In this document: piece by piece, positions 1 through 64,000 of the stretch
Position numbering within the stretch: position 1 is the first letter of the stretch
How the letters are laid out: each line of letters begins with the position of its first letter
Assembly (NCBI RefSeq): GCF_006345805.1
Contig: NW_021833026.1
Location: forward strand, 372,001-436,000
Direction: 5' to 3'
DNA length: 64,000 nt
Source: Octopus sinensis
Taxonomy: Eukaryota
Notes under the pieces: model-generated
What the model was told of the DNA's origin: nothing
Database searches by the model: none
Seen by the model: the letters and a program-made list of their open reading frames with translations, nothing else
Position numbers and translations under genes: made by a program

Positions 1-100
1 CCTCTATAATGCCGGAACAATGGGACTCTCTAATACGGACAATCTCGATCTAAACTCGTTCCATAAAGACTAACTTCGACGTACTTTACTCTCCAAATAG
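1..100. mobile_element. Tigger/pogo-like terminal sequence relic (truncated by window edge)
   Basis: cctctataatgccggaaca...ctctctaatacggaca resembles the subterminal repeats of pogo/Tigger TIRs; no ORF. Confidence 0.3.
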
Positions 101-169
101 CATTCGAAACTCAGCAGTAAAACAGTTTATGTAAGGACATCAAGCAAACCAATCTTTCTCTGAATTAAA

Positions 170-335
170 GCATACAGGTGCAGGCTATTCCGACACATTC
201 TAAGGATGGATTTCAAGATACTGGAAAACATCTTCATGGAACATTATTTCGAAACTGACGGCTCTCGTTTCCGTAGACGTCCTTGTTTCTTACCAGAACT
301 GGGGAAGTTTCCGTTTACTCTTCTGTGTTACTGAC
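170..335 (+). mobile_element. RTE-type LINE C-terminal relic
   Basis: One frame reads RLFRHILRMDFKILENIFMEHYFETDGSRFRRRP, similar to RLLGHILRLDQDVYANWAMESYY...SRGRP of the RTE ORF at 55889-57301. Confidence 0.5.
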
Positions 336-2943
336 ACACAATCCTCTTTCTACTTCTCCTAAACCAGAATGACAGAGCGGGATACCTCATTGGTGGCGAT
401 TTTGCTGGTGACTCGGTCCTTGCTTCTTTTTATTGATGAAAAAGGAGAGATTCCAGTTTCCCTATCTAGACATGATCTTTTCCAATCTCAAGGGGAATAA
501 AAAGCGGCTCCTAGTAAAGATAAAAAATCTATTCATCTTGGAATAAACTCAGGCAACCCTTAAAAAGATGAGTGTAGCAAGAAAACCTGACCAAGTCGAA
601 ACATGAAACAATTTCTTAAAGAGGAAATTGAAAAAATGCAGAAAGAGTTAGAAGGAATTTCTGATTCTCAAAAGCGGAGTGAGTTCAAAGATCATCTCAC
701 TTGGTTGCGCCATCACGTTAACAGCTTAAAAGAGTTAGAGGACATAGAATCTATTCAGGAAAATTATAAATGGGTGGCCAAGAGCCTACATCACAATTTA
801 AAACTCAAATCTCTCTTTAGGCATAAGCCATAAGGTCAGTGCGGTCTTTATTAATCAGCGGACACTTTTTAGAGTCCTCTGGAATTGTGATTAAAAGCCA
901 GAAGCGATTCCTTGCCAAAGAACAGATTCATCAGGATTAAAAGTTGCTGAATGTTGGTTCGTTCGCTCTCCTTTTTTAGCGCCAAGGCACCAATATGATC
1001 CTACATATTTTTCTAAATTACAAAAAAGTCTTTTCCAGAAAAACGGAACCGTGTTTGTGAAGTCCATATCAAAAGGAAACATCACTGAGAACCTTTTCTT
1101 TGATCAGAAGATATCCTCCTGATTGTAACGGCCTGATTTTTTCTATACGTTGCTAAATAAAACGCAGGTTACTGGAAAGGATAGACTGTGTTTTCAGAAA
1201 AGATTTTAAGAGTTCCAAGAAGCATGGCGCTGTGACAATCATGACCAAATACATACATCATTTTCTCGTGCTTAGAGCTAAACAGAAGACCTGCTTGCTT
1301 TAAAATAGGGACTCCGTCAAAAAGAAAACGCTTATAATTAGGATCTAGGTTAACATCGACATATATTTCACCTTCTTTCCTATGAAGTTTCATAGGGACC
1401 TAAGATGCGGCTTTTATTTTCTTAATTTCATTTTAAATTAAGGCGAGTGTTTTTTGCTTTTTTCATTGCAGTTCGGGAATTTCATGAAATCGGTGGTGTA
1501 TTTCTGCTGTAAACTCTTGATTTTTACAGGATAAAGACAGAATGTCATCTTTACTCATCTCCAGATTTTTGCTTTTTGCTTCAAAGAAAAAATCTACATA
1601 TTTTTTTAAACTTAAATGGGCCCATTCGAAATTAGTTCTCTTTTGGTGTTATTTTGCATCTTTCTTAGAGATTAAAACAAACACAAATGAGTATAGATAT
1701 GTTATTTTAATGAACGAGGAACGTTGTTTTCCTAGATGGTGTCATCATAAATGATTTAATAAAAAAGGGATTCAAGAGAGTGAAGTACAAGGCAATAGAT
1801 AGCAGAAAGTCCAAATGGAGCTTTCGAATTTCTTCGTATCTCCTACATCGATTTATGTAATTTATTTTAGTATACAGGGGAAAAAAAGCATTATAAAATC
1901 TGAACCCATTATTTTGCAAATTTTTAGGGCTAACTAGTAAAATAAAGGCTTTATTCTTTATCACTCAATATAATGTGTAAACAGCGTGAATGAGAAGAAT
2001 TGGAAGTACTATCTTAAGATGACATGTTTTGTACTTTCTTTTGTTTTGATATTAATCGACTTTCTTATTCTTTTTTGGAAGTTTTGCACCCTTTTATTTA
2101 AATGGCTACGCTCCACACCTACTCCAGGATCATGAGGCGTGTAGACTTTATATCTTCTTTGGGAGTGATTTAGTGTTAAAAACTCTTTATTAGGGATGGG
2201 GGTGAAAAGAAAAATTAAACAAATTCTTTATTAGGGATGAAAAGAAAGCCTACGAAGAAGAATGCTTACCCAAGTAGACAATCTTTATTACTTCTCTCAC
2301 TCGGAAGCCTTATAAAATTTCTCCTGGAATTTCTTTTTCCTTATTTGGTACGAACAAATGCCATCTAGGGAATTCCAGATTTGGGGACTTTTCTATGCAG
2401 CATAGCTGTAGAAATTGTTTGAATATTCTCGAATGCTGGACAAAGAATTAGAATTGAACTTTCACCTATAATTTTAAATAATACACATTTAATCACAGTC
2501 AATTGATAAAAATTCAATATTTCTTTCTAATAAAGATAATTTACTGTAATGGCGACTGCGTTGGTTACTCAAGGACACTCTTAAATAAAATGTTGACATC
2601 ATAATGTATTGTTACAGACACAATTAACATTTTATTGGTGATTAAACTTTTCAGATTGAATAATCTGGAGGGCCATCTTATTAGAGTGATTGTGCTTGAA
2701 CACCTCGTCTACAATGAGCATACAAAATGCCAACAAAAATTAATTCCATTAATCGTAAATTGATCATTGTGAACTCAATGAAGGCACCCCCAAGGAAAAA
2801 AAGTAACAAAAATGCAACAAAACCTAACTGTTTTGCCCAGACTAATTCGATATGACTTTACCAACTATTTTAGTTCCTCACATGACACTAATTGTTTAAA
2901 AATAACTAATCAAATCACATTTTATATTTATCAAAAATGAGGT

Positions 2944-3530
2944 TCATCGCAAGAAGCAGTGAGCCCCAAGACATAGACACAATCCCTTAGACAATTTTCC
3001 GGTTGAAGTACTCTTAATATTCTGCAGAATAGTGTTGTGGGCATTCTTCATCTCCTCCATTCTCCTGACCTTCTCCGACAGACAGAAGTAAGCCTCCTCA
3101 GCTGCCTGCAACTCATCTCCCTTTTTGGCCAGACACCCTCTGGACCAATCAAATTACTTTATCACTTTAATCGACCAATCTCCTCAGAGAGAGCCTTAGT
3201 CTCTTTGAGTGAGTCTCCTCTTGCCTCAATCCACTCTCTAGACAGCCCAATCTCTCCTCGACTCCAAAATGAAAAGGTAACTTTACTTCTTTATTTTCTG
3301 GGCAAAATTCATCAACTCCTGTTCCAAGAATGTGACTGTATTTGCCTTTTCTTTGAGCCTTTCCACCATTTCCTTTGGATAAATGACCCTCTCAGAACGT
3401 TGTTTCGAATGAGACGAGACCCCTCATCACCAAGACGTACACTCAACTGCTTACTTCCGAGTAATAGGCGGATCATTCTGAAACTGCACTCCTCAACAAA
3501 TTTTTTGCCAAAATTAAGAAATTATTATTC
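2944..3530 (-). CDS. Uncharacterised coiled-coil protein with micro-introns (start uncertain)
   Basis: Removing 25-nt (gtaaag...ttggag) and 27-nt (gtgata...gtccag) GT-AG introns gives an open frame MVERLKEKANTVTFLEQELMNFAQKIK...KGDELQAAEEAYFCLSEKVRRMEEMKNAHNTILQNIK. Confidence 0.5.
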
Positions 3531-4139
3531 AAAATTTAAATTTATATTTATAAAAACCCAGCTGAATTCCAAAAAACTGACAATATTAAATGTTATTTAT
3601 TTAATGTTTTAAATGCTTTAAATTTATCGAATTAATTCAATAGATTATCACGTGTTATTTTTTTCTTTTGTTGTGTTTCTGGTTGTTAGTTTTTATTTTA
3701 TTTGTTTTTGCTATTAATGTTTTTTTGTTTAATATTATTATTTTTTTATTTGTTTGAAGATTAATTAATTTGACTACTGGTAAAATATTCTGGATAAAGT
3801 TTTTTTTACAAGTGAATTTGTATTTATTTTGTCAATTAATCAATCTCCATTCATAAGGATTTCTTGAATTAAATTTGATTTTTTTACTATTTTATTGTTT
3901 ATTTTGATTTTTTTACATTTTGATCTTTTTAGTATTTTATTTTGTGTTTTTATAGTTGTAGTTCATTTTAGTAAAAGTAAAAATTCGATTCTTGAAAAAA
4001 AGAAAATACAGTGCGACCTCGAATTGGGGAAATTATTTTTTAATAAAAAATCAGTTAATTTTAATCAAGTGTTTTGTTTTTTGCATCGAACTCACATTTG
4101 CTTTGAATCTGAATAGATCAAGTGCATTTTCCGGAGTCT

Positions 4140-4470
4140 TCTGCTCAATAACATTTAGGATTTGGTTCGTTGTGGTTATCCTATCAGTTCTAAATTTATT
4201 CCGTTAACTATCTCTATTCCACTCATCGACCAGGTCTTGATCGACCAGGCACTGTCTTCCAACGCTCTTGGAACCTGGTTCAAGTTATTCTGTTTCTTCC
4301 CTGACTGCCTCAATTCTATATCAATTCCCTCACGTGATGCCAAACACGTTTCTTCCGTTTAGCGGATCAAAGATCGCTGTCTATCCTTTGTTCATTCAGA
4401 ATTCAACTCTGACTGGCTGTCCGTCCCTTGTTCTCCGTCTAGTAATGAGCCATCTCCCAAACAGGTGGAC
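4140..4470 (-). mobile_element. Degenerate LINE (RTE-like) C-terminal relic
   Basis: Broken frames give KRVWHHVR and WKTVPGRSRPGR, resembling the RLRWFGHV and GRRRPGRP motifs of LINE RT C-termini. Confidence 0.3.
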
Positions 4471-4489
4471 GATGTTAAGTTAGTTAGTT

Positions 4490-4830
4490 CACATATTGTA
4501 TATCCCGAACACAATTGTGGTTATAGAATTTTTTGTTCCATTATTTGACAAAATTTTAATTTTTAAAATTTTGAATGGTATGTTGAATGGAAAGAATATT
4601 TCAATTTTTTCTGAAACTGTGTACTTATTTATATTCAGTTCGTCATATAATGGGTATTTGCGGTTACCAGGGTTATCATCCCTATCGTGTTTCAGCAGCA
4701 CTGTATTTCCAATTTCAATGTCTTCTGCGTCATATTTCCACCTACGACGTTTTTACATTTTCTCTCCAGCTTTAACAAGGTTTTCATGTACTTGTTTCTC
4801 AGTATTTTTATCGTCATTCTCAAAATAATT
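4490..4830 (-). mobile_element. Ginger/KRBA2-like integrase transposon, C-terminal relic
   Basis: KRRRWKYDAEDIEIGNTVLLKHDRDDNPGNRKYPLYDE resembles the C-terminal region of Ginger/GIN-type integrases; contains an internal stop. Confidence 0.45.
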
Positions 4831-4847
4831 CGAATTTGACGCATCAC

Positions 4848-5035
4848 TTTTTTTGATTCTAATGTGGTTTATTACGACAAAAAGAATTCGGTCAAGTGTT
4901 GAAAGCTTCATGGACGGGAAACCGACGCGATCGAGAAAGAATTAGAGCGTACTATCGCAAGGGATATCCGCTCGAAAAACCATCTTGATTCGCGGACGTC
5001 GCCTGTGATAGCAGAAATTGTTGGCTGCACTCCTC
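4848..5035 (-). mobile_element. CRE-clade non-LTR retrotransposon 3' end (copy A)
   Basis: GDVRESRWFFERISLAIVRSNSFSI is the same C-terminal motif as in the other CRE copies; followed by aataaa and a 7-A tail (T run 4848-4854). Confidence 0.8.
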
Positions 5036-5039
5036 TTCA

Positions 5040-5300
5040 TCACTACTGTTATCATCTCAGAAACTCTCCAAAATCGCATTTTCCACAGTATCGGAATTAA
5101 TCACACTTTCTCCGATGTCCTCTTTTTCCCGACAGTCATATTCAAAAGCTTTTTCAATGCAATATTGTATTGAAGTGTCTGTAATCTCGTCTCATGCCAA
5201 TTTCGAACATGAAATAGCATCCAATATTGTGATTCCCTTTATTGCTTCATTTATTTGTGCTGCAGGATTTTTATCATAGATAATCGTTTTCATAATCCAG
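5040..5300 (-). mobile_element. Tigger transposase C-terminal fragment
   Basis: ITILDAISCSKLA*DEITDTSIQYCIEKAF resembles the Tigger ITVLDA...WNEVS..TIQNCF.KAGF motif. Confidence 0.55.
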
Positions 5301-5309
5301 TTATTGAAA

Positions 5310-5790
5310 TGATTCTTAAATGCCTTTATCCCCACTGCTACTGAATGGCAAAGAACTGAGGGCGGTATTTACTTCTGTCGGAGAGACGGGATATACAGAA
5401 TGGGAATCAGTAATCAGATCTGGGATTTCAGATAAATCATTCGAGGCACCGGGGTGTTTAGAGCGCAATTGGTCGAGGACTTTATCAGAGGTGGGGGCAA
5501 TTGTAGTGTTTGAGGAAATGACACGTACTGCACTGCGAACGTCGCCTTGCATAAGCTTGCTGCGAACCATTCGAGTAATGTCCTGAGTGCTCTGAATTGG
5601 ACGAGAAAGCCTTGAAGGGAAAAATAGCTGATATCGAATTCTGAATAATTTTAAATTTATTAATGGAAATTCTGAATTGTTGAAAGTTGAAAAACTTGAA
5701 TTTTGGCCGATTCAGGAATTCGTGACTGGATAGAGTTCGATTTCCGGAAACGAGACAAAAGTACAAGAAATTCACGAGTCTCGGAACAAA
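5310..5790 (-). mobile_element. CRE retrotransposon N-terminal/pre-RT region (copy B, possibly same insertion as A)
   Basis: VRSKLMQGDVRSAVRVISS...LDQLRSKHP aligns with RKLLEGDVRAALRVITS...LNTLIQKHP of the full-length copy; LSRFRKSNSIQSRIPESAKI aligns with ISNLRKARKIPVKIPKGARI. Confidence 0.75.
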
Positions 5791-5799
5791 ACCGGTAAT

Positions 5800-6290
5800 A
5801 ATACCTGAGTTCCAATTTCAATGGATCCCTCATCAAATCTCCACTTTCTTCGTTGCACCACTTTTTCACCAGCATTTATTAAATTCACGTATGCTTGCAT
5901 GGTGCACAACGAGAAATTACACGCTGTATCTCTTCCCTTGTGACTCCATAAATCAATCTTCTCAGCTTTGAGAATAAGCGGTCCCGTCCAAAGTGATTAA
6001 GATTATGTTCCGCCTAAATTATATTGAGATAAATTCTACTTCAATAAATTTAAGCTTCATTTCATCCTCGCAAAAAAATGCAATTTTAGACCAGTTCTAT
6101 TGTAGAATACAACTCCATTTTCGAATGTAAAAGATTCAGATAGTTTTCTGATTCTGAACCTTTTGAGGCGGCTCATGCTATCTGGAAATCCAATTTCTGA
6201 ATTTTCTTCTTTGATATTTTGTATAATACTGAGAATTTCTTTAGTTAGTCTCTCACTATCCGCCTACTATTACGCTTCTTAATTTAAACC
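5800..6290 (-). mobile_element. Ginger/KRBA2-like integrase, HHCC zinc-binding relic
   Basis: H.GRDRLFSKLRRLIYGVTREEIQRVISRCAPC is an integrase HHCC-type motif; same strand as, and upstream of, the C-terminal piece at 4490-4830. Confidence 0.55.
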
Positions 6291-6353
6291 TTAAAAATCG
6301 GATTTTATTAAAATTAATAACTAATTAATCTTTTCCAATGACGATTTGTAATA

Positions 6354-7892
6354 CAGTAAAACCTCTAGTGCTCGCCATTTTCGGGACCGAAGAAAAAATG
6401 GCGACCAATAGAATTTGGCGAGCAATGGAAATAATCAATAAATTTTTTGACTTTGAAATTTTGAAAACATCTCGGTTTTCGATACTTTCCGATCATTAGT
6501 GATCCTTCCAAGTCATATTTGAGCAAAGAAACAAAGAGAATCGAAAGAAATTAAAAAGAAAAAATTAACTAAAAAAATCTTTAATAGTTTTTTTTAATTC
6601 AGCCATATTTCTAATAACTGTGTCGATTAGTTCCAACGAATTTATATCAAAATTTTCATTTTGATAAAAGAATGACTTTATTCTTTTCAACATTTTCAAA
6701 GCCTCTACTGAATTCACATGAGATTCGTCATTATGAGTATCTTCATCGTCATATTTTTGTGGAAAAGAATCTCCAGCAATATTAAGGTAATCTTCAATTT
6801 CATCTATTTCGGTAAATTCATGATTAATAAAATCATCTTTATCCACCGGGTCCAATATTTTTAAGATATTTACCATTTGATCATAATTATCAATTTTAAC
6901 AGTTGTTCTTTCGAGTTGATTTTCACATTCGATTTATTTTGAATGTCCGAAACACTTTGTAATTGTTTTGGTCGTTACTTTTTTCCAGGAAAAATATGTA
7001 AAAAGAAGACCATCTTTTAAGGTTAATTTTTTATGAGCTTCCAGTGGATTTTCTCCATTTTCAATTTTTCTACCATAAACTCAAATTTAAGTTTATTAAA
7101 ATGTCCTTTGAAGAATTCTATTCCAAGTTAATAGTTCGGTGTCAATAACAGAATAAGTTAAGTTAGATAATCTCTTCTTATTGGAGAAAATGGGATCAGT
7201 AGACATTATTTTCTCTTTTCCAAGTCTTAAATTGTTCACAGCCCTTCGAGATATTTTTTCTTCAAAACAGAAGTAAGCTATACGGTCTATCGTGAGACTT
7301 TTGTTCTTCTCCATGTACGCAATAATGCGACGTTTTTCATTAAAAGACAATCTTGTGCACTTACGCATGTTGAATTTAGCGTGGTTGAAACAACAACAAC
7401 AAGAAGCCCTGCCGCAAGATGAGAACGGAATGTTAACATCTCGCTTGGGCCAGCCACATAAGATCAAGACAGAGAGAGAACATGCTATTAGGAAACTAAC
7501 TAATCCAGAGGAAGACGTCCCGAACGAAGACATGTATCTCTGCTCCATCTAATTTTTCTTTTCGAGTGTGGCTGAAGTAGACATCCGGTTCCACAGTGCT
7601 TAAAGAACTTCGTAGTTTTCCGAAGCTCCTGGGTTCGAATCTCACTGTTATCATTTCGACGGAAGGTTCCATGCATATTACATGCACCCCGGATTGACGA
7701 GTGACGCCGTCAACAGTGGTTGAAATATTTTATGTAAAAAATAGTTTAGCAAAAAAAAAATTTTTTTAAATTAATGGCGAGATTTAGAAAATGGCGAGCA
7801 ATAGAATGTTTATCAAAATTTACTAGAAATTTTTAATTTTTTGAAAAATATGTGGCGAGCAATAGAGGTGGCGAGCACCAGAGGTTTTACTG
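6354..7892 (-). mobile_element. Tigger (pogo superfamily) internally deleted element with intact TIRs
   Basis: TIRs cagtaaaacctct(a/g)gtgctcgcca at both ends, TA duplications at 6352-6353 and 7893-7894, repeated ggcgagcaata subterminal motifs. Encodes a CENP-B HTH N-terminus (MRKCTRLSFNEKRRII...IDTELLTW) and an acidic C-terminus; DDE domain missing. Confidence 0.9.
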
Positions 7893-8185
7893 TAATTTAT
7901 TTTTTTTCGATATGATTTTTTTGTCAATTTGATGTTAGCGTTTCATTAACGGCGTGTTTCTTTATCTGACTGTGACATCAAATAATCAATTTGATTTAAA
8001 GCAAGAATTTTTTTATTAGATAAAATATGCTAAAAAAGAGGTAAAGGCTGTCCCTATTATTAGGACACATTCCATAGGAGCGTTAACAATAAGAATTTAT
8101 TTCTTAGAATTAAAACTCCACATGAAATCATTAATAAATTATTTGTTAATAAATAAAATAAAGTTAATAAATTATATTAATAAAT

Positions 8186-8722
8186 TTAAAAATCTTGTGG
8201 AATCATGGAAACAACATAGTTCTTGTAGTTCAAACACTCAGGACTAATAGATGTCGCATGTGAGATCATTTCCTCAATCTCATCAGCCGAGAATGCCTCC
8301 CCACGCTCAGTCATGTATGCACTCACCTCCTCAAATGTAAGATACCCTAAAATACCCTCCACACACAACCTTTATTCTCCACATCCAACGTCTCAAATGC
8401 CTTCATCAACAACTTCTCTCCTGCTGGCTTGTAGCTCTTCTCCAGCAATATTAAGGTCAGGACTGAACTGAACTTCTCCAGAGAAATACTGCTTTCGGAA
8501 TTGTCGTCCTGAAGGGTAACGAGGGCATGTCACCTCCATCTCCATTATTAGGTCTCTGATCTCGCTCTCAGAAGGACAGCAGCCCAGGGAACGGATTACA
8601 GTTCCCGCCTCTCGGATATCGATTGTTTTGTTCTGCTCGTGGTCGAACACAGTGAAGGCTTCTTCTATTTTCTTTTGGATTTCTTTTACTGTTGTGTTTG
8701 GTTGGGAGGGGTCCACGTCCAT
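8186..8722 (-). CDS. EFCAB2: EF-hand calcium-binding protein 2 / dynein regulatory complex protein 8
   Basis: EAFTVFDHEQNKTIDIREAGTVIRSLGCCPSESEI...YMTERGEAFSADEIEEMISHA matches EFCAB2/DRC8; two micro-introns (25 and 23 nt) restore the frame. Confidence 0.9.
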
Positions 8723-8983
8723 TTACTATTGTTTGGAGATAATTTATTTGAAATAATTTAAATGATATATTTTTGAAAATATTTTTTAATTAAAAATTTA
8801 TTTATTAAATTAGTTTTTATTTATGATTTTTGTAGATGGCGAATTTAATTGTGAAATATTATTTGATTAAATTATAAACACAGTTAATTTATGTTAATAA
8901 TATTTTTTGCAATATTATAAATATAATTTTAAATATATATTTTACTATTTTTAAATTTTAAATATTTTATCAAAGTGGTAAAT
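8723..8983. promoter_or_regulatory. Very AT-rich 261-bp divergent intergenic region (probable bidirectional promoter)
   Basis: Lies between the head-to-head start codons of EFCAB2 and PPP1R8. Confidence 0.55.
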
Positions 8984-9831
8984 ATGGATGAAATAGAGGA
9001 AGCTAAAAATTATAAAATCCCATCATGGTAATAAAAAATATAAAATGTATAATCAGGGCTTCAGTCCCTCCAAAAGGCCTACACATTCAAGTCATAAAAG
9101 ATTCACAAATAGCCACCGTTTACTATATTCTCATAACCCACAGAAATTACCAATCGATCAGAAAAAATGTTACTATTTTGGCAGAAATAAACTCCTGAAT
9201 GACTTTATAATAGAGCACGCCTCATCCTCCCGAGTCCACGCAGCCCTCTTGTGGCATGGAGCCCTCCAGAAATCCTTCCTAGTCGACCTGGGCAGTGGTT
9301 TGAGTATCCCAATATTTAAGCCCATGGCACGTGGATTGAAAAAACGAGATTAATTCCCGCCAAACCAGAACTTGTCAGATTTGGCGCCAAAATTCACTTT
9401 GGTGCCTCTACGAGACATTACGTAATCAACGAGGGTATTCAAGAGAAGGGAAATGTCTTTGTGGAAGAGGAATCCTCGGATGTGGACGTTTATTTTATTT
9501 ATATATTTTTAAGGAACTCACAAGAATCAATACAATTGCTAATCGCGGGAAAAAAGTGATAAATGCATTTTTTCCCTCCAAAAAAGAGTATTGTAATCGA
9601 CCACGTGTTACATTTGCACGTGAGGATTTTATTATTAATGAAGACGAGTTTGACGAGAGTGTGGGAAAGTTCCGACATTTGGAACCAGAATCAGTGTTGA
9701 TACCCACAAAGAGGGGACAGGAGAGTCTGTCTACTCGAGTGGGAGGTGGGATGGTCGATTGCAAGCACCTGGTTGAGAGAAAGTGTTTTGAAGGGAAGAA
9801 ATATGCAAAGGAAGTATGGCCTGGTCATTGA
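8984..9831 (+). CDS. PPP1R8: Nuclear inhibitor of protein phosphatase 1 (FHA domain + RVxF motif)
   Basis: After splicing: KIPSWASVPPKGLH, FHA motifs YYFGRN, SSRVHAAL and AHGTW, RVTF PP1-docking motif, SVGKFRH, and C-terminal KKYAKEVWPG; five introns of 23-32 nt. A possible extra terminal exon extends to 10000. Confidence 0.92.
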
Positions 9832-10086
9832 CTGATATTTAAAATATTTGTTAAATATGGAAATTGGAATATTTTTAAATATTTGTTGAATATGGAAATT
9901 AGAATTAATAAAGGAAGGAATGGAGGGAGAGGATTGGGTGACGAGATTGGCAAAAGTGGGCAACGGAGGAATCAGACGAGCAGATAGTTATGTAGAGTAG
10001 TGATAAAAACTCGATTAAGCCCTATTTAATGGTGGCACATCTGAGTTACTGTGAGGATCAAATACATGATAACGAACCAAGAGTAC

Positions 10087-10680
10087 ATGTCAAGTACAGT
10101 CTGTTCAAAAAAGCGTGAGCAATTGAAATGTATGTTTTTTAATTTTGTATATTTTAAAGTAACCAAATATTCTTAAAAATCTTGTTTAAAAATACGTGAC
10201 AACTAATTTTTTGCTATACTTTTTCTCTTAATAAAACTCGGGTTTTTTGTTAATAAGTTAAATGTAAAATACAACAAGATGTCATCCTGAAGTTTTATTG
10301 TCAAGTATTTAATTTCGGAAAAATTAAGACGAGGGGGTTAACAGAGAACAATTGCCAAAGAATCAATGTTTTGGAATTCTTTGGTGCAGCAGGCCCATGA
10401 AAAACAATGTCTTTTTCACGTGCACTGGGTTCTGGTCGTCCATAAAAGCTTACTCAGACAATTAAAAACGCAAGGAAGTTTTAAATTGTATGTCGAAATC
10501 ACTGCTTTTGAAAATAGATTGAAGTTGCGGGAATTACAGTTCCAAAATATATCACACATTTTGTGATTTTTTTTACGAATCCGACTGATGTTTCGGAATA
10601 TACAAACTTGTTATGGAGTTGAGATTAGAATTTTCATCACGTTTTATGCATTTAAGAGTTAAATCAAGTAAATATTTCAC
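10087..10680 (+). mobile_element. Tc1/mariner relic
   Basis: tacagtctgttcaaaaaagcgtgag is a Tc1/mariner-like terminus; GSGRP-like HTH linker near 10425-10450; no intact ORF or partner TIR. Confidence 0.3.
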
Positions 10681-10969
10681 AAGTTTGGCTGGGATTTGGT
10701 CGTATCCCGGTGCGTGGTTGTTGTTTATTTAAATGATTTATCTTTTGTAACCAATTTGGTTATCGACCTTGAAGGAAAATCAAGAAAAATGACACAAAAG
10801 GAATTAGAGAATGACATTTTCTGCAATAGAATGGGAATTACCTATAATTTAAAATAATGATGCAACCAGTTTTTACGATTATCTCTGCTACTTTATATGA
10901 ATAAAATAATCCAGAGACATTTTGAGATATATTTTTATTAAAGATTGTCGGTAAAGAGTTTTTATTTTT

Positions 10970-11370
10970 AAAATTCTTTTTTAATTCAGAAAAAAGTCTG
11001 CCTTTTTCAAATTGAATTATTTCAAGAGAAAAATCGTCATTGACAGATAGCCAGAGTATTGCCTCTGACTATGGCTATAGATATTCGTTCGATTAAATAC
11101 CGGTGCTCACACGGGTCGCCGGTAACCCTTTCGATTAATGAGGCAATGCGCTGGAGTAGGGTCCGAGTAGAAGGCCCCTGTATTCCTGACGTCTCAACAG
11201 CCAGGGGGACAAACACTCTGCCATTCCCAATTCCAGCGTATTTCTCAGCTTTTCTCTTCTCAGCCCGTTCAGACGGAGCTCCCGGATTTTCGATACATAA
11301 TTTGATATTCTGATTGGAAAAGGAGTTCACACACGTGATGTCCCAAACCAGACACTTTTCCGTCCCAAAC
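10970..11370 (-). mobile_element. 5'-truncated CRE retrotransposon (copy C), REL endonuclease end
   Basis: LVWDITCVNSF...AEKRKAEKY...FVPLAVETSG...GDPCEHRYLIERISIAIVRGN. Confidence 0.85.
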
Positions 11371-11609
11371 CAATTGAATTATGATGTTTTAGATTTAAAT
11401 TTTCAATCAAACGAGACAATTTCATTGACTCATACGAAAAGATTTTACCACATTGAAAACAAATTGGTTTATTAAAATTTTGAGATTACACATTTTTGAT
11501 CAAAAAAAGTATTGTCAAACTCACTTTGACGCACAGACATTCTGAAATTTCCAACTTTGAATTCAAAATACACACACATTAAAGAGTGTCAAGCCTACAA
11601 ACATCACAA

Positions 11610-12137
11610 GGTCGTGGACGTATCGTGCAACTGTCCCTTCAAGCAACAGATAAAGCAGAGATGTGCGGAATAAATTGATTCAGAGGAGAAAACATTTACA
11701 GCAAGTGACAATACCAGAAAGCCATCACTGCAGCTAGTCACACAGTGGATCAAGAAGAGTTGGGACGCTATGGAGCCTGCCATCATCACCAGAGGCTTCA
11801 AGAAGTGTAGCCTCACCAATAAACTGGATGGTACTGAGGATGATGTGTTGAGAGGAAGAGCAAGTGGATGAAGGAAGCGTGTACGTTGATGAGATATTCA
11901 ACAAAGAGATGTATGGGGGGACGGATAAAAGGACAGGCAAAGAGAAAGAAGAATATTTGAGAGATATTTGAAGTTCTGATGCGGACTCTTTATTTGAAGG
12001 ATTAGATTTCTGATTTTCGTCATCGAGAAATTTTAAATGTGTACTATATTCGATTACTGCGTTTTTCCAAATGTTTCTGGCGAAAAATCACCTTTGTGAT
12101 ATTTTCTATTGCGCGTTAAAATCGAGAATATAGGGTA
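11610..12137 (+). mobile_element. pogo transposase C-terminus and right end
   Basis: DVSCNCPFKQQIK...RKPSLQLVTQWIKKSWDAMEPAIITRGFKKCSLTNKLDGTEDD is a classic pogo C-terminus; gcgcgttaaaatcgagaatatagggta resembles a pogo TIR. Confidence 0.72.
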
Positions 12138-12261
12138 CACAACCAGAAGTAGGATTTTGGCTTCAGCGCGCATAAACCACTTGGAATAAATAATCAAAGA
12201 GACTTAGCTTTCATCTAATTGTAAAAAAGAGAATGCTAATTATTAAAAATAGTCGAATAAA

Positions 12262-12343
12262 GGCACTGTGACCGAGTGGTTAAGGTGATGGACTTGAAAT
12301 CCATTGGGCTATGCCCGCGCAGGTTCGAATCCTGCCAGTGTCG
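12262..12343 (+). tRNA. tRNA-Ser (anticodon TGA)
   Basis: 82 nt; acceptor stem ggcactg/cagtgtc, D arm, anticodon arm atgga-cttgaaa-tccat, long variable arm, T arm gcagg-ttcgaat-cctgc. Confidence 0.95.
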
Positions 12344-12584
12344 ATTTTGTTATTGTGATATGTAATAATTTGATTATCATTTTTGCTTGAACTAAATAAA
12401 GTCTGGTTAAAAAAAAATGATTAATATTTAGGTATATTTTAAGTGACATGATTAGATAAAAGCAAAAAAATTTGTAACCATATCTTCTGCTCTGCAATAA
12501 GTATAGCCTTAGGCGGTTTAGAAAGCTGCAAACCCATCGAGTTCAATCGGTGTGGTGTACATTTGTGTACATTATAATGGATAC

Positions 12585-12830
12585 CCCAATACTCACCTCG
12601 ATTGTTGTCCGGCACAACAAACCCGACATCGTGATCCACTATTAGTTCACCAAAGAGATCATTATCGTGAGATGGGGATTAAGTGCCTAGATCGTTTGCA
12701 TACAGTGGAAGTGGAGAAAAAGAAGAAGTATGACCTTTTAGCAAACGAGCTAGTGGTGATGCACTAAAGTCCATATCACTTCGTGTATTACAACATCGGA
12801 TGAACAGGTCATTAATACCACAAGAGGTAC
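12585..12830 (+). mobile_element. R4/Dong-type non-LTR retrotransposon REL endonuclease relic
   Basis: VVRHNKPDIVI and DRLHTVEVEKKKKYDLLANEL match the PD-(D/E)xK domain of R4/Dong-like elements; frameshifted. Confidence 0.65.
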
Positions 12831-13698
12831 AGATAGATCTCTACAGGTATATATGCAGTAACTGTTTTGACAATAGTTTGGGAAAGTATCTGTTTGATGG
12901 TCGTCGATCCAGTCCTTTCCTGACATTTAGTCAACAAGAGGCGTTGGACTTCACCTTCTTAGAGAAGAAGAGGAAGAAAGAAAGGAAGTTCGTCAAGTGC
13001 CACCCCTTTCTCACTTCGAAAGATCAGACCTTAGTTATGAAATTAGTTAATTAGTTTTTTATTGATGTCATCGTGCTTATATTCAAAACTTTGTCCATCT
13101 AATTGTTATCCACACTCTAAATAATATGGAATAATTTTTACATTCATCCTTATCTTCTAGTTCTTCAGTACAAGACCATACCCAAACCTTTTCTATTCTT
13201 GCTCCTGAAGTTTTCTAATAAGGTCATTTTCACATCAAACACAAATAAATCCGAATCTTAATAGATTTGGAAATAAAACATCATACTTCTTAATGTTTTT
13301 GTCAGAAATGGTCGAGTGTTCTCTTTCATTTATAAAATCATGAGTTTTTAATCTTTTTAGATCAACGCCAAATTGATAATTAAGAGATTCTTTGCGTGCC
13401 AATGTAAGTAGAAGTTGAATTTGGAGTTCATCAGTCAAATGGTTTTGTTACTTGGTTTTTATTTGCCTAAGTTTGTTAAATCAACGCCTTATTGGGACAC
13501 CCTCGGTATTTTGGGCACGTTGAATTTGTATTAGGAGTTTTTTTGTTTATTCTTTAAAGATAAACCCAGTTATGGGAGATAATATTATATTTTTAATGTG
13601 ATTCCGTTAAAATAAACAATCAATTATTTATTCTGCCAGACTACTCTTTTAAATTTCTATTTTTGGCCATTTGTGACAAATTTAAATTATTTGGCGTG

Positions 13699-15350
13699 TT
13701 TTTTTTGTGAAATAACAAATAAAATAGAGAAGTTAACTAATTTAGATGAGTCGCCGAGCGGATGGACAGGCATTTTCCACGTAATATCGCGAGCGATATC
13801 CGCTGTAAAAGCCAGCTCGTTTTGCGACTGTCGTGACTCCTCCTCGAGATGATTAAACTAATCTCTGAGAGGAGTTTGAGGGCTTTGGGTCCAATTATCC
13901 CACTGGTCTCGAAAGCCAGGGGAATGAAGCAGCAGGTATCGGTCAAAGAGGCATATTTTGCAGTTTTCCTAGATTCGGCAAGGGCAGATGCAGATCCAGG
14001 ACGGGAAGCGGAGTCAACCAACGATGATGAAGAAAATGAGTCTACGCAAGTAACATCCCACACGAGTTCCATTCCCTTCCTGAACGGGAATAAGGTCGAC
14101 CCGTCAGGGCGTTTTCCATCTCCACGGTCTAGTCCTATCGGTTCTAACATCGAGGGAAATCCAGCGGCGTCAAGCGCGCGCTTCACAACGTCATTCAATG
14201 AGGCGTGCCTGGGGATCCTGCCGGCACTGAGGCGACAAGAGAGAAGGTGTAAACCTCTCCTGTCAATGAGTTGTCCACATCTGCAATGGTGCGGCTGGCA
14301 AATCTCTATGCCAAGCCGTAAACAGATTCCGATGCGGACAGATTCGTCGTCCAGGAACATTCCAGCAGAGCCAATCGGCCGAGTGGGGTTGACAAGCACA
14401 ATTAATGCTTGCCAACTGAAATTGGTCAGCACGTAGGCGGATATCTTCGAGTACATGGGAACAATTCTTTTGAACTGGAGGGACGTCCGGGATTTTAAGC
14501 CCACGAGAAATCCACATGTTGACACCCGCCGTATATTCCAACAACTCGGGCTGTTCAGGGGAGGGGAAGAGAACAGAGTTGAAGGAACTAGCAGAGGCAG
14601 ACAACGAGGAAAGGTAACATGGGAGGGATAAATCAACACAAGAACGAATGCCGATGCCCCCGTAACGAATAGGTAAATTAACCCGTCGCATGTCTGAAGG
14701 TTTGAATTTGATATTTACGAGAAGCTCAAGAGCTTCGGAGACCATGTTGTCAAGACGAGACAAGTGATTTTGTTCGAGAAAGCAGGGCGATGAGCGCATG
14801 AGATAAGTTAGCTTCGGTATAAAGAGATAGTTCTTGAGCAAGAAAAGGCCTAAATGGGATTCAAGTTTAGAAATGCGGGAGATTAGAGTTTCGAGCCTGT
14901 CATATAAAGCCTTCTTAGTGGCCTTGCTATTGATTGGGAAACCCAGAATGATAAGGTCATCAAGCTGGGTGATGCCCAGGCCTTCAATATGATGAGATAA
15001 GGTGGAAAAAATAAGTTTGAATTCCGAAGGGCTTGCAGACAAGCATATCAGCTCGGATTTGGATCCATTCAAAGCGAGCCCAATGGAGGCAAAACCAGAA
15101 ATAATTTTTTCTATATCATTCCTGACAGTCTCCAAAGCTCCGCCGAGAGTAACATCATCGAGGTACCAAATGTTTACCTCGGAGGACAATTGGCGGGCAA
15201 TGTGATCAACACCGAGTGAGAATAAAAGGGGCCCAAGAGGGTCGCCTTGTTGAATACCAGTTTCGACATAATAACATTGTCGGCAAACAAGAGACAGCTG
15301 GGGAGGCGCAAGACAGATGGACGATCGGATATAAGGCAGAGAAACGAAAT
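13699..15350 (-). mobile_element. 5'-truncated CRE retrotransposon (copy D): RT core, CCHC finger and REL endonuclease
   Basis: GIQQGDPLGPLLFSL and WYLDD RT motifs; CRCG...GLHLLSC; KRPDG..VWDVTC; RISLAILRG; 8-A tail; one or more frameshifts. Confidence 0.92.
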
Positions 15351-15838
15351 CGGACAGTTTCAAGGATATGATCGCGCCGAATCGTGTATTTTATTCAGAT
15401 TGGTACATATTTCTTTAAAAAAAGCTTGAATGACAAGTTATAGTTGTAATACATAATTTTTTTTTATTTTCCTAAAAATAAAATTCATGAGTGACGTACA
15501 GATGATGTTCAAAAAATGTAATCAAATAAATAAAGAAAAAATCGAAGAAGCTGTCAAGGAAGTTATATTAATAAAAATATGCAAATCTACTAAGGTACTA
15601 GTTTCTACAAAAATGTGATGAAAGACGACATTTTTCAGCTTGCTCTAGAGATCTTTTGTTTTTAAACTAAAAAAAGTTAATTTTTTATGAATATTTAAAA
15701 ACCCTTTTATCTGATGCACTAGGTGCTTTGATTTCATAGATGCCATTCTTCATTTGATGTAATTAAAATCAAGATAATAAGATAATCAAAATAATCATTC
15801 ATATTAAATTTTCTTTTAATACGTTAGAATAAAAAAAC

Positions 15839-15910
15839 TGGAGATACTGGGAATCGAACCCAGGACCTCTCGCATGCTAAGCGAGCGTTATACCACTAAA
15901 CCATATCCCC
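15839..15910 (-). tRNA. tRNA-Ala (anticodon AGC)
   Basis: Reverse complement ggggatatggtttagtggtataacgctcgcttagcatgcgagaggtcctgggttcgattcccagtatctcca folds as a 72-nt cloverleaf. Confidence 0.95.
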
Positions 15911-17407
15911 GTCCTTTTGTTTTTGCTTTTTTCAGTCATGAGATACTTACATATAATACTGTATTTCTGAATATATCACTTTGCAGTTAATTTCCGTGGT
16001 TGTCAAAAAAAGCAGGTTGACCAAGTTCCTAGGAGACAAATGCTGATTATCCTCACTCCTGGAATCCTCTGGACACTACGGGTTGAGGATACGAATGTTA
16101 GATTTAAATAAAGTACTCTCGTGTATGTAGAGCAAATATGAATAAATTAAAATATCGACTATTGTGATCTTCTTAACAAATCAGGAAAACATAATCTTTA
16201 CACAACTTAATCTTTATTCTTTCATAATTAAAAAGCTTGATAAATTATAACCACAGTTGGTGTTAGATTATTGTCAAATTCTGAATGACAATTATTATTC
16301 CTGAACAGAAAATCAATTACAGGTATATAACTTTCAATTTGCTCGATGTCAATAAATGAACAAATTTAACTTTTATTTGAAATTTTCATCTCCGAATGTA
16401 AATGGGAGTGGAAATTTTGGTGATACAGTTTTTGACAGATCATATTTTGTAAAAAACAAATTGGAATATTTTCAACCGCGTAATGAAAAACTTGATTCAA
16501 AAACTAAAACAATTAACAAAGATACATGTTATATTTATAAAATAATCATAGTTATGAGGTCACACGACGCTGAGAGTATTGTTCGCGAAAGACTTTACAA
16601 ATCTCGACAGGACAGATTAGCTATTTTTAAAATGTTATATTAACTATTTTTTATTTCTAATTGTTTCAAAGTTTTAGTGACAGCCAAGATATTTTTGACG
16701 CATAATTAGATTAATAAAATTAATTTCAAATGATGCAGAATAAATAGATTTTAACAATAATTTCAATTTTAAAGTAAACCAAAAGTTTATAATTACAAAA
16801 ATAAGGTATCCACTACTTTTGGTCCTCCTTTATATGCACAAAATTAAAATGGAATGGAAAAAACTTGATAAAGTTTTCTTCTTGATTTTTAGTCTGGTGC
16901 ATCTGCCATAGCTTGTTTGCAAGATTCTCCTTTTTTTACTACCCCCACACGATTTATGCTGACCTTATCGTGGACCCTAACCTTATGGTACTGAACAAGG
17001 GTCAAAGTACTTATTATACTATTTCTCTAGTTCATTTATAACATTAGTCCTGTACGCAATTGAGGTATCTTTTGGGTTCTTAACTCTAATTTTCAAAGGA
17101 TCGTTGTAATATGAATATAACTCGCAAAATTGCATAAACAACGAAAGTTGATTATCCAAAAAGGACTTCTGTTAATCTAATATTATAGCAGTAATGCATA
17201 GTACTGCTGAAAGAAGGCTCTCTGAGAGTTTTAAGTCATTTTTCTAAAAATATTAATTAAGATTATTTTTATTGAATCTTGTTTTTGTCTACATTTACCT
17301 GGACGATATTTTCAAAAATGATCTGTACATGTTTAAATAAAAATAAAATTTATTCTCTTGTGTTGAAAAATCCCTCTTTTTTATAAAACAGAATATCAGA
17401 ACATTAG

Positions 17408-17880
17408 TACAGTGCAACCTCCATCTGAGGCGGACCTCTTCATTGGGGCACATCTATTTTGGAGGTACCTTCAAGTTTTTGGAGAGTTTAAAAATTAGGT
17501 CATTTTTATACAGAAATTTTCAAATTTGGAAATTGAAAAACTTAATTTTTATATAAAGTTTTGCACTTCATATAGTCTTTTTGCTTGACAACGCAAGTTG
17601 TTACAAGAATAATCATAAAGAATTGGCAACAAATACACTGAATTAGTTAAAAATTGATGAATGCCGTTTTCAAACTCTCTCAAAAAATGAAGTAGAAAAT
17701 GATAACGAGAATATACGAATGAGTAAAATTTACCAATTCTCATTTGGAAACATTTGTTTCCAGAAGCTTTGAAAGATAATTATAATTTCAGGAAAACATT
17801 AAAAATGCAAATGAATAAAATCCGCAACCGAAGGGCATTTTTTAAATAGATGCCCCAATAGAGATGTATTAAGAATTGAA
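17408..17880. mobile_element. pogo/Tigger non-autonomous relic
   Basis: tacagtgcaacctc terminus; inverted subterminal attgggg(ca)catctattt motif near 17435 and 17850; FKASG-like CENP-B remnant on the minus strand. Confidence 0.4.
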
Positions 17881-18017
17881 TAAATCAAAATTTATGATAA
17901 CGACAAATAAATCAATGATATTTAGTCAATGCATGCATAACTTATATTCCTTGTTTCAATACACACAGTCCATTCAAAAAAACATTTTAACCGAAAATAA
18001 AGAAAAGTAAAAAAAAA

Positions 18018-19040
18018 TTATAGCACAACTCCACCATCGAGAAAGCCATCCAACAAACTATCAAAATGTTCAACCCATTCATCCCCCTCCAAGACCTCAT
18101 AAGACCCAAGTATATCATCTCCACTCACACCCCCAATAGCATACAACCGTCCCTTTACATCCACCAACGTCAACTACAACTACTACAACATGAAATCAAC
18201 ATTTGCTCTCGGAGACTCCAATAATGGGCCACTACGCCACGAATCGGTCTCCACATTGTATATATAAACATCACTAACTTCCTCCTCCCCATATTTCCCA
18301 TATCCGTTTCCCCCCACCATGTAAATCTCGCCAGACCGGACTGCACAGCGGAGCCACTCAGAGGTTTAGGGGACTCGGCAATTGGACTCCACACATTGGT
18401 CTCAATCTCATATTTGGCACAGCCTTGGGGTACAAAAGCAAGGATAAACTTGAGACAATTCCTCCGACAGTCCTTCCCCCAAAAATATAAATAAATTTGT
18501 CATAGACGACGGAAGAAAAGTCCCACCGAGCGTCGGGCATGGGAGATAAAGTGTCCCAAATCCACTTCCCGTCGTCAAAACATCAAAAAATATCAAGAAA
18601 ACCCCAAACATGTATAGATTTGAAATCGGGGGATCATTTTCGTGTGTCTTTCCTCCCATGACGTACAAATTCGTTCCAGTCGAACACATTTGGAACATTG
18701 AGAGTGGCTGAGGGAGCACTCCACAGTCATAGCGGACTGTGTTTGTATCACAATCAAATCTACAGATGACCAGAGTGAAATAAACAAATGAATCGAATCT
18801 CTACTTTGGCCAGAAACACAGACGCTATCTCCACAGAGGTTACCCCCGGCAATTACAACTCGGCTTCCAAGACGGGCTACTTTGAAAAAACGAAGGGGAT
18901 CTGTCAGTTGGCACACTTCCTTCCATTCCTTTGTGTCGAGGTCATGAGTAATGATGTGCCTATCATCGTCCCCGACTGGCGATTAATAATAAAATTAAAC
19001 TTAGGAGTAGTTTTGAGTTTGTGGGCAAAGAAGAATTCAT
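18018..19040 (-). CDS. Kelch-repeat (beta-propeller) protein
   Basis: Repeated GG kelch motifs (VVIAGGN, LYVMGGK, IYIFGGR, LYAIGGV); first intron 25 nt (gtttaa...cgccag). Confidence 0.8.
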
Positions 19041-20299
19041 TCTTTTAAATATTTTATTGAAAATCTATAATTTTTCATTAGTTATAAATTAGTTATGAAG
19101 TGTGAGAAATGATATACAATACGTTGTATTGACGGCATTTAATAATATTTATTTTTATGCAATTTTAAATTAATAAATATTATTTTAACACAATTAAGGA
19201 TTGTGATAAAGTATCCTGGGTTGTGCCGGAGTTAACATAGATCACGCCGGTCTCCGTCTTATGTGAGAACAATTTGTGTCTTTCTGTGATGCAAAATATT
19301 TAGTTCTTTCGAAATTTGACCATGTTTTCTCAATTTTTACTACTTCAATTGTAACTTATCCAACTTACAGGAGAAATATATTGCTGTTCTTTTTGAACAT
19401 AAATAGGTCAGGGTGTTAATAATTGTATCCTTTCTGTTCTTCCTTTTATTTCAACACATTCATTCGTAATTATTGATTAAAAAGATTAAGCCTTTTGTAG
19501 ATCCAAATTAGCGACAAAAGTGCAAATGATGGCACTTTTTAATCTTTTTATGCTTTCTAAAAAATTCTCCGCTAAGCATCTCTCCAACATTTTTTCACAC
19601 AATGGTCAGTGTTTTCCTTGGCAAAAGCCACATAGCGTATCTGAAAAAAGAAGATTTCTGTCTTACGAAAACAAAACAAGAAAAATATTGACTGAGTTTA
19701 GTTGGAATTAGCCTGTTGTTAAATCACTTTAGTGGAGATTCTTTTCAGAATTTGTATTCTTATAATAATGCCACCCTGGTCTTCAAATACTTTGATATAT
19801 CCATCAAATCCGTCTAGCAGAAATCAAAGCTAAGCTGGTGGAAAACTTTTCAAGATTTTTTCCAACCCGATAGATTAAAAATACAGTTTGACTCTTGCCC
19901 CAATAGAAATCTGGCCCAAATACAGAGGGTATGATGATTTATACCTTTTTCCAACTTTTTCTTTAATTTCTTTATATAAAATAGCATTTAAAAATCAAAA
20001 AATCCATTTTATTGTCAATTAAAGAAGTAATTGCTAATTTTCCCGCCAATATGACATTTTTTTCTCAATTTCTCGCAGACGTTCATTTTAAAAACATAAT
20101 ATTCACTAAGTGTTCGGGACATACATTGAACAATGAATTTTCTGAAATATTCATCATATTCATCGTGTCTTTGATGTTATAATTCACAATTTCAGTATCA
20201 CACCCATCATATAATTGAGAGTCATTTTCAGTTACATCAAGTTCTATTTGCATTACATCTGAACTCCAAAAGTTCAAATTAATTTTTCATTCTTAATAG

Positions 20300-20600
20300 A
20301 ACAGTATAGACGGATTGTTATTTTTCTTTACAGATTTTTCTACCCAAGCAATTTTCATCTTTAGTGACAAATGATTTATTCTGATGCTTTTTGATGAAAA
20401 GGCAGGTTTCGTCACAATTAAAAACGTCTTCCATGTTGAACTTATTCATACAGTCATCATACTTTTCGTAAAATTTTTCGCAATATTTCTGACAATTTTT
20501 TTAATTACACATCCGGAAATTGAAATTCAATTTTGCCTCAGATGTTCCCGAAAAGTTCAAAAACCAGACAATCGAATTTCAACGATAGATCTGATTCATA
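20300..20600 (-). mobile_element. Tigger DDE domain fragment
   Basis: EDVFNCDETCLFIKKHQNKSFVTKDENCLGRKSVK resembles IFNADETGLF...GEKC.GGKKSK. Confidence 0.65.
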
Positions 20601-20999
20601 GTATTTGTAGGACTACGTCAAGAATAGGATTATTTAAAAAAAATGCCACAATAAGCAGGGTCGATAATTTTTTAATTTAGTATTCTATTGGTAGGAAATT
20701 AAATAAACTGCTATAAAATGGACTATAGAAATAAAAGTGCCCCAAATATAGTTCAGAATCAAAAGATATTTGTTAGAGAGCAAATACCACAAATTATATC
20801 ACATGTGTCTGCATTGTCGTGTTTAACTCTCATTTTCTATTAAGTAATCTGATGACCTGAACATTCCGTTCCGAAGTTTCAAGAAGTTGCAAAAGCTTTC
20901 CCGATGTCCATCTAAACACCAAATAAAGCATTTTTATTTACTTCATTCAATGACTATTTAATTCTCTGACAGCAAATTGAACTCTTCTACATAGCTCGA

Positions 21000-23020
21000 G
21001 AGTTCTTAATTGATGTACTTGTTAACAACTTATATAATGATAAAATGCATTTAATAAAGCGTAGATCTCAAAGAAATTGAATATGTAAGATTTCGGAATG
21101 AGGTAAAATAGTCCCAGATTTACTACAATTTTTTTTCCAGAATTTTAATTTCGTTTTATATGTTTACTGAGATTCTTGACCTTACTTCTGCTTTTTTCTT
21201 TTTATACCCGACAATGGATAATAAACGACAGGCCATCAGTTTATCCTTAAAGACACATTTTCATAAATAACTTTTCAATGATTGCAGAATGGGATTTCCA
21301 TTTTTCGATTTTTTACATTTATCTTTCTCATTTAGATAATTGAGCTTTCTTCAAAGTCATCTTTTGATAATCCAAGTGGCTCGAATAAATAATACACCCC
21401 TCGACATAAATATTGGTGAATCTTCAACTTACTTCATTCATACAAAGAATGATTTTATTTTTCTTCAGATATATTTTAAAATCTGATAAAATTGATAAAA
21501 ATTAATTTAATTATTTAAATTTTGAAATTTTGTCTAAGAAATTTGGAAAAAACACGACTTCATTGGCATAAAATTTGGTTATTGTGAGATTAATATGTAG
21601 AATAACCTCCTTTTGCCGAATAGATCTCCCAACACCTTTTTTTCATTGACTCAACTAATTTTTCAAGTGTTTTTGATGGAATAGAATTCCAAATATCTAA
21701 TAGATTTTCAATCATAATTTACCTTTTCCAAATTTGATAGTTCGAGTAATATTTTCGAATTTATTCATTTCAAATTTTTTTCTATACACAATTTTTCTTT
21801 TTTGGATCGGTAATAATTCAAAAATACATTCATCAGAAAAGATTGTTGATCTAAAATCATGATCTGAAATTTGAAGAAATTTTTGGACGATCTCGAATCT
21901 GGAAACCATGTGTTTTTTTGTTAGAAGTGGTTTTTTCTTTGCAATTCTTCCGAAAATTCCATTTTTATTTAAATTTCGTATTATGGTTCGAGACAAGACA
22001 CGTGTTCCAGAAAACTTTTCTATTTCATTAGAGAGTTCAGAAGCAGTTAAAGATGAATTTTCCTCTGATGTGCGTACCAAATGATTAATTTGCACATTAT
22101 TCAAAATTGATAGTCTTCCAGAACCATGTTGGCGGTCATATGATCCAGTTTTATTGTATTTCTTGATAAAATTTACGACTGTTGAATATGGAACACCGGT
22201 TTCTTTAGAAATTTTAATATATGACATATTTAAGTCGTATAGCGCAATTATTTTCCCTTTCATAAACGAATCGAGAGTATTATATCTAAAATATTTTTTT
22301 ATTAAGATCAATCTCTAAATACTAGCAAATTTGACGGTTTAAATTTTATAACCAATTTTTATGTCACTAACCTAATTGCCGACATGCTTTAATTTCTTGC
22401 AATATTAAAATTTAAATCTATTTTAATTATAAATACAAAATAAATTATTTTTAGAAGATCTAAAGGATCTTAAAGTATGATTTATTCTTTTTAAATGAAA
22501 AAAAGCAGGAAAGATTAAATAACCAAATTTTTTGTCGAGGGGTGTACTGGATATTTCATCCATGGAACAAGATGAACTTTCTTTAATCATTGTCCAGTCA
22601 ACGATTTAAATTGTTCAGAATTGTAGAATTTACTTTTCAATGTTAGACATTTTTTATCCATAGAATCAGTGTGAGTTTTCTCTTTAGAAGATTGCGCCCT
22701 TTTTTAAAGATATACAAATTTATCAAATTCTTAAATAGTTTCGTTAACGAATAAAGTCGACTCGGCAATCAGTCCAAGGTTAACTGCTAAAAAAACTGAA
22801 GAACTTAAAATCTCAAAATACATTAACCTGTCGAACAAAGTGCTCTTTTCCCCAATCTCTCTAGAAACATCCTGACCCATGATCCAAAATACTCTGAAAC
22901 TTGTTCAGAAAACGTCAAAAGCCTCGGGAGAAGCAATACCTGTTCCAAATAATCTCCATTGCGATTCTGAGAGGCAACGTTTTCTCGATAATTACTAGTT
23001 CTAAATCAAGACTAACTTAA
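21000..23020 (-). pseudogene. Decayed intronless ORF (possibly gag-like) interrupted by the Tc1 element
   Basis: One frame with scattered stops runs from about 23020 through the Tc1 TA site (KYP|VLFIRATW) and on to about 21170; identity not established. Confidence 0.3.
21395..22544 (-). mobile_element. Tc1 transposon, internally deleted
   Basis: TIRs cacccctcgaca(t/a)aaa with TA duplications (21393-21394, 22545-22546). ORF 21712-22311 has paired HTH, GSGR, KKPLLT and IFSDE; C-terminal remnant LVESMKKRCWEIYSAKGG; middle of DDE lost. Confidence 0.92.
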
Positions 23021-23115
23021 TTTTATTAATTCGGCTTAGTTTCGTTAACTCCAAATTTGTGATTGAACCACAATTATGTTTGATCATTAGATTGAGAAGA
23101 CCCATTTAAATCTTC

Positions 23116-24181
23116 TTACCTTTTATAGAACAGTCCGTAACGCGACATCCTAAGAAAACAATCCTTATTGTGATAAGTCTCAATAAAATAAATCATGATA
23201 AATATTTAATAACAAATATTTCTGGTGGGTCAAACTTGATCAAAAAATTCCGAACCCTTTTATGTAAATCCTCACCAAGTTTCCGTCTACCACGACGATC
23301 AAAAAGCAAAGAAACAATCAAATCCCACTGCTTCTCCACCCCATAAACTCTCAACTCACACCACATCACTTCCTTCGCTGACATATTAAACATCTACAAT
23401 TCCCCATAAAAACAACTTTTTTAAATTCCTCTGCCGAAATACCAAAATCAGTGCCACTTTTTTGAGTTTGAAGACCATTTTTCAACATCCTTCCATACGT
23501 CCCACACACCGTATCATCTCCAACCAACTTCTTCAGATTATACAATTCCTATGATCAACCAAAAATCAAAACATATAAAAGATTCTTGGAATATTCCTCC
23601 ATCACGCTTATTTTTGGACTGTCAATGATTTCCCTGAGCGCTCCCATTAGCTCTTTGGTGTCCAAAATACACCACAAACACGAAATTAGATAAATCTATT
23701 CATAAATCATAACGAATCGTGCAACATTGGCTTCTTTGGACGATACTAGAGTCTCGATTTGATCCGCCACTTGTCTTTTGTCACAAAACTTTTTTATGTA
23801 ATCAAAATAGTGGAATGTGGCGGTTGGACGACAGGATAGCTTGTCATTGAGGACTGAAACGTGCACGTTTTTGTGGAGATATGCCAATAGAGAGGTCAGA
23901 TTGTCTCCGTCGTATTTGGCAGTTAGGGAATCAAGGAGGTTTATACAGGACTGGTAGTTAACGAATTTTCGGTACCACGGAGAGATTTTAGTGTTGGAAT
24001 TCTGAGTTGTGTCTAAATCATCAAAATCCCAGTCTTTCGATATTTTATGAGTATGGTTGTTTTCCTGAACAGCATGGACGTTATCGAGTTGGGATATATT
24101 TTCTTCTTTGTTCATATCCCGGATAATATCGTTGTATGTTAGTGTAGTGTCCCAAAAGTCATCATCACTCACATCAGACAT
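23116..24181 (-). CDS. VIPAS39: Spe-39/VIPAR (VPS33B-interacting) homolog; 3' end approximate
   Basis: Acidic D-D-D-F-W N-terminus; LLDSLTAKYDGDNLTSLLAYLHK resembles human [46 protein letters not shown] resembles [23 protein letters not shown]. Confidence 0.7.
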
Positions 24182-25023
24182 TAATTAAAATGATTTTTAA
24201 TTTTTTTAAAAAGTTCTATTTTTATAGATTTAAATAGAAAATTAATTTTTTATTTAAAATATAAGTCTACATCTACAAATTAATATTTTTAGTAAACTAC
24301 TAATATATGTAAACTCTGCCAAATAAGTCTCCCGATAAACATAGCCTACATTACATTTGCTTGTTGAATCAAAAAAATGTTTTAAGCTCATTATTTTCTA
24401 TTTCGATCAGATTAATAAATCATTTGGGAATATTATTTTTGTTAATTAGTCTATAAAATTAAATAAATTAATTTTTAATATTTTGTAACGTTTCCAGGGC
24501 CCTGTCATTTTCACTAGAAATCCATTATGTGTCGTGCAGCATTCGTTTCATTTCTAATCAGATTAGTAGAAAACTAATAAATCAAAAATAAAATTAGAAT
24601 ATTTGTCTTTTTAATAATATAGAATCAGTTATTAAAATGTAAAAACTAGATATTTCTCATCTGCCAAAACAGACTTTTTATCTCTATTTAAATGAGATAA
24701 AAAGTCTAAAAATATTGATTTACATATTGACCTTATAATGGACCAGTTTGTCAGTTATACGTAATCTATAAATCTTAAATTGATTTAGTTAACATTATTG
24801 ATTGAATGTGATAATTCATTGCACTTTATTAAGTGTAAAGTACTCATTTATACCTCAAGAGTGTATCCCAAATAATTTTTTTGAGGTAAAACTCAAAAAT
24901 ACAATTCAAAGTATAAAGTGAGTCATGATACTTATTAAGTACTTTTGTATCGATCTTTATGGGTATATATAAAGAAATTTGCCGATTTCTAAACCGCGTT
25001 TGCTATTGCGGCTGATTCTAAAA

Positions 25024-26378
25024 ATGACTGAAGAATCAAATTCTCAACAAAAACAGTCACAAGAAAATACTTCAATCGCAACACAGTTTACAAAAATGAT
25101 TAATTTTAGTGAGTACTTAGCCCAATTACTCAGAGACCGAAGGACTCTAAATTTTTTGCCAAATACGTTTGGCCATATCAATAGAATTCTCAAAGATGGT
25201 TTTTAACATCAAATTATATTTAGAAATAAAAAAAGTCAGGCTTGCACTCTTCAATTCGAAAGGCGATAGCAGGGATGACTTGCTGCTTCCTGATCCAGTC
25301 GGACCACTTGTTACAAAATCTGAAAAACTTTTTGTCCCTATCAAGGAATATCCCGATGTTGATATAATTTAAATTATCAAAGTTCAACTTTGTGGGTAGA
25401 ATACTCGGTCCTCGAGGAATGACTGCAAAACAACTAGAACAAGACACTGGATGCAAAATTATGATACGAGGACGTGGTTCAATGAGAGATAAAGCAAAGG
25501 TTAGTAAATTGGAGTGATCATTATATCCCTGGTGATAGATAAGATAAACCACAACGACCACATTTTTAACAATATACACTTTAGTAGTACATTTTTATCT
25601 GCTAATTAGCTAGTTGTAGCACGTATGTTCAGTTGATTAATAGTATTCACTAATTACAATCAAATTGCTTTCCCAATGTACGTAATAGCCATCAATCGTG
25701 TACATTGACATCTTGTAGTAGTTCCTTAATAGCCAATCTGATGTGACATCGATTGCTTTAATCTTTCTTTAGGAGGAACAGAACAGAGGAAAACCAAATT
25801 GGGAACATCTAAACGACGATTTACACGTACTTATAACAACGGAGGATACATGTGAACGAGCCGATATTAAACTCAAAAAAGCCATCTCCGAAATCAAGAA
25901 ACTACTTCTTCCATCTGTAAAAATTGGTTACCTGAAAATTAGCCCGAGGGAGAGGACGAACTGAAACGAATGCAATTGATGGAACTTGCTATTCTCAATG
26001 GAACTTACCGTAACGAAGGAAACAATCATAAAAATTTGTTTGGTTAGTTTTTTGTAGTTTTGAATATTTTTTGCAGGTCGTTCTTATTCATATGACCAAC
26101 CTTCATCCCAAATGGTCATCTCTCCAATGCGATCTTCGATGTCTGCTCTTGGTCCTACAATGTATCTTGGAAACAGAACGGCAAACATAAATAATTTTGG
26201 AACTGCCACTTATGGAAACGGACAATCCATCGTAGGAGTATTAGGCTATATTTCACAATCTGGCTACCCTCCGTTTGTGGCTGATATGAACAGCTTGTAT
26301 TACGTCGACCCGTATATGATCAATACACAGGTTATTGGAGATTACCCATATGGAAATACAGGTGAAAATTATAATTAA
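25024..26378 (+). CDS. QKI: Quaking/HOW STAR-family KH RNA-binding protein
   Basis: QUA1 ([10 protein letters not shown]), KH ([36 protein letters not shown]; [20 protein letters not shown]), QUA2 ([18 protein letters not shown]); introns of 25, 25, 273 and 26 nt plus a further one. Confidence 0.96.
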
Positions 26379-26615
26379 ATGCATGGACAGACCATTGCTA
26401 GAAAAGTATTTGTTCTTTAGTTTTTGTATTTACAATTACTTATGAGAATGTAAATTAGGTTTTTTGATAGTTAAAACCTGCTAAAAATGAAATTGGAATT
26501 AAGTTATCTGAGACTGAAGCTTTAGTTTTTATTTGTAAAGAAATTATTTAAAAAATAAAAGACATTTTATTCGCTCAACATTATTCGAAATTTAATTTGA
26601 TAAAATCGTGGAAAT

Positions 26616-26971
26616 AACTAACTTTTATTTCCAACAATCTATAAATCATTTGAATTAATTACTAATTAAGTTAGTATTATGTTTATGGTAGATATGTAGC
26701 CTGGCGGATTGCCAAACTGTTTCCCCGGAAAATGGCAATCGAGAACCGTTGCATTAGCCAGTCCGCCTCCCGAGGATCATGGGTGCGCATTGAGATTTTG
26801 GCTCCGAGCTTGCGAAGGAACTTTTCAGTTTTTGGACCGAGAGCACCCGACGTCTCCGCCGCGATCGGCACTACGGAAAACTTCTCCCAGAGGGCAGAAT
26901 ATTTTAAAAGCTTTAACTCTTCAGCCTTCTTAGCTGCTGATTTAGCCTCCAAAATCAAGAAACTACTTCTT
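26616..26971 (-). mobile_element. Short 5'-truncated CRE insertion (copy E) with 15-bp TSD
   Basis: KYSAL...VVPIAAETSGALG...DPREADWLMQRFSIAIFRGN; flanked by taaaatcgtggaaat at 26601-26615 and 26972-26986. Confidence 0.92.
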
Positions 26972-27499
26972 TAAAATCGTGGAAATTTAAATATTTTTTG
27001 CAACTATTTCTTTTAATGGAATTTTTAATGAACAATATTGATTCAAAAAATTGAGTATAATTAAAAAACCACAATTTCATGGTTATTATAGGAGATAGAA
27101 AATATGGATAAAGATTAATAGATTTTTTATTACAATTGATTCGAATTACTGACCGATCAAAATACAAATTTACTGAGACGGAAAATCGAACCATTTTCTG
27201 TTTCCGTACGTTATTTTCCTTGAACGTTGATTTTCTTTTTACAAACTAAAAAGATTAAAAGAAATAGTTTTGTACAACAATTTGAAAAAAAAATTTGAAA
27301 TATTATCAGACCGCAAAATCACTTAACAACAATGACTGAATGAATTTTAAACTAATCTCAGAAATCAACTCGATTTTGAAATCGGAAAAGGAATCAATAA
27401 ATGATCAGACTAACTAAAAATGAAAGTTACTTCTCCGTTTGGGAGAGCTTTCCATGAAATTTGTTTTGTTCTCATCCGTCTTGTCCTAATAATAATAGT

Positions 27500-27800
27500 G
27501 TATAGTTGATATAGTTTTGAGTATTTGGTGGCCACTCCCTTCCACGTCAAAACGATTAAAATAATTGAAACAGCTTCACCACAATTATTTTCAGTTTGCC
27601 GGTAAATAAATTGTATTCATGACATTTTCCTGCTTTTGACATTTTTTGAATTCCAATATGATGTTTATTTTATTCTTGTTCTTATCGTAAATATAGATGT
27701 CAGATTTACTTGGTGGAATATTTTACTTTGGTATCTGTTGGTAAGGTTTTATCTACTATTTCTACAATTCCAGCTTAGAGGATGTACTAAACAAAATTAG
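27500..27800 (-). mobile_element. R4/Dong REL-domain relic
   Basis: PTDTKVKY...SDIYIYDKNKNK and IVLTWKGVATKY motifs; heavily decayed. Confidence 0.45.
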
Positions 27801-29682
27801 TCCGATCTGGTAGAGGAATATGTTTATGAAAGTAAAATCGAGGGTAATGATTGAATAATCTATAAAAATCTGTTACCAATATGACTCAAAATTTAATAGT
27901 CCGTATCACAGTATAAAATGTTTTAAAGTCAGTATTCTTCACTTACTATACCTGCGAGATTATTTCTTCAAAATATCTTTATATAAAACTTTATTAAATG
28001 TTTTAGATTAATGCAGAATGAGTTTTTTAATGATTAACACACAGCTCTGATTTCGACTTTTGTTTTCAGGTCTTAAAATAATTGTTGCCAAAAAATTGTT
28101 GGGTATGTGAATTAATAATCATCAAATTCGTATTATTGGAATCAAAAACGCATTTAAGTAAATATAAGCTTATAGAGGCTTATCTACATCCTTAACTTCA
28201 AGCTGTAGACTTTAGACTAATGAATTTTCCCAATCATGTTGGAGAGATAATGAAACTTCCTCTTCTTCTCACTGTCTGTAAATGGTCTCTAAATTGTTGT
28301 CTTTCTACGCGGAAATGATTTTCCTGGCAATCTTAACAAGGACCACAATGTTTGAGAATTATCAAAAACGATAGTAGGGAGTCCGATCTCCGAGGTCAAA
28401 ATATCTGTTTGGTACCAGAATAGCAAAATCAGCCCAAAAGTATTTCCTCATGTTCCGTCGTCAGGAAATATTAGGTTCCATAAGTAAATACAGTTTTTAA
28501 TCAAAAAGCGGAGATCAATCATATTATTGAGACGCTAAGTGACCTAGAGAAGGATTACATTCAAATTTTTGTTAGTCCGTCAAAAATTAAACGTTTATAT
28601 GTATATGAAGATGTGATAATAAATTTCATCCATTCAGTCATTTCTTTTTCACTTTCTGCGGTTAAATTTACGTATGTTTGTAATTCTTAAGATTAACTAA
28701 GTTTGGGTTACCTTCGTAATTTATAGAAAACGAAAAGGGACTGTAGTTAGTCATACTGATGGTAAATTCCTCCAAAATAAGGAGCCCAGTCTATAGTTAT
28801 AACTGATGGATATTCACTGGTTTTATATTTTTTTGTTTTTTGAAGTAAAAAAGAATATTTTCTTTTAAAATAAAAAAATATTTTTTGTTTATTTCCTTAT
28901 TTTTAGAACTTGACATGGCCATCCATCCCATTTTTGTTATGTTTTTATGATCATTGGAGAAGTAAGTTAAATTTTTTTTATTTATTTCCATTTTCATAGA
29001 TTAAGTCCACTATGAAATATTTATTACCTAAACATGGAATTTATTTAGGAAATTTATATTTAAAAATTATATATTAAAAAAAATTCTTTATATTAAAAAA
29101 TCAATTTTTAATTTTTGTTTATTTTTTATTAATGCTTATATATTTTTAATTTATTAATCCATATTTAGAAAATCCATATGTTTTCTCTCTTGAATGATCT
29201 CCAATGTCTTCCGAAACACGACCGACTGGATACATCTTTTAGCTACTTTTTCTATTCCAGGAAAGTATTAAAATTCATGTAAACATAACAGGAACTATTT
29301 TTACTTTTATTCCATAAATAATTTCCAATTTACATAGATCATATTTATGCATTCTTTTTATTTCGACCTATTTCAAACAACTGTACACAATTATTTTGAT
29401 CTCGATAAGCTTGATTGTATTTATCGTCATGTCATATAAGATTATTCTTTCCCATATTATTATCAGTCTTATATCGACAAACTCATTTGCCACTGCAGAT
29501 TGGTCTGTATGTCTTTTGCTTTCGGTCTTGCAGCGAATTCGTTGATTGCCTTGAATAAATTCAGTGAATTTAGCCTAAGATTTATATTTTTTAAAAAAAT
29601 TAATCATTTATATTAAAATTGGTTAAGATAAAAATAAAATATTAATTCTTGAAGCGGGAAATTTAATACAATCGCTGTTACA

Positions 29683-32600
29683 ATGTTGGTGTGTTCTCAA
29701 CACGATGAAAGTTTTGTATATCAACAAATATGCTTTGCCTGTCTAATTTGCTCCCTCGACAATGAACAAATATCCAAAGCAAAAAAACTGGAATCAATGG
29801 AACAGCTTTATAACATCATTTCAACAAGCAATTATTACGAAAAAAACATCAAAAACACAAAAATAGCAGACTATGTCCAACAAATAATTCTAAGTATCTG
29901 ATAATAGTCCAATTCCTAGGTCACGTGACCATATCAAACGATTCACTCAGTCAATTCTCTCTTAAAGGTGTTTATATAATTTAAAACTAATCAAAAAGTC
30001 ATTATTAAGATAATTGACCACATGAATAGTCCAGAAGACCAAAATACAGTGATTTCGTGGATTTCAACTCAAGTTGAGTCTAAAAACTCATTTTTAAGTT
30101 TCTTTCGCAACATAAATTGAAAATTGGACTTAAAATATTGGTCGCCGTCCAAAAATCAGTTCCCGCCTTTAATAAAACAATCACCCAAAGTGGTATATAC
30201 CGTCATAAATAAATTTAAGAAACATTAATGGATAACATAGCAAAGTTATTAATAGACACTGAAAACATACTTCCGTTTAATAGTATTGACATTCTACTGA
30301 CACAGGCTGCGGTAGAAATGAGCAAATACTCAACAAAATATCACAAAACATTAACTGGAATAGCACTAGATAGACTAAATATATATTTCCAACCAGAATG
30401 GCAATTTCTGCTAATGAGTGGCAATTAATCTAAATTAATAATAATCAGAAATCATTTCTAAAACGGTCCAGATGTGTCCTCAAGTTATATTTCATTTATT
30501 TGTTATAACTATTGAAAAACCACTAAAAGCTAACCTTCTGTCCTCTAACAGTTCCCTTGTCACACATACACTTGAATTTATTAAAAATTTGCTGTCGATT
30601 AGAGGACAGGAAGACAACCTGACTCAACAAATGGTTGATTGCCTACTTCCTGGTTATATAAATTATATTTATTGGTCTAGATTTTATATTTGAGACCCTC
30701 ACCTCAACAAACATAGATATTATATGGTTATTATTGCCATTTTAATTGCTCATAGTCATTCTCTTAAAGTTTTGTCAATTTTGTTGGATTTTGAGCAAAT
30801 AAAACAACAAAGATGTCTTGGTAATATAAGTATATTGTATTTTAGAAATGGAAATGTTTATTAAAGGATTTTCTTTTGCCATTGAGCTTTATATGGAGGA
30901 AATCGTAGAGCAATTCACTTTTGTTTTGGCAAAAATCCTTAAAAAAAGTTGTAACAATCTCCTTTTATTTGGTTCTCTAAATTTGATCACAACCACTTTT
31001 GACCTTCTTAAAAAGTCCTTGAACTTAAAAAATAACCAAATTGATGTCCTCGAATGTTATAATTGTCTAATTCGGTATATTAAAATAAAAAAACGTGTAG
31101 AAATGACTTTGAGTCACAATGTTTATTAATTTGCACGGAAACGAGGATTTCTTTTATTAGGCAAGTTGAGATTTCTGTTGGGGATACTCTGAAGACGAAT
31201 TTATCTGAAACTAAAGTGGAAAAAATCATGGAAAAGATTATTTTTATGTGGAAAAAAGAAATTGAGTTATTTTTTTTCTTCATAAAAATAAAGATTTTTT
31301 CAGAATAACAAAAATTGTGCAGGAAATGACGAATTTATTGCAGAAATGTTTGAGATTTTTACCAAAAAATGGCTTCCATATATCAAAGTAATGAGTTATA
31401 GCATAAACCCAGATTTTGGGCGAAAAGATGAAAGAAAGTAGCCACGAAGGATACTTGGAGTTATTAAAGACCGGACTGGAATTATTTGGAACAGAAATTG
31501 AGCATTTTTTAGTGACAAATGGAATTATTGAGCATCTGCTTAGTAATCAGCAATATTTAAAGAAATCAAGCAATCGACTTGCCATTCTTAATCTAACTGT
31601 CTTTGTCACAATTGTTGGGGACAGAGATAATATCGAGGATACACAAAAACTTGCAGATATTTTTATTTCCCTTGATTTCCAAACCAAAGACTTACTTAAA
31701 TCATTATTAAAGGATTCAAACAGTTTTTTCTTAGGCTCCTTTGTCCTCTGGTGTGCTCTCTACCACAAATATGAGTATTTTAACATATTTAAGATCTCAA
31801 GGATTTTCCCACATGAAGAAGTCGTTTTAGCTCTAACAAAGATAATCCGAGACCACCCATACTTTGTGGAGAGTCAAAGCATGTTTGAACGAATCGTCCT
31901 TACTATAACAGTCTGTAAAATTTATAACTCTTTAAGAAACTGACATATGGGAGATCTGATGGAATCGCTTTGTCATTGGCAGGAAATTTAATAGAATTAG
32001 TAGTTCTGAGACAGTTCAATGTCCCTCTCGATTTTGATGTTGTGGAATTTTTGTTTTTAGCTTATTCGGAGAATCAAACTTATCATTTTGTCTGCAAAAA
32101 AACAGTTTTGTATTCAAAAAATAATCAGGTTTTTTTATGGCTGGAAAGACTCACGGATGAAACGACAGAACTAGAAAAAGCGCTTTCTCTAATGTTAAAA
32201 AATGAAAATTTTGTTGACTTAATACTTGTAATATTTAATTTTACATTTTTAAAGATTTTTGTTCAAATGGAGGAAATATATCAAAATAGTATTCGACTCA
32301 TCTCCAACGTTTTTTTAACGGTTTTGAATCCCATGTTATTCCAAGACCCCAACCCCAACCCACCTAATATTACGGGCTTGTGATACGTTGCTTTACATCC
32401 TCAACAATCTATGCAGAGTAGAGCCAGTGGAGGCCATAATAGACAAACGTATATTTTTATATTTATTGACCAGTCGATCATGTAATAGAAGTAAAGCAAC
32501 TTACGTATAAACTATTAGCCATGCTTAATTCTTTGGAGGAAGTAGAGACGAGTATTACACTTGTATATAATGGTGGGAATTATATTTTAATGTACTAGTG

Positions 32601-33630
32601 TGTAAAATCTTGAATTGTTACGTAATGATTGAAAACGAAGCATTTTTGATTGTTTTTTTGAATTTTTTGTCCGCCGTATGTCTTAAAACCAAATCCCAGT
32701 CAAGAAATATTGGTATTTCTATTACTTCTGGTATTTAGTAATAAAATGTATAATTACAACTTGTTTTGATACATTTTTTTATCTCCGGGAGACTAGTATC
32801 TCACTTAAGACATGTATCAATATCATTATATCATTTACAGAAGACGATGAAGCCAGAGTTTGATAATAATATTTTATTGTTAACTAGAACTGTATTTTGA
32901 AAAGTCTAGACTCACAAAAAGTCATCAGAGAACTCAATTCTCCACACTTTGCACTAAAATTGTCTTGCTTTATTTTGATAACAAAAATCTACACTTGGGA
33001 ACCCACAGAAAGTGTTTGGGAGTCACCGGAAGTAGTTCAATCACTAATTCCACTGATTCACAAATATATAATGGTGTCATATATTCAAAATATACAGATT
33101 GATGAGTGCATTTTGGCGGATACTGCAATGGAGTGTTGTGAGGCATTTATATGGCATTTTGACAAGAACAATGCACTTGGAGGCATTTTAAACATTTTAT
33201 TTGATTTTTAGCAATTTCGTTGAGGCAATCTTCGTGGAATGACATCATAATTGAAATGATGTTAATAAGTTCGGTTAATAGGACTGTCCTGATATTCTTA
33301 ATTATTGTAAAAATAATATTTTGTATATTTTAGTTATTTAAAAAGGACCCACTGGTCAAGGACGAGACAGTGGACAAGATTATTCAGGTGTTAATGGATG
33401 AACCAAATGGGGGTAGAAATGAAAGTCTGATTGTCAATTTGTTGGAATTACTTGAACACTATTGTTGTCCGATTTGGAAGTCCAAGGTTAATATCAGAAT
33501 TGAAAGGTCTCGGAAATCTTGTCAGTTGTGGAGTCAAGTTATTAGAATTAAGTATTTGAGGATTATACATTATAATTTCAGAGTATTTGATCACTGTTTG
33601 ATTTTTCATAAAGATCACATTTTGATATAA
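29683..33630 (+). CDS. MEI1: Large ARM-like protein with micro-introns, probably meiosis inhibitor protein 1; 3' end approximate
   Basis: N-terminal HDESFVYQQICFACLICSLDNEQISKAKK resembles MEI1 [45 protein letters not shown] resembles LKKLLLSRDETL; many in-frame exon ORFs on the + strand. Confidence 0.6.
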
Positions 33631-34179
33631 CTGTTTTTTAACAATGTTTTTTTAAAATAACTTTTTAACAAAATTTGATCATTAATAACTTTTTTACTAT
33701 TAGCCAGTAAATTTAAAATTGTTGATTTTACTTGTTTTAATCAAGCAATACATATATTTTACAACGGTCAAAAAAGACGTCCAACGGTCAAGAGAAGACC
33801 AACTAGACTTTAGTAGTAACTATCTTATTCAACAAATTCATCTGTGGACAAACAACGAATAAACGCCATCGAATCGGATAGGGTGAAAGGATATATTAAA
33901 AAGTGATGATTAGCTCTTCTAAATGAAAAAAATTAATCCCTGGCAAGTAACAAGTCAGGACAAAATATGAGATCAAGGAATTACGCAAAATAAAACACTC
34001 AAAATTTGCTTACAAGATTTAATAATTCCTTAAAATTAATTATTCGAAAAGAGAGAAATTTGGGATGGGTACTTTGGAAAAGTTTAAATGGGTATCCAAA
34101 TAGAATATTCATAACTCATCCAAATATAAATAGAATTTTATTCGGTAATAACCGACTTGGCACTCAAGATGATTTAAAC

Positions 34180-34390
34180 CAGTGGTTCTCAACGGTGGGC
34201 GATTTATTCCGCCAGGGGGGCGATGTTTGATTGCCAATATTTAAAAAATTAAATTGATAATCTTTGAAATACTGCACTAATCCAAATGAAGATTATGTTA
34301 GGTTACTTTTACATACCAAAGTAAGATGGTTATCCAAGTGTAATTGTCTTGAAAGATTTGTGATATTATTTGATGCTATTGTTGATTTTT
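34180..34390 (+). mobile_element. hAT (Buster/Charlie) end plus transposase fragment
   Basis: cagtggttctcaac terminus preceded by attTAaac (Buster-type target); LLHTKVRWLSKCNCLERF resembles HTEVRWLSRG.VLERF. Confidence 0.6.
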
Positions 34391-36199
34391 CAGACCTTCC
34401 TAGAGTGAGTTATGAATTCGATCCCTGATTTGTTAGGAAGGTCTGAAGAGAAAACCGAGGTGATTTCGAAACTCAGGAGCAAATTTTAGTTAATTTAGTT
34501 ATAAATTATTATGTTTTAAATAGATTAAATTTAGTGAGTGTTATTTGTTTCTAGTGGCTGCACCACGTGTGATGGCCTTCAGGGTCAAGTTCGGATCTAT
34601 TTGAGTCCCATATTGTAATATATCCAATCGCAAGTATCTTACTCAATTTGATCAAATACGTCAAAAAGACTTACCTTAGTGGCAAGCAACATAATAAATC
34701 ACTTTTAAAATAATAGCGTTTTTATTCAAATCTAAAAATGCGTCTTTATTTTTGCCAAAAAACGCGAGATCTCCACTTGTGTGCAACCAATCGACCTGAT
34801 TTTTCAAGGACAACTGCCTCCCATAATGGTCTACTATATTAACTTGTTCGACCTCCTCTAAACCTTTTTATTATTTCAAACTAAGGAACCATGTAACGTG
34901 TACTTAAGATGTGAGATTTACTATGAAAATGAGAAAATAAATTAAAAATATTGTTATATCAATTTTGATGTTTTATGAGCGTTTTTGCATGCAAAATTGG
35001 AGTCAGGCGTTCCTAGACCTTAGTTTCTTTATTGGCTACTACAATGTAAGCTAATGGCCTATCCATAAAGGTCCTCCTACAAAAGGCCTTGAATTATGCA
35101 GTTTATTGACAAAATCTCTAGAATACATTAACAAATTCCCTAGTTGATTAACAACTTTAAATACGTTAACGGTCAAAGTTTACATATTTCTGACTAAAAA
35201 AGAGTCTTTATTTGCTGACCAAACACCTCCGAGATCCTTACGTGTGTACATCCAATCGACCTCATTTTTCAGACATAAGTTTAAATATGATAGTAAATTG
35301 TATTAGCCTGTTTAACCTCTTTTTGGACCTTCGTCCATGCCAAACGAAAGTCTTTTTGACAAACATGTGTCTTGATAAAGGAAATATATTTAAAATTGAC
35401 TATTTTATTTAAAAACATATTTAATGGTGCTTGGTTTGAACAAATTAGTTTGTTGACATTCTTATGTGCCTCCAATATGCGAGATCTCTTCGACGGCCTA
35501 ACTGTTCTAAAACTTCACAGACTAGCTAAAAGCCCGTTTTTACATATTTTTAAAAAATCAAATCTAAATTCTATATAAAAGTGATCCGAGCGAGTTGGGA
35601 TCATAAAGTTTTTATAACACTAAAGGCAATTTGGTGGATAAAATTTTAACATATGAACAAAATTAAAGATTTATTAAAAAAACGAATAATTGTTATGTCA
35701 ACAACTAACAAACGTTAAAAAAACATTAAAAGATTGCTTTTTAGTCCCTCGGTTAGATGTTGGAGATGAATTTTGGCAAAATCGACTCTAACCTCTAAGA
35801 TCCTACCCCTAATAACGCATGCTTTTTTGCCTCTTTTTATAGAACGAAATGCATCCTCACCCTTTTATTTTTTCTCTTTCTGTATTTTCTTTTTTAATTT
35901 TTTCTAGACAAATAGTTAACTTACTATCTACGCTTCTCAGAAATTTATTATTCGGAAAACAGCCCGCTTTTTCTAGTACATATACCTTTAAACATCGCAG
36001 TAAATGTTAAACAATCTAAAAGTAGCCCATATTAACTGGTCGCATCAATATTTTTGCTATACTACCATCCAAAGATTTTTTTGCAAATTTAATTTGAACT
36101 TAGTTTATTTTGGACTTTGACTTTAGACTTGGTTTGAATTTGGATTATCCAAGTAGTGCTGGATTAATTGCCCTTTAATAACGATAGATCGAAAAAGAG

Positions 36200-37225
36200 A
36201 AGGTGATTTTTCGAAAATAACGTGCCTTGCCTCATAGAAACTTTCGGTAGGTTATGAGATAATACGCGGCTCAAGGGGTATAATACAAGGACAAATAGCA
36301 TGGGGGACAAACTATTCATCTCTCGATGCGTACATATCAAATTTACTTGACATTTAGCTTTAGTTTTACCCTTCATCTGGTAACCATCGACTCAACAAAC
36401 GTGACAATCCATCCATGTAGACCAGAATTTTCCAAAATCTGTATCAGAAAATCGTGATCTACTGATGTGTCATTCCTGTGTAGCACCAATCTCCAAAAGT
36501 GGTTTTTCCATTTATGACATTAAGATTGACTCATGAAGTGACGTGAACTTCTTCAGAAAGAAATTATACACACCGTCGCAGCCTGGGGCCTTCAAATTTG
36601 GTAAATATTTAACGATCTCCTGAAATAAACATTCCGAGACTTAGGCTGTTACACCTTCTACTCCAGTCATCCTCTTCTCAATCTCCACAATCTGACCACT
36701 CAACTGTTTTTTCCGTCACATATTCTCCTAATATGTTCCACACTTTTCACTATCCACTTGGATAAGGTTTTCAGTCTTGTCTCCCATCAATCCTCTGTAA
36801 AAGGCTTTCCGATTAAGCTCAAATTTTTGTTTATCTAGTCGGGATCCTTTTCTTAACTCTTTTTAATCACCATGATTTTTTCATTCATTAAGATTATTTT
36901 TGCTCTTTCTCTAGAGTTTTTCTTTTTAAATCCAACGAGGGATAATGCATGGCAAGCAAGTAGCTTTTCTTCAGTCGTGAGTGATTTTGCAAAGAACTTT
37001 TCGATATAGCCTAGCCTTGTTTTCCACTGCTCAATTTTTCCCTCCATATTAATAGTCCAATTAGACTTTTCAGAATTTTTCATGCTCAATATTTGATAGA
37101 ACACTTGTCCAGCATAGACTATTGTCGAAATCTGCTCCAGTGAGTTAGGTGGATTTTCATTGATATAGGCAGCTAACACACGATTAAGACACTCCAATAA
37201 AGGGAGGTTCATTTTAGACTGTAGA
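36200..37225 (-). mobile_element. R4/Dong-type LINE, pre-RT and RT start relic
   Basis: EQISTIVYAG...NWTINMEGKIEQWK, FELNRKAFYRGL, NLKAPGCDGVYNFFLKKFTSLH (resembles NWKAPGPDG..NFWLK.LTSLH). Confidence 0.7.
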
Positions 37226-37794
37226 TTCATCGATCGCAATTGAAACATATTCAAATTTTAAAAAATCAGATTTTAATCGCTCTTTCCAATGCGAGAACAT
37301 TTCTTTGATATGTTCGGCAACTGTATTTCTGGTTAAAGAAATCTCTTTAAACAAATGCGCATTATCAGGACAAATAATTTTGGCTGTTTTCACAAAACAT
37401 TGTTTGATGAAATCATCATCACAATATGATTTTCCATTCATTGCAAGCATTCTGCTGATTTCACAACTTCCAGTAACGGTGATTAACTAGTTGCATATCA
37501 AACAATGTATTTTTGGATCAATCGTTAAATAGAGACGTTCCCATTTTTTAAAAACACTCACTTTTCATTTCAAACACCGTTTTTTAGTTTCAAGAGAAAC
37601 AAGTGACATTGTCAAACAAGATTTACAATAAACTAATTATTTAAAATATGGATCCAAAAATGTGCTCTGTGCACAGATATTTGAAACACCGCACTTGATA
37701 GCAAAACAAGGTCTCAAAAAAAGTAAATAAATAAGGATGGACAGAAAATAATGACGAATAAGTTCAGCTAAGGGCCGCATGTTTCACACCCCTG
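37225..37794 (-). mobile_element. hAT (SPIN/GTF2IRD2-like) 5' end and N-terminal transposase
   Basis: Terminus caggggtgtgaaacatgcggccc followed on the + strand by cttTAact; FIKQCFVKTAKIICP...ISLTRNTVA...SIAIDEST. Confidence 0.78.
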
Positions 37795-37949
37795 CTTTAA
37801 CTCTTTTTCGATTGCGTCAGTCTCTCGCCCGGCGAACTCAACACGCACGAATAGATTAGCATAATTGATTCTATGAGACATTGAAAAAAGTGTTTTTAAA
37901 TTTCAATGATAATTAAAAATTTTGGTAGCCCAACTCATCTGATTCACTA

Positions 37950-38800
37950 TACTACTATAGTCAAACATTATTAACGATTCAGTCTGATTTTGCAAAAGTG
38001 GATTTATAACAGTTTGATAAAAAAATCAAGGAAATAATATTGAAAATTATCTCACATACACAAATTCAAACAGGGCTTGGATGGATACAAAAATTTTTAA
38101 AAAGTGGCTAATGAAATGAGAACACGAATTAGATAAGAAAAAATAGAAAGATTTTGACGATTATTGATCGTTTTCCGTCACATAAAATAACATTAACTTT
38201 GAAAAGAGTTGAAGTTTTATTTTTACCCGCGAGATCAACCTCACTTTTGAGCCATTAGAGTCTAGTGACTAGACCAAGGAATCATTAAATGTTAAATGAA
38301 CTTTTAACAACTTAAAGTTTAATCATATTGACAAAATTGGAGCTGGAGTTTATGTTTATTACATTAATGGATTTAATATTTTTCACTTATATTTCATATA
38401 AAAATGTAGAACCAAAATCAATTTTAAACTGTTTCAAGCATAAAAATGGATTCCAAGCAAAATAGATTGTCCAAACATAATTCCAAACGAAATAGAACAA
38501 TTTGATACTTGTATACAAAAATTACAAATTAAAGACCCATTGACTGAGCAGGATTTTATTAAATGGACTTAAAATGACGAATTAATCAAAATGTCTCAAG
38601 ATGATAAATCTGAAAATTTCGAAACAGTTCCTCGCGATGAGGCTATTGATGAAAATTTAATTGAGACCAGCAAAAATAAAAATGGGGATAAACTGAATGT
38701 GACAGACATGGAAACTTTGAACATGTTGGAAAATATTTGTCAAAAACTAAGAAAATCTAGATTAAAAGCTAAAATTACTGATTTTTGTTAAATAAAAATT
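37950..38800 (+). mobile_element. Tigger relic
   Basis: GWIQKF CENP-B remnant, VEVLF(L)PA.STSLLEPL DDE remnant, and acidic tail ending KAKITDFC. Confidence 0.5.
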
Positions 38801-38899
38801 TTTGCATGTGTTCATGAGAAAATAATTCAAAAATTGATAAAAAACCTTCTCAAATCGGCCAAATTCTCGAATTCGACACATTTAGCTCAAAAACCAAAA

Positions 38900-39350
38900 A
38901 TGGCAGATCATCGCCAAAACTTATACACCCGATCAGTACGCCCTCACATCCACTAAAAACTACTGCCTTGTACTCGTCATCAGGACTACTACTTCTGGTC
39001 TTCACACTCCAAATCCAGTCCTACCAACTATCACCACATCACTAAAGCGTGCTTCTTATATAGCTCCCGACACGTTGCCACAGCACTCCTCTTCTCCACC
39101 GGTTGGTTAGCTCGAAAATGTCTGTCCAGGTGTCTCTTTTGCGACCCTACCTGCTCGTCCCTGAAGCAAAATGCTCATTAGCCACAGGCCACACCGTCGT
39201 AGAAAATCCCCACAAATGCATCCGGTAATCTAGGACAATAAACCAAGTGGGAGTGACTCAAAAAAACAGTCCAGACTAAGATCAACTAACTGTCCGACGA
39301 CTCCTATCACAAATATCAAACCAACAACCAATTTATTCGTCAAAAATGCA
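38900..39350 (-). CDS. Small gene or fragment with a PCF11-type C2H2 zinc finger
   Basis: Splicing 25-nt and 22-nt GT-AG introns gives CICGDF...HLDRHFRAN...RELY...DWIW, similar to PCF11 CGMRF...HLDWHYRQN...RRWY...DWIEF. Confidence 0.4.
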
Positions 39351-39460
39351 GAACATAATAAATAACAAATTGAAAGTTTTATTGCAATTAACACAAAACA
39401 ACATGTTATTTAAGAAAAATTCAATCTTTTTTCTGCACCGGTTTTGAGTGATTTAAATAG

Positions 39461-40740
39461 TTAAGCATAAATACCATAAGAGAAATGACTATAACAAGTA
39501 GAACACAAAATACATATTGTAGCAAGAATCAGAAAAATATGCCACTTTCTTTCTGGATATTGAGAGATAACAAAGTAGACTCCAAACGAATAAAAACCGA
39601 CAGAAAGCACAATAATAATTAAAAGCTTCATCCAAAAAAACAATTTTGATCTCGAAGGATAAACTCGCTCGAACAAACCTTCCAACGTTCCCCCATTTTT
39701 ATAAAACATATCAAAAACTTTATCCTACCACAAAAATTACAAAAATACTTTCTCTTCAAAAGAATTATACAAAAACTGTTTTCTTTCTTCCTCCCCTTCA
39801 GGCAATTCACCCATTCTTTCAACTCTGTCAAAATTAGACAATGATCCCAACCGAAAGTGAAACTGCATTTTAAATCTCTTCCCCACGATTATATTATAGA
39901 AAGAAGGAGACTCGCTCCCATCGATACTGCTCATCAAAAATACTCCGTTGATCAAATAATCAACTTAAAATGACATTGATGATATTTACACTTTGGTTTA
40001 AGATATTCAGTCACAAAAAGAAATCCTCGGGGTCGAGGCAGTAGGAGATGTTCATATTGTGGGAGACCTTTATTCTGGGCATATTTTACAGATTCAATCT
40101 GTTTTTCGGGAGTAAATCTGGTCCCTTCCGGCAATAAAATTAGCTAAAATTGTTATGTTTATTGTTGTAACATTCACAGGCGTATAGGAAGGATAGTCGA
40201 CCAAAACAGCAATTCGACTAGCCAAAATGTCTCTGTCGCTCGCCCAGTCTCGAGAAATGAAAATATTGTCTGTCATTCGACATATAAACCCCAACAGCGG
40301 CAGGTATTGAAGGGATTTTTTCATATGGCACTTCATAGTCTATAAATTATATTTACACAAGACAACTCCAAGGGCTCCAAAGTTATCAGCCATGGCTAAA
40401 AAAAGTACAAAATCCGAACTGTATTTGTGGTTTAGAATCAGTAGATTGTGCCCATTATTCAGCACGTGACCCAAATTTCGGTCACCAAAGACCTCAATTT
40501 CGCAAAAAGTGAATGCTTCAATATAAGTGGTCATGCCTTGCAATTTTAATTGTGAATTATACTTGATAGGAAAAGTTCATAAAAGAAATGGAGGACGACT
40601 CTGTACAGTTTGGGGGCAGTGAAGCGCAGTAGTATGAATGAAGCGAGACACAGTAGTATTATTATCGTCCCTGATCCGAGGAAAATCATTGTGAAAATAG
40701 ACATTTTTGAAATATACAATAAATCATTTTTAAAACGCAT
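39461..40740 (-). CDS. 1-acylglycerol-3-phosphate acyltransferase, AGPAT3/4-like
   Basis: NHKYSSD (NHX4D motif), LQYLPLLG...FISRDW, PEGTRFT, KGLPQYEHLLLPRPRGF, N- and C-terminal hydrophobic segments. Confidence 0.85.
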
Positions 40741-41335
40741 TCTTGCGTAATGCACTTAAAATTATATTGATTATTTGAAATTCAAATTTTTAATAACAAA
40801 GGTTTTAAATAATTTTACTCAAATTGTAAAAATAGAATATTAATCGAATATTCGATTAAAATATCAATAAAGACAAAATTCTGGAAGTAGTCCTAACACA
40901 TTATACTAGTCTTATTAACTCATTAATCTAACATAACTGTTAAAAATATCCTTTGAGAATTCACCAAAGCTATTCGCCTTGGATATCTAGATGGTTACAG
41001 GACACCATTGCTAAAAGTCCCCTCTAAACGCACGCGCAAATAGTCATCGGAATTTTTCCCCAGACTTTACATTTGTGGTCGGTGAAAAGTGCTTTCATAT
41101 TTCGGATATCTTAAATAAGAACATTTTGACCTTATTTAGATATTCTTCAATTTTAAATATGCATTATTAGTCATATCCGCATTCTAATTACAGTCTTAAG
41201 AATTAAAGTCAGAATATTAAAGTCTCAGAAAAGTACCGAGAATAACCACTATTAAGTCAAGTAATGTGGTTTGGAAAACAACAAATAAATAATCCTGTAT
41301 TAATAGCATTAAATGTGTTAGAATATTTAATTAGA

Positions 41336-42712
41336 TCACCCAACTACACTTTTGATGGCTTTTGCCAAATACTCAACTCGTGACTCGACAAGACTGGCCA
41401 TGTTGACTCTCCCATTTTGCAAAATATAAACGTGCCACTCCTTCTTCAATCTGTCGATTTGATCCCCTACTATTCACACACAAAAAACAACTCGACAAAG
41501 GCGACATGAAAAAGAATCCCTTCGTAGATTTAATCTGATTCCACACCAATCCCTTCTCCTGGAGGGACAAAAACAAAATTTCCCTGACACGACGGATCCT
41601 CTCCATCATCTCCCTCAACTCGGAAGTCCTGCAATTACCAGGACTCATACCATTCATCGTACAACTCCCCAAACATAGACAATATCAATTTAGCACCGAA
41701 TCGAGGCGGACTGGAATAAGTGGCTCGAATAATGGACTCCACACTGCTTTGAATTCCGCGCTGTCCATCATTCGAAAACACCATCAAACACCCAACCCTC
41801 TCCCCTTCCATGGACTGAGGACACTACCATATAGTCCCAGGTTCTTGGAGAAAGACAGACAGACCAAAAACTCAACTCCCAACTCTGCAAAATATCGGAT
41901 TGACCACGAATCTTCCCACAAACCCGCCCCGAAGCCAAGATAGGCAGAGTCTATGACAGGGACAAGACGTCTCCTCTAAAGAATTAATATGGAAACTGCC
42001 TTCATGAGTTGTCCAATCTGTCTCCATCCGTCCTGGGAGGGGTCGAGCCCACAGGGATTCTGGCAACACCCCTGCAGTACCACCACAGAATTCTCAGGAC
42101 ATTTCTAAGAATATTTTAAAAGGAAACACCTCCAGATCTTCCAAAATGTGTTCCACGGCCAGGTAACCGTCATCCCTTGTGTCCATCCGGTAGTTTTGAC
42201 ACTGAAAACCTGCATCGGAAAATATCAGGTTGTGGGGTGCTGGACATTACTTTGAGAGTTAACCCCATGTTTTAGCAGCAGTGAGGACTGTGGTTCTTCC
42301 ACAGAACTTTGAAAGAAACTTAGCAGCCAGGTGACAGGCTCCAGTGCCTCCCAAGGTTTGGAAAGTCAGGAACTACAGAAATACACAAAAATGGACTACT
42401 TTGAACGAGGAGGCATTTTCTCCAAATACAAGTTTCCCGACGACCTGACTTAGTTGAGGATATCCAGAAATTTGCAAATATGAATGAGTATCTGCTCTGT
42501 CTTGCTCTATCATGTTCTTAGCCTTCTTTACTGCTCTGAGTACATAGACCTTCTCGTTCTCGTCGGTGTATGCTACAGTGAGCATAAATAGTACCTCCCA
42601 CAGAAAGATTCAGTTTTTCGGGGTGGGGATCCTCCATGTATTCTGCATTAAGACCGAATATTGCATCCGGAGGCATGACTTGCAAATCGCATGATAAAAA
42701 ACGTTCGGGCAT
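41336..42712 (-). CDS. GOT1: Aspartate aminotransferase, cytoplasmic type
   Basis: PPDAIFGL...DPHPEKLNLSVGAY, and C-terminal HVYILQNGRVNMASL...VEYLAKAIKSV; micro-introns. Confidence 0.88.
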
Positions 42713-42831
42713 TAGGGACTATTAATAATAATTGACTTTTATTGTATTTAATTAAAAAGAAAATTATTTTATTAAAAAACATATTCAAAATACAATTTTT
42801 TATATAACAAAATAAACTGAAAAACTACCAT

Positions 42832-45800
42832 TTATTTGAAAATAGAATTAGATAAATTAACAAGACGCGTATCCTCACTACCACTACAGAAATTGCAAAA
42901 ATCGTTCATAAGACTCATAGTAAAAGTGCCCTCTGAATTGGGGTCACTAAAGGCTGGACTCGACAAATGAAATGCATTCGTCTCGTGGTTGTACATCAAA
43001 TTCCAACTCCAAATAAAACCCGGAGCCTGTCAATAAATCAAAACACATAACCGTCGCCCCCACAGGAACTGACAACAAGTACAAGTCCATCTTAGAGTCT
43101 TCCGAAATTGGCAGAACCAGCACGTGTCCCGTGATATGCACATAATAACACGGAGGTTCCACTTTACTGACGGGGGTATGACTCAAATCCACAATCCGTT
43201 GGAACCCATAACTAAAAATAACAAAAAACAAGACGATATAAGAATGTTTTGTTGAAGAAAATCTATTTTCCGAATATCTAAAAGTCAGAAATATCATAAC
43301 TACCTCCGGGATTCCCTCCCTCTTCATGGGGATGAACAAAGGAACCCTGAAAGGGTCAATACACGATTCGGTCTTGAGGGGAAATGGATTGCAGGGAATC
43401 GGGGTTAATTTGAACTGACTGTCTTTACACACATCACAACACCGATTGATCTGCCAATCACAAACAGAGTTTACTATGTGCAGAAGATAGTCACCGGAAA
43501 TGGAGAGCCAGTCGAATTCGAACGGAAGAATCGTGTTTTCCGTCAACAAGGAATGTGTGGACATTCGACTGAACTGCAGGGACTTGGATCTGTCGCTTGA
43601 TTCAAAGCAAATCAACGAGTCAGTCACCGAAATGTCTATTTTGGCCACATATTATTAACCCGAGGCTGTTTTCTGCGCAGAATCGACTTCAATCTCAACT
43701 CCGACCGGACAAATGAAGAAATGACTGTACAGAGGACCCGATCTTGTCATACTATAGATCTTCCCAAAAAATTCAAAAACCATCCTTTTGGACCTGATTT
43801 TGAAATCATTCTATAAAGATGAAATCCGTACGCAAAACGATTCCCAACCGCGCCTTGGACACTCCGAATGGCCTTGTTATTCAACAATTCCTAAAAAATA
43901 CTGGCAATGAGAACTTGGAAGATATTAATGCATCTCTGAAAAGTTATTCTGGTGTTTGGTGACTTTAACAGCCATTGGACTGCGTCATAACTTGTGAAAC
44001 AGTCTAAAAGGGGTTCCTGGGTCACTATTGGTGGTAGGAATGGAAAACAGGTCCTTCCATAACTGAAATTAATACTTTGATGATCTCATCGATTTGATGA
44101 CATCGGAGGCCGAGGGAGATGTCTTGAGAATTCCGTGACATTTCTTGCACGTGTTTTCTGTATGGTACTACAAAAATTAATAATGTGAGTGACCTCGGTG
44201 TCTTCACCCACACTGACAAATCCACAAAGAATTTTGAGGATCATGACAATCAGATTATCGTGTCTCGGCACGTCGGGGAGTCCCGGTGAGTAAAACCTTG
44301 ACATGGTCGAAAATATTACCGATTTTTAATTAGATAGGAACATTCGACTGGAATAACCGCAAATCGTGACTTCCAGTACCGGAGTGACTAAGGTCAAGGC
44401 AATTTATCAAAACCTCTCTAAATCCGCTACAACTCGAAATGTCCCTGATAAAATGGTCGAGATAGTTCCACGGAAACACGTCCTGGTGAGGAGTTATAAA
44501 CGTCATCTCCGCTTTCCTGAAAAATTTCATGTCAGTCTGCCGTATCTGGGCCTTACACTCCACGGAAAATTCCTCACATGCTGGTCTGAAAACATTCAAG
44601 GACTCCTACCTTGATTTGTAAATCACGACGTTGATTAAATTGCCCACACGTCGCAGCACGTGGAATGTCAGTCCATCAGAAAGTCGATATTCAGTCTAAA
44701 TTGGTAGGGAAAACACACATTTGAATTTTCGTCAATTTCTGGGGAGTCTTTTGGTCTCTGAACAAGCTGAAAGTCCTAAAATTGAATCTCAGAAAAGAAC
44801 CCTCGACATCCTCTGCAATGACAGTTCCTTCAACAGTAAAAGAGGTGTTCCGTAACAGACGCGGTGTCCAACGCTATTTTGTGTTTTTCAAAAAATGGGA
44901 CCTGACAGAATTGAAAGAAGCAAAATCGAGTTGGTAGTTTATAATGTTGCAATTTGATAAAGAGACTGGCCAATAGTCCGTCGTGGGGGGAAGCAGATGG
45001 GCCATTATAAAGCTTTCGGGCACATCTAATCGCTTTTTGAGTGTAAAACAACTCGATTTAAACGTGGTGATAAAAAACTTGCTCGAATCCGGTCTAAAAA
45101 TGATTATTGGTTGGCAACTCAATTTTCTTTTCGGAAGGACGGTGGGTGATGTGTCGTTGAATTCTGTCGTCTTCGATGTCCTCCATCTAGAAAGGTCAAA
45201 TTCAAATATCACAACCGAAAACATATATTGAAGACTAGTCTTTGGGGAAGAATGTTCAGACTCATCCTCTGATGGGCTTACATTATCTAAAAATGATAAA
45301 AATGATTCACAAAAGTAAAAAATGCTTCTCCAACGCCAATTGCTCACTTCAAACGAATCACTCCAATTTCTGGCGACTTTCATTGGATGTTCCGAACAGT
45401 TGAGGTCTATGACGTATTCAGAAGTGGAGGCAGAAATATTTGTCATTCTGGGAATAGAGGGGGAGTATCGCTGTTCTTGGATATTTGTGGGTGCTGAAAG
45501 ATATGCAAATATCGGATATACGAGTAAACGACTGCATTTCAGCCGAACCACACTTTGGTAGTGAAGAGGAGATAGGACTCCTCTTTTCAGTTTTGGTGGA
45601 ATGACTATCCGAGCGACTTAGGAGCATTCCTTTTTCAAAATATTCAACGAGTCCTAAAAATAATTCAAAAACAACTTTTTTGTTGTGCGTAGTTAATCGG
45701 ATGCTAAAAAAACATAAAAAATCAAAAAAACCAGTTTGTTTGGGCGCCGAAACTCCTTTTTGGGCTTCCGAAGTCCATAAAACTTTGACACATAAAACCT

Positions 45801-47346
45801 ACACAAATTTAGAAAAAAACTAAAAACGAAGGAGTAATCCACATTGGAGTATAAAACAAATATCCATTTTTTTCTGCATCAAAAAACTAGAATCAACACA
45901 CAAAAGTAACCATGAAAAGAGGGCAAGCATGTCCGGGATAGTAGTCCAGAAAAACCATGTCGATGCATGTTCCTGAAATACATTTTGACTTTATAACCAA
46001 GAATGAGTGCCTTCTGCATTGCGATGGAAGCAAATTTCTTGGAAACCTCAAAATAGCCCGCCCCGGCGGTAATGAAAAGCACGACTTGTCCAAGTCTTGC
46101 AAAGCTCCGGTCGTTGTAATACTTGTCGAAGGCTATATGGCTTGTTGTCAGTTTAAAATACCGTCCAAAGAAATGTTGAGAGTCTCCAACAGATTTCCCT
46201 GGGCAGCAACGGAAAAGGTGGATTCCGGCATTTTATATTCTCCGTGGATTGCTCGAACCGACTCCTCGTATGTTTCGTAAGAGGTTCTCAGAGTAGTCAT
46301 TGCCGATTTCCAATTCGAGAAGGACGATGACCGCAAAATAAGCCTCGGGGTCAGAACTATCACAACACACCAGTATACATCCTCATAGAATGTTCCGTGC
46401 TCATCCACGCTGATACATGAACGGACTTGTTCAGGGAAGTCATCTTTACTTGTTTATTCATAGAATAGTACCAAGAGAAGTTGCGTTGTATACAATGCGA
46501 GAAAAATATATAATATTGACAGTGTGGTTGCACTCGTGCTTCCTCCACTCGTCAAATATTTTTTTGAGGACGCCCTCCACTGCCTTGTCGTAGTAATATT
46601 CCCCATTTCGGTCAAAAGTCCACATTTCGCAGCTCATTTGTATGTAGATATACACAACTGCACTTTTTGAGCGGAAATTGACCTTTAATGAATATTTTGA
46701 ATTTACCAACCTGGGAAGAGTGTTTTATAATTCCAAATTTGATTGGTTTTTTATTGTAGAACATGGCCTCTACCGAGCCTCTATGAATAAAAAAGTAGAC
46801 TCACGTCCAACAAGCCACTTTTCTTGAAGTCCCGACGTAAAGAAGGCATCCGACCTGTGAATTGCTAAGAATAATAAAATACCAATTCTAGTTGCCACGC
46901 TCTCAAGTCACTTCTGCTCAAATATTGTTTTTTAAATGCAATGTCCAAATAATCTGCCTCGTAAGGCTGCAAATTGTTTTTTAATAAAAATAAACCTCAG
47001 CAGAGGACTGTTTTATTTCAGCGAGTTCTCCGCCTCTTAAACCGAAAATAGAAACGAGATCCGGGCTTAGAATTATGTTGTCTGTTATTATTTGAGATTA
47101 GAGACAAAAACCGTGTAAATTGTCGAGCCACGAATCTTTGTTTATTTGCACTGGAAAAGACCTAATTTGAATTTTTTAAAATACTGCGTCTTGTAGGTCA
47201 GTTCTAAAATATTTCCAGTCGAGAACCAGTTTTTGAATGAGGAATCAAGAAAGAAATGAGTTTCGAAAAAACATGTATTTTCTGTTTTTTAAATAATTTT
47301 TACCTGGAAAGCGGTAGGTATATGATTTTATTTTAACAACAACCAT
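42832..47346 (-). CDS. DEPDC5: GATOR1 complex subunit DEPDC5/IML1
   Basis: FRSKSAVVYIYIQMSCEMWTFD, FYEDVY, AAQGNLLETLNIS, FITAGAGYFEV; C-terminal LMNDFCNFC...DTRLV resembles LLKDFTDFC..DNRLV; first intron 22 nt. Confidence 0.9.
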
Positions 47347-47732
47347 TCAACAACAACAAATTATTATTTAATTGTTAAAGAATCATTTTATATACTTTTT
47401 AATTACTTTATTATGAAAATATTATCTAATAATTTTTTGCTGTGTTGCTTAGTGTGGATTTCCAATTTTTGTTTTTCTAGGATAATCAATTGATCTAGTT
47501 TTTATTTGATATTTTTATCAATTTATTTTTTGTCTATCACTTTTCCATATGCTCCTAAGAAATCTCAAAAGTAAAAATTAATTGTGTATAACATTCAAAT
47601 GGCACGATATATTGAAACAGCAGTATTTCAGAACTTATAGTAGCACAACTTTCCAATACTAGTCAAGTTAACACTTTAAAAATTAAGAAGGATTTTTTTC
47701 TCCCTTAAAGTGGAATTCTCCATTCCATGGAC

Positions 47733-49560
47733 CAGAGGTTTCCAAGCTTTTCTTTACACGCCTCCCTTAGAAAAAATGTGCAATCCTGGGTCTCCCTTTA
47801 TATTCCATAATCTAATACAATTATTAATTTATCAAAAACAATTTTTTAAAACAAAAAGTTAGTGAGATATTTTTTCCCATCTTGGCGCAAGGTTTTTGAA
47901 ATCTTGCTGTCATTGAAAAGAGTGCTATTATTAGCTGATTAGTCACTACTAAACGAGTTCGATATTTAGATTTCATTGCAGCTAGTGCAGAAAATGTAGT
48001 TTCGCATAAATATGAGGTAGCAAATGGCAACAAAACTTTCATTGCTTTATTCGACAAAATTTCATATTCCGTACTTACATTCAACCGAAAATAAATTAGC
48101 GGTTCTCTCTCAAATTTTTGTTTCAATAATGTATCACATAACAATTCTATCAATTTTTCTTTTTCAAAAGTTGTCAATGCAAATTCGTTATCTTTTTCAT
48201 CAATAAATGGATTCTGTATCCATTCAAACGTTTTACAGTCGAGATCTTAAAAATAATGAGTAAAATGCTTCAACAAACAATCCAAATGTCCAGCAAATAT
48301 GTCTTTGCTTCAATTTTCACTGTGACGCAGAAGGTATTTAAAAGTGGAAACATGTCATAGATATTTTTTGTATATTTGATTTCCATAATACCAATTTTTT
48401 CATAAATGCTTTTATTTTGTCCTTTTGAGCGAATAAATGTAGTTGTGGTCTCTGCATTGATTTATTCAATGTACTCAATTTCCCAAAAATGTCAACTAAA
48501 TAGGCAAATTTGACAATAAAGTCATCATCCCTGAACAATTTTGCATCTTCAATATCATTTTCATTATGAAAATCTCCAACTTGATCTTTGAGTTCAAACA
48601 CCCTTCAAATCACTTTTGCACGAGATAGCCAGCGCACCTCACAATAGTATAAAAGCAATGTATATTTTGAATCCATATCTTCACACAGCTTTGCAAAAAG
48701 CTTAGCTTTTAAAGGAATGTGTTTTATGTAGTTTATAACTTTTGTAATTTGCGCAAAAATATCGTTCAGTTCTGGGCTCATATTTTTTGAGAAAAGTGCT
48801 GATCTGCGCAGCATGCAGTGCGTCCAGATTATTTCTGGTGCTCTGTTTTTTACAAGAGCTTGAAGACCAGATTTATGTCCTGACATTTACTGTGCTCCGT
48901 CTGTACAGAGTTCAACACAATTGATCCATTATATGTTGTTTTCTTCTAAAAAAGTATCAATTATATTAAAAATTTCATTGGCTGTGGTCCTTCCAGGAAA
49001 TGGTTTGCAGAATAATAGATCTTCTATTATTGTACTTTCTGCGCATATCTGACATATGCAATTAAATGTGCATTTTTATTTATGTCAGCTCCCTGATCAA
49101 CTTGTATAGCAAATTTACAGTATGTCATCAATTCTTCTAGCGACTGTGTTATCAGCTGTACTTGTTTTGCATAGGATTCGCCAAACATTGCTTCAACCAT
49201 ATCGATAGCTGCTGACAAAACTAGAGTTTTCCGATATTGTGCGGTTTCTTACATTTTGCAATCCTGTAGAAACTTTGTACGATGCTACAAAGCATTTAAG
49301 AGACAGAAACAAGTTTTTTTTAAAAATTTCGTTTGGTTATCATACTCTTCTAATTTTCTTTTAAAAAATTCTTCGGACTTATGAACATATTCAGAATGTG
49401 CGTTTCAAAATGTCTTCTAAATTTGCATGGCCTCATACTATCTGCTGCATGTGTTTTGAGCAGAAGCAAACAGAGGGGTTTTTTCAAGGAATCAACAATA
49501 AATGTTTCTGATATGCATTTTCGCAACTCCCTTGACACAAATCAGCGCCTCCCTAGGGAG
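47733..49560 (-). mobile_element. hAT Buster (ZBED5/SCAND3-like) transposon, frameshifted
   Basis: Terminus cagaggtttccaagc; BED finger remnant KPLCL...MRPCKFRRHFETH; IIWTHCML; LLYYCEVRWLSRAKV; KVLLPFATSYLCETTFSAL. Second TIR not found. Confidence 0.87.
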
Positions 49561-49586
49561 GTAGATAAATAGCTAAGAAGATAGTC

Positions 49587-49703
49587 GAGAACTTAAGGGT
49601 CACTCAACGGTAACACCCATCAGATCTAAGCGGTCGGACTCGTTTGGCAACATAACGGTCCTCAGATGGGTCGCCGGTGACCCTTTCTCCGATGTGTTTA
49701 AGT
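49587..49703. ncRNA. Structured RNA-like segment with partial 5S rRNA similarity
   Basis: Nested inverted repeats aagggtcac/gtgaccctt, cccatc/gatggg, ggac/gtcc, cgtt/aacg; ggtcctcagatgggtcgccg resembles the 5S box C region. Confidence 0.3.
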
Positions 49704-50479
49704 AATTCTACACAAATAAAGTTAATAGCAATTAGGAATCCCCTTGTGCAAGTTTGCCTTTAATTCTGATTAGTGCATGTAACACTAATTAGACATAAGA
49801 AAAGTAACAAGGAAATATCCGAATAAATTATTAGGTTAGTTAATTATTTTAATTTGCATATTTAATTTAACTTCCTTTTTGCATATCATATTTATTAAGC
49901 AGGAATGAGAACAGAAGTCGCAAACTATTGTGAGTAAACTAACCCACCATTTGCTTGCTCAAATATTAATGTTGTCTCGTGATATTCACTTGTTTTCATT
50001 TGCAATCTTTTTTCTGTAAATATGTTGGGTATCGTAAACCCCACAGTTGTCGTTTGCAAAATCCTTATATGAGAATATTTAACTATACATTATGGGTTCG
50101 GACTTTTCGGTGAATATGCACATTTTCTGCCTTTTACCAGTACTAAACAGTAAATAATTTAAAATACTGAATGTTTAGCTCACGACTGATTTTTGGAGAC
50201 TGAACAATGGTGCTAATATATATTACTTTGTATTTATTTTTTGTCAAGATGAAAATGAATTGACTGAGTTTTTAAAAACTTGATGATTATCTTCAATGTT
50301 AGGATTTCCTAATATTGAATGTTTGGGAACACAAATCTACAGCCAAACATCGAATTGTCAGCGTGATTCTTGAATTGTTGTTGATATTTAAAAATCCAAG
50401 ATTACACACGCAGTTTCAATGATCCCTCTTTGATAATTTGAACTAAATATTTAATTAGTTAGTTAATACCACTTGTGTA

Positions 50480-50790
50480 CAAGGTTTTGCTCATGCCTTA
50501 TACTTAACTATCCTCCCAGTCAGTCTTTTCCATCCAGCCCTGTTCCTTGCGCGTTTGCAAATGTCCTTAAGATCGTCACCAGCTTTAAGTCGGTCACCAA
50601 TTCCCGCGTAATCATTTCTCAGGCAGAGGGGAAGCGTGCGTCTTGGCCGACCACGAAATCCAATTCCGTGATTAAAGAAGTATTTTTACATGATTTGATT
50701 GCAAGAAATCATTTCGACCATTCTCAGGACATGTTCAAAAGTAAATTCCTTGCCAATCGGCGTGCATTTACATAATTTGTAGAGAGTATC
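50480..50790 (-). mobile_element. RTE LINE 3' fragment
   Basis: FRGRPRRTLPLCLRNDYAGIGDRLKAGDDLKDICKRARNRAGWKRLTGRIV aligns with the C-terminus of the RTE ORF at 55889-57301. Confidence 0.7.
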
Positions 50791-51039
50791 GTTTTTGATA
50801 ATCTGTGGCCATTTGATACTTACCTTTTTCTCAATTGCTTTCTATAAAAAGTCCGTTTTCGAGAAATGATAAATTTTAAAAAATGTCGGACAAAACCTGA
50901 CTGTTCAAATAGGTTTTAAAAGTAAGTTTACGGGACAATTAAAGTTAATCTTTTTTTTGACTTTGCCTAACAATATTGACTTATTTTAATTCATTAATCT
51001 TTTCTAAATAACCTTGATTTGGTAACGTGCTCATCTTGC

Positions 51040-54000
51040 TTTTTTTTTTTTTTTTTTTTTTTTTCATAAAAGAAATGTTATTATTCGAAAGAGAAGAGAT
51101 TGATTTGAGAAATCAATTGAGGAAGCCCGCTGCCTGTATGGAAAGCGAGTTCCCTCGGAGTATGGCTATTCCGATCCTTTGTCTTAGCCATACTCCTTCA
51201 CGAGGATCATTCTTCTTTGTGGCGAGCATTCTTCCGAGTTCGCGCAAGAACTCGGCAGTCGCTGGGCCAACTGCTCCTGATGACTCAGCCGCCGCAACAG
51301 GGGTGAATCTGTAGCGGTCCCCGAGGAAGGAATATTTTTTGGTTTTAAGGTTTTCCGCGATTGAGGCAGCTGCTCCAGGTGTCTGAACCGATTTAAGGAG
51401 ATTCGTGCTTGAGTAAGTATCGACGCAAGTTGCGTCCCAGACCAAAGATCGTCCGGAGTTGAAAGGGAAAAGAGTCATCCCGTCAGGTCTCTTTCCATCA
51501 CCTCGATCGAGACCCACTGGTTCAAGCTGTGCTGGGAAGCCTGCAGCCTTCAGAGCTCTGACGATCACGTCGTTCAGAGCGGCGTGACGTGGTCCTCTTC
51601 CGGCGGATCTCCTGCAGGATAGCGGGTGCAATCCCTTCGCATCGACCGTTTTCCCGCAGCGGCATCGGTGCTCCTGGCAAACGTCTAGTCCAAGTCTTTG
51701 TCCGATTCCAATCCTCAAAGAATCGTCGTCCAAAAAAGTCCCGAGATTTGGGCAAGGATTGCACCAAGCCATGCTCCGCTCCCTCCACTTGAGGCTGACA
51801 CCAGGCAAGCAAGACGATGTTGATTTGCTTCTTTTTTAAGCCCTTCTGAAATTTTGGAGCAGACAATGTTATCCCAGTTCCTTTGTTTCGTTGTGTCTTC
51901 GGGGATTTTGAGTCCTGACCCGTTCCAATCCCGGCAAGCTTCATCAAATGACTCATTCCAGCGAAGTCCAATAGTGTGACGAAGGACTTGCCGTGTCAAA
52001 TGGTTGCAGCTTGAGAGAGACGAAAGATATGCCGGGTACGCGACCTCCAGCGCCGATCTTAGACCGACACCCCCAAATCCAGAGGGAAGCTTACATTGCT
52101 TCCAACCGAGTTCGTCGAAGCGGACGTTGATTAGTGACTCAACAGTTTGTTTGAGAGATTTGTCTATCGAAAGTAGACTGTCGTAATGTTCGTGGCAGGG
52201 TGAACTTCGCAGTAGGTATAAAAGCTTGGGTAGTCCGATGTTGTTTCTCATCAGGAAGAAGGATGTGTGAGAGTCGAGGCATGACAATCTTTTTGCGAGG
52301 CGAGATAATTCTTCATTTTTAGAAAGTAGATGGTTCCTGAGTTCGTCTTCACTGAGTGGACATCCAAGGAAATATAGTTTATCAACTGGCACAGTCGGGA
52401 TCCCGGGAAGCAGTTCGTTGAAAAACTCCTTGATAGAGAGAAAGTCGGTGTTTGAGTATGAGACATTTATTAACTCTGATTTGTTAATATTGATGTCCAA
52501 TCCCAAGTGTTTTAATGCGGGAAGTGCTTGACGTAAAGAGTTGTATGTTTCCTCGAATGATCCTCCAATTGTGGCATCGTCGAGATACCAGAGATTTAGT
52601 TTGTGCGTCAATTGATCTCACAACATCATCAATTGTCAGGGCAAATAAGAGGGGTCCGAGCGGATCTCCCTGCTGGACACCAGTTTTTGATTTAATGATT
52701 TCATCATCAAAAACCAGACGTATCTTCTCCGTATGACAATTTAACAAGAGGGAAAAGCATGGGACCCTCTTCCAACACGTTTCCATAATGGAGTCTCTTC
52801 TGAGAGAATTGAATGCATTGGTTATGTCCAATTTGATTCCAATGCATTCGTTTGCAGTATTCTTCTGTGTGAAGAAACGCCTTGCTGCATGAACCGCTGC
52901 CTCACATCCGTTCTGGATACTAACACCCATTTGTTCTGGGAAGAACTCCGCACCGAGTGGGCGGCTCACGAGGGTCGAAGCAATCTTCGCTGCGAGTCTT
53001 CTGAAATAGTTTCCGACCGCAATGGGGCGGATTCCTCCGTTGGGTTTTTTGAACGCGAGTAGCCTTGCGGAGAAGAGCAATTCTCTGGCATACTCCGGGA
53101 TGTCGCCATTCACCATTTTCCTTATTAGGTCCGTGATCGATTTAACAAGACAGCGTCCTGCTTCCGAGGTGTAGGTGACGTTAGGTCCTTGATATGGCCG
53201 GGGCGTAACCCATCCAAGCCTCCGCTGCTGCTAGCGGCAAAGAAGCGATTCCGCGCCGCACTTCTGATTCGGTAATCATAATCTCTTGGGTTCCTTCAGG
53301 ATTCGAGAACTTTACATAATCACTCGGTGCACTTGGGTGCTTCTGAATTAAGGTATTCAGGACCTCGGGGGTGCTAGACAGCACGGTGTCATCGGACGTG
53401 ATAACCCGTAGGGCTGCCCGCACATCGCCCTCCAGAAGTTTCCGATTCACTCGCTCCTTCAGTTTGTTGGGGGCATCTTTGGTGAATGCTCCTCTGGTTT
53501 TGACCGCATTGGCAATAAGTGGCTGTTCAAGTATTGCGTGTATGCTATGACTGCCGTAATTCAATATTCTTCCTTTCAGTTCCCGGTTAAGTTTAGCCGG
53601 GGGTTTGTTTCTTTACTCTGGTTATCAGATTCCGTTGTAGGTGTTCCGAGTGCAACAGGTGCGAAGCATATAAGTTTTAGCCAGGATTCCCAGCTGTCAG
53701 AGGACAGTGCGTTGTCAATGAGGTCTGAAAGGCACGTTGCTGCGGCAATACGTGCTCCTTTTGGGATTTTTACTGGGATTTTCCTGGCTTTCCGGAGGTT
53801 CGAGATCTTCAAGAGAATGTGGTCAGTATGTGGTGATGTAAGTTTGGCTGAGCTGTTGTTTCCCGCCTGGGGACCTCGTTTCCAATACAGGGGGGCACTG
53901 CCAGCTTGACAGCGTCTCGGCGCAGGCTTTGCTCATTTTTATGCAGCCCAATGGGCGAATGATTCACATGGCGTGCAGTTAATTCCAAATTCCTGATATT

Positions 54001-54134
54001 CGACTGCCCACAAAAGAGACATGCCCGAGTTGTCCTCAGTGGCTTTGTTCCTCGTACTTCGTCTTCGCTTCGTTCTTTATTTTCCATCTGAGGTTTCCGT
54101 AATCACACCACAGCACACCAACGGAAGTTTTAAA
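51040..54134 (-). mobile_element. Full-length CRE-clade non-LTR retrotransposon (copy F)
   Basis: About 47-nt 5' UTR; N-terminal C/H finger; RT (GGIRPIAVG, DITNAFN, QQGDPLGP, WYLDD); CRCG..H...C finger; KRPDG REL endonuclease; 25-A tail (51040-51064); candidate 9-bp TSD ttgcttttt (51036 and 54135). The ORF is broken by several 1-2 nt indels. Confidence 0.95.
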
Positions 54135-54348
54135 TTGCTTTTTAAATAAAATTAATTTTTTTCCGAATCCATTTTTGAATGATTTTTGGTACAACTGCGA
54201 GAGACATTAAATTTGTTATTTTCGTCAATTTTTGATCTTAATATGTGAATATATTTTTGAATTATATATGAGTAACGTTTAGCTGAATTTTAGTGTTATT
54301 TTAGATATAAATTATTTATTTTAATATTGTATTTAGTGGTTTTCGATG

Positions 54349-55266
54349 ATTGCCTGGAGTATTTTTCCTTGGTAACATCTGATGTAATCAGTTTTTCCAC
54401 TGAGTATCTAATTCGGTTTGATTCATTTTCTTTGAAAGAGGCGATCCAAAATTCTTTTCAGTCTCAATCGTGCACAATGACTTTGTGATCGCTCAGTGTA
54501 AGTGCCCCTCCCATATGACCTGGCATCCAGCAATCGATGTTTTTTCTCTTGTCTACAGATGATATAATCGATTTGATTATAGATGTTGACGTACTCCCCC
54601 TTTTTGTTTCTTCTAGTCCCGGTCCACGTGGTTTTATGACGTGCCGCATGAGGAAAGACCGTATTGCATAGCAGTAGCTGAATATGCTGCAGAAGTTCAC
54701 AAGCATTCACCTGGTCATTTCTTATCCCCCGTCCGTGTCTGCCCATGAACACTTCTTCACCACGGCCTTTGCCTGCCTTAGCATTCCAATCACCGGCAAT
54801 TAGTATAAGGAAGGATGTTTTATACTCGTGTAGGTCTTTGATAGCATGTGATAGAAAGAGTCTAGTTCATCCACGTTCTTCTTCAGTCTTCCACTTTGTG
54901 GGGCGTAGACATTTATAATGCTGATTATTCGATCCGTGTTGGTCAAAGTTTTTTGTCTCAGTTGTAGTACACATATGCGGTCGTTCACACGGTAGTATTT
55001 GTGAATTGAATTCCAAAAGGTCTTATGAATGCCAAACCCCTGCCCATAATGACGTGATTCTGATGGAAGGAGAATGATTCGATACTCGTTGTGTATCTCA
55101 TCTAGCCCGCCTTTGACCTTCGTTTCTTGAAAGCATCCGATAGTTGCACCATATGCATTCAGATCCCGGCATAGGATTTTTCGCTTGGATAGGTCAGATA
55201 GTCCTCTGACATTGAATGATAGCAAAGTAAATCTCTTTGTAGCCTCATATGTGATTAAGACTTTGT
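54349..55266 (-). mobile_element. Inverted 5' part (AP endonuclease) of an RTE LINE
   Basis: LLSFNVRGL, CFQETK, INVYAPQ, GDWNAK, LCNTVF, QIDYII are APE motifs; followed by the linker RIRYSVEKLITSDVTKEKY. Confidence 0.88.
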
Positions 55267-57346
55267 GCAATAGAGTTGCGTCACTAACTCAACCGAAAAG
55301 TAACAGAAACGGTAAAAGACCCAAACAAAAGCTGGGATATATTAGAAAAACTTATTCACAAAGCTGCAACGGAAACCATTGGAACGACTGCATTCAGAAA
55401 CCACTCAAACCCATTGAATCCAAATGTTGCCGAAATGGCAACAAAACAAAAAGCCATCCAACTGAAAATTGAAAACACCAACGACAAGGAGGCAAAGGAA
55501 AAACTCAAAAGAGAACGTAGGAAAATATCGAGAACATCAAGAAGGAAAATCTTAAATACGTGAAAGCTTTATTAAACTCTCGAATATCAGAAGTTGAAGA
55601 CTTAAAGGATGGTGCGCAAATGTACGCAGCCATCAGACTACTACGCCGACGACAACAGAAAACAAAACTGGTTGTGCACGATGAACATGGGAAAACAATT
55701 GGAAACCCAATCGAAATGGTAAATACAATCGCCGACCACTTCGAAATACTATTCAATGGCAGGGCCGATGCTCTCGATGAGGGTGAAGAACGTTATCTAA
55801 ACAACAAAATAACACACCTTGAAGTTTTGAAGGCTATAAAAAATTAAAAAACAACCGTGCGGCGGGTCCAGACAACATCAACGGTGAATTGATAAAGTAC
55901 TCCCCAATGGAGATCTCAACTATAATCACAAATCTCCTGAACGAGATGTTCCATGGAAATACCATACCGCCTATTGGGAAAGGAACGCTAATTCCTCTCC
56001 AAAAACCCAACAAGCCGCAAGGTCCTCTTAACAACATTCGCCCAATCATACTCTTGAACACAATAAGGAAAATCTTCTCGCTCGTAACACTGGAACGTAT
56101 TAAGGACCCTGTTAATGAATATCTGTCGGCTAGCCAAAGTGGATTCAGGCCTGGGCGATCAACTGCAGATGTAGTATGGGGACATAGATGGATCTGTGCC
56201 ATATCTCAGAAATTTAAAATGGCGACCACAATATTGGGCATTGATATGAGCAGGGCATTTGATACAATCCGCAGAGACAAGCTAATGGAGATCCTCAAAA
56301 CTATTCTTGACAATGACTCGATCAGAATGGTTCGAGCACTACTTATAGACACCGAGTTAACGGTGAAGATCGGACCCGTACAATCAAGATCTTTCAAAAC
56401 AAGCATTGGAACGCCCCAAGGTGATTCAATATCACCTGTACTATTCATTGTCTATCTTGAAGCGGCACTAAGAGATCTGAGAAAACTAGTGAAGTCTACT
56501 TCAATAACTGAAGTGATATATGCCGACGATGTAGACTTTTTGTCTCATGATAAGTCGACTCTCGAAGAACTGCTGAACATTGCTCCTCAGGCACTGGAAA
56601 AATGGTTCTTAAAAGTGAACATAGAAAAAACCGAATATGTAACAATCAACCGGGAGGCAAATAGAACAGACGAAAAATGGCGAAACTCGAAAAAAGTTGG
56701 AACTCTTTTAGGAGATAGTGAAGACATTATGAGGAGAAAGATGCTATCGACTGTTGCACTTAACAAACTGCGGACCACTTGGCTACGAAACCGCGAGGTT
56801 GGAACGGCCTTACGTGCCAAATTATACAATGCTTTTATTAAACCCATACTTTTGTACAACGGAGGAACATGGGGAATATCTGAGTCTGAATCAAAATCTC
56901 TTGATGCATTCCATAGAAGACAGTTAAGAATTCTTATTGGCATCAACTGGCCAAAGAAAATCAAGAACTCCACCCTATACAATATCTGCAACAGCAGACC
57001 CGTCAGTGTGGACATTACCGAAGCACGTTGGCGCCTATTGGGCCACATTCTAAGACTCGACCAGGATGTTTATGCTAACTGGGCAATGGAATCATATTAC
57101 GCAAAGGACGAAAGATCTGCGTCCCGAGGACGCCCACGAAATACATTACCTATTGTAATCTCAAAAGAACTACAACGCGTTAAAAGACAACTGAAAAATG
57201 GAGACGACCTAGATACTCTCAGGAGTATAGCATACAACCGCACATCATGGAAAATTATGACCGAAAAGATAGTCTCATATGTGGCACATGTGGGAACTTA
57301 ATTAGTTTAAATTACATTATGTTCCTATGACAGTGCTAATAATAAT
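55267..57346 (+). mobile_element. RTE LINE 3' part (linker, reverse transcriptase, TAA tail)
   Basis: AAGPDNI, PLQKPNKP..NIRPIILL, QSGFRPGRST, GIDMSRAFD, GTPQGDSISP, YADD; stop at 57301; taataataat tail at 57337-57346. Confidence 0.93.
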
Positions 57347-57404
57347 ATAATTTTAGTGGTTATCCAATTGGTAAATAATAATAAAATAATATTTTTAGAA
57401 AACC

Positions 57405-58455
57405 ATGTTTTCGTTGCGCCATATTGGAGCTAAATTTACCCCCAGCAGAAGGACGTTCATTGGTTTAGAAATCTAATTACTTGCAGAATCAGAAAACTAC
57501 GGACCAATCTCTCCTTGGCATGATATTCCTTTATACTCCGACAACTCATCCCCCCTCATAAATATGGTAGTAGAAATCCCTCGTTGGACAAATGCAAAAA
57601 TGGAAGTCTCAACCCCAAATCCCCTAAAATAGATCGACAGAACAAGCCCACTCAATCCAATCAAGCAAGACTCTAAAAAAGGCAAACTCCGCTTCGTCCA
57701 CAACATTTTTCCCTATCACGGGTACATCTGGAATTACGGAGCCATCCCCCAAACCTGGGAAGACCCGTTTGTGGCCCATCCTGACACGGATTGTGTGGGC
57801 GACAACGACCCCGTCGATATTTGTGAGATTGGAAGTCAAGTACGGTCTCCACTCATCCAAAGATCCTCGATTCCGGTCATGTTTGTACTGTCAAAGTCCT
57901 CGGAGTCCTCTGTTTGGTGGACCAGGGCGAGACCGACTGGAAGGTCATCGCTATTTCCACTGCCGACCCCCTTGCCCCTCAACTAAATGGTTTTTAATGG
58001 CAAAAACATGATTAGACATTGAGGACGTTGAGAAATATATGCCGGGACTTCTTTCTGTATGTTTTTTTGTGGGATTTTTAAGGCCACGCGAGATTGGTTT
58101 CGAGATTATAAAAAACCGGACAATAAGCCGTCCAACGAGTTCGGTTTGAACGGAGAATATCGCGGATTTGTTTGTTTTTGTGTTTATTGTAGGAATATGC
58201 GATGGATGTGGTCAGACAGAGTCACGAGTCGTGGAGGAGGTTGATGGAGACTCCCTCATTGAAGGGGGACAATTCGTTGATTAATGTCACATTGGATAAT
58301 CCGGAGTCGGTGGTGGATGTGAAACGATTTTTGGATAATGTAGTTTTGGGTTTTATGAGCAGGCGAATGGGAGGGTGTGTCTGACTGAGAGGGCTGAGTC
58401 GGGTTGGTTTTGGGGGTCATTTTTAGGTGATAATACGTGGTATTTTGTCGAGTAA
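57405..58455 (+). CDS. Soluble inorganic pyrophosphatase (family I, PPA1/PPA2-like)
   Basis: [79 protein letters not shown]; introns of 23-27 nt; 3' end inferred. Confidence 0.93.
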
Positions 58456-59305
58456 TTTCTGCTTTTAACTTTCGGTTTGGTTTTTTTTATTTTGTGGCTT
58501 TTTGTGTATTTTGGGTCTATTTATTTATTGATTAATCTGTGAATTAGGCATCTATTAAATTGTTAATTAGTTTTAATGATTTTATTTTTAACAATCTTTG
58601 TTAATGAATAAGTTAATTAACTATTTTATAAGTTTGGCTGATCATGGGATTAAGTTCTTCATTCGAATCTCACTAATTAAAGTAATTAGTTACTCATATG
58701 CCATTGTGAAAGATTTGTGTCATCATCCATGATTTCACAAATTATTTTGTAAAGAAAACACGTTGGACAATAATATTTGTTAAAAAAACTCATCTTCATT
58801 GTGAGACTTTCAAACACGGGAGTATGCGGAATAAATCTGACAGAATCGAAAGGCATTTTAATATTTTTAAAGTGACAAATCCAATTTATAATAACGAAAC
58901 AATTTATGATAATTATGTATATTTAATTAGCAGCAGAGGATAGGATGGAATGGCAATTCCCACGCAAGATGGCTATTGATATGCGTTTTTAAAGTTCTAC
59001 GTTGCATTACTAAACGCTGCGTGAAACGCAATTTTTTTAGGTTTTGAATGATGACACATCCCTATTAGGATTTGGATAATGTGCCACATTATATTAAATG
59101 TCTTTTAATTCAAAATCGTAAAAATTCTCAAATCCACGATATATTCCAAGGTAGGAATGATAACCAAATTGATTTAAAACAGAAGTCTTATCTAAGGTCT
59201 CTTTTTAACATGTTATCATACATACTGTATGCATGTAACATACAGGAATATTCTGGTCGTCTAATGGGCAAGGACAATAAATAATTTCATTTCACTCGTT
59301 AATAC

Positions 59306-62300
59306 TCACTTCTTTTTAAAAAATTTTTTCTTTTTTTTATTTCCATCGAGTCCAAGAAGCCTTCTCGCCTTGTCTTCTTGCTTTTGGGGATGAGAAACAC
59401 GGGGACTCCCCTTTCTGTTGATTTTGAGTCGTTGTTTGATAGCCTATAGATTTAAGAAAAAATTAAGTCACATGAGTCACAATCATCTTCTGATAGTCAT
59501 TCTTGACAGACATAAACAGATCTAACCAACTGAACATTCGATCGTGGTATTCCAATGTTGGAATTGTGATGGAAAAGTTGCTAAATTCCAAAAACTTGTT
59601 ATCCAAACTCTGCAAAATTATCGAGACAAAACAACCTTAAAACTAATTAGAAGGGGAACTTGAGTGATCTTGACGTACACAAACTGCATGTTGGAGGCTG
59701 CCCTGTCCTGGGGTGAGTGGGGAGGGTACTTTCATGATAGTCACGTCGTCCCGATATTCGGAGGACCCACTCTCCTTACTCCGCTTATTCTTTATGGATA
59801 TCCCTACAAATGAACTCATCGACACACCAGATGACTGACTGAAGAAGAATTGAACCACCAACAAGTAAAAGTCGTAGGTGAGGTAGGCGGATGTGGGGGC
59901 TACATTGATCTCCAAATGTTCCTTCATGGATATTCCCCCAACTGGGACTCCCTCCCGACAGTATATCCGCACTGAGGGACTATGGGCAGATGGGTTCTCC
60001 TCGTCCGTAGGAATAATCACGTCCTTCAGAATAAGTGAGGACACAACTCTGTAAAACGAGTTGGGATGCAGATCCGACACCTTAAACCAACCCAAGTGAA
60101 GTAAATGTGACTTGGTGTCGTCTGCAGACCCAATTTTGTTATATCTAATCATGCCAGGACAGAAAATGACAGAAAGTTGCTGATAATGACATTGAGTTGA
60201 CTGTCGTCATGAGTGATAGTCCACTCTGCGTGCTTGAAACATATCTCGAGGGTGTGAAGTGGGGCAGTGAGGTCTGGGAGAGTCAGTGAGTGTGCTAGCA
60301 AGTGATGTCTCCTCTTATTATAGCAACTAAGAATACAACAAGGAAGACTGATACCACAACATATGTGACAATTCTTGACTTGTGCTGTACAACTCCTTTC
60401 GAGTAGATTTGATTCGATCCCTCAGTCTGGTGAGTAGTTCACTCCGCCCGCCGTGCTCACGAACCAGAAAGTAATGCTCTCTCTCCAGTTTCCTCCACTC
60501 CCCTGCCAACTCTCTGCACTTGTCAATACAAACAGACCTGAGGACGTTCTTCAGTTCGAATATACGATTAAGGTGTTCCGGAAGTGTGCACAAGTCGAGT
60601 TGGAGTCTCATTTCCTGCAGTCTGTCCAACGACCTTTTACGTTCGGGATCAAAGTAGAGAAGGAGGTTGTTCACAATGTCAATAATCACCGAATATTGCC
60701 ATTTGTTAGTCGATATTGACAGGTCGTGGTGAAGCATTGTGAATGTCTCCAGACTGTCCTCGTCCTCGGAGGGAGGCTGGCCATCACTCACCAACAATTC
60801 CTCGATGGCCGCGTAGGACGAGTAGAATATGTCACACCGACACCTCGACACTATTCTCTCCAGATTGCCCCCTTCGTTCGCATTGGCAAAATACTGCATA
60901 ATATGGCCCACTCACCTCCATTGAGTCGATAGTCCCAATCCAACTTATTTTCGACCTCAGACCGTTGTTCTTCCACACCAATCCGTGCTCACGTTGGAAG
61001 AACTGGGCTTTCTTAGCCACAGCCATAATGAAGCCCGATTGGACCACCAAACTCAACTGGACATTCCTAAATTCGACTGCACTCAGTCAGTCCACTCACC
61101 CAAACAATTCCGACTTGTCACATCATTACTTCCACACGACTTTGGCCCTGACAGATCATCCACCAGACATGTCTGTGTCTACCAATCAACACATTCCATC
61201 ACCACGTCTCCAGTCACGTAAAACTTGTTTTCCACGTCGGCCACCAGTCGCTCCAACAAGTCCGGAGTCCACTCATCTTGCTCGACCAACTCCTCTCTGG
61301 ATTTGACCACCTTCTGTTCGTGTCGTTCAATGCAGGAGATTATCCCCGAAAGTAAATTACGGCGGAGAATGACCCCTCGTTGGTAGTGATTCATCAACTC
61401 ATAAAATACGGCTCTGTTCTCGTTAGTCCACCTCACCACAGTGTCCTTCACTATTACATTGTGTTTGTGCTGAATGTCAATATAACTACATGCCTGGTAG
61501 GTTGACTCGATCTCCGTGGAGGCCGTGGGGGGAGACAATCTGGTCTCGATTGGGGAGTGGTAATATCGCAGTCTAACATGTAACCAAAAACACTCACGAG
61601 TCAAACTTAATCAGAAAATTGGCTTCCTCACTTTTATTACCGAACAAGTCAACGTTGACCCTCTCCTGTATGAAATGAAAAGACTTGATTTTCCACACAG
61701 TGACTGGTCGTCTGAGTACATTCCCTTGGAGGGGGAGGACAGAGTAGTCCAGGGAACTGTCCAAGGACACGGAACCCCCCTTTAGTTGTACTCCATGCAC
61801 CATTTCCCCCGTCATCCAGTATTCAATCACAAAACTGTCCAGATTCATAGCAATGTTAAACTCTCTACTCATAGTGGAATATATCACCTGAAATGGCGAG
61901 AAAGTTGTATTCTTTTGTAGAATGGTCGTCCAAAGAGAGGACCCAGGCGGATCGGACGGGTGAGTTGTTGGATTGTGGTCTACAGGTGGTCAAGTGAAGA
62001 CAACAATAATGTCGAATATCCAATTAATCGACCCCGAATAGAATTTGAGAGACGAGAGAGAAACATTACTCGAAATACTCAACTTGACATCCATCCCACT
62101 CGACCTGAAAGCCCGGAATGTGTCGTGTGTCTGCATCACTCAAATATTCTCACCAAAACATCCGCGACGTACTCCCGGTGGATTGGAATCACCGTGAAAT
62201 GAGAGTAAGCATCACCAGGACATATCCAGGAGACTTTGGCCCTACCACTCAGCCAGAAAACACCACTCAAAGCAGGCATTCGGAATATGCACCAGTCGAT

Positions 62301-64000
62301 AATCGTCATAACTCGAAGCAGTCTTGCAGTTTATTTGCAAGTCTCCGTTCAACACAAACTTCCCTGCCATGAACTGATGAGAGTAACCACATGTGTTCTC
62401 AAACACGAGGGACTCCCAGGACCACTCGATGAACTCAGTCGAGTTGTATGGGTCATTCGTAAGGCGGTACATCAACGATAACTTTAGTCGGGCTCTCCAA
62501 TTTCCGTGGAGAACGTAGCGGAACATGTCGAACCAACTCAACTTGGGACTGCAATCTCGACTGGGCGACGTTATCAAATCAAGGCAGTGGAAAAATTGGC
62601 AGAGCGAAGGCTCGATGCTGGGTCCGTAGGCCACTCTCACTTGCCCCGACTCTACCATCCACGTATACAAATACTCGAATCGAGGTCGTAGAAATACTTG
62701 AGGGGGCACAGTGACTTTCGAATCTCGAAATCCCCGAATGGAATGACGACTTGGTCTACCAGTAGGCACACTAATCTACTCAAATATGTCCCCGTCAGTT
62801 CTGCCCCTCCCAACAGTCCCCAAAATCGACAATTATTCCAGACTATAAGAGGCACGGAATAGTCCCGGAGAGCAGTCCTCATTTCGTCAAACTCAAAAAT
62901 GACATAACGACAAAAGAGAGTGCTGAATGATGTCTCCCCACCGTCAAAACTACTCCTCACTCACACAATCCACCATTCAGGCTCCACTCGCTTCATAAAC
63001 CCCAGAATATTGTCTTCCCCAAAAACGGAGGGGTCTGACAGGGCTTTGAGGGAGACCCCCTCCAGACTGATCCGACAGAGGGTTTTGATCCCTTCTTGTT
63101 GCCGACGGTGAATCCCCACCCGCTCAATGTACGCGGAGGAATTCCTTTGCTCCACTGTGGCGTACAATTCATCCATTTTCTCGACTTTTATGACACACAA
63201 CACTCACTCGACATGCTTGCCCCCATTTCCTGCAGTCGTTTGTCCAGAATTACTGATCTCTGCACCTTTTCCACAAACTCATCACTCAGTAACTGCAATA
63301 TGACTTATTCCCTACTCTGAAGTTGCTCAATATCCTGTTCTCGAATGGGTCGTCCTCGAATACCACAGAAAAGTGCTGGGAATGATAAGGACTCGCACAT
63401 TTATGCTGATATTCAAGTCACTCATCAACGTCGGGGCTGAATCGGAGACATTTCTCAACTTTTTGTGGACAATCCTCATTATTTTAAAGGCGTCCTTCAA
63501 CTGAACACTCACAATAATAACTACCGCCACAAAACAGGCATCAAAGTTGTAATTAAATGGAAAAACCACGTGAAATGACCCGAACGTGTAATCTCTGACA
63601 ATATGACACCCAAGAATAACATTGTGTGGTTTATAGCCTGTTCAATCCCCTCAAATGAACTGCGGACACCAATTCCAGCTTCCCCAGCTGACTTGGTTAT
63701 GTCAATTTGCTACAATCACAACAACAGCCCACCTGAAGAGTGAATATGTCATGGCCATCAAAAGCAATCACCAACTCGTCGGTTATTTCCGCATTAACCA
63801 CGTCGGGAGTCCTTTTTATGACCAAGTCCGTGAGGGAAAAGACCACTCGGTGATTATCTGAGCATGTCCACTACACTCAACCTGGGAGAGTCATTGCCCA
63901 ATGTGAGTGAACACACACTTTGACTGACCATGTAGTATTACTGGGGGTTGTCCTCCCCTTCAGTCTATCCACCACTGGTTTTAGATCAGTGAGGACATTA
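59306..64000 (-). CDS. BLTP2: Bridge-like lipid transfer protein 2 (KIAA0100/hobbit/FMP27), 3' part; runs off the window
   Basis: GGNLERIVSRCRCDIFY, HDLSISTNKWQYSVIIDIVNNLLL, PVGGISMKEHLEINVAP, C-terminal EDKARRLLGL...KKK*. Confidence 0.87.

Follow-up and report, generated by a model that had tools for sequence, protein, structure and literature searches.

Sense-strand G enrichment toward gene 3' ends in a 64-kb window of a compact animal genome

Introduction

Opposite GC skews at the two ends of genes were described by McLean and Tirosh in 2011, who reported that in almost all unicellular fungi the coding strand favours C at the 5' end and G at the 3' end (PMC3315797). The fungal skew is present at fourfold sites, reaches into the UTRs and shifts amino-acid usage, and the composite skew was described as absent in other organisms, including higher eukaryotes (PMC3315797). 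The authors left its cause between mutational regimes specific to the phases of Pol II transcription and an avoidance of C linked to CTP (PMC3315797). A related feature is the terminal GC skew of human genes, which Ginno et al. 2013 proposed to be an aid to termination; in human genes the peaks have the transcript end at their centre and often lie past the poly(A) signal, and the 5' ends are also G-rich (PMC3787257).

Herein, we analysed the base composition of genes in one window of genomic DNA, by which we mean the whole stretch of 64,000 nucleotides that was studied. The starting point was an inorganic pyrophosphatase gene (PPA) in which a C/A-rich 5' half was seen to give way to a G/T-rich 3' half, introns included. 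The original prediction held that this flip is general in the window, and proposed for it either replication origins in nearly every AT-rich spacer or a G-rich terminator within the 3' coding region.

Materials and methods

The sample consisted of the single 64-kb window, with 12 modelled host genes and 6-8 transposon ORFs. To assign gene strands, ORFs of at least 50 aa were concatenated and submitted to four Pfam scans. We then trained a two-class model of codons and introns, and genes were built by a spliced-ORF dynamic programme that used codon tables, intron length and splice-site weights. Allowing introns of up to 90 nt led to fused genes, and those loci were modelled region by region. 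A spliced-ORF finder working by length alone was dropped because it gave wrong strands and fused neighbouring genes; a heuristic codon model and candidate-intron length histograms were also dropped, the former being too weak and the latter too noisy. The resulting gene models are home-made and approximate, and the raw-sequence skew profiles are independent of them. The acyltransferase gene was counted as 39461-40534, with an alternative upstream ATG at 40689 possible from an earlier model. The STAR-domain gene (about 25.0-26.4 kb, + strand) has a partial model only and was excluded from the silent-site counts.

Skew blocks were collected by scanning the whole window in 240-nt windows for |z| of at least 3.5, at which fewer than one block is expected by chance (an estimate from the binomial tail). 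The extension of the bias beyond the gene was judged on the 150-nt flank past the stop codon.

Results

The window has a G+C content of 36.0%, introns whose lengths peak at 22-26 nt, and numerous remnants of LINE-like, Tc1, hAT and pogo-like transposons. The FHA-domain (PPP1R8-like), STAR-domain and pyrophosphatase genes lie on the + strand; the EF-hand (EFCAB2-like), kelch, acyltransferase, aminotransferase (GOT1-like), DEPDC5 and Hobbit/BLTP2-like genes lie on the - strand. No further convincing genes were found in the remaining ORF-poor stretches of the window. Downstream of each of the acyltransferase, GOT1 and DEPDC5 genes the next gene lies in tandem, and the tightest tandem pair is DEPDC5 and GOT1, with 119 nt from stop to start. 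DEPDC5 had originally been read 5' to 3' along the + strand. The order of its Pfam domains, with the IML1 N-terminal domain near 46.5 kb and the C-terminal domain near 43 kb, places it on the - strand, and its 5' and 3' windows had thus been swapped. The error was harmless because a C-rich-5'/G-rich-3' pattern equals its own reverse complement.

Searching sequence collections with the 247-aa DEPDC5 exon, and looking up a transposon ORF for exact identity, returned no match. Dicyema japonicum has a GC content of 36.7%, 49% repeats and very short introns (PMC6736024), and the features of the window are plausibly consistent with this species. Introns are equally short in myxobolid myxozoans (PMC13644364).

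The pyrophosphatase gene occupies 57405..58455 on the + strand and has 8 or 9 exons with introns of 23-27 nt. Its exon-intron structure held when re-checked, Pfam upheld the family assignment, and the closest match of the protein in a homologue search was 62% identical, the protein itself not being among the hits. Divided into six equal bins, the gene has sense GC skews of -0.21, -0.37, +0.04, +0.06, +0.36 and +0.61. Positions 57481-57720 contain 71 C and 31 G, compared with 26 C and 89 G at 58201-58440 (Fisher p=3e-12), so that the skew moves from -0.39 to +0.55, an amplitude of about 0.9 within 1 kb. The introns behave likewise: the intron at 57606-57632 has 10 C and 2 G, and that at 58170-58192 has 0 C and 6 G. 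These and the other hand counts on which the original prediction was built, ten in all, were exact on recount. In the 240-nt scan, PPA carries a 5' C-rich segment at 57463..57782 (+ strand; peak 30 G/72 C, z=-4.2), which is among only three clear 5' C-rich segments of the 64-kb window, and a 3' G/T-rich block at 57997..58651 (+ strand; peak 89 G/25 C, z=+6.0), which continues about 200 nt beyond the stop codon. PPA and its downstream neighbour are convergent and separated by an 850-nt spacer, and the PPA block is among the strongest in the window.

To compare genes, we aligned the 12 host genes at their stop codons. The sense GC skew of this metagene ranged from -0.08 to +0.09 in the gene body and, over the final 400 nt before the stop, reached +0.17, +0.29, +0.37 and +0.34 in successive 100-nt bins. 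From body to gene end, G increased from 0.20 to 0.28 and C decreased from 0.22 to 0.13; C thus gives way to G near the stop while the GC content stays approximately constant. The skew peaked 100-300 nt before the stop and fell to +0.13 in the AT-rich 3' flank. The 150-nt 3' flanks were still biased, with 259 G to 204 C (p=0.012) and 778 T to 559 A (p=2e-9), and the 5' flanks were neutral (180 G, 170 C). When the genes were aligned at their starts, the GC skew was about zero across the first 400 nt, and only an excess of A over T was seen there. The TA skew was -0.16 in the first 100 nt and +0.10 in the last 100 nt. Consequently, the claim of a C/A-rich 5' half that flips to a G/T-rich 3' half stands for its 3' part, and the mean skew near zero in the first 400 nt does not bear out its 5' part as a general feature.

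The bias was also evident gene by gene. The skew increased along the gene in 11 of the 12 host genes, the correlation between position and skew (rho) was 0.56-1.0 in all nine genes of up to 1.4 kb, and a co-oriented positive skew at the 3' terminus was present in 10 of the 12. Along six transposon ORFs the skew showed no trend and was flat.

We then considered sites at which the protein sequence exerts little or no constraint. At fourfold sites, the skew was +0.32/+0.45 in the last 300 nt and -0.16 to -0.18 at 450-1500 nt from the stop. In intron interiors, it was +0.59/+0.56 in the last 300 nt, compared with about -0.1 farther upstream, where values of +0.02 to -0.29 were obtained at 450-1500 nt from the stop. 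Introns with more G than C made up 16 of 18 within 300 nt of the stop and 38 of 99 elsewhere (p=2e-5), and in 9 of the 10 intron-bearing genes of up to 1.4 kb the last intron has two C's or fewer. By codon position, the skew in the last 300 nt was +0.41/+0.52 at position 3, +0.48/+0.38 at position 1 and +0.18/-0.01 at position 2. All site classes took part in the shift, positions 1 and 2 to a lesser degree. Pooled silent sites of the last 400 nt differed from those of the rest of the genes with an odds ratio of 2.29 (p=1.9e-12). In the body of most genes the silent-site baseline is weakly C-rich, and the silent sites of the first 400 nt, at -0.07 to -0.32, are close to the baseline that the shorter genes show in their bodies.

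Near the stop, intron composition changed from C.18, A.27, G.12 and T.43 to C.06, A.23, G.23 and T.48, the intron TA skew rose from about +0.2 to +0.33/+0.40, and C amounted to 0.12 at fourfold sites. On the sense strand the shift is thus from C+A to G+T, and it is largest at introns and fourfold sites. The presence of the 3' rise at fourfold sites and in intron interiors confirmed the earlier statement that introns follow the gradient and that amino-acid choice does not explain it. Given that fourfold sites and introns carry the skew, protein composition is not the cause.

The scan of the whole window yielded about 20 separate blocks, 13 of which are sense-G-rich blocks at gene 3' ends. The earlier observation that the 3' ends of minus-strand genes are C-rich on the + strand, made on EFCAB2, kelch and GOT1, was correct in its counts and is extended by this set. 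On the + strand, the FHA-domain gene (PPP1R8-like, about 8984-10000) has its 3' block at 9575..10162, with a peak of 70 G/12 C and z=+6.4. On the - strand, 3' blocks were found in the EF-hand gene (EFCAB2-like, 8186-8722; block 8162..8565), the kelch-repeat gene (18018-19040; block 17866..18416, peak 91 C/20 G on the + strand), the unnamed gene 23272-24181 (block 23109..23741, peak 78 C/14 G on the + strand), the acyltransferase gene (block 39533..39994, peak 64 C/15 G on the + strand) and the aspartate aminotransferase gene (GOT1-like, 41336-42712; block 41316..41980). Sense-G-rich blocks on the same strand also cover two short unnamed genes, 2944-3476 (block 2944..3460) and 38850-39221 (block 38781..39248), and the 3' end of gene 36678-37450 (block 36517..36924), which is possibly transposase-derived and is without Pfam support. 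The sense-C-rich 5' blocks in the scan numbered three, in PPA, in gene 23272-24181 (23770..24027, - strand) and in the spacer upstream of EFCAB2. A full flip from C to G occurs in PPA, in PPP1R8 and in gene 23272-24181, the last being a second complete case resembling PPA. The flipping genes read from C-rich to G-rich on the + strand whatever their orientation, with a sharp reversal in the spacers.

Gene length helped to define where the bias begins. In genes of about 1 kb the ramp begins about 400-500 nt before the stop, which coincides roughly with the middle of the gene. DEPDC5 (42832-47346, - strand) is 4.5 kb long, and its body fluctuates around zero without a gene-long ramp; the G excess is limited to the last 400-450 nt or so. 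Over all sites of its last 400 nt (42832..43231, - strand) the skew is weak, at +0.17, and it is clear at silent sites, with 23 G and 7 C there compared with 165 and 200 in the rest of the gene. A switch point midway between spacers, as considered originally, does not agree with this distribution.

The long Hobbit/BLTP2-like gene on the - strand is an exception; it has two internal G-rich blocks, one of them at 60781..61364, and no 3'-terminal block. A further exception is the 3.5-kb AT-rich gene 29683-33211, whose 3' end is uncertain. A G-rich block lies just past its modelled stop (33321..33605, + strand), and this block may be the true 3' end of the gene or a separate small gene.

We also looked for motifs in the G-rich blocks. 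G clustering, G-runs and R-loop-initiation motifs were not enriched beyond what composition predicts, and no canonical G-quadruplex (G3+) motif was found in the whole 64-kb window. Diffuse G's whose clustering equals that expected from composition fit a diffuse pressure better than selected motifs. Within PPA, a search for specific complementarity between the 5' and 3' parts gave only weak matches of about 70%.

The effect on protein sequence was assessed for PPA, the one protein tested, against 60 homologues. Its last 50 residues or so are shifted to amino acids with G-rich codons, and on a codon G-minus-C scale its C-terminus lies +0.40/+0.59 above the homologues. The 60 homologues showed no positional trend in amino-acid G/C score.

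Discussion

Most genes of this window carry a bias that is tied to their 3' ends and follows their orientation. It does not depend on coding constraint, and transposon ORFs lack it. The bias is real and strong and holds generally across the window, but it is narrower than first described. Fungi show the same phenomenon, described as "opposite GC skews at gene ends": there as here, G prevails over C on the coding strand at the 3' end, gene bodies and 5' ends range from neutral to C-biased, fourfold sites are involved, the bias extends into the 3' UTR, amino-acid usage is shifted, and many but not all genes are affected. The kind of skew was therefore already known from unicellular fungi, and what is added here is its occurrence in an animal. 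The flip had been called unusual; the published fungal pattern (PMC3315797) removes its novelty as a pattern, and its amplitude here is much larger, with single genes spanning -0.4 to +0.7. There are other differences from the fungal skew. The 23-26-nt introns show the bias and serve as a separate, neutral read-out, the gain in G is accompanied by a gain in T whereas the fungal AT skew is flat along genes, and on average there is little or no C-bias at the 5' end or promoter.

Mammalian genes show a transcription-associated excess of G+T on the coding strand that is unit-wide and strongest near the 5' end. The window resembles this asymmetry (related: PMC2927911) in having G+T in excess over C+A on the sense strand at neutral sites, in dependence on orientation, and differs from it in that the bias is confined to the last 400 nt or so. 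With human terminal GC skew it shares a co-oriented positive 3' skew in a gene-dense setting (PMC3787257). Unlike the human feature, the block described here is situated within the coding sequence, weakens past the stop and accompanies a 5' end that is neutral or C-rich.

Since reverse-complementing a C-rich-5'/G-rich-3' pattern gives the same pattern again, the sign of the skew cannot separate transcription from models centred on the spacers, such as replication or a bidirectional promoter; these can be told apart only by how strong each end is relative to the other and by where the switch lies. The symmetry of the GC and TA sawtooth is shared with the replication skews of bacteria, human N-domains and yeast (PMC3459929). 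Replication origins in nearly every AT-rich spacer, giving kilobase-sized replicons with C/A-rich leading strands, would account for the identical + strand reading of the flipping genes and the sharp reversals in the spacers, and the supporting statement that yeast leading strands are rich in A+C is correct (PMC3459929). The known replication jumps are, however, only about 9%, some ten times smaller than the PPA amplitude, and they are independent of gene orientation and extend over tens of kilobases or more (PMC3459929). The effect at 3' ends also far exceeds that at 5' ends, the flanks on the 5' side are neutral, the transposon ORFs are flat, DEPDC5 gains its G excess near the stop and not from its midpoint, and nearly every spacer would need to fire in nearly every cell cycle. 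We regard the replication explanation put forward originally as very improbable. Anchoring to the spacers could also come from promoters, if promoter-proximal transcription made the non-template strand C/A-rich and divergent antisense transcription starting at the promoter of the gene downstream made the 3' end of the upstream gene G/T-rich on its sense strand. The self-complementary pattern, the three full flips and the downstream tandem neighbours of the acyltransferase, GOT1 and DEPDC5 genes agree with this, as does the C-bias just past start sites in plants, fungi and invertebrates (PMC555766, PMC3315797). On the other hand, the mean 5' effect is about nil compared with a strong 3' effect, the 5' flanks show no bias, and the block of PPA is among the strongest although its neighbour is convergent and no known promoter lies between them. 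Promoter anchoring accordingly receives little credence from us.

The remaining alternatives invoke selection. A co-oriented, G-rich and C-poor 3' block might be a selected terminator or pause element that promotes R-loops, slows Pol II and ends transcription within spacers of 100-250 bp. The extreme compactness of the genome, exemplified by the DEPDC5-GOT1 gap, and the co-oriented positive skew at most 3' termini are in line with such an element, and the replacement of C by G at constant GC content looks as though the skew itself were targeted. Moreover, the terminal GC skew of human genes forms R-loops and is found preferentially where tandem genes lie close together (PMC3787257). A terminator accords less well with G's that are unclustered beyond composition, with the lack of any G3+ quadruplex motif, with a block whose maximum lies ahead of the stop and which declines in the flank, and with a Hobbit-like gene devoid of a terminal block. 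Furthermore, the tandem DEPDC5-GOT1 pair has one of the weakest blocks and the convergent PPA one of the strongest, a comparison that involves very few genes. A selected terminator as the main cause is rather unlikely. Selection could instead act on the RNA or on the nucleotide pool, through avoidance of C in the 3' part of the transcript under CTP limitation, a hypothesis published for fungi by McLean and Tirosh (PMC3315797), or through a preference for weakly structured, G/U-rich 3' regions of the mRNA. The depletion of C near the stop, where it makes up 0.06 of intron bases and 0.12 of fourfold sites, and the location of the bias within the transcribed region, with a weaker bias beyond, would fit. 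Because introns are biased at least as strongly as exons, selection on the mature mRNA is unlikely, and PPA has no specific 5'-3' complementarity; overall, this explanation seems improbable. A difference in the amino acids needed by N- and C-terminal regions would explain why codon positions 1 and 2 shift too, but the shift is largest inside introns and at fourfold sites and continues into the 3' flank, and the PPA homologues lack a positional trend. The likelihood of a protein-level cause is close to nil.

The cause is most likely a transcription-linked, 3'-anchored and strand-asymmetric process on the non-template strand. At a probability of roughly 0.55, we propose that the bias is mainly mutational, arising from deamination-like, transcription-linked changes of the non-template strand near termination. 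Pol II would slow ahead of termination and leave the non-template strand exposed for longer, in paused bubbles or R-loops. Hydrolytic deamination of the exposed single-stranded DNA would then change C to T and A to G on the sense strand. These two changes are the classical signature of single-stranded DNA deamination. An excess of C to T and A to G on the sense strand would produce the observed shift from C+A to G+T; we infer this direction of substitution from composition only. The affected zone comprises approximately the last 300-450 nt before the stop and, more weakly, 100-200 nt past it, with the sense strand losing C+A and gaining G+T. Any G-richness gained in this way would add to the stability of RNA:DNA hybrids, so that the process would feed itself. 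The bias is strong enough to push C-terminal amino-acid usage toward G-rich codons.

Several observations touch on this proposal. The net change resembles a replacement of C by G, which counts against deamination, and the constant GC content is equally compatible with selection on the skew. Termination is expected in the AT-rich flank, yet the skew has its maximum ahead of the stop and is lower in that flank, which speaks against a termination-linked cause; for fungi, this objection was also made by McLean and Tirosh (PMC3315797). The absence of a 3' block from the Hobbit/BLTP2-like gene goes against a general rule.

A mutational footprint and a selected function are compatible and not mutually exclusive. 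Tentatively, and with the odds against it, one may picture most genes as carrying a 300-450-nt 3' zone in which the non-template strand is chronically single-stranded owing to R-loops or to pausing coupled to termination, with the bias rewriting introns, silent sites and protein C-termini, and perhaps co-opted as a terminator suited to spacers of about 120 bp.

The skew at yeast gene ends has been on record since 2011 without an accepted cause, and it is now found in an animal with a very large amplitude. Each locus here offers dozens of 23-26-nt introns that act as built-in neutral reporters, a clean setting for testing mutational causes, such as single-strand exposure or R-loops, against adaptive ones, such as termination or avoidance of C. 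If the reading of a single-stranded zone is true, these genes would represent the opposite gene-end skew of yeast for the first time in an animal, and in by far its strongest form, and mutation and selection would be separable intron by intron. The bias also misleads gene finders; codon-trained models ended before the true 3' end in at least two genes, those for the acyltransferase and PPP1R8. Finally, the bias distorts codon usage and the C-terminal sequence of proteins, which matters for the phylogenetics of long-branch parasites.

Strand-skew blocks and mobile elements

We compared the positions of the strong GC-skew stretches from the 240-nt window scan (blocks, |z| of at least 3.5) with those of genes and transposon remnants. 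Two sense-G-rich blocks lay inside the long Hobbit/BLTP2-like gene, at 60781-61364 and 62746-63358 (both minus strand). Their z values reached 5.2, neither block had an AT-rich spacer next to it, and no G-rich block was present at the 3' end of this gene (59306). In addition, the scan returned strong-skew blocks at 34318-34557 (+) and 35773-36032 (-) that had no convincing gene model; these may be the 3' ends of genes that the gene finder overlooked. A canonical G-quadruplex motif (four runs of G3 or longer) was found on neither strand of the 64 kb, though G-rich blocks were many.

The LINE-like reverse-transcriptase ORFs, located at 13737-15277 (-), 51113-54087 (-) and 55907-57301 (+), did not carry the gene-end skew, that is, the G/T-rich, C-poor sense strand in the last 300-450 nt of most host genes (0 of 3). 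The last of them ended 104 nt upstream of the start codon of the pyrophosphatase gene. DNA transposon remnants of the Tc1/mariner (21590-22263, -), hAT (47824-48886, -) and pogo-like (about 11000-12100, +) types were also present. Judging from its sequence, we take the G+A-rich block (11716-12105) to be the probable acidic C-terminal tail of a pogo-like transposase, for which no Pfam match was obtained, rather than the 3' end of a host gene. The window also contains genes for tRNA-Ser(TGA) (12262-12343, +) and tRNA-Ala(AGC) (15839-15910, -).

Host genes and their spacers

The nearest relatives of the pyrophosphatase (57405-58455, +) among 5.8 billion proteins were fungal, with only 50-62% identity, and that collection contained no protein from the source organism. 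A 247-aa DEPDC5 exon used as the query gave zero matches there.

The EFCAB2-like and PPP1R8-like genes are divergent, and in the spacer that parts them (8690-8930) we counted 33 G vs. 10 C on the plus strand. The upstream region of the minus-strand EFCAB2-like gene is C-rich and that of the plus-strand PPP1R8-like gene is G-rich. At 79 nt, the likely last intron of the latter (9825-9903, +) is three times as long as usual; within it lies a tandem duplication, about 35 nt in size (aaatatttgtt.aatatggaaatt..aat).

The original prediction placed DEPDC5 on the plus strand, but the gene proved to lie on the minus strand (42832-47346), as evidenced by the IML1 N-terminal domain at about 46.5 kb and the C-terminal domain at about 43 kb. 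It is followed in tandem by the GOT1-like gene, with only 119 nt (42713-42831, about 20% GC) between the stop codon of DEPDC5 and the start codon of its neighbor. This short interval has to accommodate a promoter and 5' UTR as well as a 3' UTR and poly(A) site.
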